Shown: piece by piece, positions 1 through 64,000 of the stretch | Numbering within the stretch: position 1 is the stretch's first letter | Layout of the letters: each line of letters opens with the position of its first letter | Source of the DNA: a bacterium | GTDB taxonomy: Bacteria; Synergistota; GBS-1 | Direction of reading: 5' to 3' | DNA length: 64,000 nucleotides | Assembly: GCA_030153785.1 (NCBI GenBank) | Contig: JASKLF010000001.1 | Span: 216,896-280,895 of the forward strand | The notes under the pieces: generated by a model | The model's database searches: none | Told to the model about the DNA's origin: nothing | What the model saw: only the letters and a program-made list of their open reading frames with translations | Translations under genes and position numbers: made by a program

Positions 1-31
1 CCAACATCACAACGAACGCGATTAAACCCAT
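1..31 (-). CDS. dctM: TRAP transporter large permease DctM, 5' end only (continues past window start)
   Basis: The reverse complement of 1-45 reads GGGGAGGAAGGAAT-ATG-GGTTTAATCGCGTTCGTTGTGATGTTG. That is a strong SD, then M-G-L-I-A-F-V-V-M-L, a DctM-like hydrophobic N-terminus, directly downstream of dctQ. Confidence 0.4.
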   Translation of the reverse strand, partial: MGLIAFVVML

Positions 32-45
32 ATTCCTTCCTCCCC

Positions 46-543
46 TTATTTCCCGGTTTCGAGATTATTGAAGTAAAAGTTTTTAACCATCTCTATCAGA
101 CTCTGTATAGAGCGAATAACCGCCAAGAAAAACCCAACGATTGCCGAAAGATACACAAGATACATTGGTATCTCCATGGCAGGGCTTCTTTGCCCACTTT
201 TACGTATCATCTCCACAACAGGTATAGCCTTAATAAAGAGATATAAGAAAAAGACAAGAACAACTACCTCTATAGCTATCCTAAACCATCTTTTAATCCT
301 CAAAGGCATCGCTTCAACTAAAGAATCAACCCTCAATATGGTTTTTTTCCTTATACTGTACCCAATGCTTAAAAGCGAAGACCACACGAAGAGATATCTG
401 CAAAACTCTTCAGCCCATGATAGAGAAGCACCCACCACATAACGCATAAAGACCTGAAGCAGCATAACACAAGATATTAGCACCAATAAAAGTCCCAATA
501 TAAACTCCTCCAAATGCTGGTCTAACCACCTTATAACGTTCAC
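46..543 (-). CDS. dctQ: TRAP transporter small permease (DctQ family)
   Basis: 165 aa with 4 predicted TM segments and a DctQ-like sequence (LSWAEEFCRYLFVWSSLLSIGYS). It is followed by a DctM start. Confidence 0.8.
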   Translation of the reverse strand: MNVIRWLDQHLEEFILGLLLVLISCVMLLQVFMRYVVGASLSWAEEFCRYLFVWSSLLSIGYSIRKKTILRVDSLVEAMPLRIKRWFRIAIEVVVLVFFLYLFIKAIPVVEMIRKSGQRSPAMEIPMYLVYLSAIVGFFLAVIRSIQSLIEMVKNFYFNNLETGK

Positions 544-609
544 CCTATATCCCTCCTTAAAGAAGACAGGGTGGTAAAGGGCTATTTACCCTTTACCACC
601 AACTTATTC

Positions 610-984
610 TTAACTTCCTCCTTCTTCCTTTCTGTGACTTTTGAGCTGTGGGGAATATATCCATATAAACTTCAACGGTTCATCTCCAGTATTAACTATT
701 GAATGGTATTCCCCAGGAGGGTTGTAAATGCAAACGCCCGGTTCAAGAGGGATCTCCTCGTCCTTAGTTATAAACTTTCCCTTGCCTTGAAGAAATATCA
801 TTACCTCCTCTTCATTATCGTGTTTGTGTTCTGGAACCATACCACCCACATAAGTCTCGTTTATACCCACAGCTAAGTTTTTAGCCCCCACCGTCTTTTC
901 AGAAACCAATATCCACGATTTTCTTGGAGGCTCTCTGTATTCCCCTTCTACTTCGCTTATACGGATCACTTTGACCTTCGACAT
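610..984 (-). CDS. cupin domain protein
   Basis: 124 aa with a cupin_2 signature (HKHDNEEEVMIFLQGKG...GEYHSIVNTGDEPLKFI). Confidence 0.75.
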   Translation of the reverse strand: MSKVKVIRISEVEGEYREPPRKSWILVSEKTVGAKNLAVGINETYVGGMVPEHKHDNEEEVMIFLQGKGKFITKDEEIPLEPGVCIYNPPGEYHSIVNTGDEPLKFIWIYSPQLKSHRKEEGGS

Positions 985-999
985 TCCCCTACCCCCTTC

Positions 1000-2730
1000 T
1001 TAAAAGATATTAGGATCCATCTCAATTTCCCATATGCCTTCCAGTTCCTCCTGCGGTATATCAAAAACCACATTATGTGGCGGTAAAGGTTCCTCTCTCA
1101 TAAACTCGGGCATTCTCCTAAACTTCTCAGAGACCCCAGCAAGCTCGTTAAACTTCCTTTCCGTATCCAAAACCTCAACACCTATATGCTTAGCATCTTT
1201 GAAGCTTAAATCCCAACCATACCTTGCCTTAAACAAAGCCCCTAAAAGATCGGGATTTTTTATAAAGGCGGGCCTAATGAACAAACAAACACCCATCGAA
1301 TCTATCAGAGCTGCCCTAATTTGAAGCTGCCTTGAGATGCGAACCTGACCTTCCTTGGATAGAGGATCATGATATCTTACGGTTTCAAAGGCATTACCTG
1401 CCGTGTGGTCAGCACCCATCGTGGAGGTAGCATATAATACCCCATTCCCCTTCAGCCCCCTTGGGTCATATGCAGGAATGGCCTGTCCTTTAACGACTGG
1501 GACTCTCCTTACACCAAAGGCTTGTCCCGTAAAGGCAGCACCGTTTCCTATAATCCTTCCCAAATAAGTGCCTTCCCCTATCTGCCTAACCAAACTTTTT
1601 GCACCCTCAGCGTCACCAAACTCTATAACACCGGCTTCCATGGCAACACCTATAGCAGCTCCGATTTCAATGGTGTCAACCCCTACATCGTTGCAAAGTC
1701 TGTTAAGCTCCGCAACGGCATCTACATCTCCTATACCACAGTTAGGCCCTAACAGCACCACGCTTTCATACTGGAGAGTAGCAACTATCTTCTCTCCCTT
1801 CTCGTTTGGGAAAACATGGCTACACATAATGGTGCAGCTGGGCACACATTGAGTTCCACTTCTTCCACATCCTCCTCTTTTTCTTATAAGCTCGGCCACC
1901 GCAGGACCAGTGAAGTTATCAGCATACTCAAATTGGCCAGAGCTAAAGTTCCTTGTGGGCAAGAAACCTAACTTATTAACCATCTCCAAGATATCCAACG
2001 TTCCATATTTTCTTCTATTTTGGCTTTTAGGATCTTCCCTGAGTATCTTAGCTACTTCCTTAACCACTTCTTTTAATAATTCGGGGTCATGATAATCAGG
2101 CTCGACAACCTTAGAATCATCTATCACTATCGCCTTTATTCCCTTCGAACCCATTACCGCCCCCAAACCGCCTCTTGCCGCATATCTAACCTGCTCCAAC
2201 TTATCATCAGTAAGGGCTATACCTGCCCCATAAAGCTTCATCTCACCTGCAGGACCTATACATATGAAGCCTTTCCTTTCGCCGAATTCTTTTCTTAACA
2301 ATTCAAAGGTTTCACTAACCAACTTTCCTTTAAGATATGGAGCATCTATGAGCCTCGCTCCATCCGCATCAATATACAAAACCCTTGTTTGATCCCTTTC
2401 AGGAATATCTTCAAGAATAACCGCCTTTACACCTATTCTTGCCAGCTTCTTACCCGCACTACCACCCGAATTACACTCTTTGACCCCACCCGTAAGAGGA
2501 CTTTTACCTCCTATTGAAATTCTACCACTTGTACTCAAGTTTGTATCGGCAAAATAGCCAGAAGATATTATCAATTTATTATACCTTCCAAGGGGCTCAC
2601 AGGTTGGAGGAACCTCATCTAAGAGCACCTTGGCAATGTAATATCTACCTGCATATCTTCTCTCCTCTGGGGTAGCTATTGACTCTTTAATTTCCCCCGT
2701 TCTCGTATTAACCCTGATGATCCTCTTCAT
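1000..2730 (-). CDS. aor: aldehyde:ferredoxin oxidoreductase (tungsten-containing AOR family)
   Basis: 576 aa. The N-terminal AOR domain (KLIISSGYFADTNLSTSGRISIGGKSPLTGGVKECNSGGSAGKKL), the overall length, and the C-terminal AOR catalytic domain all fit the family. Confidence 0.85.
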   Translation of the reverse strand: MKRIIRVNTRTGEIKESIATPEERRYAGRYYIAKVLLDEVPPTCEPLGRYNKLIISSGYFADTNLSTSGRISIGGKSPLTGGVKECNSGGSAGKKLARIGVKAVILEDIPERDQTRVLYIDADGARLIDAPYLKGKLVSETFELLRKEFGERKGFICIGPAGEMKLYGAGIALTDDKLEQVRYAARGGLGAVMGSKGIKAIVIDDSKVVEPDYHDPELLKEVVKEVAKILREDPKSQNRRKYGTLDILEMVNKLGFLPTRNFSSGQFEYADNFTGPAVAELIRKRGGCGRSGTQCVPSCTIMCSHVFPNEKGEKIVATLQYESVVLLGPNCGIGDVDAVAELNRLCNDVGVDTIEIGAAIGVAMEAGVIEFGDAEGAKSLVRQIGEGTYLGRIIGNGAAFTGQAFGVRRVPVVKGQAIPAYDPRGLKGNGVLYATSTMGADHTAGNAFETVRYHDPLSKEGQVRISRQLQIRAALIDSMGVCLFIRPAFIKNPDLLGALFKARYGWDLSFKDAKHIGVEVLDTERKFNELAGVSEKFRRMPEFMREEPLPPHNVVFDIPQEELEGIWEIEMDPNIF

Positions 2731-2749
2731 TCATACTCCCCCCTCAAGT

Positions 2750-3796
2750 TCAGTTTAATCTAAGGCTTGAACCTACCTTTTCCAAAAGAGCGTTAATAGA
2801 GGAAGCCAACTTATCGTCCAATTCCACACCTTCTTCTCTGCTCCTTTTCTCCCTTCTAAACTCTATTTCACCAGGTATAAAGATTTTCTCCACCCCATGG
2901 GCTTTCTTAAGCCCCTTCACGGTCGCAAAGTAAACTTTCATTTTCTCCTTAAACTCATTTAAATCTATAAAACGCGACACATCTATAACTATACAGGAAG
3001 CCCCTACCCTCGTTGGACCCTCAAGGACATGGAAGGACTTAAGCTGATTCCCATAGCCAGAGCCAGCCAATAAACCGCAAATTATATCAACAGCCATCGC
3101 CAAAGCCGACCCCTTAGGGCCTCCTATAGGCATCAAAGTTCCCTTCAAAGCGGCCTCAGGATCGGTAGTAGGCCTCCCTTCGGCATCTAACGCCCAACCT
3201 TCAGGAATCTTCATGCCTTTCCTTTGAGCTTCTCTAATCTTTCCTCTTGCAACAACGCTTGTTGCCATATCCATGGTAAAATTCATTCCATCCCCCGGAA
3301 TTGAAAGAGCTATCGGATTCGTCCCCAAAAACTTTTCAGCGGCTCCCCATGGAGCCATCGCGGGAGCAGCATTAGAAGCCATAATTGCTATCATGCCGTT
3401 GTCAGCAGCTTTTTCGGTATAACAGCCTAAGCAACCAACATTATTAGTATTTCTTATCAGGGATATCCCTATACCATACTCCTTGGCCTTCTCGATGGCC
3501 TTCTCCAAAGCAAAATAACCAGCTACCATGCCTATACCATCTTTACCATCTATAAGAACGGTAGCATCTTTTTCCGATAAAACTTCGACCTCCGTAGGAA
3601 GCCTCAATTGCCCACCATCAACACGCATGGCTATCACATTCAGTAGATAGACGCCATGCGTTGAAATGCCTCTCATATCAGCCTTTACCAATATTTCGGC
3701 AATCTTTTTAGCATTCGCTTCAGTTTCCCCCAATCCCACCAAAATCTCTTCAACTGCAAGAATAAGCTTGTCAACTTCAACCTTCAAGTCCAGCAA
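2750..3796 (-). CDS. Ldh_2 family oxidoreductase (malate/L-lactate/L-sulfolactate/ureidoglycolate dehydrogenase family)
   Basis: 348 aa. Ldh_2 signature motifs are present: GISTHGVYLLNV, IRNTNNVGCLGCY, NPIALSIPG. Confidence 0.75.
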   Translation of the reverse strand: MLDLKVEVDKLILAVEEILVGLGETEANAKKIAEILVKADMRGISTHGVYLLNVIAMRVDGGQLRLPTEVEVLSEKDATVLIDGKDGIGMVAGYFALEKAIEKAKEYGIGISLIRNTNNVGCLGCYTEKAADNGMIAIMASNAAPAMAPWGAAEKFLGTNPIALSIPGDGMNFTMDMATSVVARGKIREAQRKGMKIPEGWALDAEGRPTTDPEAALKGTLMPIGGPKGSALAMAVDIICGLLAGSGYGNQLKSFHVLEGPTRVGASCIVIDVSRFIDLNEFKEKMKVYFATVKGLKKAHGVEKIFIPGEIEFRREKRSREEGVELDDKLASSINALLEKVGSSLRLN

Positions 3797-3816
3797 CCCC
3801 CTTTTTTAAAGAGCGT

Positions 3817-4530
3817 TTACTCTTCCTTCAAGCCGAGTCTATCCAAAACTTCACGAAGATTGTTATAGTCTACACTCGAAACGCCGGTTTTAAGAACCTC
3901 CCTCTTTTTCTCCTCATTAGCCACCCTCTTTAAGGCTTTTTCCAGTACATCTTTAGCATCCTCTTTCTTAACGATTACAATCCCGTCGTTGTCTCCCAGC
4001 ACTATATCACCCGGATTAACAACCACACCTCCAAGGGTTATGGGGTAATTTATCAAGCCTAAAATTTCCTTAGTAGTTCCCCTTATAGAAAATCCTCTGC
4101 AAAACACGGGAAATTCCATCTTCACTATCTCCTCAGAATCCCTTATACAACCATCTATTACCAAGCCTGCTATGCCTCTTGCCAAAGCCGAAACCGTCAT
4201 CAGCTCTCCCCAATAGCCGTATTCATAAGCGCCACCTGTGACAGCAACTATAACATCTCCTTCCTGAGCAACTTCCAAGGCCTTATGAAGCATCAGATTA
4301 TCCCCCGGTCCACATTGAACTGTAACAGCCGTTCCACAAACTTTGATACCCCAATATGCCGGCCTTATAAGGTTAGAGACAGCTCCTTTACGCCCTGAGG
4401 CTTCGTAAACGGTTGCCGACGAAAGCTCACTAAAAGCCCTTACAAGCTCCCTTTCTGGCCTTTCAAAACCTCTTCTAACGTGAATCATTAAACCCCTTAC
4501 CCCCCATCTATTTAAGATTAACCTCCACAC
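3817..4530 (-). CDS. RraA family protein (4-hydroxy-2-oxoacid aldolase / oxaloacetate decarboxylase family)
   Basis: The RraA/MenG-like fold sequence is present (VYEASGRKGAVSNLIRPAYWGIKVCGTAVTV...GELMTVSALARGIAGLVIDGCIRD). The true start is probably the internal Met of MIHVRRGF at about 4488. Confidence 0.75.
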   Translation of the reverse strand: MWRLILNRWGVRGLMIHVRRGFERPERELVRAFSELSSATVYEASGRKGAVSNLIRPAYWGIKVCGTAVTVQCGPGDNLMLHKALEVAQEGDVIVAVTGGAYEYGYWGELMTVSALARGIAGLVIDGCIRDSEEIVKMEFPVFCRGFSIRGTTKEILGLINYPITLGGVVVNPGDIVLGDNDGIVIVKKEDAKDVLEKALKRVANEEKKREVLKTGVSSVDYNNLREVLDRLGLKEE

Positions 4531-4736
4531 ATGGCAACGAACAGATGAATCTCGTCTCCATCCTTTATCTCCTCATTGACATCTATCCTAAAAGAATCAC
4601 GAACGAAAACGATGTCTTCCCACCATTCCTTCTCTATTCCCGCTCTCTTAAGCAAACATTTGAGGGGAAGCGGTCTCTCTATCGAGATTTGCGAAGTAAA
4701 CCTACTTAAAATTCCATGTCCTACTATCCTAACCAT
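4518..4736 (-). CDS. MoaD/ThiS family sulfur-carrier-like protein
   Basis: 72 aa ending ...DGDEIHLFVAMCGG*. The C-terminal Gly-Gly and beta-grasp size fit the family. It is the first gene of the AOR operon. Confidence 0.55.
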   Translation of the reverse strand: MVRIVGHGILSRFTSQISIERPLPLKCLLKRAGIEKEWWEDIVFVRDSFRIDVNEEIKDGDEIHLFVAMCGG

Positions 4737-4901
4737 CTTGATCTCTCACTTATATTGTAATTGCTAAGACTATGTAAAGTCAATGAGTTTTATGCCAAAA
4801 AATAAAAGTTACTTCCATATAGTGGAAGACAAAAGAGGAGAAAAAACAATGATGAGCCTTTACCTAAGGAGGTTCCTTTAAAAATTATTTGCTGTGGAAG
4901 G

Positions 4902-5351
4902 TTAATTCCCGATAGGTTGAACCATCCCTATAAATATGTGCTCTCTGCCGAGGCTTCCATAATAGGCATGAAGAGTTGCTTTGTGAACCATTAACTCCAT
5001 AAAGTTACCTCTCAGTATCGCAGGATAAGGAACAACCTGCTCGGATATGGGTTTAGTCAAATCCAGTGAAAGCTTTCTTGCCTTATTTACGAGCTCTATT
5101 TCACTTATTAAGGATTCGTCACAATTCAATTCAGAAGCAACCATCCTTTTAAGCAGTTCCTTAGAAAACGCAATTATCAAGCCATCTCCTTTCTTAAGCC
5201 CCATAAAAACCACAATCTCAGGCAAGTTACAACCGTAAGATTCACCGGAACTTTCCACCCTCTCCCACAAAACACCATCAAGAAGCTTGCCTACTTCTTC
5301 TTTGAGCTTTTCTAACATTAACTTATCCCCCCTTGAGAAGCTCTCTCGCAT
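4902..5351 (-). CDS. hypothetical protein
   Basis: 149 aa ORF downstream of recN. It overlaps the recN stop, so the likely start is MLEKLKEE at about 5318. No confident family assignment. Confidence 0.4.
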   Translation of the reverse strand: MRESFSRGDKLMLEKLKEEVGKLLDGVLWERVESSGESYGCNLPEIVVFMGLKKGDGLIIAFSKELLKRMVASELNCDESLISEIELVNKARKLSLDLTKPISEQVVPYPAILRGNFMELMVHKATLHAYYGSLGREHIFIGMVQPIGN

Positions 5352-6942
5352 GCTCTAAAGCAATTTCAGAAACCTTACCCGAAAGCATTCTTGCTAATTC
5401 CCTTATCCTCTCTTCTCCTTTAAGAAGCTTAACTCTGCTTTTAACTTTCCCGCCTTCCACTACCTTGTCGACGAAGTAATGATGATCTGCCCTTGAAGCT
5501 ATAGAAGCAAGATGAGTAATGCATATAACCTGTCTCTTTTCGGATAATTTCTTTATCTCGTATCCAAGCATGTTAGCTACATCTCCACCTATCCCCACAT
5601 CTATTTCATCAAATATTAGCGTAGGAACTGCGTAATTCTGAGCAATCGCACATTTCAAAGCAAAACTTAAGCGAGATATCTCCCCACCAGAAGCTATCAG
5701 GTTTATCTTTCTTAACTCGTCCTGCGGGGAAGGAGACATTAAGAAGCTAACCTTATCAAACCCTTTTATCCCGAGCTCTCCCTTCTCTATTCCGATTTTG
5801 AAAACGATATTACCCATTGCAAGCTTTTCCAATATCCTTTTAACCTCCGACTCAAGAAGAGAAGCACATCTTTTTCTCTCTTCCGAAATTCTTTCTCCCA
5901 AGGAACAAAGGAGTTTATAAAGCTCGTTTACCCTTTCCTTCAATGAGTAAACTTCGTTATCCAAATTGCCAATCTTCTGCAATTCCTCCTTCCAGCGGGA
6001 GGCAAGTTCTAAGAGTTCTGAAACAGTATTAACTCCGTGTTTTCTCTTTAGCCTTCTTATCAAGGAAAGCCGTTCCTCCACTAAGTCCAGATTTCCCTCC
6101 TCAAAGGTTAGGGATTCAAGCTTCCTATAAAGGGCGCTTGAAATATCCTTAAGAATAAGAAGAAAGGACTGTATATCTTTAGAGATCTGAGAAATATCTG
6201 CTTCGTATCTACCTATCTTTTCAAGGACCGTCAAAAACTCGCCACACTTATCCAGTATTCCTCCGCTCCATCCTTCTCCCTCAAGTAAATGCAAGGCCTC
6301 CTTCAAATGAGATTTAAGCTCTTCAAGGTTCAATAACTTTTCTCTCTTAGATAAGAGCTCTTCCTCCTCACCAACCTCCAAAGAAGCCTTTTCAATTTCT
6401 TCAAGATAGAAAGAGATTTCTTCCCTCCTCCTCCGTAATTCCTCTTCGTCCTTACGTAGTTCCTCGAGCTTCCTCGATGATTCTAAATACTCCCTGTAAA
6501 GGCGTTCATACTCGTCTAACAGAGCTTTAATCGTGCTACCTCCGTATCTATCAAGAGCATCGAGCTGATTACTTTCCTTTAATACCCAACCATATTCAAG
6601 CTGGCTATGAATCTCAAATAAACTTGGTCCCAGCTCTTTCAGGAAGTTGATGGGAACTCCCCTACCCTGATAGAAGGCTCTACTTCTTCCCCCTGAAAGA
6701 ACCTCCCTCCTTAATATAACTTCCTCACCATCGATTTCGAAAATAGCTTCTACTTCTGCCCTTTCCGCTCCACTCTTTATCACATCTTCTCCAGCCCTTT
6801 TGCCTAAAAGAAGGGACAAAGCGCCAACGATAATGGATTTACCAGCACCGGTTTCCCCCGTTAGAACAGTTAAACCTGGATGAAACTCCATCTCAAGCTC
6901 CTCAATTATGGCAAAGTTCTTAATTCTGAGTTCCCTAATCAC
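5323..6942 (-). CDS. recN: DNA repair protein RecN
   Basis: 539 aa. The N-terminus (MIRELRIKNFAIIEELEMEFHPGLTVLTGETGAGKSI) is a Walker A motif. The protein also has an SMC-like coiled coil and a C-terminal signature motif. Confidence 0.9.
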   Translation of the reverse strand: MIRELRIKNFAIIEELEMEFHPGLTVLTGETGAGKSIIVGALSLLLGKRAGEDVIKSGAERAEVEAIFEIDGEEVILRREVLSGGRSRAFYQGRGVPINFLKELGPSLFEIHSQLEYGWVLKESNQLDALDRYGGSTIKALLDEYERLYREYLESSRKLEELRKDEEELRRRREEISFYLEEIEKASLEVGEEEELLSKREKLLNLEELKSHLKEALHLLEGEGWSGGILDKCGEFLTVLEKIGRYEADISQISKDIQSFLLILKDISSALYRKLESLTFEEGNLDLVEERLSLIRRLKRKHGVNTVSELLELASRWKEELQKIGNLDNEVYSLKERVNELYKLLCSLGERISEERKRCASLLESEVKRILEKLAMGNIVFKIGIEKGELGIKGFDKVSFLMSPSPQDELRKINLIASGGEISRLSFALKCAIAQNYAVPTLIFDEIDVGIGGDVANMLGYEIKKLSEKRQVICITHLASIASRADHHYFVDKVVEGGKVKSRVKLLKGEERIRELARMLSGKVSEIALEHARELLKGG

Positions 6943-7612
6943 CTGGGATCACTCCAAGCTTAAGCTTTTTTCTTAAAAGTTCGAAAAAGCTCCTCCCCTT
7001 AAAGGTTATTATCTTAGCTGAAAATGGCGCCTTTCCTATAAGAATCTCATCACCAGGAAACACCTTAAAACCTGCCTGTCCATCTTGCGTCAACATGATA
7101 TCTTCGTGATCCGCCCCTAAAACGATTTTAATCGAGGAGGAAGAAGGTATTATAATAGGTCTCGCATAAAATGTGTGAGGACATATGGGAGTCAAAACTA
7201 TGCCCGGTAATGCGGGATGCAAAATCGGTCCACCCGCTGAGAGAGAATAAGCCGTAGAGCCGGTAGGGGTAGCCACGATTAAACCATCAGCAGGATAAGA
7301 AGTAAAATACTCCCCATCTATATAAACTGTAAGAGTTATCAATCTTGCAAAGGCTCCCTTCATAATGACAAACTCGTTCAATGCATAAAGAAGATGCCCT
7401 TTGAATTTAGCCTCAAGCATCATTCTCTCGTCTATCTCGAACTTCCCTTCCAATATCTTAGATAATGCTATTTCCAGGGTAGAAATGCTCTCGGAAGCCA
7501 AAAAGCCAAGTCGACCTAAATTTATTCCAAGCATAAGAACACCGTATGGAGCAAGGAGCCTTGAAGCCTTAAGAAAAGTTCCATCTCCCCCTACTATAAG
7601 GGCTATCTTCAC
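6935..7612 (-). CDS. nadK: NAD+ kinase. The conserved N-terminus extends upstream of the annotated GTG, to about 7790.
   Basis: The GGDGT motif, NE/DG motifs and TPTGSTAYSLSAGGP are present. The upstream in-frame sequence GLIVNPQKGESAREIGYGILSWFESKGIKPFLTKEGGAFLG is a typical NadK N-terminus but has no ATG/GTG/TTG (see findings). Confidence 0.85.
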   Translation of the reverse strand: MKIALIVGGDGTFLKASRLLAPYGVLMLGINLGRLGFLASESISTLEIALSKILEGKFEIDERMMLEAKFKGHLLYALNEFVIMKGAFARLITLTVYIDGEYFTSYPADGLIVATPTGSTAYSLSAGGPILHPALPGIVLTPICPHTFYARPIIIPSSSSIKIVLGADHEDIMLTQDGQAGFKVFPGDEILIGKAPFSAKIITFKGRSFFELLRKKLKLGVIPGD

Positions 7613-7770
7613 CCTTCTTGCAAATTCAAGGTCATCTAAAGAAAGATCTTCTCTTCCTAAAAAAGCTCCCCCCTCCTTGGTTAAAAAGGGTTTTATCCCT
7701 TTACTTTCGAACCAAGAAAGTATCCCATAGCCTATTTCCCGAGCCGATTCTCCCTTTTGAGGATTGACTA

Positions 7771-8574
7771 TTAATCCCCAAGAGTTGCGTGGGCAAATTC
7801 TACTATCGATGATATCATCTCCTTTCTAAAATTCCCTCTCCTAAAACCCACGTATAAAAGAAACTCAATGTTACCTTCAGGCCCTTTTATGGGAGAAAAG
7901 GTCAGGTCCAATGGAAACAGTTCTAACTCCTCGTCAACGAAAGTAACTATTTCTTCTATGACTTCTATATGAACCCGCTTATCCCTGACAACGCCACCCT
8001 TGACTTTTTGACGCCCCGCTTCAAATTGAGGTTTAATAAGAACAACCCCTTCCGATTCTCCCTTTTTAAGAACCCTTTCAACCGGGGGTAAGACCTTCTT
8101 AACGGAAATAAAAGAAAGGTCCATTGCAAAGAAATCGACCTTTTCAGGGATAACTTTCTCATCCAAATATCTTGCATTAAAGCGCTCTATGGGCACCACC
8201 CTCGGGTTAATCCTCAAACTCCAGTGAAGCTGTCCATACCCGACATCCACAGCATAAACTTTAAAAGCTCCCTCTTTAAGCATACAATCGGTAAAGCCCC
8301 CTGTTGATGCCCCCACATCCAAGCAAATCTTATCTTTAAGGACTATCCCAAATTCATCTATCGCCTTCTTAAGCTTCAATCCTCCCCTGCTTACATAGGG
8401 ACAAACCTCTCCTTTAACCTCTATACTTGCATTCTCAGGGACCTTTTCCCCCGCTTTGTCTATCCTTCTTCCGTCAACAAAGACTATGCCAGCCATAAGG
8501 GCACGCTGAGCTTTCTCTCTGCTTTCGAAAAAGCCTCTCGTTACAAGTAGCTTATCGATTCTCTCTTTCCTCAA
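7771..8574 (-). CDS. tlyA: TlyA family rRNA 2'-O-methyltransferase (hemolysin A-like)
   Basis: It has an S4 domain (LLVTRGFFESREKAQRALMAGIV) and an FtsJ-like MTase domain (VDVGASTGGFTDCML). The probable TTG start is at 8574, with GAGGAG 10 nt upstream. The longer ORF reaching 8613 overlaps the dxs 3' end. Confidence 0.8.
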   Translation of the reverse strand: MRKERIDKLLVTRGFFESREKAQRALMAGIVFVDGRRIDKAGEKVPENASIEVKGEVCPYVSRGGLKLKKAIDEFGIVLKDKICLDVGASTGGFTDCMLKEGAFKVYAVDVGYGQLHWSLRINPRVVPIERFNARYLDEKVIPEKVDFFAMDLSFISVKKVLPPVERVLKKGESEGVVLIKPQFEAGRQKVKGGVVRDKRVHIEVIEEIVTFVDEELELFPLDLTFSPIKGPEGNIEFLLYVGFRRGNFRKEMISSIVEFAHATLGD

Positions 8575-10345
8575 GGGCAAACAGCTCCTCAAGGAGTTCT
8601 TTCCTATCTCCATGTTCTATAAATCTATCTGGGATAGCGAAGATTCTAAAATCCCTCGGCTGAATCCCGTACGACAAGAGTATAGATCCAATTTCCTCTC
8701 CAACACCGCCTATTTTGGCTCCCTCTTCGAAAACATAGATCTTATCAAAGTTCTTGGCATTCTCAACTATAACTTCAACATCTAACGGCTTTGCGAAAGC
8801 CAAATCTATAACCCTAAAGTTTGAAAGCCTTAAAGCAAAATCACATGTAGGACCCAAGCAGAATGCCACACCCCCATCCCCGTCCCTCAAAAGATGAGAT
8901 TTACCTATCTCTAACAATTTAGGAGGGCTATCCCAATCGGGCAAACTCTCTGTACATCCTCGCGGATATCTGATTATCACAGGCCTATCCAAGGTTACCG
9001 CGGTATTCAACATATCTCTCAAAGAAGCGCCATCTCTGGGACAAGCTATGATAAGATTAGGCACACATCGTAAGAAAACGAGGTCAAAAACCCCATGATG
9101 AGTTGGACCATCATCACCAACAATTCCTCCTCGGTCAACAGCCAAAACTACCGGCAATTCTTGAAGAGCGATGTCGTGAATAAGTTGGTCATAAGCTCTT
9201 TGTAAAAATGTAGAATATATAGCAACTATGGGCTTCAATCCACCACGAGCGAGACCAGCCGCAAGTCCAAGCATATGTTGTTCAGCTATTCCTACATCAA
9301 TAAAGCGAGAAGGAAACCTTTTAGCAAACTCATCAAGTCCGGTGCCCTTCTTCATTGCAGCTGTAAGACAGACTATCCTCTCGTCTTTAGATGCGAGCTC
9401 TAAAACAGCTTTACCAAATATGAGACTGTATGGCTCCCCCTTTCTTTCCCTACCGGAGACCCTAAAAGGAGGCGTTCCATGGAAGGTTTCCGGGTCTCGC
9501 TCAGCAGGAGGATATCCCTTACCCTTTTTGGTTATCACATGAATTACAACGGGTTTATTAATTTCCTTGGCACTCTCAAAGACCCTCTCCATTAAATCTA
9601 TATTGTGCCCATCAATCGGCCCCCAATGAATCAAGCCAAGTTCCTCAAAGATTGTGCTCTTTATGAGAAACTTCCTGAGTCTCTCTTTCATATCTTCAAG
9701 AAGGTTCTCCACTTCTTTCCCAAAGGGCAAAAAGCGAAGAAAAGAGCGAACCCTTTTCTTTAAGCTGAGCCAACTGGGACGCAATCTTAAACGAGCTAAG
9801 TGTGAAGCGATAGCTCCAACACGGGGGCCTATCGCCATCTCATTGTCATTTAAAATTATCACTACCTTTTTTTTAAGCATCCCTATATGATTAAGGGCCT
9901 CAAGAGCCATGCCAGACATTAAAGAACCATCTCCTATTATCGCAACCACTTCTCCTTTTCCAGCCAAGGCTAAACCCAAAGCCCAAGACAAAGAAGTCCC
10001 ACTATGACCTACGACAAATTTATCCGCAGGACTTTCCTTCGGATTAGGAAAACCGCTTAATCCCCCCCGTTTTCTTATGGTATGAAATTTATCTCCTCTT
10101 CCCGTCAGAATCTTAAAGGGATAACACTGGTGCCCCACATCCCAGATTATATAATCCTCAAATGGGTCCCATACCCTCAAAAGAGCTATGGTCAATTCCA
10201 CAACTCCTAAATTGGAAGATAAATGTCCTCCGTTATTACCAACCACATCGATAATCTTCTCCCTAATCTCAGAGGCAAGAAGCTTAAGCTCATCGCTCCG
10301 TAGCTTTCTAAGGTCTTCAACCCTCTTTATACTTTCAAGGATCAA
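8552..10345 (-). CDS. dxs: 1-deoxy-D-xylulose-5-phosphate synthase
   Basis: 597 aa with a TTG start. The TPP-binding region is present (GHLSSNLGVVELTIALLRVWDP...DVGHQCYPFKILTGR) and transketolase-like domains follow. Confidence 0.95.
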   Translation of the reverse strand: MILESIKRVEDLRKLRSDELKLLASEIREKIIDVVGNNGGHLSSNLGVVELTIALLRVWDPFEDYIIWDVGHQCYPFKILTGRGDKFHTIRKRGGLSGFPNPKESPADKFVVGHSGTSLSWALGLALAGKGEVVAIIGDGSLMSGMALEALNHIGMLKKKVVIILNDNEMAIGPRVGAIASHLARLRLRPSWLSLKKRVRSFLRFLPFGKEVENLLEDMKERLRKFLIKSTIFEELGLIHWGPIDGHNIDLMERVFESAKEINKPVVIHVITKKGKGYPPAERDPETFHGTPPFRVSGRERKGEPYSLIFGKAVLELASKDERIVCLTAAMKKGTGLDEFAKRFPSRFIDVGIAEQHMLGLAAGLARGGLKPIVAIYSTFLQRAYDQLIHDIALQELPVVLAVDRGGIVGDDGPTHHGVFDLVFLRCVPNLIIACPRDGASLRDMLNTAVTLDRPVIIRYPRGCTESLPDWDSPPKLLEIGKSHLLRDGDGGVAFCLGPTCDFALRLSNFRVIDLAFAKPLDVEVIVENAKNFDKIYVFEEGAKIGGVGEEIGSILLSYGIQPRDFRIFAIPDRFIEHGDRKELLEELFALEERENR

Positions 10346-10347
10346 AC

Positions 10348-11145
10348 TTATCCAAGCCTCCTCGAAACCATTATGGCCAATTCTTTTAAATCTTCCCCTT
10401 TCTCTCCAAAGGTGGAGGCAAGAAACACAGCCTCATTAATCAATCGCTTAGCTTCCTCCCTTGCCTTATTCAAACCATAAACAGCAGGATAGGTAGGTCC
10501 TTCCTCCTTCTCAAAGTCCAAAATATCATCTACTATTTGAAAGGCCATTCCTAACTTCTCTCCGTATCGAGTTAGAGTGTCAAGCTCCTCAAAAGTTGCC
10601 CCTCCAACCAGCCCACCACATCTGCTAGAAGCCCTTATAAGCGCCATGGTTTTCTTAGAGTGAATATCCTCTATCCTCCCTTCGGTAATATCGAGAACTT
10701 GCCCCCCAACCATGCCAGAAGGACCAGCGGCATAAGCTATCTCAAAGATAACATCCTTTAAAAGGTTACCGCTCAAGCTACTGCTCAATATTTCAAAGGC
10801 ATAGGTTAAAAGGGCATCGCCCGCAAGCACAGCGAGAGCGCACCCAAATTTCTTGTGAGTCGAAGGCTTCCCCCTGCGAAAATCATCATTATCCATACAA
10901 GGGAGGTCATCATGAATTAAAGAATAATTGTGAATTAGCTCGATAGCACAGGCCACTGGAAGCGCATCGCTCAGATGTCCACCAACTGCCTCACAAGAGG
11001 ATAAAACTAAAAGAGGTCTAAATCTCTTCCCACCAGGAAATAGAGAATACTCCATCGCTTCCAAAAGAAGAGAAGGCACCTCTTTTAACTTCATATAGTC
11101 TCTCAACGCCATTTCTATAATCTCAATTTTATCTTCCAGAGCCAC
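10348..11145 (-). CDS. ispA: polyprenyl synthetase (farnesyl/geranylgeranyl diphosphate synthase)
   Basis: The first and second Asp-rich motifs are present (LIHDDLPCMDNDDFRRGKPSTH and FQIVDDILD). Confidence 0.85.
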   Translation of the reverse strand: MALEDKIEIIEMALRDYMKLKEVPSLLLEAMEYSLFPGGKRFRPLLVLSSCEAVGGHLSDALPVACAIELIHNYSLIHDDLPCMDNDDFRRGKPSTHKKFGCALAVLAGDALLTYAFEILSSSLSGNLLKDVIFEIAYAAGPSGMVGGQVLDITEGRIEDIHSKKTMALIRASSRCGGLVGGATFEELDTLTRYGEKLGMAFQIVDDILDFEKEEGPTYPAVYGLNKAREEAKRLINEAVFLASTFGEKGEDLKELAIMVSRRLG

Positions 11146-11232
11146 CTTACCATCTCCTTTCTCAATCTCTATTATGATTATAGCAGTTATTGTGCTATAC
11201 TTCTAAAAAGAAAAGGGAAAGGAGGAGGAACC

Positions 11233-12024
11233 ATGAGATTTAGGTGCGCGGTTTTTATAGTTCTTTTGCTGTCATTTTTACCAACTCTTGCGAGAGGAGA
11301 GGAAAACCCCTTTCTCGCTAAAGCACGCATCAAGCTAATCCAAGCAAAAAAAATCGTCATCTTACCCTTTTCCAGCACCTCAAGGAACCCCATGGAAATA
11401 GAGAGCAGAAGGCTACTTTTTGCTATTAGACAAAGATTCGAAAGCATGGGAAAGCTTGTAATGCCTGAAGAAGATGTATGGAAGCTACTTAGAGAAATGA
11501 ACCTGGTGGAGAGGAAAAATGAATACCAAAAGAAATTGGAAGAGCAACTCGAAACCTACGGATTTAGCAAGGAAATGCACGAATATCTAAAAGAGAACGA
11601 CCCCAGGCTTCTAAGCGAACCCTTTATGCTTGCATTAACGAAAGAAGAAATCAAAAAAATCGGAAGCTACTTTAAAGCGGACATAATAGTAAGAGGTTGT
11701 ATAGTAGATTACGGCACGATGGATGTTTCCAGCGGAAGCCCTTTAAGTCAACTCCTCGGGGGAATTGCCCCATTCGTAACAGCTCAGAGGATAGGGGTAG
11801 CCATTGCCATAGGAAGCTATATTCCCTCTACCGATAAACAAGGAGTAGTTCAAATGACCATTCACCTTTGTGATGGAGAAAGCGGAGAGCTCCTTTACGG
11901 AAAGTCCCTCTTTTCTACATACAAACCCCTCTTCTCTAACTTAAAAAGCAAAGCTGTCTTGCTTCAGGGAGCAATTCAGAGAGCTTTAGAAACCTTCTTT
12001 GAAGAGTTTTCTGAAGTTAATTAA
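11233..12024 (+). CDS. secreted hypothetical protein (signal peptide; C-terminal region with CsgG/TolB-N-like pattern)
   Basis: There is a strong RBS (GGAGGAGG) and a signal peptide (MRFRCAVFIVLLLSFLPTLARGEE). The C-terminal region reads GADIIVRGCIVDYG...VQMTIHLCDGESGELLYGKS. Confidence 0.6.
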   Translation: MRFRCAVFIVLLLSFLPTLARGEENPFLAKARIKLIQAKKIVILPFSSTSRNPMEIESRRLLFAIRQRFESMGKLVMPEEDVWKLLREMNLVERKNEYQKKLEEQLETYGFSKEMHEYLKENDPRLLSEPFMLALTKEEIKKIGSYFKADIIVRGCIVDYGTMDVSSGSPLSQLLGGIAPFVTAQRIGVAIAIGSYIPSTDKQGVVQMTIHLCDGESGELLYGKSLFSTYKPLFSNLKSKAVLLQGAIQRALETFFEEFSEVN

Positions 12025-12815
12025 AGCTCGTTTTCCCGCTTCCACGCTTCATAAAGTTTCCTATCATAAAGATTAGGGAAAAGAGCCCTTAAGACAACAA
12101 AAAGGTTATAACGGAAAGGCCAAACGAGAACCCTCTTTCTCTTCAAATAGGCATCATAAACCGCTTTTGCAAAAAGGGAGGGGTCTTCCCTTCTGCCCAA
12201 TGGGGGGTGCCTTAAGCTGCCCAATGTCCTTTCCGTAAACTCCGTTTTAATCCTTCCTGCTTCCACGTTAAGCACATTTATATCTCTCTCCACTAATTCA
12301 GCTCTCAGGCTTTCCATTATAGAGCTTAAAGCAGACTTACTGGCACCGTATCCCCCCATAAAGGGAACTGGTAAACGCGCCGTTATAGAAGAGATGTTTA
12401 TTATGGTTCCCCCATTCTTCATATGCCTCAGGGCTTCCTTAGTCAGCCGAAATGGGGAAAAAAAGTTCACTTCAAACACATAACGCAAATCCTCTTCGCT
12501 CATATCCTCAAAGCCTTCATAAATGCCAACGCCTGCCCCATTTATAAGGACATCTATCTTGCCAAAACTATTTAAAGCCTTTCGAACCACTTCAACTTCA
12601 TTCCTCTTTAAGGCGTCATAGATACATACTTCCACCTTAGCCCAGCCAAGTTCCCTCTCGAGCAAGCGAAGCTTCTCTTTCGACCTACCGCATAAAAGGA
12701 GAGAAAAACCCTCTTCAGCAAATTTCAAACTTAAAGCTCTCCCTATTCCACCTGTAGCTCCCGTTATTATACAAACCTTACTCACGTTTTTACTCATCAA
12801 CACAAAGTATACCAT
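12021..12815 (-). CDS. SDR family oxidoreductase
   Basis: It has a Rossmann motif (CIITGATGGIGRAL) and a YxxxK catalytic motif (GYGASK). Confidence 0.8.
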   Translation of the reverse strand: MVYFVLMSKNVSKVCIITGATGGIGRALSLKFAEEGFSLLLCGRSKEKLRLLERELGWAKVEVCIYDALKRNEVEVVRKALNSFGKIDVLINGAGVGIYEGFEDMSEEDLRYVFEVNFFSPFRLTKEALRHMKNGGTIINISSITARLPVPFMGGYGASKSALSSIMESLRAELVERDINVLNVEAGRIKTEFTERTLGSLRHPPLGRREDPSLFAKAVYDAYLKRKRVLVWPFRYNLFVVLRALFPNLYDRKLYEAWKRENEL

Positions 12816-12849
12816 AAATACTACCCATAATTAGTGCTATAATAGCTTT

Positions 12850-13974
12850 ATGAAGGTTGCGTTAAGAAAAATTCCCGAGATAAGCTACGAGCATATAAAA
12901 ACAAAGATTAAAGAGATTTTCGACCTTCTTGGTGGAGTTGAAAAGTTTATATCTCCCAACAATAAGGTTTTGATCAAGCCTAACCTTCTTTCCCCATCAA
13001 AGATAGAAGAAGCGAGAATAACCGACCCGAGGGTTATTGAAGCTGTCGTTGAGATTATCCACCCAATAGCATCAGAAATATGGATAGGTGATAGCTCGGG
13101 CATCTCAACGAAAAGCGCAACTCAGAGAACAATGGAAAGTATAGCTTTACATGAGCTACCTCAGAAATACCCGAAAGTTAAGCTAAGAAACTTTGACGAA
13201 GAAGGTAAAAGGACCAAAGAGATAAGTTTAGGAAAAAGAGGTAAAATGCATGTGGCGGTAGCAGAGGCAGTTTTCCAAGCGGATAAGATAATCAACCTAC
13301 CTAAGCTAAAGACGCACAACCTTACCGTTATGACCTGTGCCGTTAAGAACACCTTCGGCTGTCTTCCTGGAAGTCAGAAGGCAAGAGTTCACGCCGAAGC
13401 CAGGGACGCGGAAAACTTCGCCCATGCGTTGATAGATCTCCATCTCATCGCAAAGCCAACCATCACAATAGTGGATGCAACCTTATCCATGGAAGGAGAA
13501 GGACCATCGTGGGGAAAACCAATAGAAACAAAACTCCTTTTCGGAGGAGAAAACTCTTTCGCGGTAGACTTAGTAGCATCAAGAATAATGGGATTCGTCC
13601 CTCATAAAATTCCAACCATAAAGGTAGCAGAGGAAAGAAACCTAAATCCGGAAAAAGTAGATATAGTGGGAGAGAGATTAGAGGAAGTAAGTTTCAGCTT
13701 TGAGGCTCCAAAAAGCATGATTTTGGCTAGGGCTCTACCTTCCTTCATATGGAGAGGGCTAACACCCAAGATAAAGATGAACGAAGAAAAGTGCATAAAA
13801 TGTGGAATATGTGCTAAAAACTGTCCGGAAAGGGCAATTACCCTGAGTCCCTTTCCAAGGGTCAACTATGATAAGTGCATCTTATGCTTCTGCTGTCATG
13901 AGCTTTGTCCCGTAGGAGCGGTGCAAATACAGGAAAGATTATTATCAAAGTTATTTCTGTGTGGGGTGAGATAG
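12850..13974 (+). CDS. DUF362 domain protein with C-terminal 2x[4Fe-4S] ferredoxin domain
   Basis: The DUF362-like N-terminus reads KVLIKPNLL...IGDSSG. The C-terminus has two cysteine clusters: CIKCGICAKNCP and CILCFCCHELCP. Confidence 0.75.
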   Translation: MKVALRKIPEISYEHIKTKIKEIFDLLGGVEKFISPNNKVLIKPNLLSPSKIEEARITDPRVIEAVVEIIHPIASEIWIGDSSGISTKSATQRTMESIALHELPQKYPKVKLRNFDEEGKRTKEISLGKRGKMHVAVAEAVFQADKIINLPKLKTHNLTVMTCAVKNTFGCLPGSQKARVHAEARDAENFAHALIDLHLIAKPTITIVDATLSMEGEGPSWGKPIETKLLFGGENSFAVDLVASRIMGFVPHKIPTIKVAEERNLNPEKVDIVGERLEEVSFSFEAPKSMILARALPSFIWRGLTPKIKMNEEKCIKCGICAKNCPERAITLSPFPRVNYDKCILCFCCHELCPVGAVQIQERLLSKLFLCGVR

Positions 13975-13977
13975 GAC

Positions 13978-14505
13978 GTGAATTTAGCAATTAAATTAAC
14001 ACTTTTAAGAATGGTTTTAACGATACCCTTTATAGCTGCGTGTCTCTGGGAAGAGGGAAACTTAAAACTTGCCTCGCTTATACTCTTCTCAGTAGCCTCG
14101 TTAACCGATTATCTCGATGGCAGGATAGCCAGGGCAAAGAAGATAATAACTGATGCAGGTAAAATCTTAGATCCTATAGCAGATAAGATTCTAATCACGG
14201 GCGCCTTTGTGAGCTTCGTCCAACTTGGAAAGGTACCTGCATGGATAGCAATCGTAGTGATAACAAGAGAGTTTTTAGTGACAGGCTTGCGGACCTTAGC
14301 AGCAAACAAGAGCATAATCATATCGGCAAGCTTTTTTGGAAAGGCAAAAATGTTTCTCCAGACCATAGCGGTATTCACAATACTATTGGGTTTCAACGAA
14401 ACCATTACTCTCATAGTATTATGGACAACGGCCATAGTAACGATACTTTCGGGGTTAGATTATTTTATTAAAAACAAAGAAATAATAAGGGAGGCGCTGA
14501 AATAG
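13978..14505 (+). CDS. pgsA: CDP-diacylglycerol--glycerol-3-phosphate 3-phosphatidyltransferase
   Basis: The CDP-alcohol phosphatidyltransferase motif is present (DYLDGRIAR...GKILDPIADKIL), and the start is GTG. Confidence 0.85.
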   Translation: MNLAIKLTLLRMVLTIPFIAACLWEEGNLKLASLILFSVASLTDYLDGRIARAKKIITDAGKILDPIADKILITGAFVSFVQLGKVPAWIAIVVITREFLVTGLRTLAANKSIIISASFFGKAKMFLQTIAVFTILLGFNETITLIVLWTTAIVTILSGLDYFIKNKEIIREALK

Positions 14506-14507
14506 AA

Positions 14508-15116
14508 ATGGAAGTTATTGCTTTTATCATTATCGGCTTCCTATTCGGGTCTTTCCCTACAGGCTACGTCTATGGAAAGCTCCTTTTCGGGATAGATATT
14601 AGGAAGCACGGAAGCGGAAACATTGGCATGGCAAACGTCAGAAGAACCCTTGGGAAAAAGGCCGCGCTTATAACTCTGATTGGGGACCTCATAAAAGGAG
14701 CTATTCCCTATCTTCTAACCCTGAAGTATACAGGCTCTTATGAAATCGCTTTATCCTCTGGCTTTGCTGCCATATGCGGACACATATGGACACCATTTTT
14801 AGGCTTCAAAGGAGGAAAAGGTATAGCTACAACCTATGGTGTCCTTGCGGCTGCATCCCTGCCTGTAGCCATCCTGTCCGCTTTCGTCTGGTATATCATG
14901 GTTAAGGTAACAAGATATTCCTCGTTAGGCTCTCTTTGTGGAGTTGGCTCCAGTATAGCTTGGGCTTATGTTTTGCCCTTCTCTCCTAAAGCCCTTCCCT
15001 TTTTCTCTCTAATAACTTTCATCCTCGTTCTCTATACTCACAGAGAGAATATAAGAAGGCTTATCAAGGGGGAGGAATTAACCATAGATGGAAAACCAAA
15101 GATTAGAGGAGATTGA
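14508..15116 (+). CDS. plsY: glycerol-3-phosphate acyltransferase PlsY
   Basis: PlsY motifs are present (GSGNIGMANVRRTLG, FLGFKGGKGIATTYG). Confidence 0.9.
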   Translation: MEVIAFIIIGFLFGSFPTGYVYGKLLFGIDIRKHGSGNIGMANVRRTLGKKAALITLIGDLIKGAIPYLLTLKYTGSYEIALSSGFAAICGHIWTPFLGFKGGKGIATTYGVLAAASLPVAILSAFVWYIMVKVTRYSSLGSLCGVGSSIAWAYVLPFSPKALPFFSLITFILVLYTHRENIRRLIKGEELTIDGKPKIRGD

Positions 15117-15951
15117 AAACATCTCATCCCCCTGCAGGTTATGCCCTCACGAATGCAAAGCTGAAAGGAATGAGAAAAAAGCGGGTTTTTGCAGAGTACC
15201 TACATTGGAACCCATGATAAGTAGTTACGGCCCCCACTTTGGAGAAGAAAGTTTCCTTGTTGGAAGAGGTGGATCCGGAACAATATTTTTTACTTACTGT
15301 AATATGAAATGCGTTTTCTGCCAAAATTACGATATAAGCCAGTTAGGATATGGTAAGGTCATAAAGGTGGAAGACTTAGCTAAGATAATGTTAACGCTTC
15401 AAAAGGCAGGCTGTCACAATATCAACCTTGTAACACCCACTCCACATATTCTTTCCATAGTCAAGGCTATAGAGCTTGCCAAGGCTAAAGGACTCCACAT
15501 ACCAATAGTCTATAATTGTGGGGGATATGAGTCTGTTAAAACCCTAAAGCTCCTTAAAGGGGTAATCGACATCTACATGCCAGACTTCAAATATGGAGAA
15601 TCAGAAGCGGGAGAGGAGCTATCCAAGGTTAAGAACTATACGGAGATCGCTCTTCAAGCTATAGAAGAAATGCTATCACAGGTTGGGCATTTAGAGATCG
15701 GTCCAGATGGAATAGCAAGAAAGGGAGTTTTCATAAGACACCTTATCATGCCCAACGATGCCGCATCGTCCTTTAAAGCCCTTGAGCTCCTTGCCGAAAA
15801 CTTTCCCGGGATAGCTGTTAATATCATGGATCAGTATTATCCAACCTATCTTGCTGAAAGATACCCCAAAATATCAAGAAGAATAAATGCGAGAGAGTGG
15901 AGCGAGATCCTGAAATTCGCTGGTAGCCTCAGACTAAGAATAGTAAGCTAA
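15088..15951 (+). CDS. radical SAM protein (PflX-like, COG1313)
   Basis: It has the CNMKCVFC (Cx3Cx2C) radical SAM motif and an N-terminal CRLCPHECKAERNEKKAGFC cluster. It overlaps the plsY 3' end by 29 nt. Confidence 0.75.
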   Translation: MENQRLEEIENISSPCRLCPHECKAERNEKKAGFCRVPTLEPMISSYGPHFGEESFLVGRGGSGTIFFTYCNMKCVFCQNYDISQLGYGKVIKVEDLAKIMLTLQKAGCHNINLVTPTPHILSIVKAIELAKAKGLHIPIVYNCGGYESVKTLKLLKGVIDIYMPDFKYGESEAGEELSKVKNYTEIALQAIEEMLSQVGHLEIGPDGIARKGVFIRHLIMPNDAASSFKALELLAENFPGIAVNIMDQYYPTYLAERYPKISRRINAREWSEILKFAGSLRLRIVS

Positions 15952-17860
15952 CCGCCCTTGCAAACATAGCGAGAACAAAGGCAATAACAAAGGTTAAAAG
16001 AAAAACAAAAAGAGACCTCCTTATACCTATCTCTTTTATCAAAGCCCCCAAGGTAGATATGCACGGAAAGTAGAATATAATAAAAACTGTAAACACGAGA
16101 ATTTGGGAAGGAAGTAAAACCGATAAATCCCCACCTAAAGCCTGCCTGAGCATTAATAAAGATAGCTCTTTCCTCAAAAGGCCAAATATGAGGGTAACGC
16201 CCGCTGAAACGGGAAGACCAAGGGAACGGGTGAGAAAACTAAAGATGGAATTTATTTTATCCTCAAAATCATAGTAAGTAATTAATGATAAAAGAATACT
16301 TCCTCCTATTAGAAGAGGCCACGCTACTATTAAAAACTCTCTAAGCCTAAGCCACGTTTTCGCCAAAAGACCCTTTAAGGTAGGCAAGCGATACGGCGGG
16401 ACCTCCATTATAAGCCCCTCACAATATCCGGGAAGGAGCTTAGAAAAGGCCCATCCTAAAATGCCAACTATTACAAGGTTTAAAATATAAAGAAAAGAGA
16501 CCCAACCTCCACCAAGGTAAAAGCCAACAAGTCCCATTATTATTGTCATCCTAGCAGCACACGGAATTAAAACGGTTAATATGGAAGCAATAAACCGATC
16601 ACGCGAGCTCTCGAGTATCCTTATAGCCATCACGCCCGGGACATTGCAACCGTATCCCAGAATGAGGGGCAATATTGCCTTTCCATGAAGGCCTATCCTA
16701 TGCATCAATGCATCTACAAGAAACGCTATCCTTGGAAGATACCCAAGATCTTCAAGAAAAGACAAGCCCAATAGAAAGGGGAAGAGATATGGTAGAACAA
16801 TAGCAAGTCCCCCAGTAAAACCATCATATATCCCCTTAATTATGTACGAAGCCAAGCCCTCCGAACCCCAAAAAGGCGAAATTTTCTCGTAAAAACTCTC
16901 AAAGAAAGCGAGAAGAGGACCTTCTAATAAAGAACCGAACTTAAAAATAAAGGAGAAGAAAAGGTACAAGGTCAAAACAAGCAAAGGATAACCTATATAG
17001 GGATTAAGAACGAAGGTATCTATCTTCTCCCTTATGGTCTCCTTTCCTTTCTTAACCTTAGCAACTTGCTCAAACACATTGAAGGCAAGAGCGTGCCGTT
17101 GAGAAGCTATTATTTCATCAGGTTCCCTACCATATTCCTTTAATATCCTCTCCCTCGCCTGAGCTACAAAATCCGTGAGCTCAGGGGCATATCTATAAAC
17201 TATAGAGCTTATCTCTTGGTCTCCTTCTAAAAGTTTAAGGGCAAGAAACCTCTTTGGGAATCTACCCACTATATTAACGTTACTTAACCTATTTTCCAGG
17301 CCTTCAATTTCTCTTTCAATAGCCCCACAAAATTTAAGGGGAGAGGCTTTAACCCCTTCCTCGATAGCCATAAGGGCGGTTTCGAAAAGTTCTTTTAATC
17401 CCCTGCCCCTGTTAGCAACCGTTGCAACCACGGGAATACCTAAAATCGTCGAAAGTTTTTCCACTTCTATGATTACTCCCTTTTCCGCAGCTTCATCCAT
17501 CATGTTAAGACAGAGTATCATCGGAAGCTCCAACTCCATAAGCTCAATGGTAAACTCAAGGCTCCTTGAAAGGAGTGAAGCATCAAGAACATTTATATAA
17601 AGATCAGCCCCCGTTTTAAGCATAAATTTCCGCGCTTCCCTTTCGGCTTCATCAACAGGAGAAAGAGAGTAAATACCTGGAAGATCCACCAGCTCAAAAA
17701 CTCTGTTACCGAAGCGAATATCGCTCACCGTATACGAAACTGTGGTCCCCGGGAAATTGGAGGCGATGGACTTATAGCCTGCCACCTGATTAAATATGGT
17801 GCTCTTACCACAGTTAGGTTGTCCAACGAGAGCAATTCTTACTCTATCTTTTCCACCCAA
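15929..17860 (-). CDS. feoB: ferrous iron transporter FeoB
   Basis: It has an N-terminal G-domain (VGQPNCGKSTIFN) followed by polytopic membrane domains. It is 643 aa. Confidence 0.9.
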   Translation of the reverse strand: MGGKDRVRIALVGQPNCGKSTIFNQVAGYKSIASNFPGTTVSYTVSDIRFGNRVFELVDLPGIYSLSPVDEAEREARKFMLKTGADLYINVLDASLLSRSLEFTIELMELELPMILCLNMMDEAAEKGVIIEVEKLSTILGIPVVATVANRGRGLKELFETALMAIEEGVKASPLKFCGAIEREIEGLENRLSNVNIVGRFPKRFLALKLLEGDQEISSIVYRYAPELTDFVAQARERILKEYGREPDEIIASQRHALAFNVFEQVAKVKKGKETIREKIDTFVLNPYIGYPLLVLTLYLFFSFIFKFGSLLEGPLLAFFESFYEKISPFWGSEGLASYIIKGIYDGFTGGLAIVLPYLFPFLLGLSFLEDLGYLPRIAFLVDALMHRIGLHGKAILPLILGYGCNVPGVMAIRILESSRDRFIASILTVLIPCAARMTIIMGLVGFYLGGGWVSFLYILNLVIVGILGWAFSKLLPGYCEGLIMEVPPYRLPTLKGLLAKTWLRLREFLIVAWPLLIGGSILLSLITYYDFEDKINSIFSFLTRSLGLPVSAGVTLIFGLLRKELSLLMLRQALGGDLSVLLPSQILVFTVFIIFYFPCISTLGALIKEIGIRRSLFVFLLTFVIAFVLAMFARAVSLLFLV

Positions 17861-18078
17861 ATTCTCGATGCCACCCCTCTTCCAAGAGCGATTCGCGCAT
17901 TATTTACCTCTACCATCAAAGGACAACCTAAAACAGCGCTTTTTGCAATCTTTACCTCAACTCCAGGTATTATCCCTAATTGAACAAGCCTCATCCTAAA
18001 GCCTTTTCCACCAACAATGTCTACTACTTTCCCTTTTTCCCCTTCGTCTAATTTATCTAAAGGGAGAACCTCCCTCAT
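17839..18078 (-). CDS. feoA: FeoA family protein
   Basis: 79 aa SH3-like FeoA (GEKGKVVDIVGGKGFRMRLVQLGIIPG) immediately upstream of feoB. Confidence 0.8.
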   Translation of the reverse strand: MREVLPLDKLDEGEKGKVVDIVGGKGFRMRLVQLGIIPGVEVKIAKSAVLGCPLMVEVNNARIALGRGVASRIWVEKIE

Positions 18079-18140
18079 TTACATCCCACCTTTATCCTTT
18101 ATCAGCTTAAGTATTATACTCCATTTTAAACCATAAAAAA

Positions 18141-18173
18141 AGCGCCCCCTTAAGAATTAGGGGGCGCTTTTTC
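18141..18173. terminator. rho-independent terminator (bidirectional-capable) downstream of uxuA / upstream of feoA
   Basis: AGCGCCCCC-ttaagaatta-GGGGGCGCT forms a 9-bp GC stem. It is flanked by an A-run (5') and TTTTT (3'). Confidence 0.6.
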
Positions 18174-18189
18174 TCAAAGAAATTTATAA

Positions 18190-19272
18190 TCAACAGTATC
18201 TTTCCTTCATCTTACCTATAGCTTCCCAAAGGCCCAACAAATAAACAGCACCTAAAGCTCTATCGTAAAGGCCATATCCTGGGCGCCCCTTCTCCCCCCA
18301 TATCATCCTGCCATGATCAGGTCTTATATACCCCTCGTAATTTATATCATGAAAGGCTTTCATAACTTCAAACATATCATGAGAGCCGCAGAAGGAAGGA
18401 TGAGCCGTTTCGTAAAACTTACCGCGATTTTCTATTTTAAGGTTTCTCACATGCGCAAAGTGAATTCTCCCCATTTTACCAAAATATCTTATCATCTCCG
18501 GAATATTATTGTCAGGATTAGCACCAAGGGACCCCATACACAGAGTAATGCCGTTATAGGGGCTATCAACTGCCCTTAAGAAACGCTCTATGTTCTCCCT
18601 GTTGGTTACTATTCTCGGAAGGCCAAATATGCTCCATGGGGGATCATCAGGATGAATTGCAAGCTTAACATCGCACTCTTCACATGTGGGGATAACGGCC
18701 TTTAAAAAGTAAACGAAATTATCAAAGAGTTTAGCTTCGTCAACTTCCTTGTAAAGCTCAAAGGTCTCCTCAAGCTTGGCAAGCCTGTCCCACTCCCAAC
18801 CTGGAAGAACGAGGCCATGAGAACCTTCTTTAACTCGCTTAATTAACTCCTGAGGCGTGATGTTCTCTATCAAGCTATGATCGTATTCCATCGTCTCCGA
18901 GCCATCCGGCAATTTTCTATTAAGTTCCGTTCTCATCCAGTCAAACACGGGCATAAAGTTGTAGCAGATCACCTTAACCCCAACCTTAGATAGGTTTCTA
19001 ATCGTTTCTATGTAGTTTTCTATGTATCTCTCCCGCGTGGGAAGACCCAATTTGATATCCTCATGAACATTCACGCTCTCAATAACCTCAAGAGTTAAGC
19101 CAGCCTTTTCAACCACCTCTTTAAGATGCTTCACCTTTTCAAGCGGCCAAACTTCTCCGACAGGCACATCAAATAAAGCTCCAACAACACCTACAACACC
19201 CGGTATCTGCCTTATTTGCTCCAAAGTCACCGGGTCATTGTTCTCTCCATACCATCTAAAAACCATCTTCAT
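18190..19272 (-). CDS. uxuA: mannonate dehydratase
   Basis: 360 aa with a UxuA N-terminus (MKMVFRWYGENNDPVTLEQIRQIPGV) and the xylose-isomerase-like TIM barrel. Confidence 0.9.
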   Translation of the reverse strand: MKMVFRWYGENNDPVTLEQIRQIPGVVGVVGALFDVPVGEVWPLEKVKHLKEVVEKAGLTLEVIESVNVHEDIKLGLPTRERYIENYIETIRNLSKVGVKVICYNFMPVFDWMRTELNRKLPDGSETMEYDHSLIENITPQELIKRVKEGSHGLVLPGWEWDRLAKLEETFELYKEVDEAKLFDNFVYFLKAVIPTCEECDVKLAIHPDDPPWSIFGLPRIVTNRENIERFLRAVDSPYNGITLCMGSLGANPDNNIPEMIRYFGKMGRIHFAHVRNLKIENRGKFYETAHPSFCGSHDMFEVMKAFHDINYEGYIRPDHGRMIWGEKGRPGYGLYDRALGAVYLLGLWEAIGKMKERYC

Positions 19273-19277
19273 GCTCT

Positions 19278-20894
19278 TTATCCCCCCTCTACGACCTCCT
19301 TAAGAGTTGCTCTTACAGCCCCTGGACCCTTTATCATCTTGCTAAAGTATGCTTCTATCCTCTCTCCCAAGCCTACCTCATAAAGATTAACCCTAAATAG
19401 CTGAGGGCTTGAAAGGATCGGTTTTAACGCATCTCCAACGGAATCGGGCTCACCGAACTTAACTGAAGCAAGATATCCTCTTAAAGAGTCCAACAAAGGA
19501 TCTGGGCTAAGTTCCATTCTCTCTCCTTTATCGTCTATTCCCAGTAAGTATCTACACCAACCAGCTATGACCAAAGGAATATACCTTAAATCCCCTGGAG
19601 CGAGGCCCGGTTTCTCATAATAAGATTTGATGGTCTCCCCAAACCTTATCGGGACCTTTTGAGATGTATCCGTGGCGATCCTCTGTGGAGTATCGGGCAT
19701 GTATGGATTGGGAAGTCTCTCTTCGATAACCTCCTCTAAAAACTTCCTCGGGCTTATTATCTCGGGATCAACAACAACCCTCATGCCCTCCTCCCCAACG
19801 CCTCGCACAAGCTTCACTAAAAGCGGGTCTCTCATTTCCTCCGCAATAGTTTTATACCCCAAAAGACAGCCAAAGACGGCCAACGCTGTATGAAGAGGAT
19901 TGAGGCAAGCGGTGACCTTCATCCTCTCAGATTTTTCAACCTTCTCTCTATCGGTCAAAAACAAATTGGTATCGCTTCCCTCAAAGGGCGGTCTTCCGTT
20001 AGGAAAGCTATCTTCTATAACGAGATATTGAGCCCTCTCCATGTTAACAAAGGGAGCTATAAAGGTCTTCTTCTCGGTCACAACTATATCCATGCCTGAT
20101 AGACCAATCTCCTCAAGATGTTTTTTAACCATCTCTGAAGGCCTCGGAACTATCTTATCTATCATGCTCCATGGAAAGGCAACATCGTTCTCAAGATAAT
20201 CTAAAAACTCATCTTCAACCAAAAACCTCTTTACCCATTCCTTAACTATCCTTCTCACCGAAGAATACAATTTTTCACCATTTCTCGAAAAGTTATCCAA
20301 GCTAAGCATAGCTATTTGTAACCTTCCAGCCTTAAAACGCTCATAAAGAAGTGAAGCAACCTTGCCCATAGAGCTCTTAGGAAAAGTAGGCCCCTTCTCC
20401 ATATCCTCTAATACCACAGGGTAAAGCCTTCCCTCTTGATCTTCAAGGTTATACCCCTTTTCCGTAATGGTTAAAGATGCAAGCTGTAAAGACGAACTTT
20501 TAAATATTTCCTTAATCTCGTCCCAATCCTTGAAATTAGGGTCTCCCTTAAGGCCAACCGCTATGCTTCCTATTACCCTCTTGTCCAAGTTTCCATCGCT
20601 ATTTATGGTGACCGCCAAACACAGATTGTCGTAGGGATAATAAATTTTGTCTATTATCTCATAATCAAACAACTCAACCGCTATTATTCCCGTTTCTTCC
20701 CTCCCATTTTCTATCATATTTTGGGATATGCCTGCGATATAACCTCTGAAAATATTACCAGCTCCAAAGTGAACCCACCTTGGAGACTTTAAAGTTATCT
20801 CTCTTACTCTCTCTATCTCAAATTCGGGTAATCTAATTCCCACCTTAATCCAGGCTTCCCTATCTCTTAACCCCTTTAAACTGAGGGACAGCAC
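19278..20894 (-). CDS. uxuB: mannitol dehydrogenase family oxidoreductase (probable fructuronate reductase UxuB)
   Basis: 538 aa. It has an N-terminal Rossmann motif (HFGAGNIFRGYIAG), lies between kdgK and uxuA, and has the length of the long-chain mannitol DH family. Confidence 0.75.
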   Translation of the reverse strand: MLSLSLKGLRDREAWIKVGIRLPEFEIERVREITLKSPRWVHFGAGNIFRGYIAGISQNMIENGREETGIIAVELFDYEIIDKIYYPYDNLCLAVTINSDGNLDKRVIGSIAVGLKGDPNFKDWDEIKEIFKSSSLQLASLTITEKGYNLEDQEGRLYPVVLEDMEKGPTFPKSSMGKVASLLYERFKAGRLQIAMLSLDNFSRNGEKLYSSVRRIVKEWVKRFLVEDEFLDYLENDVAFPWSMIDKIVPRPSEMVKKHLEEIGLSGMDIVVTEKKTFIAPFVNMERAQYLVIEDSFPNGRPPFEGSDTNLFLTDREKVEKSERMKVTACLNPLHTALAVFGCLLGYKTIAEEMRDPLLVKLVRGVGEEGMRVVVDPEIISPRKFLEEVIEERLPNPYMPDTPQRIATDTSQKVPIRFGETIKSYYEKPGLAPGDLRYIPLVIAGWCRYLLGIDDKGERMELSPDPLLDSLRGYLASVKFGEPDSVGDALKPILSSPQLFRVNLYEVGLGERIEAYFSKMIKGPGAVRATLKEVVEGG

Positions 20895-20905
20895 CTTTTT
20901 TCACC

Positions 20906-21928
20906 TTACCTCTCGACTCGGCCAGAAGTAGCTCCTCCTGCAAGCTTTTCCACTTCATCCTCGCTTAAACAGGAAAAGTCACCAGGAATTGTATGCTTCA
21001 AGCAAGAGGCGGCACCAGCGAACTCGGCTTTCCTTTGAGAGTCATAACCTTTAAGGGTAGAGTATATTAAGCCTCCAGCGAAGCAGTCACCAGCCCCTAC
21101 CCTGTCAACTATGTAATGGATTTCGTATCTGTTAGAGAAATAGGGCTTCCCGTTTTCAAATACCATCACCGACCAGTAATTAACGGTGGCGGATAAGCTC
21201 TCTCTTAAAGTTATTCCTATAATCTCGAAGTTATATTTATTGCTTATCTTATCAGCAACATCAACATAAGCTTCTCTTATAATCTTACCTGTTTTGAGAT
21301 CCAAGCCCTCTATATGGATGCCTAAAACCTTCTCTATATCCTCCTCATTCGCAATAAGAACATCCACATAATCCATAAAAGGTAACATAACCCTTTGAGC
21401 CTCCTCCTTGCTCCAAAGCTTAGCCCTAAAGTTCAAGTCACAGCTAATCTTTACTCCCTTACTTTTAGCAACCTCAAGGGCATCTTTGACTATGAGCGGT
21501 AACTCCTTTCCCAAAGGAGGAGTTATCCCGGAAAAGTGAAACCACTTAGCCCCATCGAGTATCTTCTCCCAATCAAAGTCCTCCCTTTTAGCAAGCGATA
21601 TAGCCGAACCCGCTCTATCGTAGAGGACCTTACTTGCCCTTTGAGAGGCACCAATCTCTAAGAAGTAAATACCAATCCTGTTTCCTCCCCTTGCAATATA
21701 ATCCGTCCTAACTCCATATTTCCTCAAATGTCCAATAGCTGCATCCCCCAAGGGATTTTTAGGAAGCTTAGTAACAAAAAAGGCATCAAGCCCCATCTGC
21801 GCAAGGAAGGCAGCTACGTTAGCCTCAGCCCCACCGTATGTAACATCAAAGCTACTCGCTTGAAACAGTCTTTCATGATTTGGAGGACTCAACCTTAGCA
21901 TTATCTCACCAAAAGTCACTACCTTCAT
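20906..21928 (-). CDS. kdgK: 2-dehydro-3-deoxygluconokinase (PfkB family)
   Basis: The PfkB motif (FGEIMLRLSP), the C-terminal DRVGAGDCFAGGLIY motif, and the hexuronate operon context all fit. Confidence 0.85.
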   Translation of the reverse strand: MKVVTFGEIMLRLSPPNHERLFQASSFDVTYGGAEANVAAFLAQMGLDAFFVTKLPKNPLGDAAIGHLRKYGVRTDYIARGGNRIGIYFLEIGASQRASKVLYDRAGSAISLAKREDFDWEKILDGAKWFHFSGITPPLGKELPLIVKDALEVAKSKGVKISCDLNFRAKLWSKEEAQRVMLPFMDYVDVLIANEEDIEKVLGIHIEGLDLKTGKIIREAYVDVADKISNKYNFEIIGITLRESLSATVNYWSVMVFENGKPYFSNRYEIHYIVDRVGAGDCFAGGLIYSTLKGYDSQRKAEFAGAASCLKHTIPGDFSCLSEDEVEKLAGGATSGRVER

Positions 21929-21944
21929 CCAATATACCCCCTCC

Positions 21945-23870
21945 TTATCCAGAGATTTTCATAAAAGTTTCCCCCAGGAACATGGTAAACCAGGGGATAT
22001 AAGTCACTAAAAGGAGAACAACTATCATGGCCAAATAGAAGGGCCATAGGGCCCCTAATATTTCCTCCACCTTTGCCTTTCCTATCGCACACCCCAAAAA
22101 CAGGGTGTTTCCCACAGGAGGCGTACAAAGACCGATAGAAAGGTTAATAAGGAGGATGATCCCAAACTGAATGGGCGACCAGCCCATCTTCGTCACTATC
22201 GGGAGGAGTATAGGAGTCATTATTAAAATTAACGGTGCCATATCCATAACCATACCAAGAACTAACAATAGCCCATTTATAAGAAGCATGAGAAGATACT
22301 TGTTCTCTGTTATGTTAACCAGGACACTCGCCACGGTCTTAGGCACGCTAAGATAGGCCATAAGGTAGCCAAACGCTGAAGCATTGGCTATTAAGAAAAG
22401 AACCATTGCAGAGGTAGAAACGGAAATCCTCGAAATCCTCGCTATATCCTTAATTCTCATACCTTTATAGATTAGGAGAGCAACAAAAAGAGCATAGGTT
22501 GCAGCTATAACGGAAGCCTCCGTGGCCGTAAAGACACCAAAAGCTATCCCAAAGATTATGATCAAGGCCACAAGCAAACCTAAAAAGGAATCCCTAAAAC
22601 TTAGCAAGGCCTCTTTAAAAGTATATCTTTCCGTCATCACAGGATAGTTTCTTCGCCTGGAAACTATATAAGCGGCTATCATCTGAGCCACACCTATCAT
22701 AATTCCAGGTATGTAACCTGCCATAAAAAGAGCTCCTATTGAAACGCCGCCAGCTGCAAGAGAGTATATAATCATGTTATGGCTGGGCGGAATTATTATT
22801 CCCAAAGTTGCAGAAGTCACAGTTACTCCTATCGAAAAGTCTCTATCATACCCCTCTTTAACCATAGCGGGTATCAAGATAGACCCAATAGAAGAGACAT
22901 CAGCTGCCGAAGAACCGGAAACGCCCCCGAAAAACATGCTGGCCAAAATATTCACCATCGCCAGCCCACCACGAATTCTTCCCACAAGTATCTTGGAAAA
23001 TTCTATTATCTTCTCCGTTATCCCTCCTTCGGTCATTATCTGACCAGCAAGTATAAAAAAGGGAATAGCCAGAAGCATTACCGAGCTTGCACCTGAAGAA
23101 AATCTTTGCAAAATAACAGGTAAAGGAATCCCAAGGTGAAGTGCGGTTAACATGGCCGAAAATCCAAGGCTTAAGGATATAGACATTCCAACAATCATAA
23201 GGAGGAAGAAGGTGGAAAACAGAACAATCGTGCCCCTCATATTCCTCGGTAGATCCGCAAATGACCCTAAACCCAACAAAGTTCCAACATCTAAGGCTAA
23301 CAAGACGAAAAGCAAAGTCAAAACTAAAAAGCGCCATCTTATAGATGGACTTGAAAGGTCAACCTCAAAGCTTCCATATTCCCATAATCCCTTCAGGAGC
23401 CCCAATATAACCAAAACACCACATAAAAAAACGGGTATATATATCCACGCTATTGATATCCCCAAAACGGGAAGAACATTGGGCAACCTGCGCGCAAGAA
23501 TAAAGCCGTACCTGGCCAGTAAGAAACCATAAAGTAGGCTTAAAACTAAGATTAAAAAATTAAGAAACTTCCTTTCCTTAAAAGTAAAAGCTTTAAGGAA
23601 TAGCTCTATCCTCATATGAAGACCACTTTGAACCCCCAAACCGGACCTCAGAAACGCAAGCCAAACCAAAAGAAGGCTTCCAAGTTCCTCGGCAAATGTC
23701 AACGGAGCGGCGAAAAGATACCGTCCCACTACATGGACGAAAAACACAATCCATATAGAAAATAATCCCCCAACTTCAAAAATTTCTATACCCCTTTCAG
23801 CAAGCCAAAACATCTTCTTCATAAGATCCCATACCCCCCTGAGATATAAAGGTGGGGGCCAATATCTCAT
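21945..23870 (-). CDS. dctM: TRAP transporter fused permease (DctQ-DctM fusion)
   Basis: 641 aa. An N-terminal DctQ-like 4-TM module is followed by a 12-TM DctM module. The real start is probably MKKMFW at about 23822. Confidence 0.85.
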   Translation of the reverse strand: MRYWPPPLYLRGVWDLMKKMFWLAERGIEIFEVGGLFSIWIVFFVHVVGRYLFAAPLTFAEELGSLLLVWLAFLRSGLGVQSGLHMRIELFLKAFTFKERKFLNFLILVLSLLYGFLLARYGFILARRLPNVLPVLGISIAWIYIPVFLCGVLVILGLLKGLWEYGSFEVDLSSPSIRWRFLVLTLLFVLLALDVGTLLGLGSFADLPRNMRGTIVLFSTFFLLMIVGMSISLSLGFSAMLTALHLGIPLPVILQRFSSGASSVMLLAIPFFILAGQIMTEGGITEKIIEFSKILVGRIRGGLAMVNILASMFFGGVSGSSAADVSSIGSILIPAMVKEGYDRDFSIGVTVTSATLGIIIPPSHNMIIYSLAAGGVSIGALFMAGYIPGIMIGVAQMIAAYIVSRRRNYPVMTERYTFKEALLSFRDSFLGLLVALIIIFGIAFGVFTATEASVIAATYALFVALLIYKGMRIKDIARISRISVSTSAMVLFLIANASAFGYLMAYLSVPKTVASVLVNITENKYLLMLLINGLLLVLGMVMDMAPLILIMTPILLPIVTKMGWSPIQFGIILLINLSIGLCTPPVGNTLFLGCAIGKAKVEEILGALWPFYLAMIVVLLLVTYIPWFTMFLGETFMKISG

Positions 23871-23894
23871 TTGGCCCCCTAAGCATCGACAGAA

Positions 23895-24863
23895 CTATTT
23901 AACCGCCAATATTTTGTTTATAAGGTTTTTATACTTGGAGTATTCCTCATAGAAAGGCTGCATAGCCTTCTGAAAGAGAGATTTATCCGGATTGTATATC
24001 TTTGCCCCTCCCTCTTGAACAGCCTTAAGGCTTCTCTCCTCATACTGCTGCCATAAAATCCTCTCATAAACGGAAGAAGCATGAGCAGCTACCTTAAGTA
24101 TCATCCTCTCCTCAGGCGTAAATTTCTCCCAAACGGACTTAGACATAACAACGAGCTCAGGAATTCGCGTATGTTCATCCAAACTGTAATGTTTGGCCAC
24201 TTCATAGTGTTTCATCTCATAATAGCTTGGAGGATTATTCTCAGCACCATCTACAACACCTGTCTGGAGAGCCGTGTAAACCTCTGCAAAGGGAATATGT
24301 ACTGCCGCCCCTTTAAGGAACTTAACCATGTTAGTCAAAACAGGAGATTCCGGAACTCTTATCTTCAATCCCTTAACATCTTCAGGCTTCATTATGGGCC
24401 CTTTGATGGTATAGAAGCTCCTTGCCCCCGCCTCATACCAGCATAGAGCGACAAGTCCCACATCCTTCAAAAGCCCATCTACAAGCTCCTGACCAGGAGC
24501 TCCAAGAATGGTCTTCCATTGATGGTCATAATCCCTAAAAAGATACGGCAAGGACAATATCCCCATCGGCTCATAGAATCCTGCCAAGGTCAGCGTCGAA
24601 CATCTAACCATTTCTATAGCTCCAAGAATAGCTTGTTCTACTGTTTCCTTCTCCGAACCCAATTGTGAACCCGTATAAACTTCAACCTTGTACTTACCTT
24701 CGGTCATCTCCTCAATAACCTTACCAAGAAGCTTAACTCCTTCGACGGTTGGATATCCCTCCACATGGTTATCTGCAGACTTTAAGACCGTCTGGGCTTG
24801 AGCCCATGCAACTCCCGAAACTACCAATACCAAACTCAATAACACCACCAAAAGCTTCTTCAT
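23895..24863 (-). CDS. dctP: TRAP transporter substrate-binding protein (DctP family)
   Basis: It has a signal peptide (MKKLLVVLLSLVLVVSGVAWAQA) and the DctP fold sequence. It is the first gene of the uronate operon. Confidence 0.85.
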   Translation of the reverse strand: MKKLLVVLLSLVLVVSGVAWAQAQTVLKSADNHVEGYPTVEGVKLLGKVIEEMTEGKYKVEVYTGSQLGSEKETVEQAILGAIEMVRCSTLTLAGFYEPMGILSLPYLFRDYDHQWKTILGAPGQELVDGLLKDVGLVALCWYEAGARSFYTIKGPIMKPEDVKGLKIRVPESPVLTNMVKFLKGAAVHIPFAEVYTALQTGVVDGAENNPPSYYEMKHYEVAKHYSLDEHTRIPELVVMSKSVWEKFTPEERMILKVAAHASSVYERILWQQYEERSLKAVQEGGAKIYNPDKSLFQKAMQPFYEEYSKYKNLINKILAVK

Positions 24864-24943
24864 GCCTACCCCCCCTTTTGTATACTAGCATTCTTACCAC
24901 AATTTTATCATAAATATTCTCTAAAGGACAAAGTTATAAAAAA

Positions 24944-25684
24944 TTAGTAACCAAGTTTCTTGGAAATCTCTTCCGCAGCGCTCTTTAAGGCGGATATACA
25001 ATCCTCTATCAACTTACCTGTTAGTCTTTGAGCTGCCCCTGAAACGCTCATACCAGCGACGGGATAACCATTATGGTCGAAAATAGGAACTCCTATACAT
25101 CTTATACCCACCTCATTTTCCTCGTTGTCAATGGCATACCCTAACTCCCTTATCTTTCGAAGCTCCTCCTTGAGCTTCTCAGGATCAGTTATCGTGTTGG
25201 GCGTCTTCCGTTCCAACCTCACCATGGAAAGATACTCCTCAAGCTCTTCCTTGGGAAGATGAGCAAGTATTGCCTTTCCTGAAGCAGCAGAATAAAGCTG
25301 TATCTTCATTCCAACCCTTGACACCATAGGAATACTATATACTCCCTCTACCTTGTCTATATAGACTCCCTCAAGGCCATCCTTAATCACCAAGTGGACG
25401 GTTTGCCCCGTTTTGGACATTACATCCACAAGATAGGGATGAGCTATCTCTCTTAAATCTATCTTTCTTAAAACCATAGCGCCATATTCCGCCAACTTAT
25501 ACCCCGGAACATACTTCTTATCTCTTTTCCTGGTTACAAACCCATACTCTTCGAAAACCCTCAGATACTTGTAAGCATTGGAAACGCTCATTTTAAACTT
25601 TCTCGCCACATCGCTTACACTTACATCACCAGGCGAAGAAACCAGATAATCAAGTATCTCAATAGCCCTCCTTAACGTGTTCAC
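24944..25684 (-). CDS. kdgR: IclR family transcriptional regulator (KdgR-like)
   Basis: It has an N-terminal wHTH (DVARKFKMSVSNAYKYLRVFEEYGFV) and a C-terminal IclR effector domain. It is divergent from uxaC. Confidence 0.8.
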   Translation of the reverse strand: MNTLRRAIEILDYLVSSPGDVSVSDVARKFKMSVSNAYKYLRVFEEYGFVTRKRDKKYVPGYKLAEYGAMVLRKIDLREIAHPYLVDVMSKTGQTVHLVIKDGLEGVYIDKVEGVYSIPMVSRVGMKIQLYSAASGKAILAHLPKEELEEYLSMVRLERKTPNTITDPEKLKEELRKIRELGYAIDNEENEVGIRCIGVPIFDHNGYPVAGMSVSGAAQRLTGKLIEDCISALKSAAEEISKKLGY

Positions 25685-25740
25685 CCATTCTCCCCCTCCT
25701 TAACGGTGACAAAGCCATATGTTACTATTATAATACCATT

Positions 25741-25766
25741 AAGAAAGTGATTTTCATATTCTTGAA
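25741..25766. promoter_or_regulatory. candidate KdgR/IclR operator (imperfect palindrome GAAAgtgatTTTCat) in the kdgR-uxaC divergent region
   Basis: AAGAAAGTGATTTTCATATTCTTGAA has GAAA/TTTC half-sites 5 nt apart. Its position is right for a regulator box, but the assignment is by analogy only. Confidence 0.25.
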
Positions 25767-25775
25767 TGAGGGGGT

Positions 25776-27146
25776 GTGAAAATGTTTTTAGGAGAAAATT
25801 ACCTATTAACAAACGAAACCAGTAAAAAAATTTATGAAAGCATCCAAAATCTCCCTATTTTAGACCTACACAATCATCTTGAGGCAAAGGAAATCGTAGA
25901 GAACAAAAACTGGAATGACCTATGGGAAGTAGAGGGAGCTACGGACCACTATGTGTGGAGCTTGATGAGAAGATGCGGAGTCAATGAAGAATATATAACG
26001 GGGAAAAGAAGTAATAGAGAAAAATGGCTTGCCCTTGCAAAAATATTTCCGTGCCTTGTAGGAAACCCAACATACGAGTGGATCCATCTTGATCTATGGA
26101 GACTACTAAAAATTAAAAAGATAATATCAGAAGAAACAGCTGAGGAAATTTGGGAGGAAAGCAAAGAAGTGCTGGCAAAGGAAGAGTTCAAGCCCCGAAG
26201 CGTGTTGAACAAGATAAGGGCTGAAGCTCTATGCACAACAGATGACCCCATCTCAGATTTAAGCTATCACAAAAGGGCGTCTCAGGAAATTAAGGAGTTT
26301 AAAATGCTTCCAACATGGAGACCCGATAACGCAATGAATATAGAAAAGGAAGAATGGAAAAACTATGTAATAAGATTAGGGGACGTTTACAACGAAGATG
26401 TTTCAGACTTGGATGGTTTTTTAGAAGCCTTATGGAAATCCCACGAACAATTCGAAGAAAACGGATGTATCGGAAGCGATCACGCCCTACTCAACCCTCT
26501 AATCTACTTTGTTGAAAGAAAGAGGGCAGAAGAAATATATAAGAAGGCTATCTCGGGAGAAAGTCTTGAGGAAGAGGAAATAAACGACTTTAAGGCTTTC
26601 ATGATGATCGAGTTCGGCAAGATGAATGAGGAAAAAGGTTGGGTAACCCAGCTTCATATCGGTGCACTAAGGGATTACAGAAAAAGCCTTTTCGAAACGC
26701 TTGGGCCTAACTCTGGCGGAGATATATCCACGAATTTCATAGAGATAGCAGAGGGACTGAGGTTTTTTCTGAACGAGTTTGATAGTAGACTTAAAATAAT
26801 TCTGTATGTCCTCGACCCCACCCATCTTCCAACCATAGCAACCATTGCAAGAGCCTTTCCCAACGTTTTCTTGGGAGCCCCATGGTGGTTTAACGACAGC
26901 CCTTATGGTATGGAAACCTACCTTAAATATGTAGCTACCGTAGATATCCTATACAACCTTGCTGGAATGGTTACAGATTCAAGAAAACTATTCTCCTTCG
27001 GTTCCAGAATAGAGGTATTCAGGAGAGTTCTTTCAAGCGTTTTGGGAGAAATGGTAGAAAAGGGACAGATACCATACAGGGAAGCCGTGAAGCTTGCTGA
27101 GCGAATATCTTACAGCGGACCTAAGGAGCTCTTTTTCAAACTTTGA
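25776..27146 (+). CDS. uxaC: glucuronate isomerase
   Basis: The UxaC N-terminus is present (FLGENYLLTNETSKKIYESIQNLPILDLHNHL). It is 456 aa. The ATG at 25782 is an alternative start. Confidence 0.9.
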   Translation: MKMFLGENYLLTNETSKKIYESIQNLPILDLHNHLEAKEIVENKNWNDLWEVEGATDHYVWSLMRRCGVNEEYITGKRSNREKWLALAKIFPCLVGNPTYEWIHLDLWRLLKIKKIISEETAEEIWEESKEVLAKEEFKPRSVLNKIRAEALCTTDDPISDLSYHKRASQEIKEFKMLPTWRPDNAMNIEKEEWKNYVIRLGDVYNEDVSDLDGFLEALWKSHEQFEENGCIGSDHALLNPLIYFVERKRAEEIYKKAISGESLEEEEINDFKAFMMIEFGKMNEEKGWVTQLHIGALRDYRKSLFETLGPNSGGDISTNFIEIAEGLRFFLNEFDSRLKIILYVLDPTHLPTIATIARAFPNVFLGAPWWFNDSPYGMETYLKYVATVDILYNLAGMVTDSRKLFSFGSRIEVFRRVLSSVLGEMVEKGQIPYREAVKLAERISYSGPKELFFKL

Positions 27147-27159
27147 TATAATATGATAC

Positions 27160-27777
27160 ATGAGCTTTGATCTATCCCTTAAAAATATTCCGGTAGAGAT
27201 AAAGAAAGAAGAGGTCCGAAGATATCTGGGAGAATACAAAGGAATAACCGAAACCCCTTCAGAAATAAACCTATTGATAGAAAGATTAATTATACTTTCA
27301 AAAACCTTAATTTCTCCTTCGGCAATTTCAAGAAGTTATCCAATAACCGCCAAAGGAGAAAACGTTATAGAAACAGAAGCGTTCGAGCTACCGGGGCGAG
27401 ACATTGCAAGACTTCTTAAGGATTCCATCGAAGTTATACTCTGTGCAACCACGATAGGAAATGAGCTTGAAGAAGAGATAAACAGCCTTTTGGAGAAGAA
27501 AAAAGTCCTTGAGGCTACCATCCTTGATGCCATAGGATCAACCGCTGCAGACACAGCTATGGACTACTTAAACAATCTCCTTAAAGCAGAAGCAACGCGA
27601 AAAGGACTAAGCTTAACAAGAAGGTATAGCCCTGGATATGGAGACTTTCCCCTCCTCATTCAGGAAAAGCTGATTGAGTTTTCGGGAGGAAAGTCTCTTG
27701 GTATAAGGGTTTCCCCATCATACATACTTATCCCAAGAAAATCTGTTACAGCCGTAATAGGGGTGATGAAAGGTTGA
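27160..27777 (+). CDS. methionine synthase activation (reactivation/AdoMet-binding) domain protein, stand-alone
   Basis: 205 aa with a Met_synt_B12-like sequence (RRYSPGYGDFPL...). It overlaps the metH start by 4 nt. Confidence 0.7.
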   Translation: MSFDLSLKNIPVEIKKEEVRRYLGEYKGITETPSEINLLIERLIILSKTLISPSAISRSYPITAKGENVIETEAFELPGRDIARLLKDSIEVILCATTIGNELEEEINSLLEKKKVLEATILDAIGSTAADTAMDYLNNLLKAEATRKGLSLTRRYSPGYGDFPLLIQEKLIEFSGGKSLGIRVSPSYILIPRKSVTAVIGVMKG

Positions 27778-30113
27778 CTCTGAAGTTAGACAAGGTGTTG
27801 ATATTAGATGGAGCCATGGGAACAGAGCTTTATAAACGAGGCCTTCCTCCAACAGCTATTCCCGAAGAACTCAATCTGTCAAGCCCAGAAATAGTAAAGG
27901 AGGTTCACAGAGCCTATGTAGAATCAGGAGCCGATATAATAACTACCAACTCCTTTGGAGGAAACAGGATAAAGCTTCAAAGCAAAGGACTTGCACACAA
28001 GCTTTATGAAATAAACAGAAGAGCAGCCGAAATAGCAAAAGAAGCCTCTATGGGAAAAGCATTGGTCGCTGGTTCCTTAGGTCCCTTGGGAAGAATGTTA
28101 GAACCGCTTGGAGATCTATCTTTTGAAGAGGCCGTAAATATCTTTAAAGAACAGGGTATGGCCCTCGCCGATGGCGGAGTCGATTTCTTCCTCGTAGAGA
28201 CAGCCATAGATATCATGGAAGTAAAAGCTGCAATTATGGGGTTAAGGGAGCTTCCCGTTAAAAAACCTATAATATGTTCCTTAACCTTCACAGAAGGAAC
28301 CCTCACAGTAACTGGAACATCCCCTTCCGTGGGAGCAGTCAGCTTAAGCTCCTGGAAGGCTGACGGAATAGGAGCAAACTGTGGAACCAACCCCTTTATC
28401 TTCCCGGAAATAATAAAGGATATGGCAAGCTATACCGAAACCCCAATAATAGCTTATCCAAACGCAGGTCCTCCAGAAAAATGGGACGAAGTTCCACCTG
28501 AAAGGTTCTTAGAGCTTGCCGTAGAAATATACAAGGCAGGAGCCAACATAATAGGAGGTTGTTGTGGCACCACTCCCCATCATATAAGCCTCCTTTTAAA
28601 AGAGCTTAAAGGAAGGGAACCTGCCAAACGGTCGATTAAAAGGGGGATATTTTTCACAAGCAGGTCCAAGTTAATTACCTGCGACGGAAGCAAAACGATA
28701 GTTATAGGAGAAAGAATTAATCCATCGGGAAGAAAAATCCTTGCAAAAGAGTTAAAAGAAGGTAAGCTCGAAATCCTAAAAAGAGACGCTATAGAGCAAG
28801 AATTAGCTGGCGCCGACCTTATAGACTTAAATGTGGGCGTTCCCGAGGTCGATAGAAAATTCTTGATGAGAAAAGCAACCATAGAGTTGCTTAAAATTAT
28901 AAGCTCTCCCTTATCCTTCGATAGCGACGACCCAGAGGTTTTAGAGGCGGGCTTAAAAATATACCCTGGCAAGCCCCTCTTAAACTCCACAACCGCCAAA
29001 AAAGAAGCCCTGGAAAAGGTTCTACCCTTGGCCAAAAAATATGGAGCATCGGTAATAGGGCTAACCATAACGGAAAAGGGAATCCCCGAAACTGTAGAGG
29101 AAAGAATTAAGGCCGCTTACAAAATAATTGAATCGGCAGCTTCATATGGAATACCAAAGGAAGAAGTCATTATCGATCCTCTAACAATGCCAGCCGGAGC
29201 AAAAGACCCCATGATAACTATAGAGGCTATAAGAAAATTAAGCAAGGAAGGGATTAAAACCATCTTGGGAATATCCAATGTTTCCCACGGCTTGCCATCC
29301 CGAGAAATTTTAAACTCGGCATTCTTAGCGATGGCCATATCAGCAGGTCTATCGTTTGCCATAATTAATCCCCTAAAAAGGGAGCTTATGGAAACGCTTC
29401 TTGCTTCAGACCTTTTAGTGGGAAAAGACAAAAGAGGAGAAAGATTCATAAGCATAGTAGGACCTCAAAGAGAGGAAAAGGAGGTTAAAGCAGATAGCCT
29501 TTCTCTGAAGGAATTAATAATAAGAGGAGAAACGGAAAGAGCAGCAAAAGAAGCTGAAAATCTGATAAACTCTGGAGAGGAGCCTTTCTCGCTCATAGAG
29601 AGATATGTGATACCTGGACTCGAGGATGTGGGAGATAAATATGAGAGAAAGGTTTACTTTCTGCCCCAGCTTATAGCTTCGGCGGAAGCAGCAAGCTCGG
29701 TGTTTGAGGTAATAAAGAAATTTTCTCCCAAGAGCGAATCCAAAAAGGGCAAGATTATAATGGCCACCGTAGAGGGGGACCTTCATGACCTTGGAAAAAA
29801 GATAGTAGGACTCGTTCTTGAGAGCTTCGGATATCATATAATAGACCTTGGCAAAGATGTGCCGGCGGAAGAGGTCTTAAGGGTTTCTAAAGAAGTAAAA
29901 CCCGATGTCGTCGGGCTAAGCTGTCTTATGACAACAACCCTTGGTAACATGAAGAAGACCGTAAAGCTCCTTAAAGAAAGCTTACCAAAAGTAAAGGTTA
30001 TGGTTGGCGGTGCAGCTGTAAATGAAGAATTTGCCAAAGCTTGTGGAGCCGATGGATATGGCAAAGACCCATTCCAAGCAGTTGAGCTTGTTAGGAAGTG
30101 GGTCAAAAGATGA
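27774..30113 (+). CDS. metH: methionine synthase (Hcy-, pterin- and B12-binding domains; lacks activation domain)
   Basis: There is a Hcy S-methyltransferase N-terminus (ILDGAMGTELYKRG). There is also a pterin-binding domain and a B12-binding domain (GDLHDLGKKIVGLVLESFGYHIIDLG). It is 779 aa. Confidence 0.9.
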   Translation: MTLKLDKVLILDGAMGTELYKRGLPPTAIPEELNLSSPEIVKEVHRAYVESGADIITTNSFGGNRIKLQSKGLAHKLYEINRRAAEIAKEASMGKALVAGSLGPLGRMLEPLGDLSFEEAVNIFKEQGMALADGGVDFFLVETAIDIMEVKAAIMGLRELPVKKPIICSLTFTEGTLTVTGTSPSVGAVSLSSWKADGIGANCGTNPFIFPEIIKDMASYTETPIIAYPNAGPPEKWDEVPPERFLELAVEIYKAGANIIGGCCGTTPHHISLLLKELKGREPAKRSIKRGIFFTSRSKLITCDGSKTIVIGERINPSGRKILAKELKEGKLEILKRDAIEQELAGADLIDLNVGVPEVDRKFLMRKATIELLKIISSPLSFDSDDPEVLEAGLKIYPGKPLLNSTTAKKEALEKVLPLAKKYGASVIGLTITEKGIPETVEERIKAAYKIIESAASYGIPKEEVIIDPLTMPAGAKDPMITIEAIRKLSKEGIKTILGISNVSHGLPSREILNSAFLAMAISAGLSFAIINPLKRELMETLLASDLLVGKDKRGERFISIVGPQREEKEVKADSLSLKELIIRGETERAAKEAENLINSGEEPFSLIERYVIPGLEDVGDKYERKVYFLPQLIASAEAASSVFEVIKKFSPKSESKKGKIIMATVEGDLHDLGKKIVGLVLESFGYHIIDLGKDVPAEEVLRVSKEVKPDVVGLSCLMTTTLGNMKKTVKLLKESLPKVKVMVGGAAVNEEFAKACGADGYGKDPFQAVELVRKWVKR

Positions 30114-31267
30114 AAGTAGAAAGAGAGTTCACCATTTATGAAGGGACTCCCTATCATGCAGCCTTCCCCGATGTAGAGAGAGCTCCTAACGGGGATATCT
30201 TGGTGGTATTCAGATTAGGAAGCGCTCATGTATGGGGTAGAGACGGAAGGATATATCTTTCAAGAAGTAAAGACGGAGGTAATTCCTGGGAAACAAGGGA
30301 AATCATTAACTCGCCCGAAAGATTTGTTAAATATCAAGGAGAATATAGACCACTATCTGACGACAGGGATCCATCCATAAGAGCCCTTTCCAATGGAAAG
30401 ATAATTTTAAGCTGGTTCCATTGGGGAGACGGAGACAGAGACAACCCCACAAGCTCGGTCTATATATCAACAAGCGGTGACAACGGATATACCTGGGAAG
30501 AACCACAAAGGGTATTCTTCAATGCAGCTACCTCCGATAAAATCCTGGAGATGGAAGAAGGTCTTCTTTTTCTCCCCGCTTACGGAAGCTTAAAAGGAGG
30601 GTACTCCTCTGCATTTTTAATAATAAGCGAAGACTACGGAGACAGTTGGGCAGAAAGACCTATAGTCATAGTGGACGGGAATAAATATGAGATTAACTTT
30701 TATGAACCTACCATAGCCAAGGTCGATGAAAAAGAGCTAATTTCAGTTTTGCGAACCGACTTAGGACTTCTATATATCTCTCGCTCCAAAGATCAAGGAG
30801 CAACCTGGAGCGAACCGGAACCGCTTCCCCTTTACGGTCAAGCCCCATATCTCCTTATGCTAAGCAACGGTAAACTCTTGCTAAGCTTCAGAGATACGGA
30901 ACTCTATTTTAAGGAAAGATGGTTCTGGGAAAAGCTTCTTTACAACCTGGGGTTAAGGGACATAAGGCCCACATCTCCTCTTCCCAAAAGTAAAATATTG
31001 CCTGAAGCCACAGCTATCGTGGAAGCATCTCCCCCAGAATACAAATTCGAATGCGATAGAAAGAAGGTAATATATGAGCCAAAGGGGTTTATAACAGACG
31101 ATGGAGACATACTCTTTGGAGATTCAGGGTATCCATCAATGATAGAACTTGAGGAAAACAAAGTATTAACGGTTTTATACGAAGCACCCTATGGATATGG
31201 AGGAAGATATGCTCCTTGGAGCCGTATAGTAGGAGTAACGGTGAGCTTAGAGAAGGAAAAAACTTAA
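30110..31267 (+). CDS. BNR/Asp-box repeat protein (sialidase-like beta-propeller), no signal peptide
   Basis: It has four Asp-box motifs (SKDGGNSW, STSGDNGYTW, SEDYGDSW, SKDQGATW). The start ATG overlaps the metH stop (ATGA). Confidence 0.7.
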   Translation: MKVEREFTIYEGTPYHAAFPDVERAPNGDILVVFRLGSAHVWGRDGRIYLSRSKDGGNSWETREIINSPERFVKYQGEYRPLSDDRDPSIRALSNGKIILSWFHWGDGDRDNPTSSVYISTSGDNGYTWEEPQRVFFNAATSDKILEMEEGLLFLPAYGSLKGGYSSAFLIISEDYGDSWAERPIVIVDGNKYEINFYEPTIAKVDEKELISVLRTDLGLLYISRSKDQGATWSEPEPLPLYGQAPYLLMLSNGKLLLSFRDTELYFKERWFWEKLLYNLGLRDIRPTSPLPKSKILPEATAIVEASPPEYKFECDRKKVIYEPKGFITDDGDILFGDSGYPSMIELEENKVLTVLYEAPYGYGGRYAPWSRIVGVTVSLEKEKT

Positions 31268-31279
31268 GGGGGGGTATAG

Positions 31280-32146
31280 ATGTACAAAGGCGTGGTATTT
31301 GTCGGTGGTGGCAAAGGAGCCTTAAGCCTCCTTAAACAGTTCAGAAAGCTAAACTTAAACATATCCGGGATAATGGATGTTAGGCCAGACGCTCCAGCGA
31401 TACTGGAGGCAAAAAAATACGGGATATTCACAACCACAAAATTAGATGAGCTTCTATCCCGTCCGCACGATCTAATAATAGAAGTAACGGGGAAAGATGA
31501 AGTGGTGGCAGAGATTGAAAGGAAGAAGCCTCCTCATGCGAGTCTCATTAGGGCGAAGGATGCAAAATTCATATGGGATATAATAGAACGCGAGGAAAAT
31601 GAAAAAGCGCTTTTAATAGAGCAGATAAAGCTTTTAAGAGAAACCAAAGAAAACATAGAGAGGTCCTCCCCGATGGTCGTAAAGCTTTCAGAGACTTTAA
31701 CCGAGGGAACGGAGTTAGTCAAAGGCACTTCGGATTTTTTAGCAGAAAACATAGAAAGGCTCACTAACGAAGCTGAAAAACTTAACGATATAATCAAATC
31801 CATCCAGAAAATAGCGAAACAAACAAAGATGATTGGGCTTAACGCTTCAATCGAAGCAGCAAGAGCAGGCGAGCTTGGGAAAGGATTCGCAGTCGTCGCA
31901 GCTGAGGTAAGCAAACTCGCCGACCAAAGTTCGAGCTCCGCGGGAGAAATATCTGACACCTTGAGTCATTTGAAGGAAAGCATCTTATCTCTTAAAGGTC
32001 CTGTAGAAGATATAAAAGAGGCTATAGAACGCTGTAACGCGGAGGCCGAAGAACTTAAATCCACAGCCGACGTTTTAAAAGGGGCCATAGAAAAACTCCT
32101 CGATGTGGAAGAAAAGCTTTTGAGCTTGACCTCAGATAAAGCATAG
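31280..32146 (+). CDS. soluble protein with N-terminal Rossmann-like domain fused to methyl-accepting chemotaxis (MCP) signalling domain
   Basis: The N-terminus has [13 protein letters not shown]. The C-terminus has the MCP signalling signature ([34 protein letters not shown]). There is no TM segment or HAMP domain. Confidence 0.7.
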
Positions 32147-32166
32147 TGTAAAATAATTTCTAAGGT

Positions 32167-32244
32167 CGGGGCGTAGCGCAGACTGGTTAGCGCGCCTGCT
32201 TCGGGAGCAGGAGGCCACCGGTTCGAGTCCGGTCGCCCCGACCA
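32167..32244 (+). tRNA. tRNA-Pro (anticodon CGG)
   Basis: The tRNA folds by hand into a cloverleaf. The acceptor stem is CGGGGCG/CGCCCCG. It has a D-arm, an anticodon stem CCTGC/GCAGG with loop TTCGGGA, a T-arm GTTCGAGTC, and an encoded CCA. Confidence 0.85.
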
Positions 32245-32251
32245 TTATTTT

Positions 32252-33007
32252 TTAATAGCAATCTACATAAATAGTGCTCCCTTGAACCGAAACCACCTGA
32301 ATGGGTAAACCCGCCACTTTCAAGCTCTTAGCCACATCGTTAACGTCGCCCGAGTACAGAAACTCTATGATTGCTTGGCCCCCACCATAAGAGGTTATCT
32401 TAACATTTCGAGCACCAGGAAAACCACGAATCTTCTCATAAATACTGTTAACGAGACCATAATCGGAAACGCCCCTTAAGATGACCCGAGCCATGCCTGA
32501 AAACTCTCCAGGATGCTGAGCCCCTATTAAAAAGGAGGCGGCCTTGGAAGCTACATCCATCAAGGCTTTGCGCTGAGCCTCCTCACCAGTATAACCAACC
32601 GCCTTAGAGGAGAATGCCTGGCTTAACAGAAAGCGTGCATCTTTAGTCCTATACGCTTGAATTGAAAGGGAGGCCGTAGCCGTGTATAAGTTAAACTCGT
32701 TTAATCGGGGTTCTTCTAAACGAGTCTTCCCTCTTACGAAGTAAGCAACATTGTAAGATCTTCCCAATCTCATTATGGCCTCAGCGTTACCCTGAAGAGC
32801 TAAAATGGCTGCACGACTTTTCTTTATCTTCTCAAGCTGATTTTGCTCAACCACCTTGTAACCTGCATTTATGAGAGACTCCATTACCTTCGCTTCAGCA
32901 AAAGGATTATCGAATATTACAACGACCCTTCCATCATTAGGAAGATAGGCAAAGGCGTATGAAAGGACTGCGAAAAGCAGAACCGCAGTCATTAAAGCTC
33001 TTTTCAT
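32252..33007 (-). CDS. secreted hypothetical protein (CsgG/LPP20-like periplasmic fold pattern)
   Basis: It has a signal peptide (MKRALMTAVLLFAVLSYAFA). The pattern VVVIFDNPF...GYKVVEQNQLEKI...AYFVRG resembles the CsgG N-domain. It is the last gene of the secreted-protein operon, and its stop lies 8 nt from tRNA-Pro. Confidence 0.5.
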   Translation of the reverse strand: MKRALMTAVLLFAVLSYAFAYLPNDGRVVVIFDNPFAEAKVMESLINAGYKVVEQNQLEKIKKSRAAILALQGNAEAIMRLGRSYNVAYFVRGKTRLEEPRLNEFNLYTATASLSIQAYRTKDARFLLSQAFSSKAVGYTGEEAQRKALMDVASKAASFLIGAQHPGEFSGMARVILRGVSDYGLVNSIYEKIRGFPGARNVKITSYGGGQAIIEFLYSGDVNDVAKSLKVAGLPIQVVSVQGSTIYVDCY

Positions 33008-34436
33008 TGCAAGGCACCTACCTCCACAAGCTTTTTCCTTATAGGCTCGTAGTTAGGGTTGATGGCTATTCCTTTCTTCCACCATTTTATCGCTTTAGCT
33101 TTGTTGCCTATCTCGTAATATACCCTCCCTAACCAGTAACAAGCTACATAGTTACCATTATAAGCATTAAAGGCAAGTTCGTAATTCTTAATAGCAAGCG
33201 AATACCTCTTTCTAGAATAGTTATAGTACCCAGCCTTGTGTAGCCTTATTAGGTTATTCTTCAAACTCTGACTTATAGGCCAAAGCTTTATCACTTCTAT
33301 AGTTGTCCCCGTGTTAAGGATAGAGCTCTCCCCAGCTGGTGGAGGTGGAGGTGGAGGCGGAGGTGGTGGAGGTGGCGATTGGGCAGCCCCGCTCTGTGAA
33401 GGTGGCGGAGAAGAAGGCTGTATATTTCCAGATGGACTGGGAGGAGCAGTAGAAATAGCTTCACCACCAGCCAATAACCTCGGTCTTATCTTTATCTTTT
33501 CTAGGGCAGATTCATCAAAGATAGGTTCAACCTTGTCTCCCCTCATAACTCCCTTTCCCTTGATTACCCTCGCTATAGAATACTGCGGATATACCTCCTC
33601 CAATTGGAGAATCGCTATGTAATATTTTTCAACTCCCAAAATCTCCCCCTTAAGCCCATAGATAGGCTCACCCTCCACATAAACCGCATAATAGCTACCA
33701 ACCGTTGCACCCGCATTTGCCTCCCCAGCATCGATGTATACCCTGTTTCCCTCATCTTTTATTACATGGTATACCATTTTGCCTCTGCGCACCCTTATAG
33801 AGGCTATCTTCTTAACAATCTTCTCTATACACTGGCGCGTCGCTGCAGCAAGTATACCTTCCTCCTCGCTCTGGCCATATAAAACTCCTCCGAAAGCTAT
33901 TCCACCAGCACTGTGGGTAGCCTTACCCGTTTCCTTAGCAACTAAAAGTATTTCTCCGGTTTCAACGCTAACCATTCTCACATCTAAAGTAACATTAGCT
34001 TCCGCCTCACCGAGAGCTATTCCACCCAATTGAGGAATGGGAAGGACCCCGCCCTTCTTCTTTAAAGTAAATTGAGTAATGCTACCTGTGATTATAGCTT
34101 CAACGCCCAAAAGTTTACCCAACTGAGCAGCCGTAGAGGCGTCAACGAGCCCCGATTGAGCTAAGTTATGCTCCCTCGCTATGGCCTCCAATCGACTCCT
34201 CTCCACTATTGAAAACATTTGCGTTTTCCATAGCTCAGTTATAAACAGTCCGTTATCGCCCTTCTAACAGCTTCAACCTGAGAGCTTTCTGGACCCGTAA
34301 CATTATTACTAAAGTCCACAACAGCCACCCTCATTCTATCGGAAGCTCCGAAGGCAGTAGACTCTGACACTACCATGGTCAAAAGAAGAAGAATCACAAA
34401 CCAAACCCTCTTCATATCTCCTCTACCCCTCCTCAC
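33004..34436 (-). pseudogene. CsgG-family (curli-type secretion channel-like) lipoprotein fused to Pro-rich linker and C-terminal TPR domain, interrupted by a frameshift
   Basis: Fragment 1 (34239..34436, 65 aa) has a signal peptide plus RVAVVDFSNNVTG...AVRRAITDCL. Fragment 2 (33004..34218, 404 aa) reads FSIVERSRLEAIAREHNLAQSGLVD...LGVEAIITGSITQF...DVRMVSVETGEILL, which is the CsgG motif series. The two fragments are in different frames, about 20 nt apart. The C-terminus has 13 consecutive Pro and TPR-like repeats. Confidence 0.55.
33338..33376. repeat. (GGN)13 triplet repeat encoding a 13-residue polyproline tract on the minus strand
   Basis: The plus strand reads ggtggaggtggaggtggaggcggaggtggtggaggtggc. 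The translation shows PPPPPPPPPPPPP. Confidence 0.8.
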
Positions 34437-34873
34437 TGAATTTCCACACTATACTCTAAAAGATCCTTCAAAGGTATCCTCAACGTTATTCTATAAAACT
34501 TACCATCAAAACTTTCTTCATCAATATAGCCTCCGCCAACTACTCCCTTTATCCGAACACTTTTATATCCCTTGGGAATGGGATAATTTAGCTGATATAG
34601 AAGAAAAAGTGCATTTCTCTGTGCCGTCAAAATAGCCGCTCTTCTGGCGAGAAGTTTAGCCTGTGCTTCAGTATCATACTTTTCCGGAATCATACCTATG
34701 CCTTTTACTACTGCAACCTTTTCCTCCCAGTCTATGCTACCCCAAGGAAAGCCCTGAAGGGCAACATTATTCTCGTTAAACTTCCTCACCAGCTCAAGAT
34801 CCACATTGTAAGGAATAGCATAGACCGGAAAGGAAAACAATAACAACACCAATAAAAGGGTTAAACCCCTCAA
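34433..34873 (-). CDS. LPP20-family (FlgP-like) secreted lipoprotein-like protein
   Basis: It has a signal peptide (MRGLTLLLVLLLFSFPVYA) and the LPP20 signature (AQAKLLARRAAILTAQRNALFLL). Its stop/start overlaps its neighbours by 4 nt. Confidence 0.6.
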   Translation of the reverse strand: MRGLTLLLVLLLFSFPVYAIPYNVDLELVRKFNENNVALQGFPWGSIDWEEKVAVVKGIGMIPEKYDTEAQAKLLARRAAILTAQRNALFLLYQLNYPIPKGYKSVRIKGVVGGGYIDEESFDGKFYRITLRIPLKDLLEYSVEIQ

Positions 34874-36021
34874 ATACCTCCTCCCCCTACTCTCGGCTTA
34901 CAAACAATTCTATTTGCAGTGAAATCCACAATATCAAGACCCAATTGCTCAAGCCTAATTGCCAAGTCCTCAGCGTTGCCTTCTATATTAACATCCATTA
35001 CCAGATTTCCGTTAGTAAAGCTCCTTTGATATACCCCTACCACCCCTTTAAATTTTTCCACTTCTTTTTTAATCCTTCGCGCTTGTGAAAAGCTCACTCC
35101 TTCCACCCTAACCTGAATCGTCCTTCCCGCAATTCCCCTACCCGTTTGACCAAGCATGGCATAGGCAACTTCGTAAACAAGCTTTCGCGCCGATTGAGAG
35201 GCTGCCTCCTTCAAGGCCTTCATCGCTGCATCATCAACGCTCAAGCCCACCTTTCTTACCGATGGAATAGCAACACCCAGAATCTTGCCCGTTTGGGTTA
35301 TTATGGCTTTAACGCTAAGCTGTGCTTGAACTCCATAAAGCCTCTGACCTGAGACAACCTGAGAAGTATAAGGAACGGCTATAGCCTTACCGGTAATAAT
35401 TACATCGGCATCGTGTCTTCTCGCAAGCTCTATTAACTTGGAGGTATCTCCTGTAATAGCGGCTTCAAGGGCTTCCCTTTTCCTATTGGCATCTATCTGA
35501 CCTGGATCAACTATATGGTACCCCGCATTCTGGAAAACGCTTAATATGGTAGATTCACTAACAGCAAGAAAGGGAGTTTTACCATCTATATCCTCGTATA
35601 TGCAAACCATTAAAACCGGATTACCCAACGTATCTATAACTACAGGTCCTAAAACATCATTTAGCTTCGTTAAGGCAACGGTTGCCTTCATTTTAATCTT
35701 TATCATTCCGTCTTCTTCCCGCTTACTCAATATCTTGTAATCCGTAATTAAGCCTTTCGATTGAGCCATAACCCTATCTCTTATAACCTGAAAATTTTCC
35801 ATCTCCGTTATGCCTTGAATCAGCACGCCTAACCCTTTCTCTATCGCATTCCTAAAGGCATCTCTTTTAGCCTCTTCAAGAGCCCTTGCCTTATCTCCCC
35901 CTATAATTGCACCATAACCTTCTACCTCAACAGTTACAGGTCCCTTACTTTGTCCCCATACAGGAGAAATGGTAACCATTAAAGTTAATGTAACTATTAG
36001 GAAAGCAAATGTTCTTCTCAT
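34870..36021 (-). CDS. secreted multi-domain protein, FlgT-like architecture (LPP20-like N-domain + CsgG/TolB-N-like middle domain + C-domain)
   Basis: Signal peptide. The N-domain reads GDKARALEEAKRDAFRNAIEKGLG. The middle domain reads ADVIITGKAIAVPY...VQAQLSVKAIITQTGKILG. It is 383 aa. Confidence 0.5.
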   Translation of the reverse strand: MRRTFAFLIVTLTLMVTISPVWGQSKGPVTVEVEGYGAIIGGDKARALEEAKRDAFRNAIEKGLGVLIQGITEMENFQVIRDRVMAQSKGLITDYKILSKREEDGMIKIKMKATVALTKLNDVLGPVVIDTLGNPVLMVCIYEDIDGKTPFLAVSESTILSVFQNAGYHIVDPGQIDANRKREALEAAITGDTSKLIELARRHDADVIITGKAIAVPYTSQVVSGQRLYGVQAQLSVKAIITQTGKILGVAIPSVRKVGLSVDDAAMKALKEAASQSARKLVYEVAYAMLGQTGRGIAGRTIQVRVEGVSFSQARRIKKEVEKFKGVVGVYQRSFTNGNLVMDVNIEGNAEDLAIRLEQLGLDIVDFTANRIVCKPRVGGGGI

Positions 36022-36026
36022 TTACC

Positions 36027-36869
36027 TCACCTTTTAACCACTATAACCCTACATGCAGATCTAAAATCGTAATTATTATTCCTTATAGCATCAGCATCTC
36101 TTTTAGATATAACTACGTCAACATTATTTGGAGAAACCGTCTTTACCGCCTTAGCCACAAGAGGTTTAGGACCTACCCTTGGATCGCCCTTTGCCCATTC
36201 TATGTTTGTCTGATACGCAGCCATACCGCTTGACATAAATCTCTCCCTGTCCACATGTTTGATGGAGTAAACTTCCCTTCCGTTAGGATCTAAAATTCTG
36301 AATGTAGTTGCAGGAATTAAAGGAACGTTTCTCGCATCAAGAATAAGGCCTGTGTAATTCGCCTTCGGTGGGGGTGGAGAAACCTTCTTGGGCTTAATTC
36401 CCATAGTGTCAGCCACAAGCTTTCTCACCTTCTTAAGGTATATTCTTCCCCAAACGGTGTAAATTTCTCCATCCCACTTTTCTCTGACAATTTCGACGCC
36501 CTTAACCCAACCTTCTACCTCACTCCTCACCACATCGCTTTGGACCATAAAGTTCTCCATCAACGTTTGGCTATCTATTCTCACTCCCTTTATAGTTTCA
36601 AGCAAGTTTCTTTGAAGGTCTAAAATAGCGCCTCTTCTAGCGAGAAGCTTTCCCTGAGCCTTGTTAACTGCCGTAGTAGGAGGAACAGCAGAACCTGAAG
36701 CCTCAACGTAATCTTCAGTCCAATTTATCGTTCCATGGGCAGTTTCTTCCACAACAGCCCCAATCTGAGCTCCTACCTGAACCTGCGTTCCAGAAGATTG
36801 AGCAAAAACCCCAAAGGCAATAAGCCCAATACTTAAGACAACCAATAACCACCCCACGAAACCCCTCAT
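36027..36869 (-). CDS. LPP20/FlgP-like secreted protein with Pro-rich linker and C-terminal domain
   Basis: It has a signal peptide (…GVFAQSSG) and the LPP20 signature (AVNKAQGKLLARRGAILDLQRNLLETIKG). It also has a PPPP linker and GLILDARNVPLIP. It is the first gene of the operon. Confidence 0.55.
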   Translation of the reverse strand: MRGFVGWLLVVLSIGLIAFGVFAQSSGTQVQVGAQIGAVVEETAHGTINWTEDYVEASGSAVPPTTAVNKAQGKLLARRGAILDLQRNLLETIKGVRIDSQTLMENFMVQSDVVRSEVEGWVKGVEIVREKWDGEIYTVWGRIYLKKVRKLVADTMGIKPKKVSPPPPKANYTGLILDARNVPLIPATTFRILDPNGREVYSIKHVDRERFMSSGMAAYQTNIEWAKGDPRVGPKPLVAKAVKTVSPNNVDVVISKRDADAIRNNNYDFRSACRVIVVKR

Positions 36870-36878
36870 CTGGATCTC

Positions 36879-36912
36879 CTCCCCTCAAAATTATTAAGTA
36901 TATTTTATCACA
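36879..36912 (-). promoter_or_regulatory. candidate promoter (extended -10 TGTGATAAAAT) for the secreted-protein operon, immediately after the tatD stop
   Basis: The minus strand reads TGAATGTGATAAAATATACTTAATAATTTTGAGGGGAGGAGATCCAG-ATG. That is a TGn-extended -10, followed by a strong SD 6 nt before the start. Confidence 0.35.
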
Positions 36913-36913
36913 T

Positions 36914-37684
36914 TCACTCTAATCCGAAAAACCTATTTGCATTCTCATAAGTCAAAATAGCTACTTCTTCCCTGTCTTGCCCTTTTAGTTTAGCTATCTC
37001 GTCCAGCACATACGGAAGATAAGAAGGCTCGTTCCTTTTACCTCTATAGGGTTTAGGAGTCAGATATGGGGAATCCGTTTCTATCAGCAGTCTTTCAGGT
37101 GGAGTTAGATAGACAGCCTCCCTTAAATCGTCAGCGTTAGGAAACGTCACTATCCCGGAGAAAGATATGTAAAGGCCAAGCGATAATCCCTCATCAAGGT
37201 GTTTCGTCCCTCCCGTATAGCAGTGTAAAACTCCACCTTTTTGAGGCAAACCCACCTCCTTAATTATCCAAAAGGCTTCCTCGTAAGCATCTCTCACATG
37301 AATGACCACCGGTTTATCGATTTCCTTCGCTAACCTAAGCTGTTTTTCAAAAACCTCTCTTTGTATATCTCGAGGAGAATTATCGTAATAGTAGTCAAGA
37401 CCAATTTCCCCCAGAGCAACCACTTTGGGATGGGAAAGAAGTTTTCTAAGTTTCTCTATATCCTCTTTTTGAAAAAGCTTAGAATCATGAGGATGAAAAC
37501 CACAGGCCGCATAAACACCCTCTAAGCTTTCAGCCATCTTTATAGCCCTCTCGCTTGAAGATATATCCCAGCCTGAAACTACCATTCTATAAACCCCTAC
37601 TTTTCGAGCCCTCTCGTAAGCCTCCCTCCAATCCTCCTTAAAATGTTTCATGTTGAGATGACAATGACTATCAAAAAGTTTCAT
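36914..37684 (-). CDS. tatD: TatD family deoxyribonuclease
   Basis: It starts MKLFDSHCHLN, has the TatD metal-binding motifs, and is 256 aa. Confidence 0.9.
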   Translation of the reverse strand: MKLFDSHCHLNMKHFKEDWREAYERARKVGVYRMVVSGWDISSSERAIKMAESLEGVYAACGFHPHDSKLFQKEDIEKLRKLLSHPKVVALGEIGLDYYYDNSPRDIQREVFEKQLRLAKEIDKPVVIHVRDAYEEAFWIIKEVGLPQKGGVLHCYTGGTKHLDEGLSLGLYISFSGIVTFPNADDLREAVYLTPPERLLIETDSPYLTPKPYRGKRNEPSYLPYVLDEIAKLKGQDREEVAILTYENANRFFGLE

Positions 37685-37690
37685 TCCCCT

Positions 37691-39583
37691 CTACCTCACC
37701 TTGCTTCCAGGATCTACATCCTTTTCAGGTCTTAGTATCACTGGCTTGCCTTCACTATCTATCGCAGCAAGAAGCATGCCTTGAGACATAATACCTCTTA
37801 TCTTGGCTGGTTCAAGGTTCGCTATTACGACAATCTCCTTTCCCACAAGATCTTCAGGTGAGTAAACCTCAGCTATTCCTGCAATTATTGTTCTTCTCTC
37901 ATCTCCAATATCTATTTCGAGCTTAAGAAGCTTATCAGTTTTAGGAACCCTCTCAGCGGAAAGAACCTTGGCCACTCTTAAATCCAGCTTCCTAAATTCA
38001 TCAATGCTTACGTATTCCACCTTACCCTCCTCCTTTTTGTTATCTGGCTTTGCCTTCTCTTTCTCTATCCTTGGAAACAGTATTTCTCCAGACTTGACGC
38101 TGATACCCTTAGGGAAGTTTCCCCACTCAAGCGAAGAGAAACCGACATCTTCAGGTCTTCCTTCTAAGCCAAGCATACTCCACGCCTTGTGACAACTCTC
38201 CGGTATAAAGGGGGTTAGCATTAAAACTAAAAACCTTAACCCTTCAAGAAGGGTGTAAAGCACCCGAGAAAGCCTTTCCATTTTACCCTCTTTAGCAAGA
38301 ACCCACGGAGCAGTTTCATCAATATATTTATTTAGGCGAGACGAAAAGCCGATTATCTCTTTTAAGGCTTTGTCGAATCCAAATTCGTTCATATACTCCC
38401 TTGCTTTCTTAAAAGTTTCCTGAGCAAGACTTGCTATTTCCCTATCTATAGCCTCCTCCACGCCTGGATCGGGAACTAACCCACCAAAAAACTTCTCAAC
38501 CATCGCCAACGTTCTGTTAAGCAGGTTGCCAAAATTATCAGCAAGCTCAGCATTGACCCTGTTTATAAAAGCCTCACGAGAAAAATCCCCATCAAGGCCG
38601 AAAGGCACTTCCCTAAGCAAAAAGTAGCGGAAAGAATCAACGCCGTATTTATCCACTACCTCGTTGGGGTCTACCACATTGCCTTTAGACTTCGACATCT
38701 TTTCTCCCTCGACAGTCCACCACCCATGAGCAAAGACCATTTTCGGCGGATTAAGTCCTAAAGCCATGAGCATCGCAGGCCATATAACCGCATGAAACCT
38801 TAGAATGTCCTTACCAACGAGATGGTGAACTACAGGCCAGTATTTACTGAATTTTTCTTCATCCTGAAGATAACCTGCAACCGTGAGATAGTTTATAAGG
38901 GCGTCAAACCACACATATATCACGTGAGAAGGATCGGCAGGAAAAGGTATTCCCCACTTGACGGTGGTCCTTGTAACGCTAATGTCTTTTAAACCCATCT
39001 TTATAAAGCTATAAACCTCGTTAAAGCGAGATTCTGGTCTAACACAATCAGGATTTTTCTCCATGTGCTCAAGAAGCCTATCCTGATATTTAGACAGCCT
39101 AAAGAAATAGGTTTCCTCACTTACCCTCTCTACTCCTCTTCCACAATCGGGGCATCTCATTCCATCAAGAAGCTGAGACTCACTCCAGAAGGTTTCACAA
39201 AAAACACAATACCAACCCTCATATATCCCCTTGTAGATATCGCCCGTTTCTATTATGCGCTTGAAAACTTCTTGAACTACCTTTTCATGCCTCTCTTCCG
39301 TTGTCCTTATAAAGTCATCATAAGATATATTTAATTTAACCCATAGATTCTTAAAGTTTTCCACCACTCTATCGGCAAGCTCTTTGGGATGCAATCCCTG
39401 GCTTTCGGCAGCTCTATGTATTTTCTGCCCATGCTCGTCGGTTCCCGTGCAGAAAAGGACATCATAACCCTCCATCCTTTTCCAGCGCGCCATAACATCA
39501 GCGGCAATGGTAGTATAGGCATGACCTATATGAGGAACATCATTAACATAATAAATTGGAGTTGTTATATAAAACCTCTTCAA
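37691..39583 (-). CDS. metG: methionine--tRNA ligase (with C-terminal tRNA-binding domain)
   Basis: The HIGH motif (PHIGHAYT), the KMSKS motif, a Zn knuckle (CPDCGRG) and a C-terminal EMAP-like domain are all present. It is 630 aa. Confidence 0.95.
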   Translation of the reverse strand: MKRFYITTPIYYVNDVPHIGHAYTTIAADVMARWKRMEGYDVLFCTGTDEHGQKIHRAAESQGLHPKELADRVVENFKNLWVKLNISYDDFIRTTEERHEKVVQEVFKRIIETGDIYKGIYEGWYCVFCETFWSESQLLDGMRCPDCGRGVERVSEETYFFRLSKYQDRLLEHMEKNPDCVRPESRFNEVYSFIKMGLKDISVTRTTVKWGIPFPADPSHVIYVWFDALINYLTVAGYLQDEEKFSKYWPVVHHLVGKDILRFHAVIWPAMLMALGLNPPKMVFAHGWWTVEGEKMSKSKGNVVDPNEVVDKYGVDSFRYFLLREVPFGLDGDFSREAFINRVNAELADNFGNLLNRTLAMVEKFFGGLVPDPGVEEAIDREIASLAQETFKKAREYMNEFGFDKALKEIIGFSSRLNKYIDETAPWVLAKEGKMERLSRVLYTLLEGLRFLVLMLTPFIPESCHKAWSMLGLEGRPEDVGFSSLEWGNFPKGISVKSGEILFPRIEKEKAKPDNKKEEGKVEYVSIDEFRKLDLRVAKVLSAERVPKTDKLLKLEIDIGDERRTIIAGIAEVYSPEDLVGKEIVVIANLEPAKIRGIMSQGMLLAAIDSEGKPVILRPEKDVDPGSKVR

Positions 39584-40413
39584 GATTTATCCCCTCCTTT
39601 CAAATCCAAAACAAGCTTGTATAGGCTTTTTTTGGAAAGTTTAAGTTCCTCACGGAGCTTTTTCACAATATCTCGGGGAGATAAACCTTCCTCAAGGAGA
39701 GAGCGTATCTTTTCCTCAACGTTTTTTCCCTCTTCGCCCTCTTCAACCTCCTCTTTTCCCGCTACTACTATCACAATCTCCCCCTTTACCTCCTCAGTCT
39801 TCTTCAGGATTTCAGATACTCTACCCCTTATAGTTTCCTCGTGTATCTTGCTTATCTCTCGAACCAAGGAGGCCTTTCTATCTCCTAATACTTCAAGTAT
39901 ATCACACAAGCTCTCATATACCCTGTGAGGAGATTCATAAAATACCAAGGTGAAGGGAAGTTCCTTCAGAAAATCAAGAACCTTTCTTCTTTTACTCCGC
40001 TGAGAAGGAAGAAAACCAAAAAACAAGAAAGGATGGGGGGTTAATCCTGAAAGAAGCAAGGCAGGAACAAAAGCAGTAGGTCCTGGAAGCACTTCCACTT
40101 TAAATCCTTCTTCTATACAAAGTTTTATAGCCTCAGCACCGGTATCAGATATGCCCGGCGTTCCAGCATCACTTACTATGGAAACACTTTTACCTTCTGA
40201 AAGAAACTTCCTAAGAAGAGGAATTCTCTTTTTCCAGTTAACCTTGTTATAGCTATAAAGCCTCTTTCCCTTTATATCGTATTTATCAAGCAATATCTTG
40301 GTTCTTCTCGTGTCCTCAGCAAATATAAAATCACATTCTTTAAGAATCCTTAGAACTCTTAAAGTTACATCCTCAAGATTACCTATCGGGGTAGGGCATA
40401 TATAGAGGGGCAA
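39580..40413 (-). CDS. rsmI: 16S rRNA (cytidine1402-2'-O)-methyltransferase
   Basis: It has the RsmI N-terminus (LYICPTPIGNLEDVTLRVLRIL...FAEDTRRT). Confidence 0.9.
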   Translation of the reverse strand: MPLYICPTPIGNLEDVTLRVLRILKECDFIFAEDTRRTKILLDKYDIKGKRLYSYNKVNWKKRIPLLRKFLSEGKSVSIVSDAGTPGISDTGAEAIKLCIEEGFKVEVLPGPTAFVPALLLSGLTPHPFLFFGFLPSQRSKRRKVLDFLKELPFTLVFYESPHRVYESLCDILEVLGDRKASLVREISKIHEETIRGRVSEILKKTEEVKGEIVIVVAGKEEVEEGEEGKNVEEKIRSLLEEGLSPRDIVKKLREELKLSKKSLYKLVLDLKGGDKS

Positions 40414-41142
40414 TTATATCGCCCCCATATAAGCCCTTTTCAGCTCTTCCGTATAGCTTCCATCATCATTATAAAGCACGAAAGGAGAAGCAACTCTTAA
40501 GGAAGGAGAACCATCTCTAACACCCTTAACCAATACAAACTCCGCATCCTCGTTCAGCTTGGAGTGAACAAACCTAATCTCCTTAGGCTCTATCTTATAC
40601 CTTCTCATATGAAACAAGAGCTCTACAAGCCTGAAAGGTCTATATATTAGGTAAAGTCTCCCCCCCGTAGACAGAAGATACTTTGAAGCCTTTAAGAAAT
40701 CCTCAAGCGTACAGGCTTTTTCAGCATAGGCTATTAATTTCATTCTATCCGATGGTAGTCTTCCCCCATCCAGCGGTATATAAGGAGGATTCCCCAGGAC
40801 TACGGAAAAGGAGGCGGGAGGAAAAATCTCTTCTATCTTCCTCAAATCTCCCTGGAGTATCTCTATCCTATCGGAGAAGCCATTTACCTCAGCATTCTTC
40901 CTAGCGATCTCCACAAGCTCGGGTTGTATCTCAACACCAAAAAGTTTTATATTCGGAACTTTCAAGGCAATCAAAAGAAGAATTATACCTGTTCCTGTTC
41001 CCAGCTCTACAACCCTATCTTTAGGACGCAAAGTCAAAAAGTCGGAAAGGAGCAACGTCTCAACCCCAAATCTTGGTCCTTCTAAAGGCTGATAAAGTCT
41101 AAGCTTTCCCCTCAGTATATCGTCAAAAGAGCAACCCCTCAT
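40414..41142 (-). CDS. N6-adenine-specific methyltransferase (tRNA1(Val) A37 methyltransferase TrmN6/YfiC-like)
   Basis: It has an AdoMet-binding motif (VVELGTGTGIIL) and the NPPY motif (LGNPPYIPL). It is syntenic with rsmI-metG, as yabB is in Firmicutes. Confidence 0.7.
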   Translation of the reverse strand: MRGCSFDDILRGKLRLYQPLEGPRFGVETLLLSDFLTLRPKDRVVELGTGTGIILLLIALKVPNIKLFGVEIQPELVEIARKNAEVNGFSDRIEILQGDLRKIEEIFPPASFSVVLGNPPYIPLDGGRLPSDRMKLIAYAEKACTLEDFLKASKYLLSTGGRLYLIYRPFRLVELLFHMRRYKIEPKEIRFVHSKLNEDAEFVLVKGVRDGSPSLRVASPFVLYNDDGSYTEELKRAYMGAI

Positions 41143-41693
41143 TTTTTAGACTTAGCCCCTCTTATTTCCTCCCTAAGAAACTCTAACAAGTCTTTCAGTA
41201 CCTTATCCTTCCTCTCCATCAAAATCATTGAAAGCTTTTCCCTTAAACGAGCCTCCAAACCTGAAGGATCAGAACCATACTTATTGATAGCTATATCTAA
41301 AAGACGGACAATTTTATAAAACCCGGAAAGGCTAATCTCTTTAAGGATTAACCTCTTTACTATTTCCGTAGAACCCTCCAGCGAAAAGTTCAGCGAAAGT
41401 AAATTTCCTAAACCCTCAATGAAGCCCCTTACCTCTCTTCCAGATAGCCTCCAGAGAAGGGAGCTTTTGACTATCTCCTTCAAGGATTCAATTAAGGGAG
41501 TTTCTTCCAGATTCCTCTTCATCAACTTGTTTAATAGTGCCTTAAGTCCATTATCAACTCCCTCATAGAAGTCCCTTTTAGCCTTCGCAGAAAAAGTAGA
41601 AGTCTCAAGTATTTTCTTTGTATAGGTTAAAACATCATCATAAACCCTGCTTCCCTCCAAGGAATACGCGCTTGAAGAAAGAAAGGGAAACAA
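41139..41693 (-). CDS. hypothetical protein
   Basis: 184 aa Lys/Leu-rich ORF with no recognisable family. The start is uncertain because it overlaps the upstream PAP2 gene. Confidence 0.4.
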   Translation of the reverse strand: MFPFLSSSAYSLEGSRVYDDVLTYTKKILETSTFSAKAKRDFYEGVDNGLKALLNKLMKRNLEETPLIESLKEIVKSSLLWRLSGREVRGFIEGLGNLLSLNFSLEGSTEIVKRLILKEISLSGFYKIVRLLDIAINKYGSDPSGLEARLREKLSMILMERKDKVLKDLLEFLREEIRGAKSKK

Positions 41694-42378
41694 GAGGACT
41701 AAAAGAAGAAGCTTTTTCAGCCATCTTCACCTCCCTTGAGTAGGATATAAGCAAGATATACCCTAAGGCAACAGAGAAAGCCACATCTGAAAAGAAATGA
41801 TTATGGGTCTCTAATCTATTGTAAGCCACGATAGCGATGATTATCAGGGAAAGTAGCTTCATCCAGCCACCCAATCTCATCCCAATCCAGCCAAACAAGG
41901 AGGTTGCAAAAAACATATGTCCCGAAGGGAAGCTTTGAAAACCGTTTTTAAATATCGAATCGGGAAAGTTGAAAAATGAAAACTCACCAAGCCCCATATA
42001 AGGGCGCGCCCTACCAAACCCCATTTTAAAAAGGTTACCTAAAACCAAAATCAAGACCACGATACAGATAAGCTCAAGCAAAAAATCCCTAAGATAATCC
42101 AACTTCAAAGCCACAGAAAGACAAAAGAGAAATAACACTATCGGCATTACGATATCTGCATCTCCCATAGTGTTTCCCAATTTAGAAACGTAAGACCAAA
42201 AACCCTTAGCACGTGCAACGGAAACAAATAGATCCAAAGGAATAAGCGAAAAAGACAGTAAAAGCAACATCCATAAACGGCTATCCGTTAAAGAGTGGAA
42301 GAAAAGGCTTATTTTGTTTTCTCTCCAGCCATTATACAAAGCACAAGCCAAAAGGATAAAAAACAAAAGCTTATACAT
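41638..42378 (-). CDS. PAP2 superfamily membrane phosphatase
   Basis: It has the KX6RP (KMGFGRARPY), PSGH and SRX5HX3D-like (NRLETHNHFFSDV) motifs, in a multi-TM protein. Confidence 0.7.
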   Translation of the reverse strand: MYKLLFFILLACALYNGWRENKISLFFHSLTDSRLWMLLLLSFSLIPLDLFVSVARAKGFWSYVSKLGNTMGDADIVMPIVLFLFCLSVALKLDYLRDFLLELICIVVLILVLGNLFKMGFGRARPYMGLGEFSFFNFPDSIFKNGFQSFPSGHMFFATSLFGWIGMRLGGWMKLLSLIIIAIVAYNRLETHNHFFSDVAFSVALGYILLISYSREVKMAEKASSFSPLVSLSFFKRVFLGGKQGL

Positions 42379-42388
42379 AATTAAATAA

Positions 42389-42407
42389 GGGGAGCCTTGG
42401 GCTCCCC
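42389..42407 (-). terminator. hairpin terminator downstream of hup
   Basis: GGGGAGCC-ttg-GGCTCCCC forms an 8-bp GC stem located 22 nt after the HU stop. Confidence 0.45.
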
Positions 42408-42428
42408 AAATGCCTTATAAAAGCCATC

Positions 42429-42707
42429 TTACTTGCCCATAACCTTCGTCTTAAGCTCTTTGCCCACTCTGAAAACAGGAACTTTGCGAGGCGGAATCTT
42501 AATTTCCTCGCCAGTTCTTGGATTTCTACCTACCCTTTCAGCTCTTTCCTTAACCTCGAAAATTCCAAAACCTGCGATTTGAACCTTTTCTCCTTTAGAC
42601 AAGGCATCCATTATCGTTTCAAAAAGGGTATTAACAAGCAAAGCCGTATCCTTCTTGGTCATCCCTGTCTTTTCCGCTACTTCCCTTACCAGTTCTGCTT
42701 TCGTCAA
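42429..42707 (-). CDS. hup: DNA-binding protein HU
   Basis: It reads MTKAELVREVAEKTGMTKKDTALLVNTLFETI...GRNPRTGEEIKIPPRKVPVFRVGKELK. The probable TTG start is at 42707, with GGGAGGTGAGGG upstream. Confidence 0.9.
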   Translation of the reverse strand: MTKAELVREVAEKTGMTKKDTALLVNTLFETIMDALSKGEKVQIAGFGIFEVKERAERVGRNPRTGEEIKIPPRKVPVFRVGKELKTKVMGK

Positions 42708-42734
42708 AACCCTCACCTCCCAAGTTTTTTACAT

Positions 42735-42763
42735 ATTATAAGCAAAGACTCTTAGAATATCAA
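42735..42763 (-). promoter_or_regulatory. sigma70-type promoter for hup: TTGATA-17 nt-TATAAT
   Basis: On the minus strand, the -35 TTGATA (42763..42758) and -10 TATAAT (42740..42735) are consensus hexamers with ideal spacing. They sit about 30 nt upstream of the HU start. Confidence 0.5.
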
Positions 42764-42848
42764 TAGGTTTCTCGAGAACCTTTAAAAAAATTGATAAAAA
42801 ACAACCTACTCATATCGAAGATAACGAAGCGATATGATAAAATTGTTA

Positions 42849-42857
42849 AGGAAACAA
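42849..42857 (+). promoter_or_regulatory. candidate extended -10 (TGATAAAAT) promoter for the encapsulin operon
   Basis: TGnTAAAAT lies about 37 nt upstream of the EncFtn ATG. The RBS AAAGGGAGGTG precedes the start. Confidence 0.35.
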
Positions 42858-42893
42858 GACGGAACTAAGTTTATTTAAAAGGGAGGTGTAATC

Positions 42894-43250
42894 ATGGCAG
42901 AACAATATCACGAGCCCGTAGATGAGCTCACGTCAAAGGATAGGGACTTTACAAGAGCACTTGTAAGTTTGAAAGAGGAAATCGAAGCAATAATGTGGTA
43001 TCAACAGAGAGCTTCCGCCACAAAAGACCAAGCCATAAGGGAGGTTCTTGAGCACAACAGAGATGAGGAAATGGAACACGCAGCCATGCTTCTTGAATGG
43101 CTTAGAAGGAATATGCCCGGTTGGGATAAAGCATTGAGAACCTACCTCTTCACCAGTGAACCGCTAACCCAGATAGAGGAAGAAGCTATGGGCGGAGAAG
43201 AATCCTCAAGCGGGGGAGATCTTGGCTTGAGAAAGATAAAAAGGGGGTGA
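42894..43250 (+). CDS. encapsulated ferritin-like protein (EncFtn/Flp) cargo with C-terminal encapsulin targeting peptide
   Basis: It has the ferritin-like four-helix motif (EEIEAIMWYQQRA...EHNRDEEMEHAAMLLEWLRR) and a C-terminal GGDLGLRKIKRG targeting peptide. It lies directly upstream of the shell gene. Confidence 0.85.
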   Translation: MAEQYHEPVDELTSKDRDFTRALVSLKEEIEAIMWYQQRASATKDQAIREVLEHNRDEEMEHAAMLLEWLRRNMPGWDKALRTYLFTSEPLTQIEEEAMGGEESSSGGDLGLRKIKRG

Positions 43251-43256
43251 AAGTTA

Positions 43257-44054
43257 ATGGATTTCCTAAGAAGGAACATATCTCCTCTTACCGCTAAACA
43301 GTGGGAAGAAATAGATAAAAGAGCCAAGGAAGTATTCTCAACGCAATTACATGGAAGAGCAGTGGTAGATGTTGTTGGACCTTTCGGTTGGGAATATGCT
43401 GCCCATCCCACAGGAGAGATAGAGCTACTTTCAAAGGAAGATGACGCTGTAAAATTCGGATTGAGAAAGGCTTTGCCTTTGGTAGAGCTAAAAAGCTACT
43501 TTTATCTTGACCTTAATGAGCTCGACAAGCTGGAGAGAGGACAGCCTGCTATAGACCTTTCGGCATTAGAGGAAGCAGTAAGAAACGTGGCAGTTTTTGA
43601 AGATGGAGCGATATTCGAAGGCTGTGAGCAATCTGGAATAAAAGGCTTCTTAGCTTACAAAGAAGAAAGAAGCATCCCTTCCTCCACCACAGAGGAAGAA
43701 TTCTTGGAAAGTCTCTACAAAGCGATGGCCAACTTTAGCCTCAACGGCATTAGCGGTCCCTATACCCTTGTTATAAACATAGACAAGTGGGTAGAAATTG
43801 TAAAGGCAAGTAAGCACTATCCTATACATAAGAAGGTAGAAGATATATTGAAAGGCGGTAAAGTCCTACTTACACCACGCATAAGCGACGGCCTTTTGGT
43901 TTCCGAAAGGGGCGGAGATTTCGAACTTATATTAGGTCAAGACCTATCTATAGGCTACGAAGCTACCGAAGGCTCAAAGGTAAAGCTGTTCATCACTGAA
44001 ACCTTCACCTTCCGAATAATTACCCCTGAAGCTCTTATCCACCTGAAGTTTTAA
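43257..44054 (+). CDS. family 1 encapsulin nanocompartment shell protein (HK97 fold)
   Basis: 265 aa. It reads [27 protein letters not shown]...[14 protein letters not shown]...[18 protein letters not shown]...ITETFTFRI...EALIHLKF. This closely resembles the T. maritima encapsulin. Confidence 0.9.
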
Positions 44055-44064
44055 CTTTTCAAAA

Positions 44065-44094
44065 AAGGGGTAAGCTTCCAAAAGCTTACCCCTT
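44065..44094 (+). terminator. perfect 13-bp inverted repeat hairpin after encapsulin (weak U-tract)
   Basis: AAGGGGTAAGCTT-ccaa-AAGCTTACCCCTT. Confidence 0.45.
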
Positions 44095-44116
44095 AAACTT
44101 ATAAGGTGAAAAAAAC

Positions 44117-45601
44117 ATGGGACTCAACGAACTTAAAGAAGAGTTATATAAAATAGCAAGGGTTAAAAGCGCCATATCCTTACTGCAATGGGATTTATCA
44201 ACCTATATGCCCCCAAGAGGAATATCCTGGAGAGCTGAGGTATTGGGAGAGCTAACTGAATACGCCTTCTCGCTATTTACAAGCGAAAAAATGGGAGAGC
44301 TCATCGAGAAGGCTCAGGAAATAGCTGAAACCGAGGAAGACCTGGCGCTGATACGGTTGACGAAAAAGGAGTATGAGAAATACAAAAAAATTCCCAAAAA
44401 GCTGTTTATAGAATTCCAAAAAGAAAGAGCGAGAACGGAGAAGCTCTGGGAGGAAGCAAGAAAGCAAGACGATTTCCTTATCATCCAAGAAGGTTTAAGC
44501 AATATAGTTAAGATGCTAATAGAAATAGCCGATTGTATAGGTTATGAGAAAAACCGCTACGATGCTTTACTCGACGAATATGAACCAGGGTTTAAAACAG
44601 AAAAGCTAAAGGAACTCTGCTCCCCTATGAGGGTGGAACTATCTTCCCTTTTAGAGAAGATAGAACCCTCTCACTCCAGAATCAAAGCTCTGCCAGAGAT
44701 ATGTAAAGGACCTTTCCCCATAAATAAACAAAAAGAGTTATGCCATAAAGTGCTAACGCTCTTAGGTTTTGACTTCTCCTCGGGGAGGCTCGATGAATCA
44801 GCACATCCCTTCACGGAAGCTATAGGTATTAACGATGTCAGAATAACCACACGCTACAGCGAAAGGGACTTCTCTCAAGCACTATTTGCAGTTTTACACG
44901 AATGCGGGCACGCCCTTTACGATCTAAACATCCCAAAAGAGTTTTTCGGTCTTCCTATAGGAGAGGGAGCATCCTCCGGCTTTCACGAAAGTCAGGCAAG
45001 ATTTTGGGAAAACTTCATAGGCAGAAGTTTAGGATTTCTCGCGTTTCTAAAGCCCACGCTTGATGAGTTATTCCCATCATTGAAAGAAGTGAAGCCCGAA
45101 GAGTTGTGGCAAAGCCTAAATAAGGTTCAAAGGTCCCTAATAAGGGTCAACTCTGATGAGGTGACCTATAACCTTCACATAATACTTAGATTTGAACTTG
45201 AGGAAGCGCTAATAAACGAAAACCTCCGTGTTTCTGACCTTCCTTGCGCATGGAACGAAAAGGTGGAAGACTACCTTGGGCTGAAACCGAAAAACGTGAA
45301 AGAAGGGGTTTTACAGGATATACATTGGGCAGCAGGGCTATTCGGTTATTTCCCCTCTTATATGTTAGGAAACATATATGCCGGCCAGATATTCTGGAAA
45401 GTTAAGGAAAGTATCCCAGATATGAAAGAAGCAATTTTAAAAGGCAAATTTAACATAATCTCCGACTGGCTTAAAGAGAATATTTACTCCTTTGGAAAAA
45501 TTTATGAACCTTTAGAGCTCATAAGAAAGGTCTCGGGAGAAGAGCTCTCCTATAAGTATCTTTTGGATTATTTAAGGGAAAAATTCTTTTCAATGGGGTG
45601 A
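44117..45601 (+). CDS. M32 family thermostable carboxypeptidase (carboxypeptidase Taq-like)
   Basis: It has an HEXXH motif (HECGHALYD) and an HPF motif (DESAHPFTEAIG). It is 494 aa. Confidence 0.9.
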   Translation: MGLNELKEELYKIARVKSAISLLQWDLSTYMPPRGISWRAEVLGELTEYAFSLFTSEKMGELIEKAQEIAETEEDLALIRLTKKEYEKYKKIPKKLFIEFQKERARTEKLWEEARKQDDFLIIQEGLSNIVKMLIEIADCIGYEKNRYDALLDEYEPGFKTEKLKELCSPMRVELSSLLEKIEPSHSRIKALPEICKGPFPINKQKELCHKVLTLLGFDFSSGRLDESAHPFTEAIGINDVRITTRYSERDFSQALFAVLHECGHALYDLNIPKEFFGLPIGEGASSGFHESQARFWENFIGRSLGFLAFLKPTLDELFPSLKEVKPEELWQSLNKVQRSLIRVNSDEVTYNLHIILRFELEEALINENLRVSDLPCAWNEKVEDYLGLKPKNVKEGVLQDIHWAAGLFGYFPSYMLGNIYAGQIFWKVKESIPDMKEAILKGKFNIISDWLKENIYSFGKIYEPLELIRKVSGEELSYKYLLDYLREKFFSMG

Positions 45602-45607
45602 AGGAAA

Positions 45608-46000
45608 ATGAAAGGTATTGGAATCCTCCTTTTGATCACCTTAATAGTCATAAGGGGATTAGAAGGAATGGCGTCAGCAGGGGAAATACCAGAAATGCTA
45701 CCCGAGGAGGCATGGAAACACTTGGGAGAACCAGGTTACATTTTTCTGGACGTTAGAGAACCTCACGAATTTAAGGAAGAACGTATTAAGGGAGCGATAA
45801 ACCTGCCAAAAGGCCTGGTAGCCTCGAAGATAAGTGAGCTTTTTCCAGATAAGGGGAAACAGGTCTTCATAGTTTATTGCCGATCTGGAAGGAGATCCTT
45901 AACCGCCACAAAGACCTTAATAGAGCTCGGTTATAAAGCCTTCAACATGAGAGGTGGAATAATAGCCTGGAAGAAAGCAAATCTTCCAACCGAAAGATAA
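45608..46000 (+). CDS. rhodanese-like sulfurtransferase domain protein (signal peptide)
   Basis: It has a signal peptide, the rhodanese fold (IFLDVREPHEFKEERIKGAINLP) and an active-site Cys loop (CRSGRRS). Confidence 0.8.
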   Translation: MKGIGILLLITLIVIRGLEGMASAGEIPEMLPEEAWKHLGEPGYIFLDVREPHEFKEERIKGAINLPKGLVASKISELFPDKGKQVFIVYCRSGRRSLTATKTLIELGYKAFNMRGGIIAWKKANLPTER

Positions 46001-46091
46001 CTTCTTATCCGTCTCCTACCTCGCTTATAGGCTCTTCCGTCCCGTTAAGGGGAAAAAGAGCGATAGGGGAAACTTAAAATTAGCCATTCTT

Positions 46092-46430
46092 TTGGCAATC
46101 CCCATATCAATCCTCGCAGGACTCTTAGGTGTGGGGCCCGGTTTCCTGCTTATGCCATCGCTCATACTTTTAAACTATGAACCAAAGAAAGCTGCCGGCA
46201 TAAACGCTTTTGCCGTTACACCTCCCTCCTTTTCTTCCTTAATTCCCCACTTAGGACACGCAAACTTAGATTTAACCCTGACAATCACGCTGACAGTAAT
46301 CGGCTCTTTAGGAGCCTTCTTGGGAGCGAGGTTAACCAGTCTGCATATACCCAGCTCAACTCTTAAAAAGCTCTTCGGCCTTCTTATAGTAATAATGACG
46401 GCTTACAAGCTATATAGCATGTTATTTTAA
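46092..46430 (+). CDS. TauE/SafE (DUF81) family half-size (4-TM) membrane protein
   Basis: It reads ILAGLLGVGPGFLLMPSLILL, which is a TauE repeat-unit motif, and the start is TTG. It is only 112 aa, against about 250 for the full family. Confidence 0.55.
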   Translation: MAIPISILAGLLGVGPGFLLMPSLILLNYEPKKAAGINAFAVTPPSFSSLIPHLGHANLDLTLTITLTVIGSLGAFLGARLTSLHIPSSTLKKLFGLLIVIMTAYKLYSMLF

Positions 46431-46454
46431 GGGAGCAAGTTCAAACCTGCTCCC
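46431..46454. terminator. bidirectional hairpin between convergent TauE-like and MCP genes
   Basis: GGGAGCA-agttcaaacc-TGCTCCC. It is flanked by TTTTAA (5') and TTAAAA (3'). Confidence 0.5.
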
Positions 46455-48306
46455 TTAAAATACAAACTTATTAATTAAATCCATAAGCTTGACAGAAGCC
46501 TCCTTTAGAGAAAGCCCTATTTCCCCTACACTTTTAACAAGCCCAGCTTGCCTATCTAAAAGCTCTTTTACCTTTCCCACATCTTTAGTTATGTCAGCTA
46601 CAGCCTGTGATACCGTACTCATAGGCTCGCTCAACGACTTCAAAGAAGAGCTCTGTCCTTTCGCAATTTCAGCAAGCTCCTCTCCAAGACTAACAACCTC
46701 TTCCACATTACTAAGAATCTTAGACAATTTTTGAGTGGCGAAGGCCGATTGATCAAAAGCTCTCTTTACAACCCCCTCCAGTACATCAATAGCTACACCT
46801 ACTCTTTGGGTTTCGCGCTCTATACTTAGCAAAACGGGAGCCACGCTCGATGTTAAAGACTTGCTCCTTTCGGCAAGCTTCTTTATCTCCTCAGCTACTA
46901 CAGCAAAACCTTTTCCCTTATCTTCTGCCCGCGCTGCCTCAATAGCCGCATTCAAAGCCAAAAGGCTTGTCTGCTCAGCGATGGAGTTTATCATTTCTAT
47001 AACCTTTCCAACATCTTTAACCCTATCAAGTAGTTCCCTCCCCGCCCCCTTTGTGGCACCCGTTTCATCCCATATTTCACAAACCACATCATCAACTATA
47101 CACAAAGCCTCTTTACCCTCCTTAGCCGCCATCTTTATATCTCCCGTCTTCGAAGTTAGCTTTACCGAAAGATTATAAACATTCTCAGCATCTAAAACCA
47201 GTTCCTCAAGCATCGAGTTTACCTTTAAAAGGAAGTCCCTAACTTTCTGACCAAAATCATCCATGCTTTCCATTTTTCCAAAAACTATCCTGCTTTTGTC
47301 TTCCAAAACTTCAGACATGCTCAAAAGTTCGCTACTTTCCTATAGACTTAGCAAGCGCGCTTATGGGAGAAGTTACGGAGGAAGTCACAACAAACAAGCT
47401 AATCCCTACAAAGAAAAGGATCAAAGGGAAAATTCCATTAAGGGTTATCATCAGTTTAGTAATTGGAACGAATAGTTGATCCTTATAAATAGAAAGACCG
47501 AAAGACCAACCCTTTGCTACCTTTATAGGATGGAAAAAGAGATATACTTCCTCCTTAGATGACCAATACTTGCCAAAACCTTTCTCTCCTTTTATCATCT
47601 TAACACCTAAACTTTCCAATCCCCTAAAATTAAACCCCTTCGGATTTAAAATGTTCAATCTGAGTGACATGTCCTCTTGAGTATGAGCTATCACAAGACC
47701 TGTAGAATCAACTATCCATGCAAAACCCTTGCCCCCCATGCTTATACCTCTCACGTAATCGTTAAGTCTTTCGATTAACACGTTAGCTCCGAAAACCCCT
47801 ATGAGCTTTCCGCTTTCATCTTTAACAGGAACAGCAATAACACAAACAGGATTCCCCGTTAAGGCAGAAACTACCACATCACTTATAACCGCCTGTTCTC
47901 CATTTAAAACTATCCTCTTAAAATAATCGTGGTTAGATAAATCCCTCGATATGCCCATGCTCGTAAACGCCATTCCATCCGGATAGGCTATGAAGAAGGC
48001 TTCGTAAAAATCCCTTTTAAACATAAAGCTCCGCAAACTCCTCTCCTTTAAAGCGCTAACAACTTCTTCGCTTTCAGATAGAGCTTTTACCTCCTTAAGC
48101 AACCCCTCGAACCACTCGCTGACCTTTTCAGCAGACTTAGCTGTTATTTCGGAAGCAACGTTCTCAACAAATGAAACCATATTCTCTTCCATTCGATATT
48201 TGAGGAAAAAGGCTCCAACCCCTATTATCACCAAAGTCGGGAGTAAAACATAGGCCAAAAATTTATATCTAATAGAGCTCAACATGTTTTCCTCTCCCCT
48301 CTCCAC
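46455..48306 (-). pseudogene. methyl-accepting chemotaxis protein (TM-Cache-TM-HAMP-MCP signalling domain) split by a +1 frameshift inside the HAMP domain
   Basis: The N-terminal fragment (47332..48306) has two TM segments and a periplasmic Cache-like domain and ends ...[11 protein letters not shown]. The C-terminal fragment (46455..47324) carries [34 protein letters not shown]. Removing one T at about 47335 (GGAAAG-T-AGCGAA) restores a continuous HAMP: ...[21 protein letters not shown].... Confidence 0.65.
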
Positions 48307-49136
48307 CTATACCGCAAATAAATTCCTATCGCGCTTATCGAAAGCACTAAAAGGAGCAGAACCAGAGCTGAGCCAAAAGCTATAGGAACCTGTTTTTCCG
48401 GCTTCGTTCCCTCCGTCATGAGACCGTATATAAGATAGGGAAGGGCCATTACTTCATCGAATATGGAAGTAGGAAGCCTCCGAGTATAAAAGGTAACAGC
48501 AGTAAACATTATAGGAGCTGTCTCGCCAGCGGCTCTTCCAAGAGTTAAGATGACGCCAGTTAAAATGTTTGGCATCGCCACAGGAAGCAGGACAAAGCCT
48601 ATCGTTCTCCACTTACTCGCACCAAGGGCATAAGCTGCCTCCCTTAAATCAAACGAAACGGCCTTTATGGATTCCTCGGTAACCTTAACTATCACAGGAA
48701 GAATAAGCAAAGATAATGTTAAAACACCAGAAATGATAGAAATCCCAAAACCAAAAGCGTTAACGAAAAGTGAAAGTCCAAAAAGCCCGAAAACAACGGA
48801 GGGAACGCCTGCCAAAGCGTTAACACAGCTTATTACCAAATCGGTAAGCCAGTTCCTCTTAGCAAATTCGCTAAGATAGATTCCAGAAAAGAGACCTAAA
48901 GGGAAGGCAATGAGGATAGAACCGAAAGAGAGATAAAAGCTTCCCAATATGGCTGGAAATATCCCCCCTTCCGTCATGCCTCGCCTTGGATTATCAAACA
49001 AAAAGGATAAGGAAAGAACCTTTCCTCCCTTCACGCATAAAACCAAGAGGAGTGAAAAGAGAAAGAGAATAACGAGCAAAATTAAAAGCCGTAAAATAAT
49101 CAAAACAAACTTCTCCTCCCAAATTAACCGCTTCAT
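48279..49136 (-). CDS. pstA: phosphate ABC transporter permease PstA
   Basis: 285 aa polytopic permease with an EAA-like loop (ALGASKWRTIGFVLLPVA). It lies downstream of pstC. Confidence 0.85.
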   Translation of the reverse strand: MKRLIWEEKFVLIILRLLILLVILFLFSLLLVLCVKGGKVLSLSFLFDNPRRGMTEGGIFPAILGSFYLSFGSILIAFPLGLFSGIYLSEFAKRNWLTDLVISCVNALAGVPSVVFGLFGLSLFVNAFGFGISIISGVLTLSLLILPVIVKVTEESIKAVSFDLREAAYALGASKWRTIGFVLLPVAMPNILTGVILTLGRAAGETAPIMFTAVTFYTRRLPTSIFDEVMALPYLIYGLMTEGTKPEKQVPIAFGSALVLLLLVLSISAIGIYLRYRWRGERKTC

Positions 49137-49993
49137 AGATAGGTCCTCCTCTTGCCAAATCTTTCGACAATGAAGTTTAATAATACGGTGATGAAAAACA
49201 AAATCATGCCTATCGCGAAGAGAGCATGATAGTGAAGACTCCCAAAAGGAGCCTCTCCCATCTCAGCCGCTATGGTGGCAGTCATCGTTCTAACAGGATC
49301 AAATATGGAAGAAGGTATCTGTGCAGCTCCTCCAGCTACCATCAGGACGGTCATCGTTTCCCCTATTGCCCTACCCATGCCAAGGAGTATACTTGAAAAT
49401 ACCCCTGACCACGCAGTGGGAATAACCACACACATAACCGTTCGCCATTTTGTTGCCCCCAAGGCATAAGAAGCTTCCAAGAGTTCACGAGGAACCATCG
49501 AAATTGCATCTTCAGCAACGCTTCCTACTAAAGGGACTATCATTATTCCGAGCACGATCGAAGCCGTAAAAGCGTTAAGCCCAACAGGTAGGGAAAATAG
49601 CTCCTTCACAGAGGGAGCAAGCACTACCATGCCGAAGAAGCCATAAACAACCGAAGGAATGGAAGCCAAAACCTCAAGAATGGGTTTAAGCGCATTTCTC
49701 AGCCTATGTGAGGAGAAGAAAGCCAAATATATGGCTGAAGCCAATCCAAGGGGAACACCTACCAAAAGGGCCCCTATGGTAACAACCGCGGTTCCAATAA
49801 CCAAGGGAAGCACACCGAACTCTGGAGGGCTATACGTGGGGCGCCAGCTTTTTCCAAGCAAAAACTTTAGAGGAGACACCTCTTTAAAGAGAGGTATCCC
49901 CTCTTTAACAAGCATCATCACTATCCCGAAAGTAGCAACTATCAATAAAAAGGCAGAGGCGTATATAAAGGCCTTTGCCACCCTTTCACCCAT
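49133..49993 (-). CDS. pstC: phosphate ABC transporter permease PstC
   Basis: 286 aa with the PstC pattern (ALGATKWRTVMCVVIPTA). Confidence 0.85.
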   Translation of the reverse strand: MGERVAKAFIYASAFLLIVATFGIVMMLVKEGIPLFKEVSPLKFLLGKSWRPTYSPPEFGVLPLVIGTAVVTIGALLVGVPLGLASAIYLAFFSSHRLRNALKPILEVLASIPSVVYGFFGMVVLAPSVKELFSLPVGLNAFTASIVLGIMIVPLVGSVAEDAISMVPRELLEASYALGATKWRTVMCVVIPTAWSGVFSSILLGMGRAIGETMTVLMVAGGAAQIPSSIFDPVRTMTATIAAEMGEAPFGSLHYHALFAIGMILFFITVLLNFIVERFGKRRTYL

Positions 49994-50000
49994 AAGCCAT

Positions 50001-50816
50001 CTACCTTACAGGGATGAATCCCTGTTCTTCAACTATTTTCTGCCCTTCAGGAGATAAAACAAAATCTATAAACTCTTTGACTAAACCCTTAGGCTCCCCA
50101 TTTGTATACATAAAAAGAGGCCTTGCAAGCTTATAGCTACCATCAACGACGGTTTCCTTAGAAGGTGCTATCCCGTCGATTTTCAGAGCCTTAACTTTTT
50201 GTGAAAGGTAACCCAAACCTATGTAACCAATAGCTCCCTCGGTTTGGACAACCGTGGTAGCTACAGCCTGATTAGAAGCCAAAAGCAAAGCATCTCCTCT
50301 AAGCTTTTCACCTTTCAAGACAAGCTCGTGAAACGTTTCATAAGTTCCAGAGGCACTATCCCTTGAAACGACGACTATTTTCATATCCCTACCTCCTACC
50401 TCTTTCCAATTATTGATCTTCCCCGTATAAATAGCCTTTAACTGCTCCAAAGTAAGCCCATTTATGGGATTAGAAGGATGAACCACAACAGCAATTCCAT
50501 CTTTAGCTATAACGTGAGCAACAGGGTTAACTCCCTTTTCTTTAGCCTTTCTTATTTCCCCCACCTTCATAGGCCTTGAAGCATTAGCTATGTCACAGGT
50601 TCCATCGATAAGCGCAGCTATACCAACGCCAGAACCTCCTCCCTTAACAGAAACGTTAACGTTGGGATTAAGGTCCATGAATTCCTCAGCACAGGCTTGG
50701 GCTATAGGAAGAACAGTTGTGGACCCTACCATACTAATATCCTTTGCCTGTGCCAACACGGCAGAGGCAATACTTAAGATTAGCAAGGGCACTAAAATCA
50801 TCTTGGAAAATCTCAT
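50001..50816 (-). CDS. pstS: phosphate ABC transporter substrate-binding protein PstS
   Basis: It has a signal peptide and the PstS motif (GSTTVLPIAQACAEEF...VKGGGSGVGIAALIDGTCDIANASRPMK). Confidence 0.85.
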   Translation of the reverse strand: MRFSKMILVPLLILSIASAVLAQAKDISMVGSTTVLPIAQACAEEFMDLNPNVNVSVKGGGSGVGIAALIDGTCDIANASRPMKVGEIRKAKEKGVNPVAHVIAKDGIAVVVHPSNPINGLTLEQLKAIYTGKINNWKEVGGRDMKIVVVSRDSASGTYETFHELVLKGEKLRGDALLLASNQAVATTVVQTEGAIGYIGLGYLSQKVKALKIDGIAPSKETVVDGSYKLARPLFMYTNGEPKGLVKEFIDFVLSPEGQKIVEEQGFIPVR

Positions 50817-50821
50817 AAAAG

Positions 50822-50873
50822 GATCCCCCCTTTATGAATTTTTTACTGACATGTTTCATTCTAAGGGGGGATC
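50822..50873 (-). promoter_or_regulatory. 11-bp perfect inverted repeat (GATCCCCCCTT / AAGGGGGGATC) in the pstS leader; one arm is the Shine-Dalgarno
   Basis: On the mRNA strand, GATCCCCCCTT lies 30 nt before AAGGGGGGATC-CTTTT-ATG. The loop contains TAGAAT, a possible -10, so this is either an SD-sequestering hairpin or a promoter-overlapping operator. Confidence 0.3.
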
Positions 50874-50930
50874 GTTAAAGGGAAATAAAAGGTTGATAAA
50901 GAAATCTTTAAAGAAGGAGAAAAACAAAAA

Positions 50931-50964
50931 GGGGCAACCCTGGCTAACCAGGGTTGCCCCTTTT
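50931..50964. terminator. rho-independent terminator (13-bp perfect stem) downstream of the dctP-family gene
   Basis: GGGGCAACCCTGG-ctaa-CCAGGGTTGCCCC followed by TTTT. An A-run precedes it, so it is bidirectional-capable. Confidence 0.6.
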
Positions 50965-50981
50965 GGGCTTACCGTTAGGCT

Positions 50982-52022
50982 TTACTGCTGACGAGGTATG
51001 CCGGACTCTTTGTAAATGAGATCCATAAGGGCCTTGCCACAAAGCTCCTCCATCTTGGGCCATACTACCTTTCTTACATGCTGAGCTATCTTATTAAGCT
51101 GTTCCTCTGTAAACGTAACGATCGTCCAGCCATACTCCTTTTGAAGCTTCTGACGATATTCCTCGTCAACCTGTTTTGCCCTTTCCCATTGGATCTTAGC
51201 CTCTTCTCTTGCCGCCTCCATCAGAACCTTCTGATCTTCAGGGGAGAGCTTATCCCATATACCCTTGTTTATAACAAACCACCAGGTTTCACAATAGTCA
51301 TTATATTGAATCCACACCTTCTGAACATCGCGGAACTGCCAACCCTGATACGGTGGCCCACCCATCTGCCCATCAGCTACACCCATCTGAAGAGCGGTAT
51401 AAACCTCGGCGTAAGGAATAGGAGTTGCAATGTAACCTAACGCCTCATAGGTCCATTCACAAGGCTTGATCGGCATAACGCGAACCTTCATTCCCTTTTT
51501 AACGGTGGGATCCTCAGGGCTTGGCGGCATCTCTCTCAAGGAAACACCGCTCATACCAATAGGAACAACATCCAAAGCCTTTATATTGTGCTTTTCCCAA
51601 AGTTTTTGTATAACCTTGTAGGCCCATCCAGTCGGACTGTAAACCTTAACGGCATCTTCAAAGGTCGTAAATATGTAAGGGAAGTAGTAAGCCAAGTTAA
51701 GCTCAGGATCAAAATTGGCGTTAGCCTGCTGTAAGGCCACCTCAATGGTTCCACGCATTACCATCTCAAAGATCTGGGTCCAGTCCCCCAACACTCCACC
51801 TGAATAAACATCGATCTTAATCCTTCCATTGGTTCTTTCGAAGACCTTTCTCGCAAATTCTTTGGCACGAATGTCATAGTCACTATCTACAGGGTGAATC
51901 TGTGACATACGCCAATGATATTGCGGCTGCTGCTGTTGAGCTAAAACGGGTAGAGCTATCAAAGCCATACATAAGACCGCTAAAAGAAATAGAACCCCTC
52001 CCTTTAGAACCTTCTTACCCAC
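50982..52022 (-). CDS. TRAP transporter substrate-binding protein (DctP family)
   Basis: 346 aa with a signal peptide and DctP-fold sequence. Confidence 0.8.
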   Translation of the reverse strand: MGKKVLKGGVLFLLAVLCMALIALPVLAQQQQPQYHWRMSQIHPVDSDYDIRAKEFARKVFERTNGRIKIDVYSGGVLGDWTQIFEMVMRGTIEVALQQANANFDPELNLAYYFPYIFTTFEDAVKVYSPTGWAYKVIQKLWEKHNIKALDVVPIGMSGVSLREMPPSPEDPTVKKGMKVRVMPIKPCEWTYEALGYIATPIPYAEVYTALQMGVADGQMGGPPYQGWQFRDVQKVWIQYNDYCETWWFVINKGIWDKLSPEDQKVLMEAAREEAKIQWERAKQVDEEYRQKLQKEYGWTIVTFTEEQLNKIAQHVRKVVWPKMEELCGKALMDLIYKESGIPRQQ

Positions 52023-52310
52023 TTTAAACCACCTCCCACTATGGTATTCGTATCTATGATAGATTTTAACACATCTAAATAAAATGAGGCAAGCAAAAAT
52101 ACGCCAGATTTAGGTAAAACACTTGTAAAAGTGATATCTCAGATTTAGAACCGAACGCAAATCTATATCTTTATATAGCACAATTTCATTCTTTTTATGA
52201 AACTCAAGGCTTGAAAAAATCCAATCTCTGAGCTATCATGAATTGCAACCTAAAGATGTCATTAAAACAGTGTAAAAATCACAAACTTGCTATCTTAAGG
52301 AGGGGGGATA

Positions 52311-53595
52311 ATGAAGCTCAGCACTATGGGGGACCTTAAGCCTTTTGGCCCCATTTACGAAAACGCTCAAAAGCAATTTCTAAAAGCAACCGATATCATG
52401 GACCTTGACCCAAATCTTGGAAACTTTTTGCTTTAGCCACAAAGAGTATTAGAAGTGCACTTTCCAGTAGTAATGGACGACGGAAGGGTAGAGATATTTA
52501 AGGGGTATGGGGTTCAACACAACACCGCAAGAGGACCGGCGAAAGGAGGAATTAGATATCATCCAGATACACACCTTGACGAGGTTGCAGCCTTAGCCTT
52601 CTGGATGACATGGAAATGTGCAGTTATGAACCTACCCTATGGTGGGGGCAAGGGAGGAGTAAGGGTTGATCCTTCAAAACTTTCGGAGCGGGAACTTGAA
52701 AGATTAAGCAGACGATATTTCTCGGAGATTCAGATCATAATCGGTCCACATAAAGATATTCCAGCCCCCGATGTAAATACGAATCCAAAAATAATGGCAT
52801 GGTATATGGATACGTACAGCATGAACGTGGGCTACACAAGCTTAGGAGTCGTCACGGGGAAACCTCTCGACCTCGGAGGGTCGGAAGGTAGACCAGAGGC
52901 AACTGGGCGCGGGATATCCATAATAGCAAACGAGGCCTGCAAAAAGTTAGGTAAGGAGATCTCAAAAGCGAGAGTAGCAGTTCAAGGATTTGGCAACGTG
53001 GGTTCCCATTCAGCAAAGATACTAAGCGAAGAATATAAAGCAAAGGTGGTAGCAGTAAGCGATATAAGCGGTGGGATTTACGATGAGAAAGGAATTGACA
53101 TAAACGATCTGATAGCATACAGAGACAGTAATAAAGGACTAATAAAAGGACATCCAAAGGGAGAACCCATATCAAACAAAGAGCTATTAGAACTTGATGT
53201 GGACAATACTCATACCTGCAGCTTTGGAAAATGCAATTACTGAGAAAAACGCCAATGACATAAAAGCCAAAATAATAATAGAGGGAGCAAACGGCCCTAT
53301 AACACAGGAGGCAGAAGAAATACTTTTAAGAAATGGAATTTTTATCGTTCCCGATATCCTCGCAAACGCTGGAGGAGTTGTAGTATCCTATTTTGAGTGG
53401 GTGCAAGATCTACAGACATTTTTCTGGGATATTGAGGATATAAGAAAGAGACTAACCAAAATGATGCTAAGTGCCTTCGTGGAAGTTGGTAAAGCAAAAG
53501 AAAAATACGATACCGACATGAGAACAGCCGCATACATAGTTGCGATTGAAAGAGTGGCAAATGCCCTTAAACAAAGGGGCTACTACCCAATGTAA
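52311..53595 (+). pseudogene. gdhA: NAD(P)-dependent glutamate dehydrogenase carrying an in-frame TAG (52434-52436) and a +1 frameshift (about 53205)
   Basis: The GDH motifs are highly conserved (GGIRYHPD...[15 protein letters not shown]...QGFGNVG...EGANGP). The N-terminus reads ...[22 protein letters not shown], where consensus has K/R/E in place of the stop. The ORFs 52455..53243 and 53194..53595 rejoin if one A is deleted in GTGGACAATACT. Confidence 0.7.
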
Positions 53596-53605
53596 AGAAC
53601 CTTAA

Positions 53606-53637
53606 AAAGCCCCTGGGTTTAGTGTCCCAGGGGCTTT
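53606..53637. terminator. bidirectional terminator between convergent gdhA and dctM
   Basis: AGCCCCTGGG-tttagtgt-CCCAGGGGCT forms a 10-bp stem. It is flanked by A-rich and T-rich runs. Confidence 0.55.
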
Positions 53638-53639
53638 CT

Positions 53640-54944
53640 CTATTTAATCCCCAAAACTACTCTTGGAAGCCACATTGAAAGCTCAGGCACATAGGTAGTC
53701 AAAGCTATTATGGGAAGATTTCCAAATATCATGAATATTAGAGCTGGCTTCACATATTGATCGAAGGAAACCTTACCAACCCTTCCCCCAAGATAAAGGA
53801 TGGGAGCGGTAGGGGGAGTAACATTACCCAAGCCGAGATTGGTTCCCAGGATAGCCGCAAAGTGCACGGGATGAACCCCTATACGAACAGCTAAGGGAAG
53901 AAGAAGAGGAGCAACGAGCAAGGTTCCACTCAGGTCATCCATTAACATACCGATTATTATCAGGAAAACGTTAATCATAAATAGAATTACATACTTATTG
54001 TCAGATATGGAGATAAGAAAATCAGCAATCCTCATAGGAACCCTTTCCATGGTGTATATCCTGCCAAGGATTGTAACAAAGAAAAGCATCAAAACCACAA
54101 CACTGCTTGTGGTAGCAGCCGTATAAAGAGACCTAAAGAAGGTTTTAAAGGTGAGCTCTTTATGAACGAAAAATCCCACTATTATCGCATAAGTAACGGC
54201 AACCGCAGCAGCCTCCGTAGGCGTCGTAACACCACCATAAATGCCACCCAAGATTATGACAGGCATAAGAAGACTCCATATACTTCGTCTTGTGGCACGA
54301 CCTATTATTCTTATTTTTTCGAAACCTGGAGCAGGAGGCTCAACCTCCACAGAAGGGAAGTATCTCTTAACCATTATGTAGTTAATTATTGAATATAAAG
54401 TTGCAGTTAGCACACCTGGAACAACCGTGGAGAGGAAGCACGCGGTGATAGAAGTTTGTGTAACCCAACCGTAAAGTATCATGGGAACGCTCGGAGGTAT
54501 TAGCTGGCCCAAAATCGCAGCACAACTGACCATAGCAGTGGTATAGTACCTGGGATAACCTCTTTCTTCAAGTTTGGGAATCATAATAGTTCCTATAGCA
54601 GCAACGGCAGAGGAAGCTGTTCCAGAAATTGCTCCAAATATGGCACACGCCCAAATGGTGGCAGCGCCCAAGCCTCCTCTCATTCTACCCAAGAGAGCTT
54701 CAGCAAAAATAACAAGCCTTTCAGCTATTCCGCTTGATCCCATAAGCATACCAGCCATTATAAAAAAGGGAATAGACAAAAGAGTAATGGAGTTGAGAGC
54801 CTTAAACCCAACGCTCGCTAAGAAAGATAGGTCAGGAAAAGATACCATCGCCATATATAATGCCGCCGCCATAAAAGCAAAGGGGACCGGAACCCCAATA
54901 GACAAGCTCGTTATAAGAATAAGGATGTCAATAATAATATGCAT
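53640..54944 (-). CDS. dctM: TRAP transporter large permease DctM
   Basis: 434 aa, 12-TM DctM pattern. Confidence 0.85.
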   Translation of the reverse strand: MHIIIDILILITSLSIGVPVPFAFMAAALYMAMVSFPDLSFLASVGFKALNSITLLSIPFFIMAGMLMGSSGIAERLVIFAEALLGRMRGGLGAATIWACAIFGAISGTASSAVAAIGTIMIPKLEERGYPRYYTTAMVSCAAILGQLIPPSVPMILYGWVTQTSITACFLSTVVPGVLTATLYSIINYIMVKRYFPSVEVEPPAPGFEKIRIIGRATRRSIWSLLMPVIILGGIYGGVTTPTEAAAVAVTYAIIVGFFVHKELTFKTFFRSLYTAATTSSVVVLMLFFVTILGRIYTMERVPMRIADFLISISDNKYVILFMINVFLIIIGMLMDDLSGTLLVAPLLLPLAVRIGVHPVHFAAILGTNLGLGNVTPPTAPILYLGGRVGKVSFDQYVKPALIFMIFGNLPIIALTTYVPELSMWLPRVVLGIK

Positions 54945-54960
54945 AAGACCAACCTCCCCT

Positions 54961-55500
54961 TTAGCTTTGTTCGGTCTCTAAAGAAACATCCTTTTCTCTT
55001 TTAACCGTTATCTCCTTTTTGCCTAAAAGCTGAAGAGTGTAGTCCACCATCTCAACGAAAGTATAAAAGGCCATTAAAAACGCAGATATTAACATTGCAA
55101 CTTGAGCGTAAATCAGCGGAATTCTCAAAGAGGGCGTATATTCCGGAATCTTCAAAGCCCAAGTTACATACCCCCATGCCCAATCAAGGAAAACTATGGT
55201 CATAATGAAAGTGAAAATGGTTATACCGAGCTTGATCTTCAAAAAGCCTCTTGGACTTTTAACGATGGCATTCAAAACATCAGCCATTATGTGGCTTCTC
55301 TCCCGAGAAGCGTGCGCAGCACCCATGAAGTAAAGCCAACATCCAACGAGGGTTGCAAGCTCCTCAATTCCCATTAAAGGACGAGCAAAAACATATCTTA
55401 ATATAACCTCCGCCATAACAAGGAAGGTGACGGTTAAGGAAACCACCACCAAAACAGTTTGCTCCGCCCTCTCAAGGAATTTCCAAATAAATAGACCCAT
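54961..55500 (-). CDS. dctQ: TRAP transporter small permease DctQ
   Basis: 179 aa, 4-TM, located upstream of dctM. Confidence 0.8.
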   Translation of the reverse strand: MGLFIWKFLERAEQTVLVVVSLTVTFLVMAEVILRYVFARPLMGIEELATLVGCWLYFMGAAHASRERSHIMADVLNAIVKSPRGFLKIKLGITIFTFIMTIVFLDWAWGYVTWALKIPEYTPSLRIPLIYAQVAMLISAFLMAFYTFVEMVDYTLQLLGKKEITVKREKDVSLETEQS

Positions 55501-55605
55501 CCCTCCTACCTCCCATCTCTCTTATAGCATAAAGGAAGCATATGTGTAACCAAATCTAAAAGCCATTATACCAAAAAACAATAGAGGAGACAAAGTTTTC
55601 GAAAG

Positions 55606-56889
55606 TCACTTTGGGAAAATTAATGTAAACTTGCTACCCTTACCCAATTCGCTTTCTACTTCAACAATTCCCCCATGCAAGGAGACTATTTCTTTAACAA
55701 TGCTTAATCCCAGTCCCACTCCTCCTACCCTCTTAGAGCGGGATTTATCAACCACATAAAACTTCTCAAAAATATACGGTATATGTTCTTTGGGAATACC
55801 TATCCCCGTATCTTCAATCACGACCTTTACCCCGTCTTCAAGCTCTTGAGCTCTAATTGTAACGCTTCCGCCATCTACGTTATAATTTATAGCGTTATCA
55901 AGCAAATTCAAAAGGGCGCTTTCAATAAGCGCCCTTTCTCCCATCATAATCAGGTCTTCTTGAGACAACCTCACATCTATACGAATCCTTTTCCTCTTCG
56001 CCTTCTCTTCTACAATAGGTAGAAGGCCAGAAAGAAGCTCGCTTAATTTTATGGATTCTTTAGATATCCTCCTTCTTTTCAACCCTTGAAGGGCAAGAAT
56101 TTTAGAAACTACATCATTCAGCCTTTCTGCATTCCTAACTATAAGAGAAAGCAGCTTATTCTCTCCGATTTCTCCCTCCAAAGTTTCAGCCGCTCCCTTC
56201 ATAGCGGCAAGGGGAGTCTTTATTTCATGAGCTATGCTCGATATCAACTCTGACTCTCTTTCTTCCAATTGCACTTCCTGCGTAATCTCCTTAAGGACCA
56301 CTAAAATCTTCCCTCCAGAGAATACTCCCTTCCCCAAGAAAATTCTATTACCAAAGGATATCTTAAAACTATCCGCTTTCCCTTTATCCTTAATTACATC
56401 AAAAAACTCCAAGAGGTCTTTGTTATTAGAAAACTGCCAGTACCATTTCCCCTTAACCTTTCTACCATCACTCTCTCCAAAAAGTGAAAGAAAAGGAGAA
56501 TTAGCCTCTATTAACCTTCCAATCTCATCAAAGAAGGCAACAGGGACCTCCACAAGACAAAGCAACCCGCTAAGCCTTTCTTTATATTCAAAGCTCCCTT
56601 TAGACAAAAGTTCAAGGTAACGGGCAAGCTCGTTAAGTTCACCAACCGCCTTTCCCACTTCATCATTGCTATCTACAAAAGCCCTAATCCTATAATCTCC
56701 CACCTTTAAGCGGGAAAGAAGATAACCGAGGTATTTAATCCTGACCTCAACTCTATGAACGAGAAGATAAAAAAGGAAGGGTATAGATATTAAACAGCAA
56801 AACCTCAACCAGAGGGAGTCTACACTGAAGGAGATAAGAAGGAAGAAAACAGAAAAAACCAAGAAAATGAGCTTATCCCTAAAGCTCAA
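55606..56889 (-). CDS. sensor histidine kinase (PhoR-like: 2 TM + PAS + HisKA + HATPase)
   Basis: It has an H-box (SSIAHEIKTPLAAMKGAAETL) and an N/G1/G2 ATPase box (GGVGLGLSIVKEIVSLHGG). Confidence 0.85.
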   Translation of the reverse strand: MSFRDKLIFLVFSVFFLLISFSVDSLWLRFCCLISIPFLFYLLVHRVEVRIKYLGYLLSRLKVGDYRIRAFVDSNDEVGKAVGELNELARYLELLSKGSFEYKERLSGLLCLVEVPVAFFDEIGRLIEANSPFLSLFGESDGRKVKGKWYWQFSNNKDLLEFFDVIKDKGKADSFKISFGNRIFLGKGVFSGGKILVVLKEITQEVQLEERESELISSIAHEIKTPLAAMKGAAETLEGEIGENKLLSLIVRNAERLNDVVSKILALQGLKRRRISKESIKLSELLSGLLPIVEEKAKRKRIRIDVRLSQEDLIMMGERALIESALLNLLDNAINYNVDGGSVTIRAQELEDGVKVVIEDTGIGIPKEHIPYIFEKFYVVDKSRSKRVGGVGLGLSIVKEIVSLHGGIVEVESELGKGSKFTLIFPK

Positions 56890-57559
56890 ACTTGTAACCT
56901 ACCCCACGGACAGACCTAATCAAACTACCAAATCTTCCAAGTTTTCTTCTTAATCCGCTCACGTGAACATCAATAGTCCTATCGACCACGAATCTTCCTC
57001 CCCAAAACCTTTCAAGAAGCTCCTCTCTTGAAAAAACCTTACCCGGATTCTGAACAAATATGGAAAGGAGTCTAAACTCAACAGGAGTTAGGTCTATCTT
57101 TTCTCCCTCCAAAAGAGCCTCCATCTTTTCAAGGTCTACGAGAATCGGCCCCGCTTTTAGCATTGCAGTCCTTTCTTCCCTTAAACCCGACCTTCTAAGT
57201 AAGGCCCTAACCCGAGCCACAAGCTCTCGAGGGCTAAAGGGTTTGGTAAGATAATCATCAGCACCAAGCTCCAGTCCGACAACCTTATCGGTTTCAGAGT
57301 CCTTAACGCTTAAGAACAACACCGGTATACGAGAAAACCTGTAATTGTTTTTTAGGAACCTACATATCTCCAATCCATCAACGCCGGGCAAAAGAATATC
57401 CAGAATAACAAGGTCAGGATAAAAGTTATCAAGGGAAGACAAAAAGCTCTCTCCATCATTGAAAACCCTAACCTCGAAATTTTCCTTAACCAGATTATAA
57501 GATACAAGCTCGGCAATATCCTCTTCATCCTCGACTATTGCTATAACCCTTTTTACCAT
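56879..57559 (-). CDS. OmpR/PhoB family response regulator
   Basis: It has a receiver domain (DDYLTKPF) plus a winged-helix trans_reg_C domain (RVDVHVSGLRRKL...GVGYKF). Confidence 0.9.
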   Translation of the reverse strand: MVKRVIAIVEDEEDIAELVSYNLVKENFEVRVFNDGESFLSSLDNFYPDLVILDILLPGVDGLEICRFLKNNYRFSRIPVLFLSVKDSETDKVVGLELGADDYLTKPFSPRELVARVRALLRRSGLREERTAMLKAGPILVDLEKMEALLEGEKIDLTPVEFRLLSIFVQNPGKVFSREELLERFWGGRFVVDRTIDVHVSGLRRKLGRFGSLIRSVRGVGYKFEL

Positions 57560-57563
57560 CCTG

Positions 57564-58871
57564 CTAATGCTCCTTCATCACAAACCTTAAAGGAGTTCCC
57601 TCAAAACCAAAGGTTTCCCTCAATCTGTTCTCCAAGTAAGAGAGATAGCTTTTCTTCAACAATTCCTTAGAGTTAATAGAAAGTTCAAAAAGGGGTGGAG
57701 CCTCTCCTTTCTGAGAAACGAAGTATATCTTTAATTTTCTTCCCCTCCTGTCCGATGGAGGAGGAGAAAAATAAAGGGCTTCCCTTATAGCCCTGTTAAG
57801 CTGAGAGGTAGGAACCCTCATCCTCCAATTGGCATAAACCCTATCTATGGCTGGAAAAATCTCTTCAACGTTATAGCCAGTCTTAGCTGATATAAATAAA
57901 ACAGGAGCGTAGTTCACGAAGTAAAACTCCTTCATAAGAAAATCTTTAAAAAGGTTAGGGTCAAAACCAGGCAAGAGATCCACCTTATTAACAGCTATAA
58001 TTATGGCTCTCCCCCTTTCCTCTATCATCCCAGCTATCCTTTTATCCTGCATCGTTGCCGGCTCAAGGGCGTCAAGCACAAGGATAGCTACATCACTTTT
58101 CTCCAAAGACCTGATACACCTCAAAGTGCTATAGTATTCTACACTTTCCTTAATCCTCGACTTTCTGCGAAGACCAGCAGTATCGATAAAAAGATAATCT
58201 CTTCCCTTGTATCTAACAAGGCTATCTACAGAATCCCTTGTAGTTCCGGGCTTTTCACTAACCAACGCCCTTTCCTCGCCAGCAAAAAGATTGAGCAAAG
58301 AAGATTTCCCAACATTAGGCCTTCCTACAATAGTAACCCTTATTACGCCTTCATCTATCTTTTCCTCCTCTTCCTCGGGCAAAACAGAGATAACCTTATC
58401 GAGAAGTTCATCTAGATTTCGTTTGGATTCAGCAGATACGGGAATAACATCCTCTATCCCAAGTGCATAAAAATCCGATACAAGCTTCTCATGTTTAGCT
58501 TCATCTATCTTATTAACTACGAGAATTACCTTCTTATTCATTCTTCTCACAACTTCGGCTATCTCTTCATCGGCCGGTAAAAGTCCGCTTCTTCCATCAA
58601 CGACAAGAAGAATTAGATCAGCCTCTTTCATTGCCCTCAAAACCTGTTCCCTAACCCCTTCCCATATGGGGTCTTTTTCACCGGAAACGAAACCTCCCGT
58701 ATCAACCAACCAAAACTTCCTACCCACCCACTCCCCAATCCCATATATCCTGTCACGGGTAATACCGGGCACATCAGCCACGATAGCCTTTCTTTGCCCT
58801 ATTATCCTGTTAAACAAGGTAGATTTACCCACATTAGGCCTTCCAACTATGGCGACAACCGGCAAAGACAT
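57564..58871 (-). CDS. der: ribosome-associated GTPase Der/EngA
   Basis: It has two tandem G domains (GRPNVGKSTLFN and GRPNVGKSSLLN) plus a KH-like C-terminus. Confidence 0.9.
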   Translation of the reverse strand: MSLPVVAIVGRPNVGKSTLFNRIIGQRKAIVADVPGITRDRIYGIGEWVGRKFWLVDTGGFVSGEKDPIWEGVREQVLRAMKEADLILLVVDGRSGLLPADEEIAEVVRRMNKKVILVVNKIDEAKHEKLVSDFYALGIEDVIPVSAESKRNLDELLDKVISVLPEEEEEKIDEGVIRVTIVGRPNVGKSSLLNLFAGEERALVSEKPGTTRDSVDSLVRYKGRDYLFIDTAGLRRKSRIKESVEYYSTLRCIRSLEKSDVAILVLDALEPATMQDKRIAGMIEERGRAIIIAVNKVDLLPGFDPNLFKDFLMKEFYFVNYAPVLFISAKTGYNVEEIFPAIDRVYANWRMRVPTSQLNRAIREALYFSPPPSDRRGRKLKIYFVSQKGEAPPLFELSINSKELLKKSYLSYLENRLRETFGFEGTPLRFVMKEH

Positions 58872-58877
58872 CTTAAG

Positions 58878-60656
58878 CTACACCTCCACAGGGTCAATAA
58901 CCAAAGAAAGCCCGTCGGAAACTTTAATCTTGCCATCCTCTAAAAACTTCCAAAGCTCTTCCTGGAGCTTTCCCTTTTTGCCTTTGATCACCAAAGATAG
59001 AGAAATTTTCCCGCCACCCACAAACTTCTTGATAGGCCCTAAAACTTCCAAAGAAGAACCTTCTTCAATTTGCTCCTTAATATATTTTATCTTCTTTCTC
59101 AAAGAAACTTCCTTCTTCCCCTCAACGGAAATCAGAGCCATAGAATACAACGGCGGATAACGAAGTTCCTCTCTCTTTTTCAATTCTTCCTGAAAGAATC
59201 TCTTCCACGAGCCCTCCACAAAAACTTTAAAAACAGGATGCTCGGGAACGTAGGTCTGAATAAAAATCTCCTTAGGAGAAAAATCGGCAACCGAGTAAAT
59301 CAATCTCAAAGTATCCTCCTCTCCTCTATAACTGGGCACGTATAAAGATATGTCCGCCAACACGATGCAAGCTAAAGAAACATCTTTCATCAATTTAGGT
59401 TGAAGGACAGCCTGAGTGCCAAGAATAACCAAAGAAACCTCTTTATCCTCTTTTTTCTCTGCATCCCAAACTTCTACGCTTTCTCCAAGCTTTTCCTCCA
59501 ATAGAAGTTTGGCTTGCTCTATTCCAGGAGACCCTACCTTGAAGAAAATCCCTCCACAGTTAAAGCACTTGTCAAAAAAGGGCTTCTCATAACCACAATA
59601 AGAACATCTCAGTTTGTTTCCATCCCTGTGAAAAGACAAAGGAACATCACAATTGGGACATTTAGGAACATAACCACATTCACCGCATTTTAAATAAGAA
59701 GCATAGGCCTTTCTGTTTAACAAAAGAACACTTCTTCTCCTATTTTTCAAATTAGCTTTAACCTTGTTAAACACAGAGAGCGATAAAAGGGCCTTCTTCT
59801 TACTCCTCCTCAGGTCAACCACAACAAGCTTCGGAGATTTGTAAGGAAGCTCTTCAAGCTCCCAACCCTCGCTTAGTTTTACATAAGCTTCAAGGCTGGG
59901 GAATAAGCCCCCCAAAATTACAGAAAAGCTTTCGATCCTCCTTCTTAAAAGAACCGCCTCCCTAGAGTGGATATAAGGAGGTGAAAGTCTTCTTAAGTAA
60001 GGGCTTCCCTCATCATCCACAATTACAAGCCCCAAGTCCCTTACAGGAAGAAAGGCCAAAGAAGAAGTTCCCACAAAAAGGGCTTTCCCCTCTCTCCTCG
60101 CAGCTTCCCAAGCCTTCTTCCTTTCCCCTCTTTTCATCTCGCTGAACCAAAGATAGGTCTCTTCAAAAGATAACCTTGAGGCCCAATCCTCCACATCCTC
60201 AACCTGAGGCACAACAAGTAGCACCTTTTCTCCCCTCTTAAAAAACTCGGAAATAATATCTTTATAAAAAGCGAATCGAGATTCTCTCAGCCCCACAACT
60301 ACTTTATTAAACACGTCACTTTCTGCATATCTGAGCCCCAGCTCGCCGAAGGAGGGAAGATAGTTATACGGGAAAAGAAGCTTCAGAGTCATCCCAAGGG
60401 GATAACAATACTCAAAGGAAAGTAACCTGGCAAATGCTAAGAAAGAAGATGGTAACGGAGGAACATCGTCAATGATTTCCTTGATCGTTTTAAGACCAGA
60501 AGGCTCTCCCTTCCTGGCAGATAATACCCATCCTTTCGAAACGCTTTTACCCACAGGAACCTTAACCCTTAAGCCAACATCAACCTTACGGGGAGAAAAA
60601 TAAGAAAGGCAATAAAACAACGGCCGCTCAATAGCAACGTCCAATACGTATCCCAT
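58878..60656 (-). CDS. priA: primosomal protein N' (PriA)-like with intact Zn-binding CxxC clusters but degenerate Walker A/B
   Basis: It has a 3'BD-like N-terminus. The position equivalent to GVTGSGKT reads GLRESRFA, and DEEH reads DDEG. CGECGYVPKCPNCD...CSYCGY...CFNCGG is intact. Confidence 0.7.
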   Translation of the reverse strand: MGYVLDVAIERPLFYCLSYFSPRKVDVGLRVKVPVGKSVSKGWVLSARKGEPSGLKTIKEIIDDVPPLPSSFLAFARLLSFEYCYPLGMTLKLLFPYNYLPSFGELGLRYAESDVFNKVVVGLRESRFAFYKDIISEFFKRGEKVLLVVPQVEDVEDWASRLSFEETYLWFSEMKRGERKKAWEAARREGKALFVGTSSLAFLPVRDLGLVIVDDEGSPYLRRLSPPYIHSREAVLLRRRIESFSVILGGLFPSLEAYVKLSEGWELEELPYKSPKLVVVDLRRSKKKALLSLSVFNKVKANLKNRRRSVLLLNRKAYASYLKCGECGYVPKCPNCDVPLSFHRDGNKLRCSYCGYEKPFFDKCFNCGGIFFKVGSPGIEQAKLLLEEKLGESVEVWDAEKKEDKEVSLVILGTQAVLQPKLMKDVSLACIVLADISLYVPSYRGEEDTLRLIYSVADFSPKEIFIQTYVPEHPVFKVFVEGSWKRFFQEELKKREELRYPPLYSMALISVEGKKEVSLRKKIKYIKEQIEEGSSLEVLGPIKKFVGGGKISLSLVIKGKKGKLQEELWKFLEDGKIKVSDGLSLVIDPVEV

Positions 60657-61839
60657 TGGCCTCTTTAAGTATCTCCTCTGCTACCTTCTTCTTGTGAAGC
60701 CTTGGCAAAAACCGCACAGCTCCCGATGGATATACAAATGCAACTTCGTTCTCTTCTCCTCCAAAACCTACACTTGCCTCATTCACCACGATAAAATCGG
60801 CACCCTTTTCCTTAAGTTTCTTATAAGCATTCTTAAATATATCTTCCGTCTCAAGGGCGAAACCCACCAATACCTGTTCCTGTCTCTTTCTTCTTCCAAG
60901 CTCGAGGAGGATATCAGGGTTTTTAGCAAGCTCTATCGTAAGCTGAGATAGCCCCTCCTTTTTTATCTTTGAAGAAGATGTAAAGGAAGGTTTAAAATCT
61001 GAAACTGCAGCAGACTTAACCGTTATGTGGGCTTCCGGGAAAAGCTCCAAAACCGTATCGAACATCTCGGAAGTCGTTTCCACTTTATATAACTTAACTC
61101 CCACGGGTGGAGCGAGATTGACAGGCCCACTTACCAAATCTACATGAGCTCCCATCAAGCTTGCTACATAAGCAACTGAATAGCCCATCTTCCCACTTGA
61201 CGGATTTGAGATATACCTTACAGGATCTATCCATTCTCTCGTTGGGCCTGCAGTAACCAAAACCCTTAAGCCAGAAAGAGATTTAGGCTGATAAATGGCC
61301 TTTTCAGCCATATAAAAGGCTACCTGAGGATCAACAAGTCTTCCTCTTCCCGTCTCACCACACGCCAAAAAACCTTCCTCAGGTTCAATTATTACAGCCT
61401 CATCTTTTATCAGCTTTAAAGCCCTCCTTAAGCCTGCACTCTCATACATACGCCAGTTCATCGCCGGTGCGATTATCTTCGGCCCCTTAAAGGCCATGTA
61501 AACCGTTTCAAGAAGGCCATCGGCTCTGCCAAAAGCAACGGAGGATATAAAATCGGCAGAAGCAGGGTAAACTATCAGGAGGTCTGCCCACGATGCAAGG
61601 TCTATGTGGGGAACTCCTCCAGCAAAATACTCGTAAGGAGAATAAACTTTCTGAGCGAAGGGAGAAAAAGAAAGGGGAGTAATAAACTCCATTGCCCCCT
61701 CGCTCAGAACGACGCGGACATTTGCTCCTCCATCTTGAAAGAGCCTTAAAAGCTCTACACCCTTATAGGCCGATATACTACCTGTAACACCAAGAACTAT
61801 ATTCTTTCCTTGGAGAAAGCTTTTGAAGGCAACTCCCAC
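60628..61839 (-). CDS. coaBC: bifunctional phosphopantothenoylcysteine decarboxylase/phosphopantothenate-cysteine ligase
   Basis: It has an N-terminal flavoprotein domain (ILGVTGSISAYKG) and a C-terminal CoaB domain (TAGPTREWIDPVRYISNPSSGKMG). Confidence 0.9.
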   Translation of the reverse strand: MGVAFKSFLQGKNIVLGVTGSISAYKGVELLRLFQDGGANVRVVLSEGAMEFITPLSFSPFAQKVYSPYEYFAGGVPHIDLASWADLLIVYPASADFISSVAFGRADGLLETVYMAFKGPKIIAPAMNWRMYESAGLRRALKLIKDEAVIIEPEEGFLACGETGRGRLVDPQVAFYMAEKAIYQPKSLSGLRVLVTAGPTREWIDPVRYISNPSSGKMGYSVAYVASLMGAHVDLVSGPVNLAPPVGVKLYKVETTSEMFDTVLELFPEAHITVKSAAVSDFKPSFTSSSKIKKEGLSQLTIELAKNPDILLELGRRKRQEQVLVGFALETEDIFKNAYKKLKEKGADFIVVNEASVGFGGEENEVAFVYPSGAVRFLPRLHKKKVAEEILKEANGIRIGRCY

Positions 61840-62024
61840 TCTATCAACCCCCGATCAAGCTCCTTTAAAGCGATGGATATGGGCTTAAGCGGTTCTACGC
61901 TTAATACCTTCCTTGAAGGGTCACTTCCTATCGCCCTTGCCCTCTTTGCAATTATCATCGTCAAAAGATAGCGGGTGCTTATGTTCCTCTTTTTCATCAA
62001 ATCCTCTATCGTCGGATAAAACAT
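61797..62024 (-). CDS. rpoZ: DNA-directed RNA polymerase subunit omega
   Basis: It reads [32 protein letters not shown], which fits the RpoZ/YloH pattern. There is a strong SD (GGAGGTGAGGGGGAGA) before the ATG at 62024. Confidence 0.7.
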   Translation of the reverse strand: MFYPTIEDLMKKRNISTRYLLTMIIAKRARAIGSDPSRKVLSVEPLKPISIALKELDRGLIEWELPSKAFSKERI

Positions 62025-62622
62025 TCTCCCCCTCACCTCCCGAAAGACCTATTTCCCTTTTAACTATCTCTATCAATTCGGAAGATGCCCTATCTACGTC
62101 ATCATTAATAACAGCATAATCATAGAGCTCCCTTTTATCAAGCTCCCAAGAGGCATTCCTCAATCTTATTTCAAGCTCCTCCGGTGTCTCCGTTCCTCTT
62201 CCCTTTAACCTTGAAGCCAGCTCCTCCTTCGAAGGAGGAAGAATGAAAATCAGAACAGCCTCAGGAAACCTTTCCTTTACCTGTAAAGCACCCTGAACAT
62301 CGATTTCAAGAACCACGCTTTTCCCTTGATTTAACTTTTCCTCAACAAAGCCTTTCGGAGTTCCATATAGATTGCCATGGACCTCCGCCCATTCAAGAAG
62401 CTCTCCGTTATCTCTCATCTTCTCAAACTCCTCTTGGGTTATGAAAAAATAGTCCACCCCATTTACTTCCCCCGCCCTCGGCTTACGCGTGGTCACGGAA
62501 ACCGAATAGATTAGATTCGGCATTGCCTTAAAAAGCTCCCTTCTTAACGTTCCTTTGCCAGCTCCCGAAGGACCAGAGATAACGAAAAGCTTCCCTCTAT
62601 TCCTCTTCATCCTCCCTCCCAC
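61921..62622 (-). CDS. gmk: guanylate kinase (with unusual acidic C-terminal extension overlapping rpoZ)
   Basis: It has a P-loop ([12 protein letters not shown]) and the Gmk fold. The ORF runs about 35 codons beyond the usual C-terminus. Confidence 0.85.
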
Positions 62623-62875
62623 TTTCTTCTATCAATCGATTTGCAACGGTTTCAGGTTGAATAGCGGAAAGAATTATATGGTCGCTATCGGTTATTATAA
62701 CCGCCCTCGTTCTCCTCCCACAGGTCGCATCTATAAGCTTTCCCTTTTCACGGGCAGCCTCTTTCATACGCTTTATAGGAGCAGAGCCAGGACTGACAAT
62801 TGCAACTATTCTATTAGCAACAACGACATTGCCAAACCCCACATTTATAAGCTTTAATCCCATAAAAGAGATCAC
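62597..62875 (-). CDS. remA: DUF370 / RemA family protein
   Basis: It reads [65 protein letters not shown]. Confidence 0.8.
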
Positions 62876-62876
62876 C

Positions 62877-63743
62877 TCACTCTATATTTTGAACCTGTTC
62901 CCTTATTTTCTCAAGCTCGGCCTTTATCTCCACCACAAGCCTCGAGATCTCCACCTCTCCTGACTTTGAAGAAAGGGTATTTACCTCCCTCAACATCTCT
63001 TGGATCAGGAAATCCATCTTCCTTCCTACAGGGCTTCCACCCTCTATCATCTTAGAAAACTGGGATAAGTGGCTCTTAAATCTAACGATCTCCTCTGTCG
63101 CATCTTTTCTCTCCTGAAGAAATGCTATCTCCGCTATAAGTCTGTCCTCACTTATAGTAACATCCTGCATTATCTCCTCAACCTTTTCCCTTATTTTCTG
63201 GGGAATAGATTCCCTGAGCTCCAAGCACCTCCTTTCTACCTCCTCCGATAGAGAGAAAAGGAGATCCACGCGTTTCTTAAGGTCCTCAGCCAAGTATGCC
63301 CCCTCTTTCTCTCTCATCTCTATCATATTCCTTAAGGCGGTTTCCAATGCCCTCTCAACTATGGGCCATATTCTATCTACATCCTCAGTAACTTCGGTCA
63401 CCTCAAATAAGTCTGGAAGCTTTAAAAGAAGATCCAGCCTAATTTCGTCCAACAGTTTAAGCTCATCCTTAAGCTCGTTCAACATTTCATAGTAGCGGCG
63501 AGCCAATGGCTTGTTCAAGACTATCTCAGGCATATAGCCTTCCGTATACCGAAAGTTCACAATAACATTAATCTTACCTCTACTTACCTTGCCCTTAAGG
63601 TACTCTTTTATCCGCAGTTCAAGAGCCACGAGATTTTTAGGTAGCTTAACAGATATCTCACAAAAACGATGATTAACAGAAGATATTTCTACTATGCACC
63701 TTAGACCTTCTCCCTCGCTCTCCCCCCTACCATAGCCTGTCAT
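62877..63743 (-). CDS. yicC: YicC/YloC family stress-induced protein
   Basis: It reads [27 protein letters not shown] and has a C-terminal DUF1732 region. The longer ORF reaching 63809 overlaps the hflX 3' end. Confidence 0.85.
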
Positions 63744-63759
63744 ACTCAGCAAGGAAGCC

Positions 63760-64000
63760 CTACTTTCCAGAGAAAAACCACCTCTCCATCGCTTGGTATA
63801 GTTCCTCAAGATTATACTTCTTTAACGCGGAAATATAAACTACCTTATCCCCAAATCTATCTCCTATTCTCCTTTTTATTCCTTCCAGCTCTTCCAGCGT
63901 AAGCTTGTCTATCTTGTTAAAAACCATTATGGTAGGCTTATCCAAGCTTTTCAGTCCCTTCAGAACGGTATTGACCGCATCTATTTGATCAAAGAAATTA
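63760..64000 (-). CDS. hflX: GTPase HflX, 3' end only (gene continues beyond window end)
   Basis: The frame is open to the window edge. It reads ...IDAVNTVLKGLKSLDKPTIMVFNKIDKL...VYISALKKYNLEEL, which matches the HflX G4/G5 region and C-terminus. Confidence 0.55.
   Translation of the reverse strand, partial: NFFDQIDAVNTVLKGLKSLDKPTIMVFNKIDKLTLEELEGIKRRIGDRFGDKVVYISALKKYNLEELYQAMERWFFSGK

Follow-up and report, generated by a model that had tools for sequence, protein, structure and literature searches.

Among the closest described systems, the Vibrio H-ring (PDB 3W1E, 8Z5N, 9YDS) consists of outer-membrane-associated concentric rings of FlgT26, FlgP58 and FlgO58. In the Campylobacter jejuni basal disk (FlgP/FlgQ, with PflA/PflB; PDB 9HMF), FlgP is a small lipoprotein and the TPR component, PflA/PflB, is a separate inner-membrane-anchored spoke. 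The lipid-anchored CsgG (PDB 4UV3, 6SI7) forms the curli pore of type VIII secretion. Related single proteins are Treponema pallidum Tp0624 (PDB 5JIR), proposed to be a peptidoglycan/envelope scaffold, the lipidated Leptospira LipL46 (NCBIfam NF033164), placed by published work in the outer membrane or at the surface, and Helicobacter pylori Lpp20 (HP1456, clustered with HP1454), which binds FlgP and FapH.

The locus described here is a five-gene operon, g1 to g5, on the minus strand (36869-32252) of a window of 64,000 nucleotides, the whole stretch of DNA analysed. Its domain composition (FlgP/LPP20-like, FlgT-like, CsgG and TPR) bears out the likeness to H-ring and basal-disk proteins noted in the initial annotation. 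The operon is best read as coding for a stoichiometric assembly of rings or a disk under the outer membrane, which, with a probability of about 0.4, would be a self-contained, flagellum-independent envelope scaffold or portal. Literature searches returned no characterised system of this composition, as had been anticipated, and database names are uninformative: g1, g2, g3 and g5, like the proteins homologous to them, are 'hypothetical', except for one UniRef label of DUF5666, and g4 homologs are named solely TPR or CsgG-family proteins.

Organization of the operon

The features of the operon are listed in Table 1. Consecutive minus-strand reading frames for g1, g2, g3 and g5 are present as initially described, with the CsgG/Pro-linker/TPR gene between g3 and g5. 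The number of genes, however, is five and not six, the CsgG-TPR gene (g4) being split by a 1-nt deletion. The 4-nt overlaps said to join all the frames are found at g2/g3 (TTGA) and g4/g5 (ATGA), whereas g1 and g2 are separated by a 5-nt spacer, and g3 and g4 overlap only if the GTG start is used; g4 orthologs begin at an ATG 21 nt downstream of this GTG.

Table 1. Features of the operon and its upstream spacer (window coordinates)
Feature	Position	Strand	Description
tatD stop-g1 start spacer	36870..36913	-	44 nt; TGATAAAAT and GGGGAGGAG
g1	36027..36869	-	280 aa; signal peptide, FlgP/Lpp20-type SHS2 and Tp0624-D2-like domain
g2	34870..36021	-	383 aa; FlgT-like and LipL46-like, signal peptide
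g3	34433..34873	-	146 aa; signal peptide, single SHS2 domain; TTG start
g4 N-terminal fragment	34239..34436	-	65 aa from GTG; ends at premature TAA
g4 frameshift site	34247..34249	-	one A fewer than in every other strain and ortholog
g4 C-terminal ORF	33004..34218	-	404 aa, no signal peptide
g5	32252..33007	-	251 aa; signal peptide, CsgG/TolB-N-like and ferredoxin-like C-domain

Both elements noted earlier in the tatD-g1 spacer, the extended -10-like string TGATAAAAT and the Shine-Dalgarno sequence GGGGAGGAG, are visible there, but a consensus promoter scan found no sigma-70-type -35/-10 pair upstream of g1 on the minus strand. A dedicated g1 promoter in the spacer is therefore possible, and transcription by read-through from metG-tatD is equally so.

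The N-termini of g1, g2, g3, the g4 N-terminal fragment and g5 resemble signal peptides, with one or two basic residues, small-x-small sites and 12-aa hydropathy maxima of 2.7-3.0. The 404-aa g4 frame, which begins MFSIVERS, lacks such a peptide, so that the earlier statement of a signal peptide on every frame needs this one correction. None of the five products has a lipobox, and all five are predicted to be Sec-exported and none to be lipidated.

SHS2 proteins and the hairpin insert

With family profiles, the PDB sequence that best matches all three SHS2 proteins is C. jejuni FlgP (9hmf_C), at 1.2e-17 for g1, 1.6e-8 for g2 and 1.5e-7 for g3. The SHS2 domain of g1 (~36420-36737) bears a 25-residue hairpin insert and is accompanied by a Tp0624-D2-like domain (~36030-36362). 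This protein also matches the Tp0624 D1-D2 tandem, Lpp20 and HP1454, best of all Tp0624, which has an extra C-terminal OmpA-like domain absent from g1. The g3 domain aligns with the g1 N-domain (hhalign probability 98.9, E 1.4e-17) and has a shorter insert of ~16 residues. The designation of LPP20-type proteins holds at the profile or fold level only, since the Pfam LPP20 cutoff is missed (g1, 13.9 bits against 25.9; g3, no match); the peptide motifs and the 13-proline run quoted for the operon were all located.

The 25-residue insert lies between the SHS2 helix and strand 2, is retained in g1 and g2 (lengths from alignments), and equals the ring-polymerising insert of FlgP in length and position. 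Ring formation in the SHS2/FlgP family has been linked to exactly this insert (PMC12222027). Lpp20 of H. pylori, in contrast, has no ring-forming insert, and neither a CsgG-like protein nor a TPR partner is encoded in its cluster. The insert (residues 97-119) has low pLDDT in the monomer model, which would fit an element ordered only in the oligomer. Between strains, the SNPs in g1 and g2 comprise seven synonymous and two conservative changes, indicating purifying selection on both genes.

FlgT-like proteins and internal paralogy

The 383-aa g2 comprises an SHS2 domain (~35662-35934), a CsgG/TolB-N-like alpha/beta domain (~35152-35649) and a C-domain (34888-35136) for which the ferredoxin-fold matches are weak. 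The FlgT-like layout proposed for it is confirmed by Pfam FlgT_N, which 12 of 19 g2 homologs match (best 7e-12), and by FlgP at the profile level. All 19 family members also match NCBIfam LipL46, the best at 2.9e-26 but below the cutoff; the window protein is collinear with LipL46 for nearly its whole length (residues 30-333 against positions 40-355 of 413), though remote from it (48 bits, cutoff 400).

Protein g5 has a CsgG/TolB-N-like domain (~32513-32935) and a ferredoxin-like C-domain (32255-32494) and is a paralog of g2 residues 134-375 (hhalign against the g2 family, probability 99.7, E 3.8e-26); it also aligns with the g4 CsgG domain (92.3, 5.5e-7). SHS2 thus recurs in g1, g2 and g3, the CsgG/TolB-N-type alpha/beta domain in g2, g4 and g5, and the ferredoxin-like domain in g2 and g5, while the Tp0624-D2-type domain is confined to g1 and the FlgT_C-type barrel, Pro-rich linker and TPR to g4.

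The blocks shared with the Vibrio H-ring are the SHS2 ring former, the three-domain FlgT-type protein and the CsgG/TolB-N-type alpha/beta domain. The module differs from the H-ring in having no flagellar gene linkage and no lipid anchors, in its shuffled domains (N+M with a ferredoxin-like C-domain in g2; CsgG, FlgT_C-like barrel and TPR in g4), in its extra paralogs, g1 with the Tp0624-D2 domain and g5, and in that the window proteins miss the family Pfam and NCBIfam thresholds. With the basal disk it shares the length of the hairpin insert (g1, g2) and a TPR component. Flagellar linkage is again absent, however, the SHS2 domains are fused to other domains and not lipidated, and the TPR is fused to a CsgG-like protein.

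Judged by such homologies, the module proteins may be ring formers. On the preferred reading of a ring or disk scaffold, the assembly plan would be that of the H-ring and basal disk, encoded away from flagellar genes. Proteins g1, g2 and g3 would polymerise through the hairpin insert into concentric rings, with the FlgT-like g2 and g5 as inner layers. The CsgG-like g4 would oligomerise and fix the assembly to the outer membrane by two hairpin segments, in place of the lipids that anchor FlgP, FlgO and CsgG, and the TPR arm of g4, tethered by the long Pro-rich linker, would extend to a partner in the periplasm.

The CsgG-TPR gene and its frameshifts

The deletion in g4 lies near 34248, where all orthologs have GAC-ATG-TTT and the window has GAC-TGT-TTA-TAA; the ortholog alignment reads RRAITDMFITELW, and the strain alignment agrees that one A is missing. 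The N-terminal fragment, whose true start is likely the ATG at 34415 (orthologs start MK...), covers the signal peptide as well as the first strand of the CsgG domain. The remainder of that domain (to ~33778) falls in the 404-aa frame, together with an FlgT_C-like beta-barrel (~33520-33771), the Pro-rich linker (~33271-33483; the 13-proline run at 33337-33375) and TPR repeats (~33010-33267). All modules of the CsgG-linker-TPR fusion described initially are therefore present, but not as an intact gene in the window. The repaired protein matches Pfam CsgG at 1.2e-33 (116.7 bits, HMM positions 7-205 of 210) and TPR_2 at 2.4e-7, and FlgT_C is matched at 1.1e-7 in the g4 homolog P0016.

Two further independent frameshifts occur in g4 of near-identical strains, making three in the species, so that any assembly made here would be a partial one without g4. 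If g4 is the membrane anchor, its repeated loss in one species is hard to reconcile with the four kept genes. GDH and one MCP gene are likewise frameshifted in the window.

The same gene bears on an alternative in which g4 is a CsgG-type oligomeric outer-membrane secretion pore, and g1, g2, g3 and g5 are periplasmic gating, adaptor or chaperone factors like CsgE and CsgF. The clear CsgG match, whose coverage spans both segments forming the CsgG transmembrane hairpins, agrees with such a pore, as do long strands in the AF2 model (108-126, 134-151, 157-174), Foldseek matches to CsgG structures at ~6e-8, and the near-constant presence of the CsgG-like TPR gene in the module. The pore is nevertheless improbable. 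With the CsgG equivalog model the score is 20.7 bits, far short of the cutoff of 505; hairpin 2 is ~9 residues shorter than that of CsgG, with low model confidence there; g4 has neither lipobox nor lipid anchor, and adds the barrel, linker and TPR to the CsgG domain. No csgA or csgB partner accompanies it, and no curlin repeat, CsgE, CsgF or candidate substrate gene was found in any context examined. Moreover, g4 was killed by three independent frameshifts while the supposed accessories are under purifying selection. Since a substrate or CsgE/F-like partner is lacking, the best Foldseek match of g4 is FlgT (3w1e, 7.3e-15 over 305 columns) and g4 is repeatedly inactivated, the secretion-channel half of the earlier secretion-or-scaffold proposal is the weaker one, and the ring/scaffold half the stronger.

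Conservation and genomic context

The source organism and all close homologs belong to Synergistota, and not to the Thermotogae-like genome initially supposed; a toga-associated system was rejected on this ground. The module is found in 40+ Synergistota species at 29-82% protein identity, with varying flanks but with order and tight or overlapping junctions kept. In species-representative genomes whose flanks are long enough, g1 is present in 34/37, g3 in 35/40, g5 in 28/33 and the CsgG-like gene in 23/28. Related g1/g2/g5/CsgG-like clusters also occur on metagenome contigs of unknown taxonomy.

As the initial annotation had stated, the called genes covering the window include no flagellar, curli or pilus Pfam family, and no gene of these three kinds lies within ~10 kb of the module in nine different contexts with Pfam tables. 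That annotation had also made its proposal depend on CsgG and LPP20 homology, on signal peptides and on orthologous clusters lying outside flagellar loci; CsgG and FlgP/FlgT homology was recovered, signal peptides are present, and 0/9 contexts are embedded in flagellar loci. Apart from the two larger clusters, which are antisense to module genes, each neighbour family outside the module is shared by seven loci at most; the scanned neighbours are transporter components.

The absence of flagellar neighbours is an argument against a module that forms the Synergistota flagellar outer-membrane disk or H-ring around the distal rod or bushing, with g1 and g3 corresponding to FlgP, g2 to FlgT, g4 and g5 to FlgO/FlgT, and the TPR arm to PflA/PflB/MotX. 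Such a module could be sited off the core flagellar operons, an arrangement that Campylobacter shows for flgP/flgQ and pflA/pflB. FlgP as the best PDB sequence match of g1, g2 and g3, FlgT as the best g4 fold, and the representation of all three H-ring protein types are in its favour. An MCP gene directly downstream of the operon, with the frameshifted one elsewhere in the window, indicates that the organism is probably motile, which counts against a flagellum-independent scaffold. The named module-bearing genera Fretibacterium, Aminivibrio, Aminiphilus, Aminithiophilus and Dethiosulfovibrio are motile by lateral flagella. All FlgP/FlgT family members with a known cellular role are, moreover, flagellar-motor accessories, which again counts against independence, as does the binding of FlgP and FapH by H. 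pylori Lpp20. Outer-membrane disks have arisen repeatedly from these same parts (PMC5758724), and periodontitis metatranscriptome papers name both flagellar functions and Fretibacterium fastidiosum.

A flagellar disk is nonetheless somewhat unlikely. A sigma-28 -10 motif upstream of g1 occurs in 2/35 loci against a background of 6.5%, i.e. without enrichment, and in some genomes two paralogous modules directly adjoin each other (loci L025 and L031). The g2 family numbers 12,879 clusters (50% identity) at E<=1e-3 and 1,482 clusters at E<=1e-30; it exceeds every flagellar accessory family by far and takes in Leptospira LipL46-type proteins. Furthermore, the module proteins are not lipidated, unlike FlgP and FlgO, g2 has no FlgT_C barrel, and the window proteins fall below the thresholds of flagellar families.

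It is quite unlikely that the genes serve no common machine, i.e. that separate common-fold periplasmic proteins, such as LpoB-like regulators of peptidoglycan synthases or Tol-Pal-like tethers, are co-transcribed in an operon now decaying. All 19 g4-family members match LpoB weakly, tol-pal YbgF is matched faintly by the window g4 (E 0.0091) and by 4/19 members, the best match of g1 is the proposed scaffold Tp0624, and the g4 pseudogene is accompanied by the frameshifted GDH and MCP genes. Against this stand the retention of the same tightly coupled genes, in the same order, over 29-82% protein identity in 40+ species, the purifying selection on g1 and g2, and the mutual paralogy of the module proteins, typical of layered homo- or hetero-oligomers.

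Layout and host of the operon

The module consists of five genes, g1 to g5, on the minus strand (see the table), and not of six ORFs that all begin with signal peptides, as the initial annotation had it. Sec-type signal peptides are predicted at the N-termini of g1, g2, g3, the N-terminal fragment of g4, and g5, whereas the 404-aa ORF, which is the remainder of g4, has none. No lipobox is found in any of the operon's proteins in the window. A spacer of 5 nt separates g1 from g2, while g2 and g3 overlap by TTGA and g4 and g5 by ATGA. The overlap of g3 with g4 requires a GTG start; the orthologs use an ATG, which lies 21 nt further downstream.

An NCBI entry that matches the g2 protein at 100% identity bears the name 'MAG: hypothetical protein [Synergistetes bacterium]', and the nearest intact g4 (79% identity) is from a Synergistetes MAG. 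The scan of one genome per species yielded 43 loci, 42 of them in Synergistota, with Aminiphilus, Aminivibrio, Fretibacterium fastidiosum, Thermovirgaceae, Dethiosulfovibrio and many MAGs among the carriers. The single exception (L031) is labelled a Phycisphaerales MAG yet has a Synergistota-type arrangement, and is probably a mis-binned contig. Since the close homologs are all from Synergistota, as are 42 of the 43 loci, the Thermotogae or 'toga' origin assumed at first is ruled out.

Features of the window and of related loci (positions in L007, L025, L031 and L049 are those of the fetched locus)
Feature	Position	Strand	Size	Remarks
g1	36869-36027	minus	280 aa	
g2	36021-34870	minus	383 aa	
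g3	34873-34433	minus	146 aa	
g4, N-terminal piece	34436-34239	minus	65 aa	ORF ending at TAA
g4, remainder	34218-33004	minus	404 aa	ORF in a different frame
13-proline run in g4	33337-33375			
g5	33007-32252	minus	251 aa	
g4 frameshift allele 1	34248			-A, GAC[A]TG; window and L001
g4 frameshift allele 2	33559 (window-equivalent)			-G, GGG to GG; L002 and L004
g4 frameshift allele 3	33266 (window-equivalent)			+A, GAG[A]TT; L003 and L005
MCP-signal-domain protein	31280-32146	plus	288 aa	
tRNA-Pro(CGG)	32167-32244	plus		
Poly-Gly ORF	33311-33622	plus	103 aa	no gene
EncFtn-like cargo	42894-43250	plus		
Linocin_M18 shell	43257-44054	plus		
Split MCP gene	46455-48306	minus		dCache ORF 47332-48306; MCPsignal ORF 46455-47324
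Glutamate dehydrogenase gene	52455-53595	plus		frameshift near 53200; overlapping ORFs of 262 aa and 133 aa
L007, SHS2-domain protein	1155-2816	minus	553 aa	
L007, second CsgG protein	10001-11974	plus	657 aa	two TPR blocks
L025, paralogous modules	9064-21118			
L031, paralogous modules	75-6651			
L049, Fretibacterium g1 ortholog	8170-9828		~542 aa	

Domains and internal paralogy

With single sequences, Pfam confirmed g4 alone, and the remaining genes were settled by family profiles. These profiles, Pfam on g4 and the fold match of g4 bear out the domain calls of the initial annotation in essence. When the frameshift near 34248 is mended, the repaired g4 matches CsgG (PF03783) with 116.7 bits against a cutoff of 20.8 (1.2e-33; HMM positions 7-205 of 210) and TPR_2 with 2.4e-7. 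The AF2 model of an intact g4 ortholog (pLDDT 68) is matched best by Vibrio FlgT (3w1e, 7.3e-15 over 305 columns) and by the LPHT-ring FlgT (2.3e-14); CsgG structures (~6e-8) and then GNA1162 rank lower. A g4 homolog at 33% identity matches Pfam FlgT_C (1.1e-7). A further sequence, P0024, is a lone CsgG-like gene and was not informative.

The LPP20 call stands with respect to the fold, as the SHS2 fold of Lpp20 is present when the LPP20 lipoprotein family is compared, but not with respect to the Pfam gathering score: LPP20 (PF02169) reaches 13.9 bits on g1 against a cutoff of 25.9, does not match g3, and matches no family member. With the g1 profile, C. jejuni FlgP (9hmf_C) is found at 1.2e-17 and further FlgP entries at 3e-4 to 3.5e-6, and the g2 and g3 profiles match FlgP at 1.6e-8 and 1.5e-7, respectively. 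According to Drobnic et al. (PMC12222027), ring formation in the FlgP family is associated with an insert that follows the SHS2 helix and precedes strand 2 and that is absent from Lpp20. A segment of 25 residues, the same length as that of FlgP and ungapped in the FlgP alignments, is found in g1 (VRIDSQTLMENFMVQSDVVRSEVEG) and g2 (VLIQGITEMENFQVIRDRVMAQSKG), and is shortened to ~16 residues in g3. Its pLDDT is below 50 in the monomer model, as may be expected if the insert becomes ordered only in the oligomer.

In addition to the SHS2 domain, g1 has a second domain, and the pair adopts the D1-D2 tandem fold of Treponema pallidum Tp0624. The OmpA-like C-terminal peptidoglycan-binding domain of Tp0624 is missing, in that g1 gives no Pfam match to it and ends after the D2-like domain. 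The Fretibacterium orthologs of g1 (P0158 and ~50 similar proteins) have a coiled-coil-like insert of ~250 residues with a weak match to Pfam RNase_Y_N, which could be a spacer.

Pfam FlgT_N is matched by 12 of 19 g2 homologs (best 7e-12), and NCBIfam LipL46 (NF033164) by all 19, collinearly and over the full length, far under the cutoff. The g2 of the window scores 48.3 bits with this equivalog against a cutoff of 400, and the best family member has an E value of 2.9e-26. These matches point to a relationship of g2 with LipL46 that is remote but full-length.

In profile-profile comparisons g3 is related to the N-domain of g1 (probability 98.9), the latter to the N-domain of g2 (97.7), g5 to residues 134-375 of g2 (99.7), and the N-domain of g5 to the CsgG domain of g4 (92.3). 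The genes of the operon form a paralogous set assembled from a few modules. The C-domain common to g2 and g5 has weak ferredoxin-fold matches only, PDB profile searches with it and with g5 gave nothing but weak ferredoxin-fold noise, and when the g1, g3 and g5 families were scanned against Pfam there was no significant match. It is quite improbable that the genes encode unrelated periplasmic proteins. Judging by signal peptides, junctions and profiles, the products are exported, non-lipidated, paralogous and tightly co-encoded.

Conservation and gene neighbourhoods

Conservation was counted with local HMM searches against the ORFs of loci of about 20 kb, in species-representative genomes with sufficient flank. 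On this basis, g1 is found upstream of g2 in 34 of 37 genomes and g3 follows g2 in 35 of 40; g5 is present in 28/33 and a CsgG-like gene in 23/28. The order of the window, g1-g2-g3-g4-g5, occurs in 6 loci, and the order g1-g2-g3-g5-g4-g4 in 13, in which the CsgG-like genes still include the TPR fusion and there is an additional Kelch-like gene.

In some genomes two modules lie back to back (L025, L031); the paralogous modules in these two loci differ in gene order and lie on opposite strands. Genomes of the Aminiphilus type (locus L007) have two more genes beside the module, one for a divergently encoded protein with SHS2 domains and one for a second CsgG protein.

The flanks of the module vary among lineages, and clustering of the neighbourhoods showed nothing conserved outside the module, two of the seeming clusters being artefacts of antisense ORFs. 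No flagellar, curli or pilus Pfam families are found in the nine contexts with Pfam tables (within ~10 kb for the flagellar families) or in the rest of the 64-kb window, in agreement with the first reading of the sequence. Upstream of g1, the sigma-28 -10 core CCGATA is present at 2 of 35 loci, compared with a background of 6.5%, and so is not enriched.

The g2 profile retrieves 12,879 clusters of 50% identity at E<=1e-3 and 1,482 at E<=1e-30, and nearly all of the best 150 are full-length matches. Four contigs that encode proteins of this kind carry g2 with a CsgG/FlgT_C protein (L056), g2-g1-g5-CsgG (L057), g1-g2-(3 x SHS2)...g5-CsgG-TPR (L058), and g1-g2 (L059). Because of the cluster numbers, the LipL46 link and neighbourhoods unlike those of Synergistota, we infer from sequence that the module family is widespread beyond this phylum.

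Inactivation of g4 in one species

At the break in g4 all orthologs read ...RRAITDMFITELWKTQMFSIVERSRL..., and five near-identical contigs have one extra A at the 34248 site relative to the window; therefore, the window carries a 1-nt deletion near 34248. Six contigs of one species, with 99.8-100% identity, derive from three sources, and each source has its own single frameshift in g4. All five contigs in which the three sites are covered have a broken g4 (L006 stops before the second site), while g4 is intact in other species. The strain comparison over 21 kb contains four indels, three of which are inside the 1.4 kb of g4 (P ~0.001 under a uniform spread), and no SNP in g4; g1 and g2 together have 7 synonymous and 2 conservative SNPs.

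Sequencing error is ruled out by the occurrence of each allele in at least two independent assemblies and by the clustering of the indels. Classical phase variation is unlikely, as the frameshift sites are not long repeats. Two other genes of the window are also disrupted, namely those for glutamate dehydrogenase, broken after ...LELDVD in the protein, and for an MCP that is split just after the second TM helix. The window genome therefore tolerates pseudogenes, yet this does not explain three independent frameshifts in g4. From the three separate inactivations and the SNP pattern of g1 and g2, it follows that this species can do without g4 or selects against it (as a costly pore or a phage receptor, for instance), while the partner genes are maintained. 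The three inactivations thus constitute a natural experiment.

Comparison with known systems

The repaired g4 passes the Pfam gathering score of CsgG, the channel of the curli system. In CsgG, a 36-strand barrel is formed by two transmembrane beta-hairpins. Both segments are present in g4; compared with CsgG, the first candidate hairpin is equally long (~22 aa) and the second ~9 aa shorter. In the AF2 monomer of the g4 ortholog, long strands occupy residues 108-126, 134-151 and 157-174, and pLDDT is below 50 at 175-184. However, curli CsgG is a lipoprotein, whereas g4 has a cleavage-type site AFG/AS without a lipobox, which is found in only 1 of 19 orthologs. The csgE and csgF partners and the csgA and csgB substrates are absent from the Pfam tables of the window and the orthologous loci, and with the NCBIfam CsgG equivalog (NF011731) g4 reaches 20.7 bits, the cutoff being 505. 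Judged by equivalog score, lipobox and partner genes, the module does not belong to the curli systems. A true CsgG-type secretion system is accordingly unlikely, given also that g4 is the very gene lost in the window's species.

The module would work like an H-ring or basal disk, and the operon proteins are homologous to proteins that build concentric rings under the outer membrane. The FlgP-type SHS2 domain with its hairpin insert is shared, in the shortened form in g3. FlgT, however, combines FlgT_N with FlgT_M and FlgT_C in one protein, whereas g2 has N-like and M-like domains followed by the ferredoxin-like C-domain, and the FlgT-type pair of M domain and C-barrel sits in g4. Vibrio FlgP and FlgO are lipid-anchored (Cys16 and Cys18), unlike the operon proteins. 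Of an H-ring or basal disk one would expect proximity to flagellar genes or membership of their regulon, and neither is seen for the module in the nine contexts or by the CCGATA count. The module is thus set apart from these structures by lipidation, FlgT architecture and flagellar linkage. A flagellar outer disk is a less likely alternative to the reading favoured below. In its favour, the characterised relatives are all motor parts, even Lpp20 binds FlgP and FapH, MCP genes are present, and the named genera that carry the module are motile.

Outside the flagellum, the module is closest in structure to Tp0624 D1-D2, LipL46 and Lpp20, all functionally unexplained. The literature searched, both for the domain combination and for 'FlgT-like/FlgP-like' systems, contained nothing relevant, in line with the initial statement that no characterised system of this composition is known in this lineage.

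Proposed assembly and its significance

As flagellar linkage is absent, the family is large and linked to LipL46, and the module is duplicated in some genomes, we favour a stand-alone envelope scaffold or portal, with a probability of roughly 0.4. In such an assembly g1, g2 and g3 would polymerise through their hairpins, and g2 and g5 would contribute FlgT-like layers. The g4 protein would oligomerise, its CsgG hairpins anchoring the assembly and its TPR arm extended on the Pro-rich tether.

A wider proposal is speculative and, taken as a whole, rather doubtful. The operon would be the Synergistota member of a very widespread, flagellum-independent family of rings and portals under the outer membrane, with g1-, g2-, g5- and CsgG-like proteins as building blocks, to which LipL46 and Tp0624 D1-D2 would belong and from which FlgT, FlgP and FlgO of the H-ring and basal disk would have been recruited. 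In diderms such as Synergistota, a CsgG-like barrel would replace the lipid anchors.

A real assembly of this kind would amount to a conserved envelope structure in a diderm phylum that has received little study and counts the oral pathobiont Fretibacterium among its members. It would also provide the first functional context for three proteins of pathogens, Leptospira LipL46, Tp0624 D1-D2 and Helicobacter Lpp20. The module also bears on the evolution of flagellar outer-membrane disks. If it is stand-alone, it would be a candidate ancestor of the recruited H-ring and basal disk; if it is flagellar, it would represent a new motor architecture in Synergistota, of which, to our knowledge, no flagellar motor has been imaged so far.

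Other features of the window

The tRNA-Pro(CGG) gene and the operon are convergent, with 7 nt between the tRNA gene and the stop of g5, and the 3' stem of the tRNA, followed by a T-run, scores as terminator-like. The gene for the MCP-signal-domain protein, which has no Pfam sensor domain, lies directly downstream on the opposite strand to the operon, an adjacency that is not kept in other lineages. The poly-Gly ORF is the antisense of the Pro-rich linker of g4. The window also contains an encapsulin pair of EncFtn-like cargo and Linocin_M18 shell, followed by a peptidase M32 gene.

Follow-up and report, generated by a model that had tools for sequence, protein, structure and literature searches.

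In Bacillus subtilis 168, the glutamate dehydrogenase gene gudB is cryptic, i.e., the gene and its expression signals are retained and the product is inactive. The inactivation is due to an in-frame 9-bp duplication that readily reverts under selection. Another closely related system is the glutamate dehydrogenase (GDH) of Thermotoga maritima (PDB 1B26 and 2TMG). Here, we describe a gdh locus that can be compared with both. It is found in a Synergistota-like genome, in a stretch of 64,000 nucleotides (64 kb) that was analysed as a whole and is referred to as the window. The repaired window product shares with the T. maritima enzyme a full-length alignment, two Pfam domains and both of the motifs described below, and it is 80–85% identical to the enzymes of Fervidobacterium. 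In contrast to the gdh genes of Thermotoga, Fervidobacterium and Thermosipho, the window copy contains a stop codon, a frameshift and an R67G change in the otherwise invariant GYRVQHN segment. As in gudB, the gene is retained with its expression signals, as far as these can be predicted, and the product would be inactive. Unlike in gudB, the lesions are independent and number two or three, which makes simple reversion unrealistic.

We are highly confident that the locus is a unitary pseudogene that derives from a hexameric Thermotoga-type GDH gene, and that the loss is real, recent and still followed by decay. A pseudogene is an ordinary phenomenon, here in an otherwise intact stretch of a genome, and it bears on no open question. 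The locus does provide a view of stepwise gene loss in progress, as the gene is intact in sister species, two lesions are fixed and a third is found in part of a near-clonal population. In GenBank, the fragments have entries of their own as "glutamate dehydrogenase" (MDK2870932, MDK2870933 and KUK23358), and metabolic reconstructions would therefore wrongly credit the uncultured thermophile with GDH activity.

Anatomy of the interrupted gene

The gdh frame extends from the ATG at 52311–52313 to the TAA at 53593–53595 and is broken at two places. The first-pass annotation of this DNA had reported an in-frame TAG and a 1-bp frameshift in the gene, and both can be read directly from the sequence. 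The parts of the gene, in window positions, are:

52311–52436, plus strand: gdh segment 1, codons 1–41 and the premature TAG (from the sequence; the 41-aa ORF is also called in independent assemblies)
52437–53205, plus strand: gdh segment 2, codons 43–298 in the original frame, with the dimerisation domain, the GGGKGG catalytic-Lys motif and GFGNVG
52509–52511, plus strand: private R67G change, inside gdh segment 2
53205–53206, plus strand: lesion 2, one-base insertion (AA, where the orthologues have A, in GAC-A-ATA; from the alignment with orthologues)
53206–53595, plus strand: gdh segment 3, codons 299–427 in the +1 frame, with the remaining NAD(P)-binding domain, the C-terminal helix and the natural stop TAA at 53593–53595
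53399, plus strand: polymorphic site; the window has G, five other assemblies have A and thereby TAG in place of Trp363 (TGG, in YFEWVQD)

From the start codon, the frame encodes MKLSTMGDLKPFGPIYENAQKQFLKATDIMDLDPNLGNFLL before it reaches the first lesion, the in-frame TAG of codon 42 at 52434–52436. After the TAG the GDH frame resumes and continues up to ...ELLELDVD. The second lesion is one surplus A at 53205/53206, in codon 299. It breaks the frame at GTGGACAATACTC (53199–53211), where the GDH sequence passes to the +1 frame, while the original frame, shifted by the extra A, stops at the TGA at 53241–53243. When one A of the AA at 53205–53206 is removed in silico, an ORF of 427 codons reaches the TAA at the end of the gene.

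The repaired product of 427 residues aligns from residue 13 to 426 with residues 4–416 of T. maritima GDH 1B26 (E = 8e-184). Both Pfam domains of the family are found in the repaired translation, ELFV_dehydrog_N with 198.9 bits (cut-off 25.3, profile positions 1–128 of 129) and ELFV_dehydrog with 283.7 bits (cut-off 23.4, profile positions 1–241 of 241). The NCBIfam archaeal-type GdhA model gives 617 bits, which is below its equivalog cut-off of 750. The catalytic-Lys motif GGGKGG and the dinucleotide-binding motif GFGNVG (GxGxxG) are both kept. With these matches, the interrupted gene cannot be a coincidence of the sequence. An uninterrupted frame for the whole GDH subunit is not present, given the TAG at codon 42 and the +1 insertion at codon 299. 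Judged from its sequence, the region is a relic of the Glu/Leu/Phe/Val dehydrogenase family, of the hexameric ~47-kDa GDH type, and not a working member of it.

Apart from the two lesions, the gene had been described as near-perfect. This is correct for the two motifs, which are intact, but not for the protein as a whole, as four positions that do not vary among 120 homologues have private substitutions: A27T, R67G (in GYRVQHN), Y281H and K341N. At the codon level, R67G is a change from AGG/AGA to GGG.

Ancestral states in sister species

The nearest intact proteins are P0001, P0002 and P0003, with 90%, 89% and 87% identity, respectively. P0001 is found on Logan contigs (sister A) and P0002 in GCA_026414785.1 (contig JAOAII010000002, "Synergistetes bacterium"; sister B), and both sisters, at 89–90% amino-acid identity, have an uninterrupted 427-aa gdh. 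The gene order gdh, dctM-dctQ, histidine kinase, response regulator, der, priA, coaBC is common to the window and to the P0002 and P0001 contigs. Upstream of gdh, dctP is confirmed in the P0002 contig only, as the P0001 contigs end ~212 nt before gdh. P0001 and P0002 represent true orthologues, each in a sister species. These species are themselves fairly distant, with 68–69% identity for PriA and 78–80% for Der.

The DNA alignment with eight intact orthologues reveals the ancestral state at both lesions. The eight agree on TGG (Trp) for codon 42, and close homologues all read ...GNFLLWPQR... around this codon. The first-pass annotation had expected K, R or E here, and this has to be corrected to Trp. 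At the shift site, the eight orthologues have GAC-ATx, i.e., no extra A, while the window has GAC-AAT-A. Since the orthologues have TGG and GAC-ATx, lesion 1 is a G-to-A transition and lesion 2 is a one-base insertion.

The lesions in other assemblies

The lesions recur outside the window. The same truncated gdh fragments are found in eight further assemblies (seven from Logan and one from JGI) and in a separate GenBank protein entry; the sources are SRR23823824, SRR26201534, SRR11866716, SRR1977357, SRR29026315, SRR29026316, JGI 3300010240 and GenBank KUK23358.1. By exact look-up, the 262-aa fragment is found on seven contigs and a 256-aa version on five, the latter in SRR11866716, SRR1977357, SRR29026315, SRR29026316 and the JGI metagenome 3300010240. 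The flanking dctM protein is likewise retrieved by exact look-up on several contigs of independent Logan assemblies. GenBank contains the fragment twice, as MDK2870932.1 from the MAG of the window itself and as KUK23358.1 from another MAG, whose label is Thermotoga petrophila. The frameshift tail ends KUK23358.1 (P0141), and the same tail is found in P0140.

Compared base by base, the DNA of the matching loci is 99.9–100% identical to the window. The extra A is present in every compared locus, and the TAG in every locus that covers codon 42. A third lesion, G-to-A at 53399, converts Trp363 from TGG to TAG in five of the seven other assemblies and marks a derived haplotype. At least three haplotypes can be distinguished: (i) the window type, (ii) a type with C-to-T at 54347, which is E200K in dctM, and (iii) a type that adds G-to-A at 53399.

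The population is very uniform, with four variable sites (50957, 53399, 54347 and 59754) over 3–13 kb in eight assemblies. In this comparison, window positions 47640–60944 were set against loci L081–L083 and L090–L094, and the run accessions are far apart in number. Of these sites, 53399 and 54347 have transitions, G-to-A and C-to-T.

Two readings of the lesions had been offered at the outset, recent pseudogenisation or two sequence errors. If the lesions were sequencing or assembly errors, gdh would be intact in the organism. The source is a MAG, and the insertion extends an A run from one base to two, an error type of some platforms, both of which would fit such an artefact. However, sequence errors are excluded because the exact truncated products recur in other assemblies (seven Logan and one JGI) and in the separate GenBank entry KUK23358.1, and they do so over three SNP haplotypes. 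Further, the change from TGG to TAG is a substitution and not a homopolymer error, and the other 60-odd ORFs of the window are intact. We put the chance of an artefact close to nil. At least one of the Logan assemblies possibly comes from the same reads as the MAG of the window, so the eight are not all fully independent; the three distinct haplotypes, however, are. The sampled copies are nearly clonal, and the shared lesions thus prove that the lesions are real and tell little about their age. Of the two readings, pseudogenisation is supported, and a recent date agrees with the relative-rate tests below, which detect no significant acceleration, and with the retained promoter-like site, Shine-Dalgarno sequence and terminator-like hairpin.

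General decay or poor sequence quality of the window was also considered and rejected. The window is 95.5% coding, and the ten large ORFs tested give full-length Pfam matches.

Among 5.8 billion protein clusters, an intact allele of the window species is absent, and the best full-length match is 90% identical. JGI metagenome contigs were scanned twice with DNA patterns that accepted either allele at each lesion; both scans returned zero matches and are uninformative on intact alleles. A scan of a genome collection, from which the window species and its sisters are apparently missing or masked, gave no match closer than 85%.

A model for the inactivation

Very probably, gdh was disabled in this species by two point mutations that arose independently: (i) Trp42 changed from TGG to an amber codon and (ii) one base was inserted in codon 299, in the NAD(P)-binding domain. 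Both lesions are found in every sampled copy, and part of the population has later gained a second Trp-to-amber change, at codon 363. The nonsense change at 53399 is common and lies within the remaining frame, which is expected once selection lapses. Translation from the native start would give only a peptide of 41 residues, and an active enzyme would not be expected.

Could the pieces still form a working enzyme? A product of 262 residues, starting at the GTG at 52455, and one of 132 residues, starting at the ATG at 53197, would have to combine into an active GDH. Each fragment opens with a potential start codon and is annotated by gene callers as a glutamate dehydrogenase of its own. However, the longer fragment is without the first 48 residues, and the break interrupts a Rossmann-fold strand (DVD/ILIPAA). 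The second fragment is in addition cut by the further stop in five of the seven other assemblies, and the 120 closest homologues are all single-chain proteins of about 416–458 aa. A split enzyme is therefore very improbable, and loss of function by point lesions is the preferred reading.

Use of TAG and recoding

TAG ends 13 of the 64 window ORFs. Among these, dctM, der and a PstS-family gene have the same length as their sister orthologues, while priA and the response regulator end within 1–2 residues of theirs. It had been proposed before that TAG is a genuine stop in the window and that codon reassignment is unlikely, and the 13 ORFs and their lengths agree with this.

A full-length GDH could also be produced by recoding, i.e., by readthrough of the UAG (through a suppressor tRNA, pyrrolysine or Trp decoding) together with a +1 shift at codon 299. 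In favour of this, the two nonsense changes of the population each convert a Trp codon from TGG to TAG, a change that would be tolerable with a Trp-inserting amber suppressor, and a promoter-like site and a Shine-Dalgarno sequence are still present. However, TAG acts as an ordinary stop, with five of the ORFs ending at or near the lengths in the sisters, and a TGG codon can become a stop in a single step only via G-to-A, so that chance could readily give TAG twice (roughly 1 in 4 for two such events). None of the orthologues has either interruption. The only tRNA within the 64-kb window is a tRNA-Pro(CGG), and at GAC-AAT-ACT a reading of the sequence found no slippery run, no in-frame or stimulatory stop and no known +1 frameshift motif. 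Recoding into a full-length enzyme is thus very unlikely.

A broader possibility is that the lineage has a Trp-inserting amber suppressor or some other mechanism that reads UAG, in which case gdh or its fragments might keep some function. The sole hint of this is that Trp-to-amber changes recur in one gene. Reading of UAG is strongly disfavoured by the frameshift and by the normal use of TAG stops, and we consider it extremely unlikely.

Expression signals and flanking genes

In contrast to the coding part, the signals around gdh are predicted to be intact. They are listed here together with the neighbouring genes:

52211–52239, plus strand: promoter-like site TTGAAA-17 nt-TATCAT upstream of gdh (from a consensus scan; putative function)
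52299–52303, plus strand: Shine-Dalgarno GGAGG, 7 nt before the ATG (from the sequence and alignment)
53604–53639, no strand assigned: two-way terminator-like hairpin between the convergent gdh and dctM
50982–52022, minus strand: dctP, TRAP transporter substrate-binding protein, intact, transcribed away from gdh
53640–54944, minus strand: dctM, TRAP permease subunit, intact, length equal to that in the sister species
54961–55500, minus strand: dctQ, TRAP permease subunit, intact, length equal to that in the sister species

About 200 nt upstream of gdh can be aligned across all three species, and the promoter-like hexamers are near-identical in sister A (L086) and sister B (L084). Loss of the promoter as the cause of the inactivation was rejected, since these hexamers are conserved in all three. 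Relative to the sisters, the window has a 7-nt deletion between the Shine-Dalgarno sequence and the ATG. With its expression signals predicted to be intact, the gdh locus may still be transcribed.

In sister A, contigs from four separate runs (L086, L087, L088 and L089) all end ~212 nt upstream of gdh, at the palindrome CCCTCCAGGGTTAACCCTGGAGGG. This common end suggests that the assemblies break at a hairpin there, or that the junction varies between strains. In sister B (L084, positions 8080–9811), ortA-ortB, encoding the 2-amino-4-oxopentanoate thiolase of ornithine fermentation, is located between dctP and gdh, and both genes match NCBIfam equivalogs with scores above the cut-offs. No trace of ortA-ortB was found within the 64-kb window, including the corresponding interval 52023–52281. 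Deletion of ortA-ortB was set aside as a further lesion of the window, as only sister B has the genes, the sister A contigs break, and the Thermotogota loci are without them; the difference may be a deletion in the window or an insertion in sister B.

Age of the loss

On the window branch, dN/dS is not computable, as synonymous sites are saturated relative to the sisters (~79% nucleotide identity, NG86 pS 0.75). The non-synonymous distances (dN) of gdh are 0.058 and 0.066 between the window and the sisters and 0.028 between the two sisters. Dividing dN from window to sisters by dN between the sisters gives 2.22 for gdh, the top value among eight genes of the locus, and 1.21–1.83 for the seven flanking genes. 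This ratio, the four private substitutions at invariant positions and the common third nonsense change are hints of relaxed constraint. Tajima relative-rate tests count 18–22 changes unique to the window and 12–17 unique to a sister, which is not significant (p = 0.12–1.0). The amino-acid acceleration on the gdh lineage of the window is at most modest and non-significant.

As the relative-rate tests are not significant, it appears that gdh was constrained for nearly all of the history of its lineage and died recently. These rates argue that the loss is recent relative to the split from the sister species.

Host and origin of the gene

For the methionyl-tRNA synthetase of the window, the nearest named relatives are Thermosynergistes, Thermovirga and Aminobacterium, all of them Synergistota, at 57–62% identity, and the GenBank labels on relatives are "Synergistota bacterium" or "bacterium 42_11". 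From this, the host looks like a deep-branching member of Synergistota. In a neighbour-joining tree, in which the deeper nodes are poorly supported, gdh instead groups with Fervidobacterium and Thermosipho. The surroundings also differ: the window gdh is found at a TRAP-transporter locus, while the gdh loci of Thermotogota are without TRAP neighbours.

The 80–85% identity of gdh to Fervidobacterium and its different neighbours, set against the 57–62% of the methionyl-tRNA synthetase to Synergistota, point to horizontal transfer. Probably, gdh alone was acquired by the ancestor of a small clade from a Fervidobacterium-like member of Thermotogota. This suggests transfer between thermophiles that share a habitat. 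Such an acquisition would fit a dispensable accessory gene, where the first-pass annotation had seen a central nitrogen-assimilation enzyme; probably, what has been lost is an acquired accessory gdh.

Other features of the window

A chemoreceptor gene on the minus strand, at 46455–48306, also looks split. It consists of a dCache sensor ORF (47332–48306), which ends at a TAG just past the second membrane segment, and an MCP signalling ORF (46455–47324) in a different frame. The sensor ORF matches residues 2–323 of proteins of 620–690 aa, and the signalling ORF matches residues 413–625 of the best one. The sensor matches come from an exhaustive protein search; a word-index protein search gave no scored matches. 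About 50 residues, the HAMP region, are apparently lost between the two ORFs. The split chemoreceptor is probably a second disrupted gene.

A half-length ORF of the TauE/SafE sulfite exporter family (112 aa, 46092–46430, plus strand) covers Pfam profile positions 8–109 of 237 and looks like the remnant of a truncated gene. At this position, sister B is without both the TauE/SafE remnant and the split chemoreceptor, and its rhodanese gene is directly followed by an ABC permease. Finally, a gene pair at 42894–44054 on the plus strand is predicted, by its position relative to the annotated locus of sister B (L084), to encode an EncFtn-like encapsulated ferritin and the shell protein of an encapsulin (Linocin_M18).
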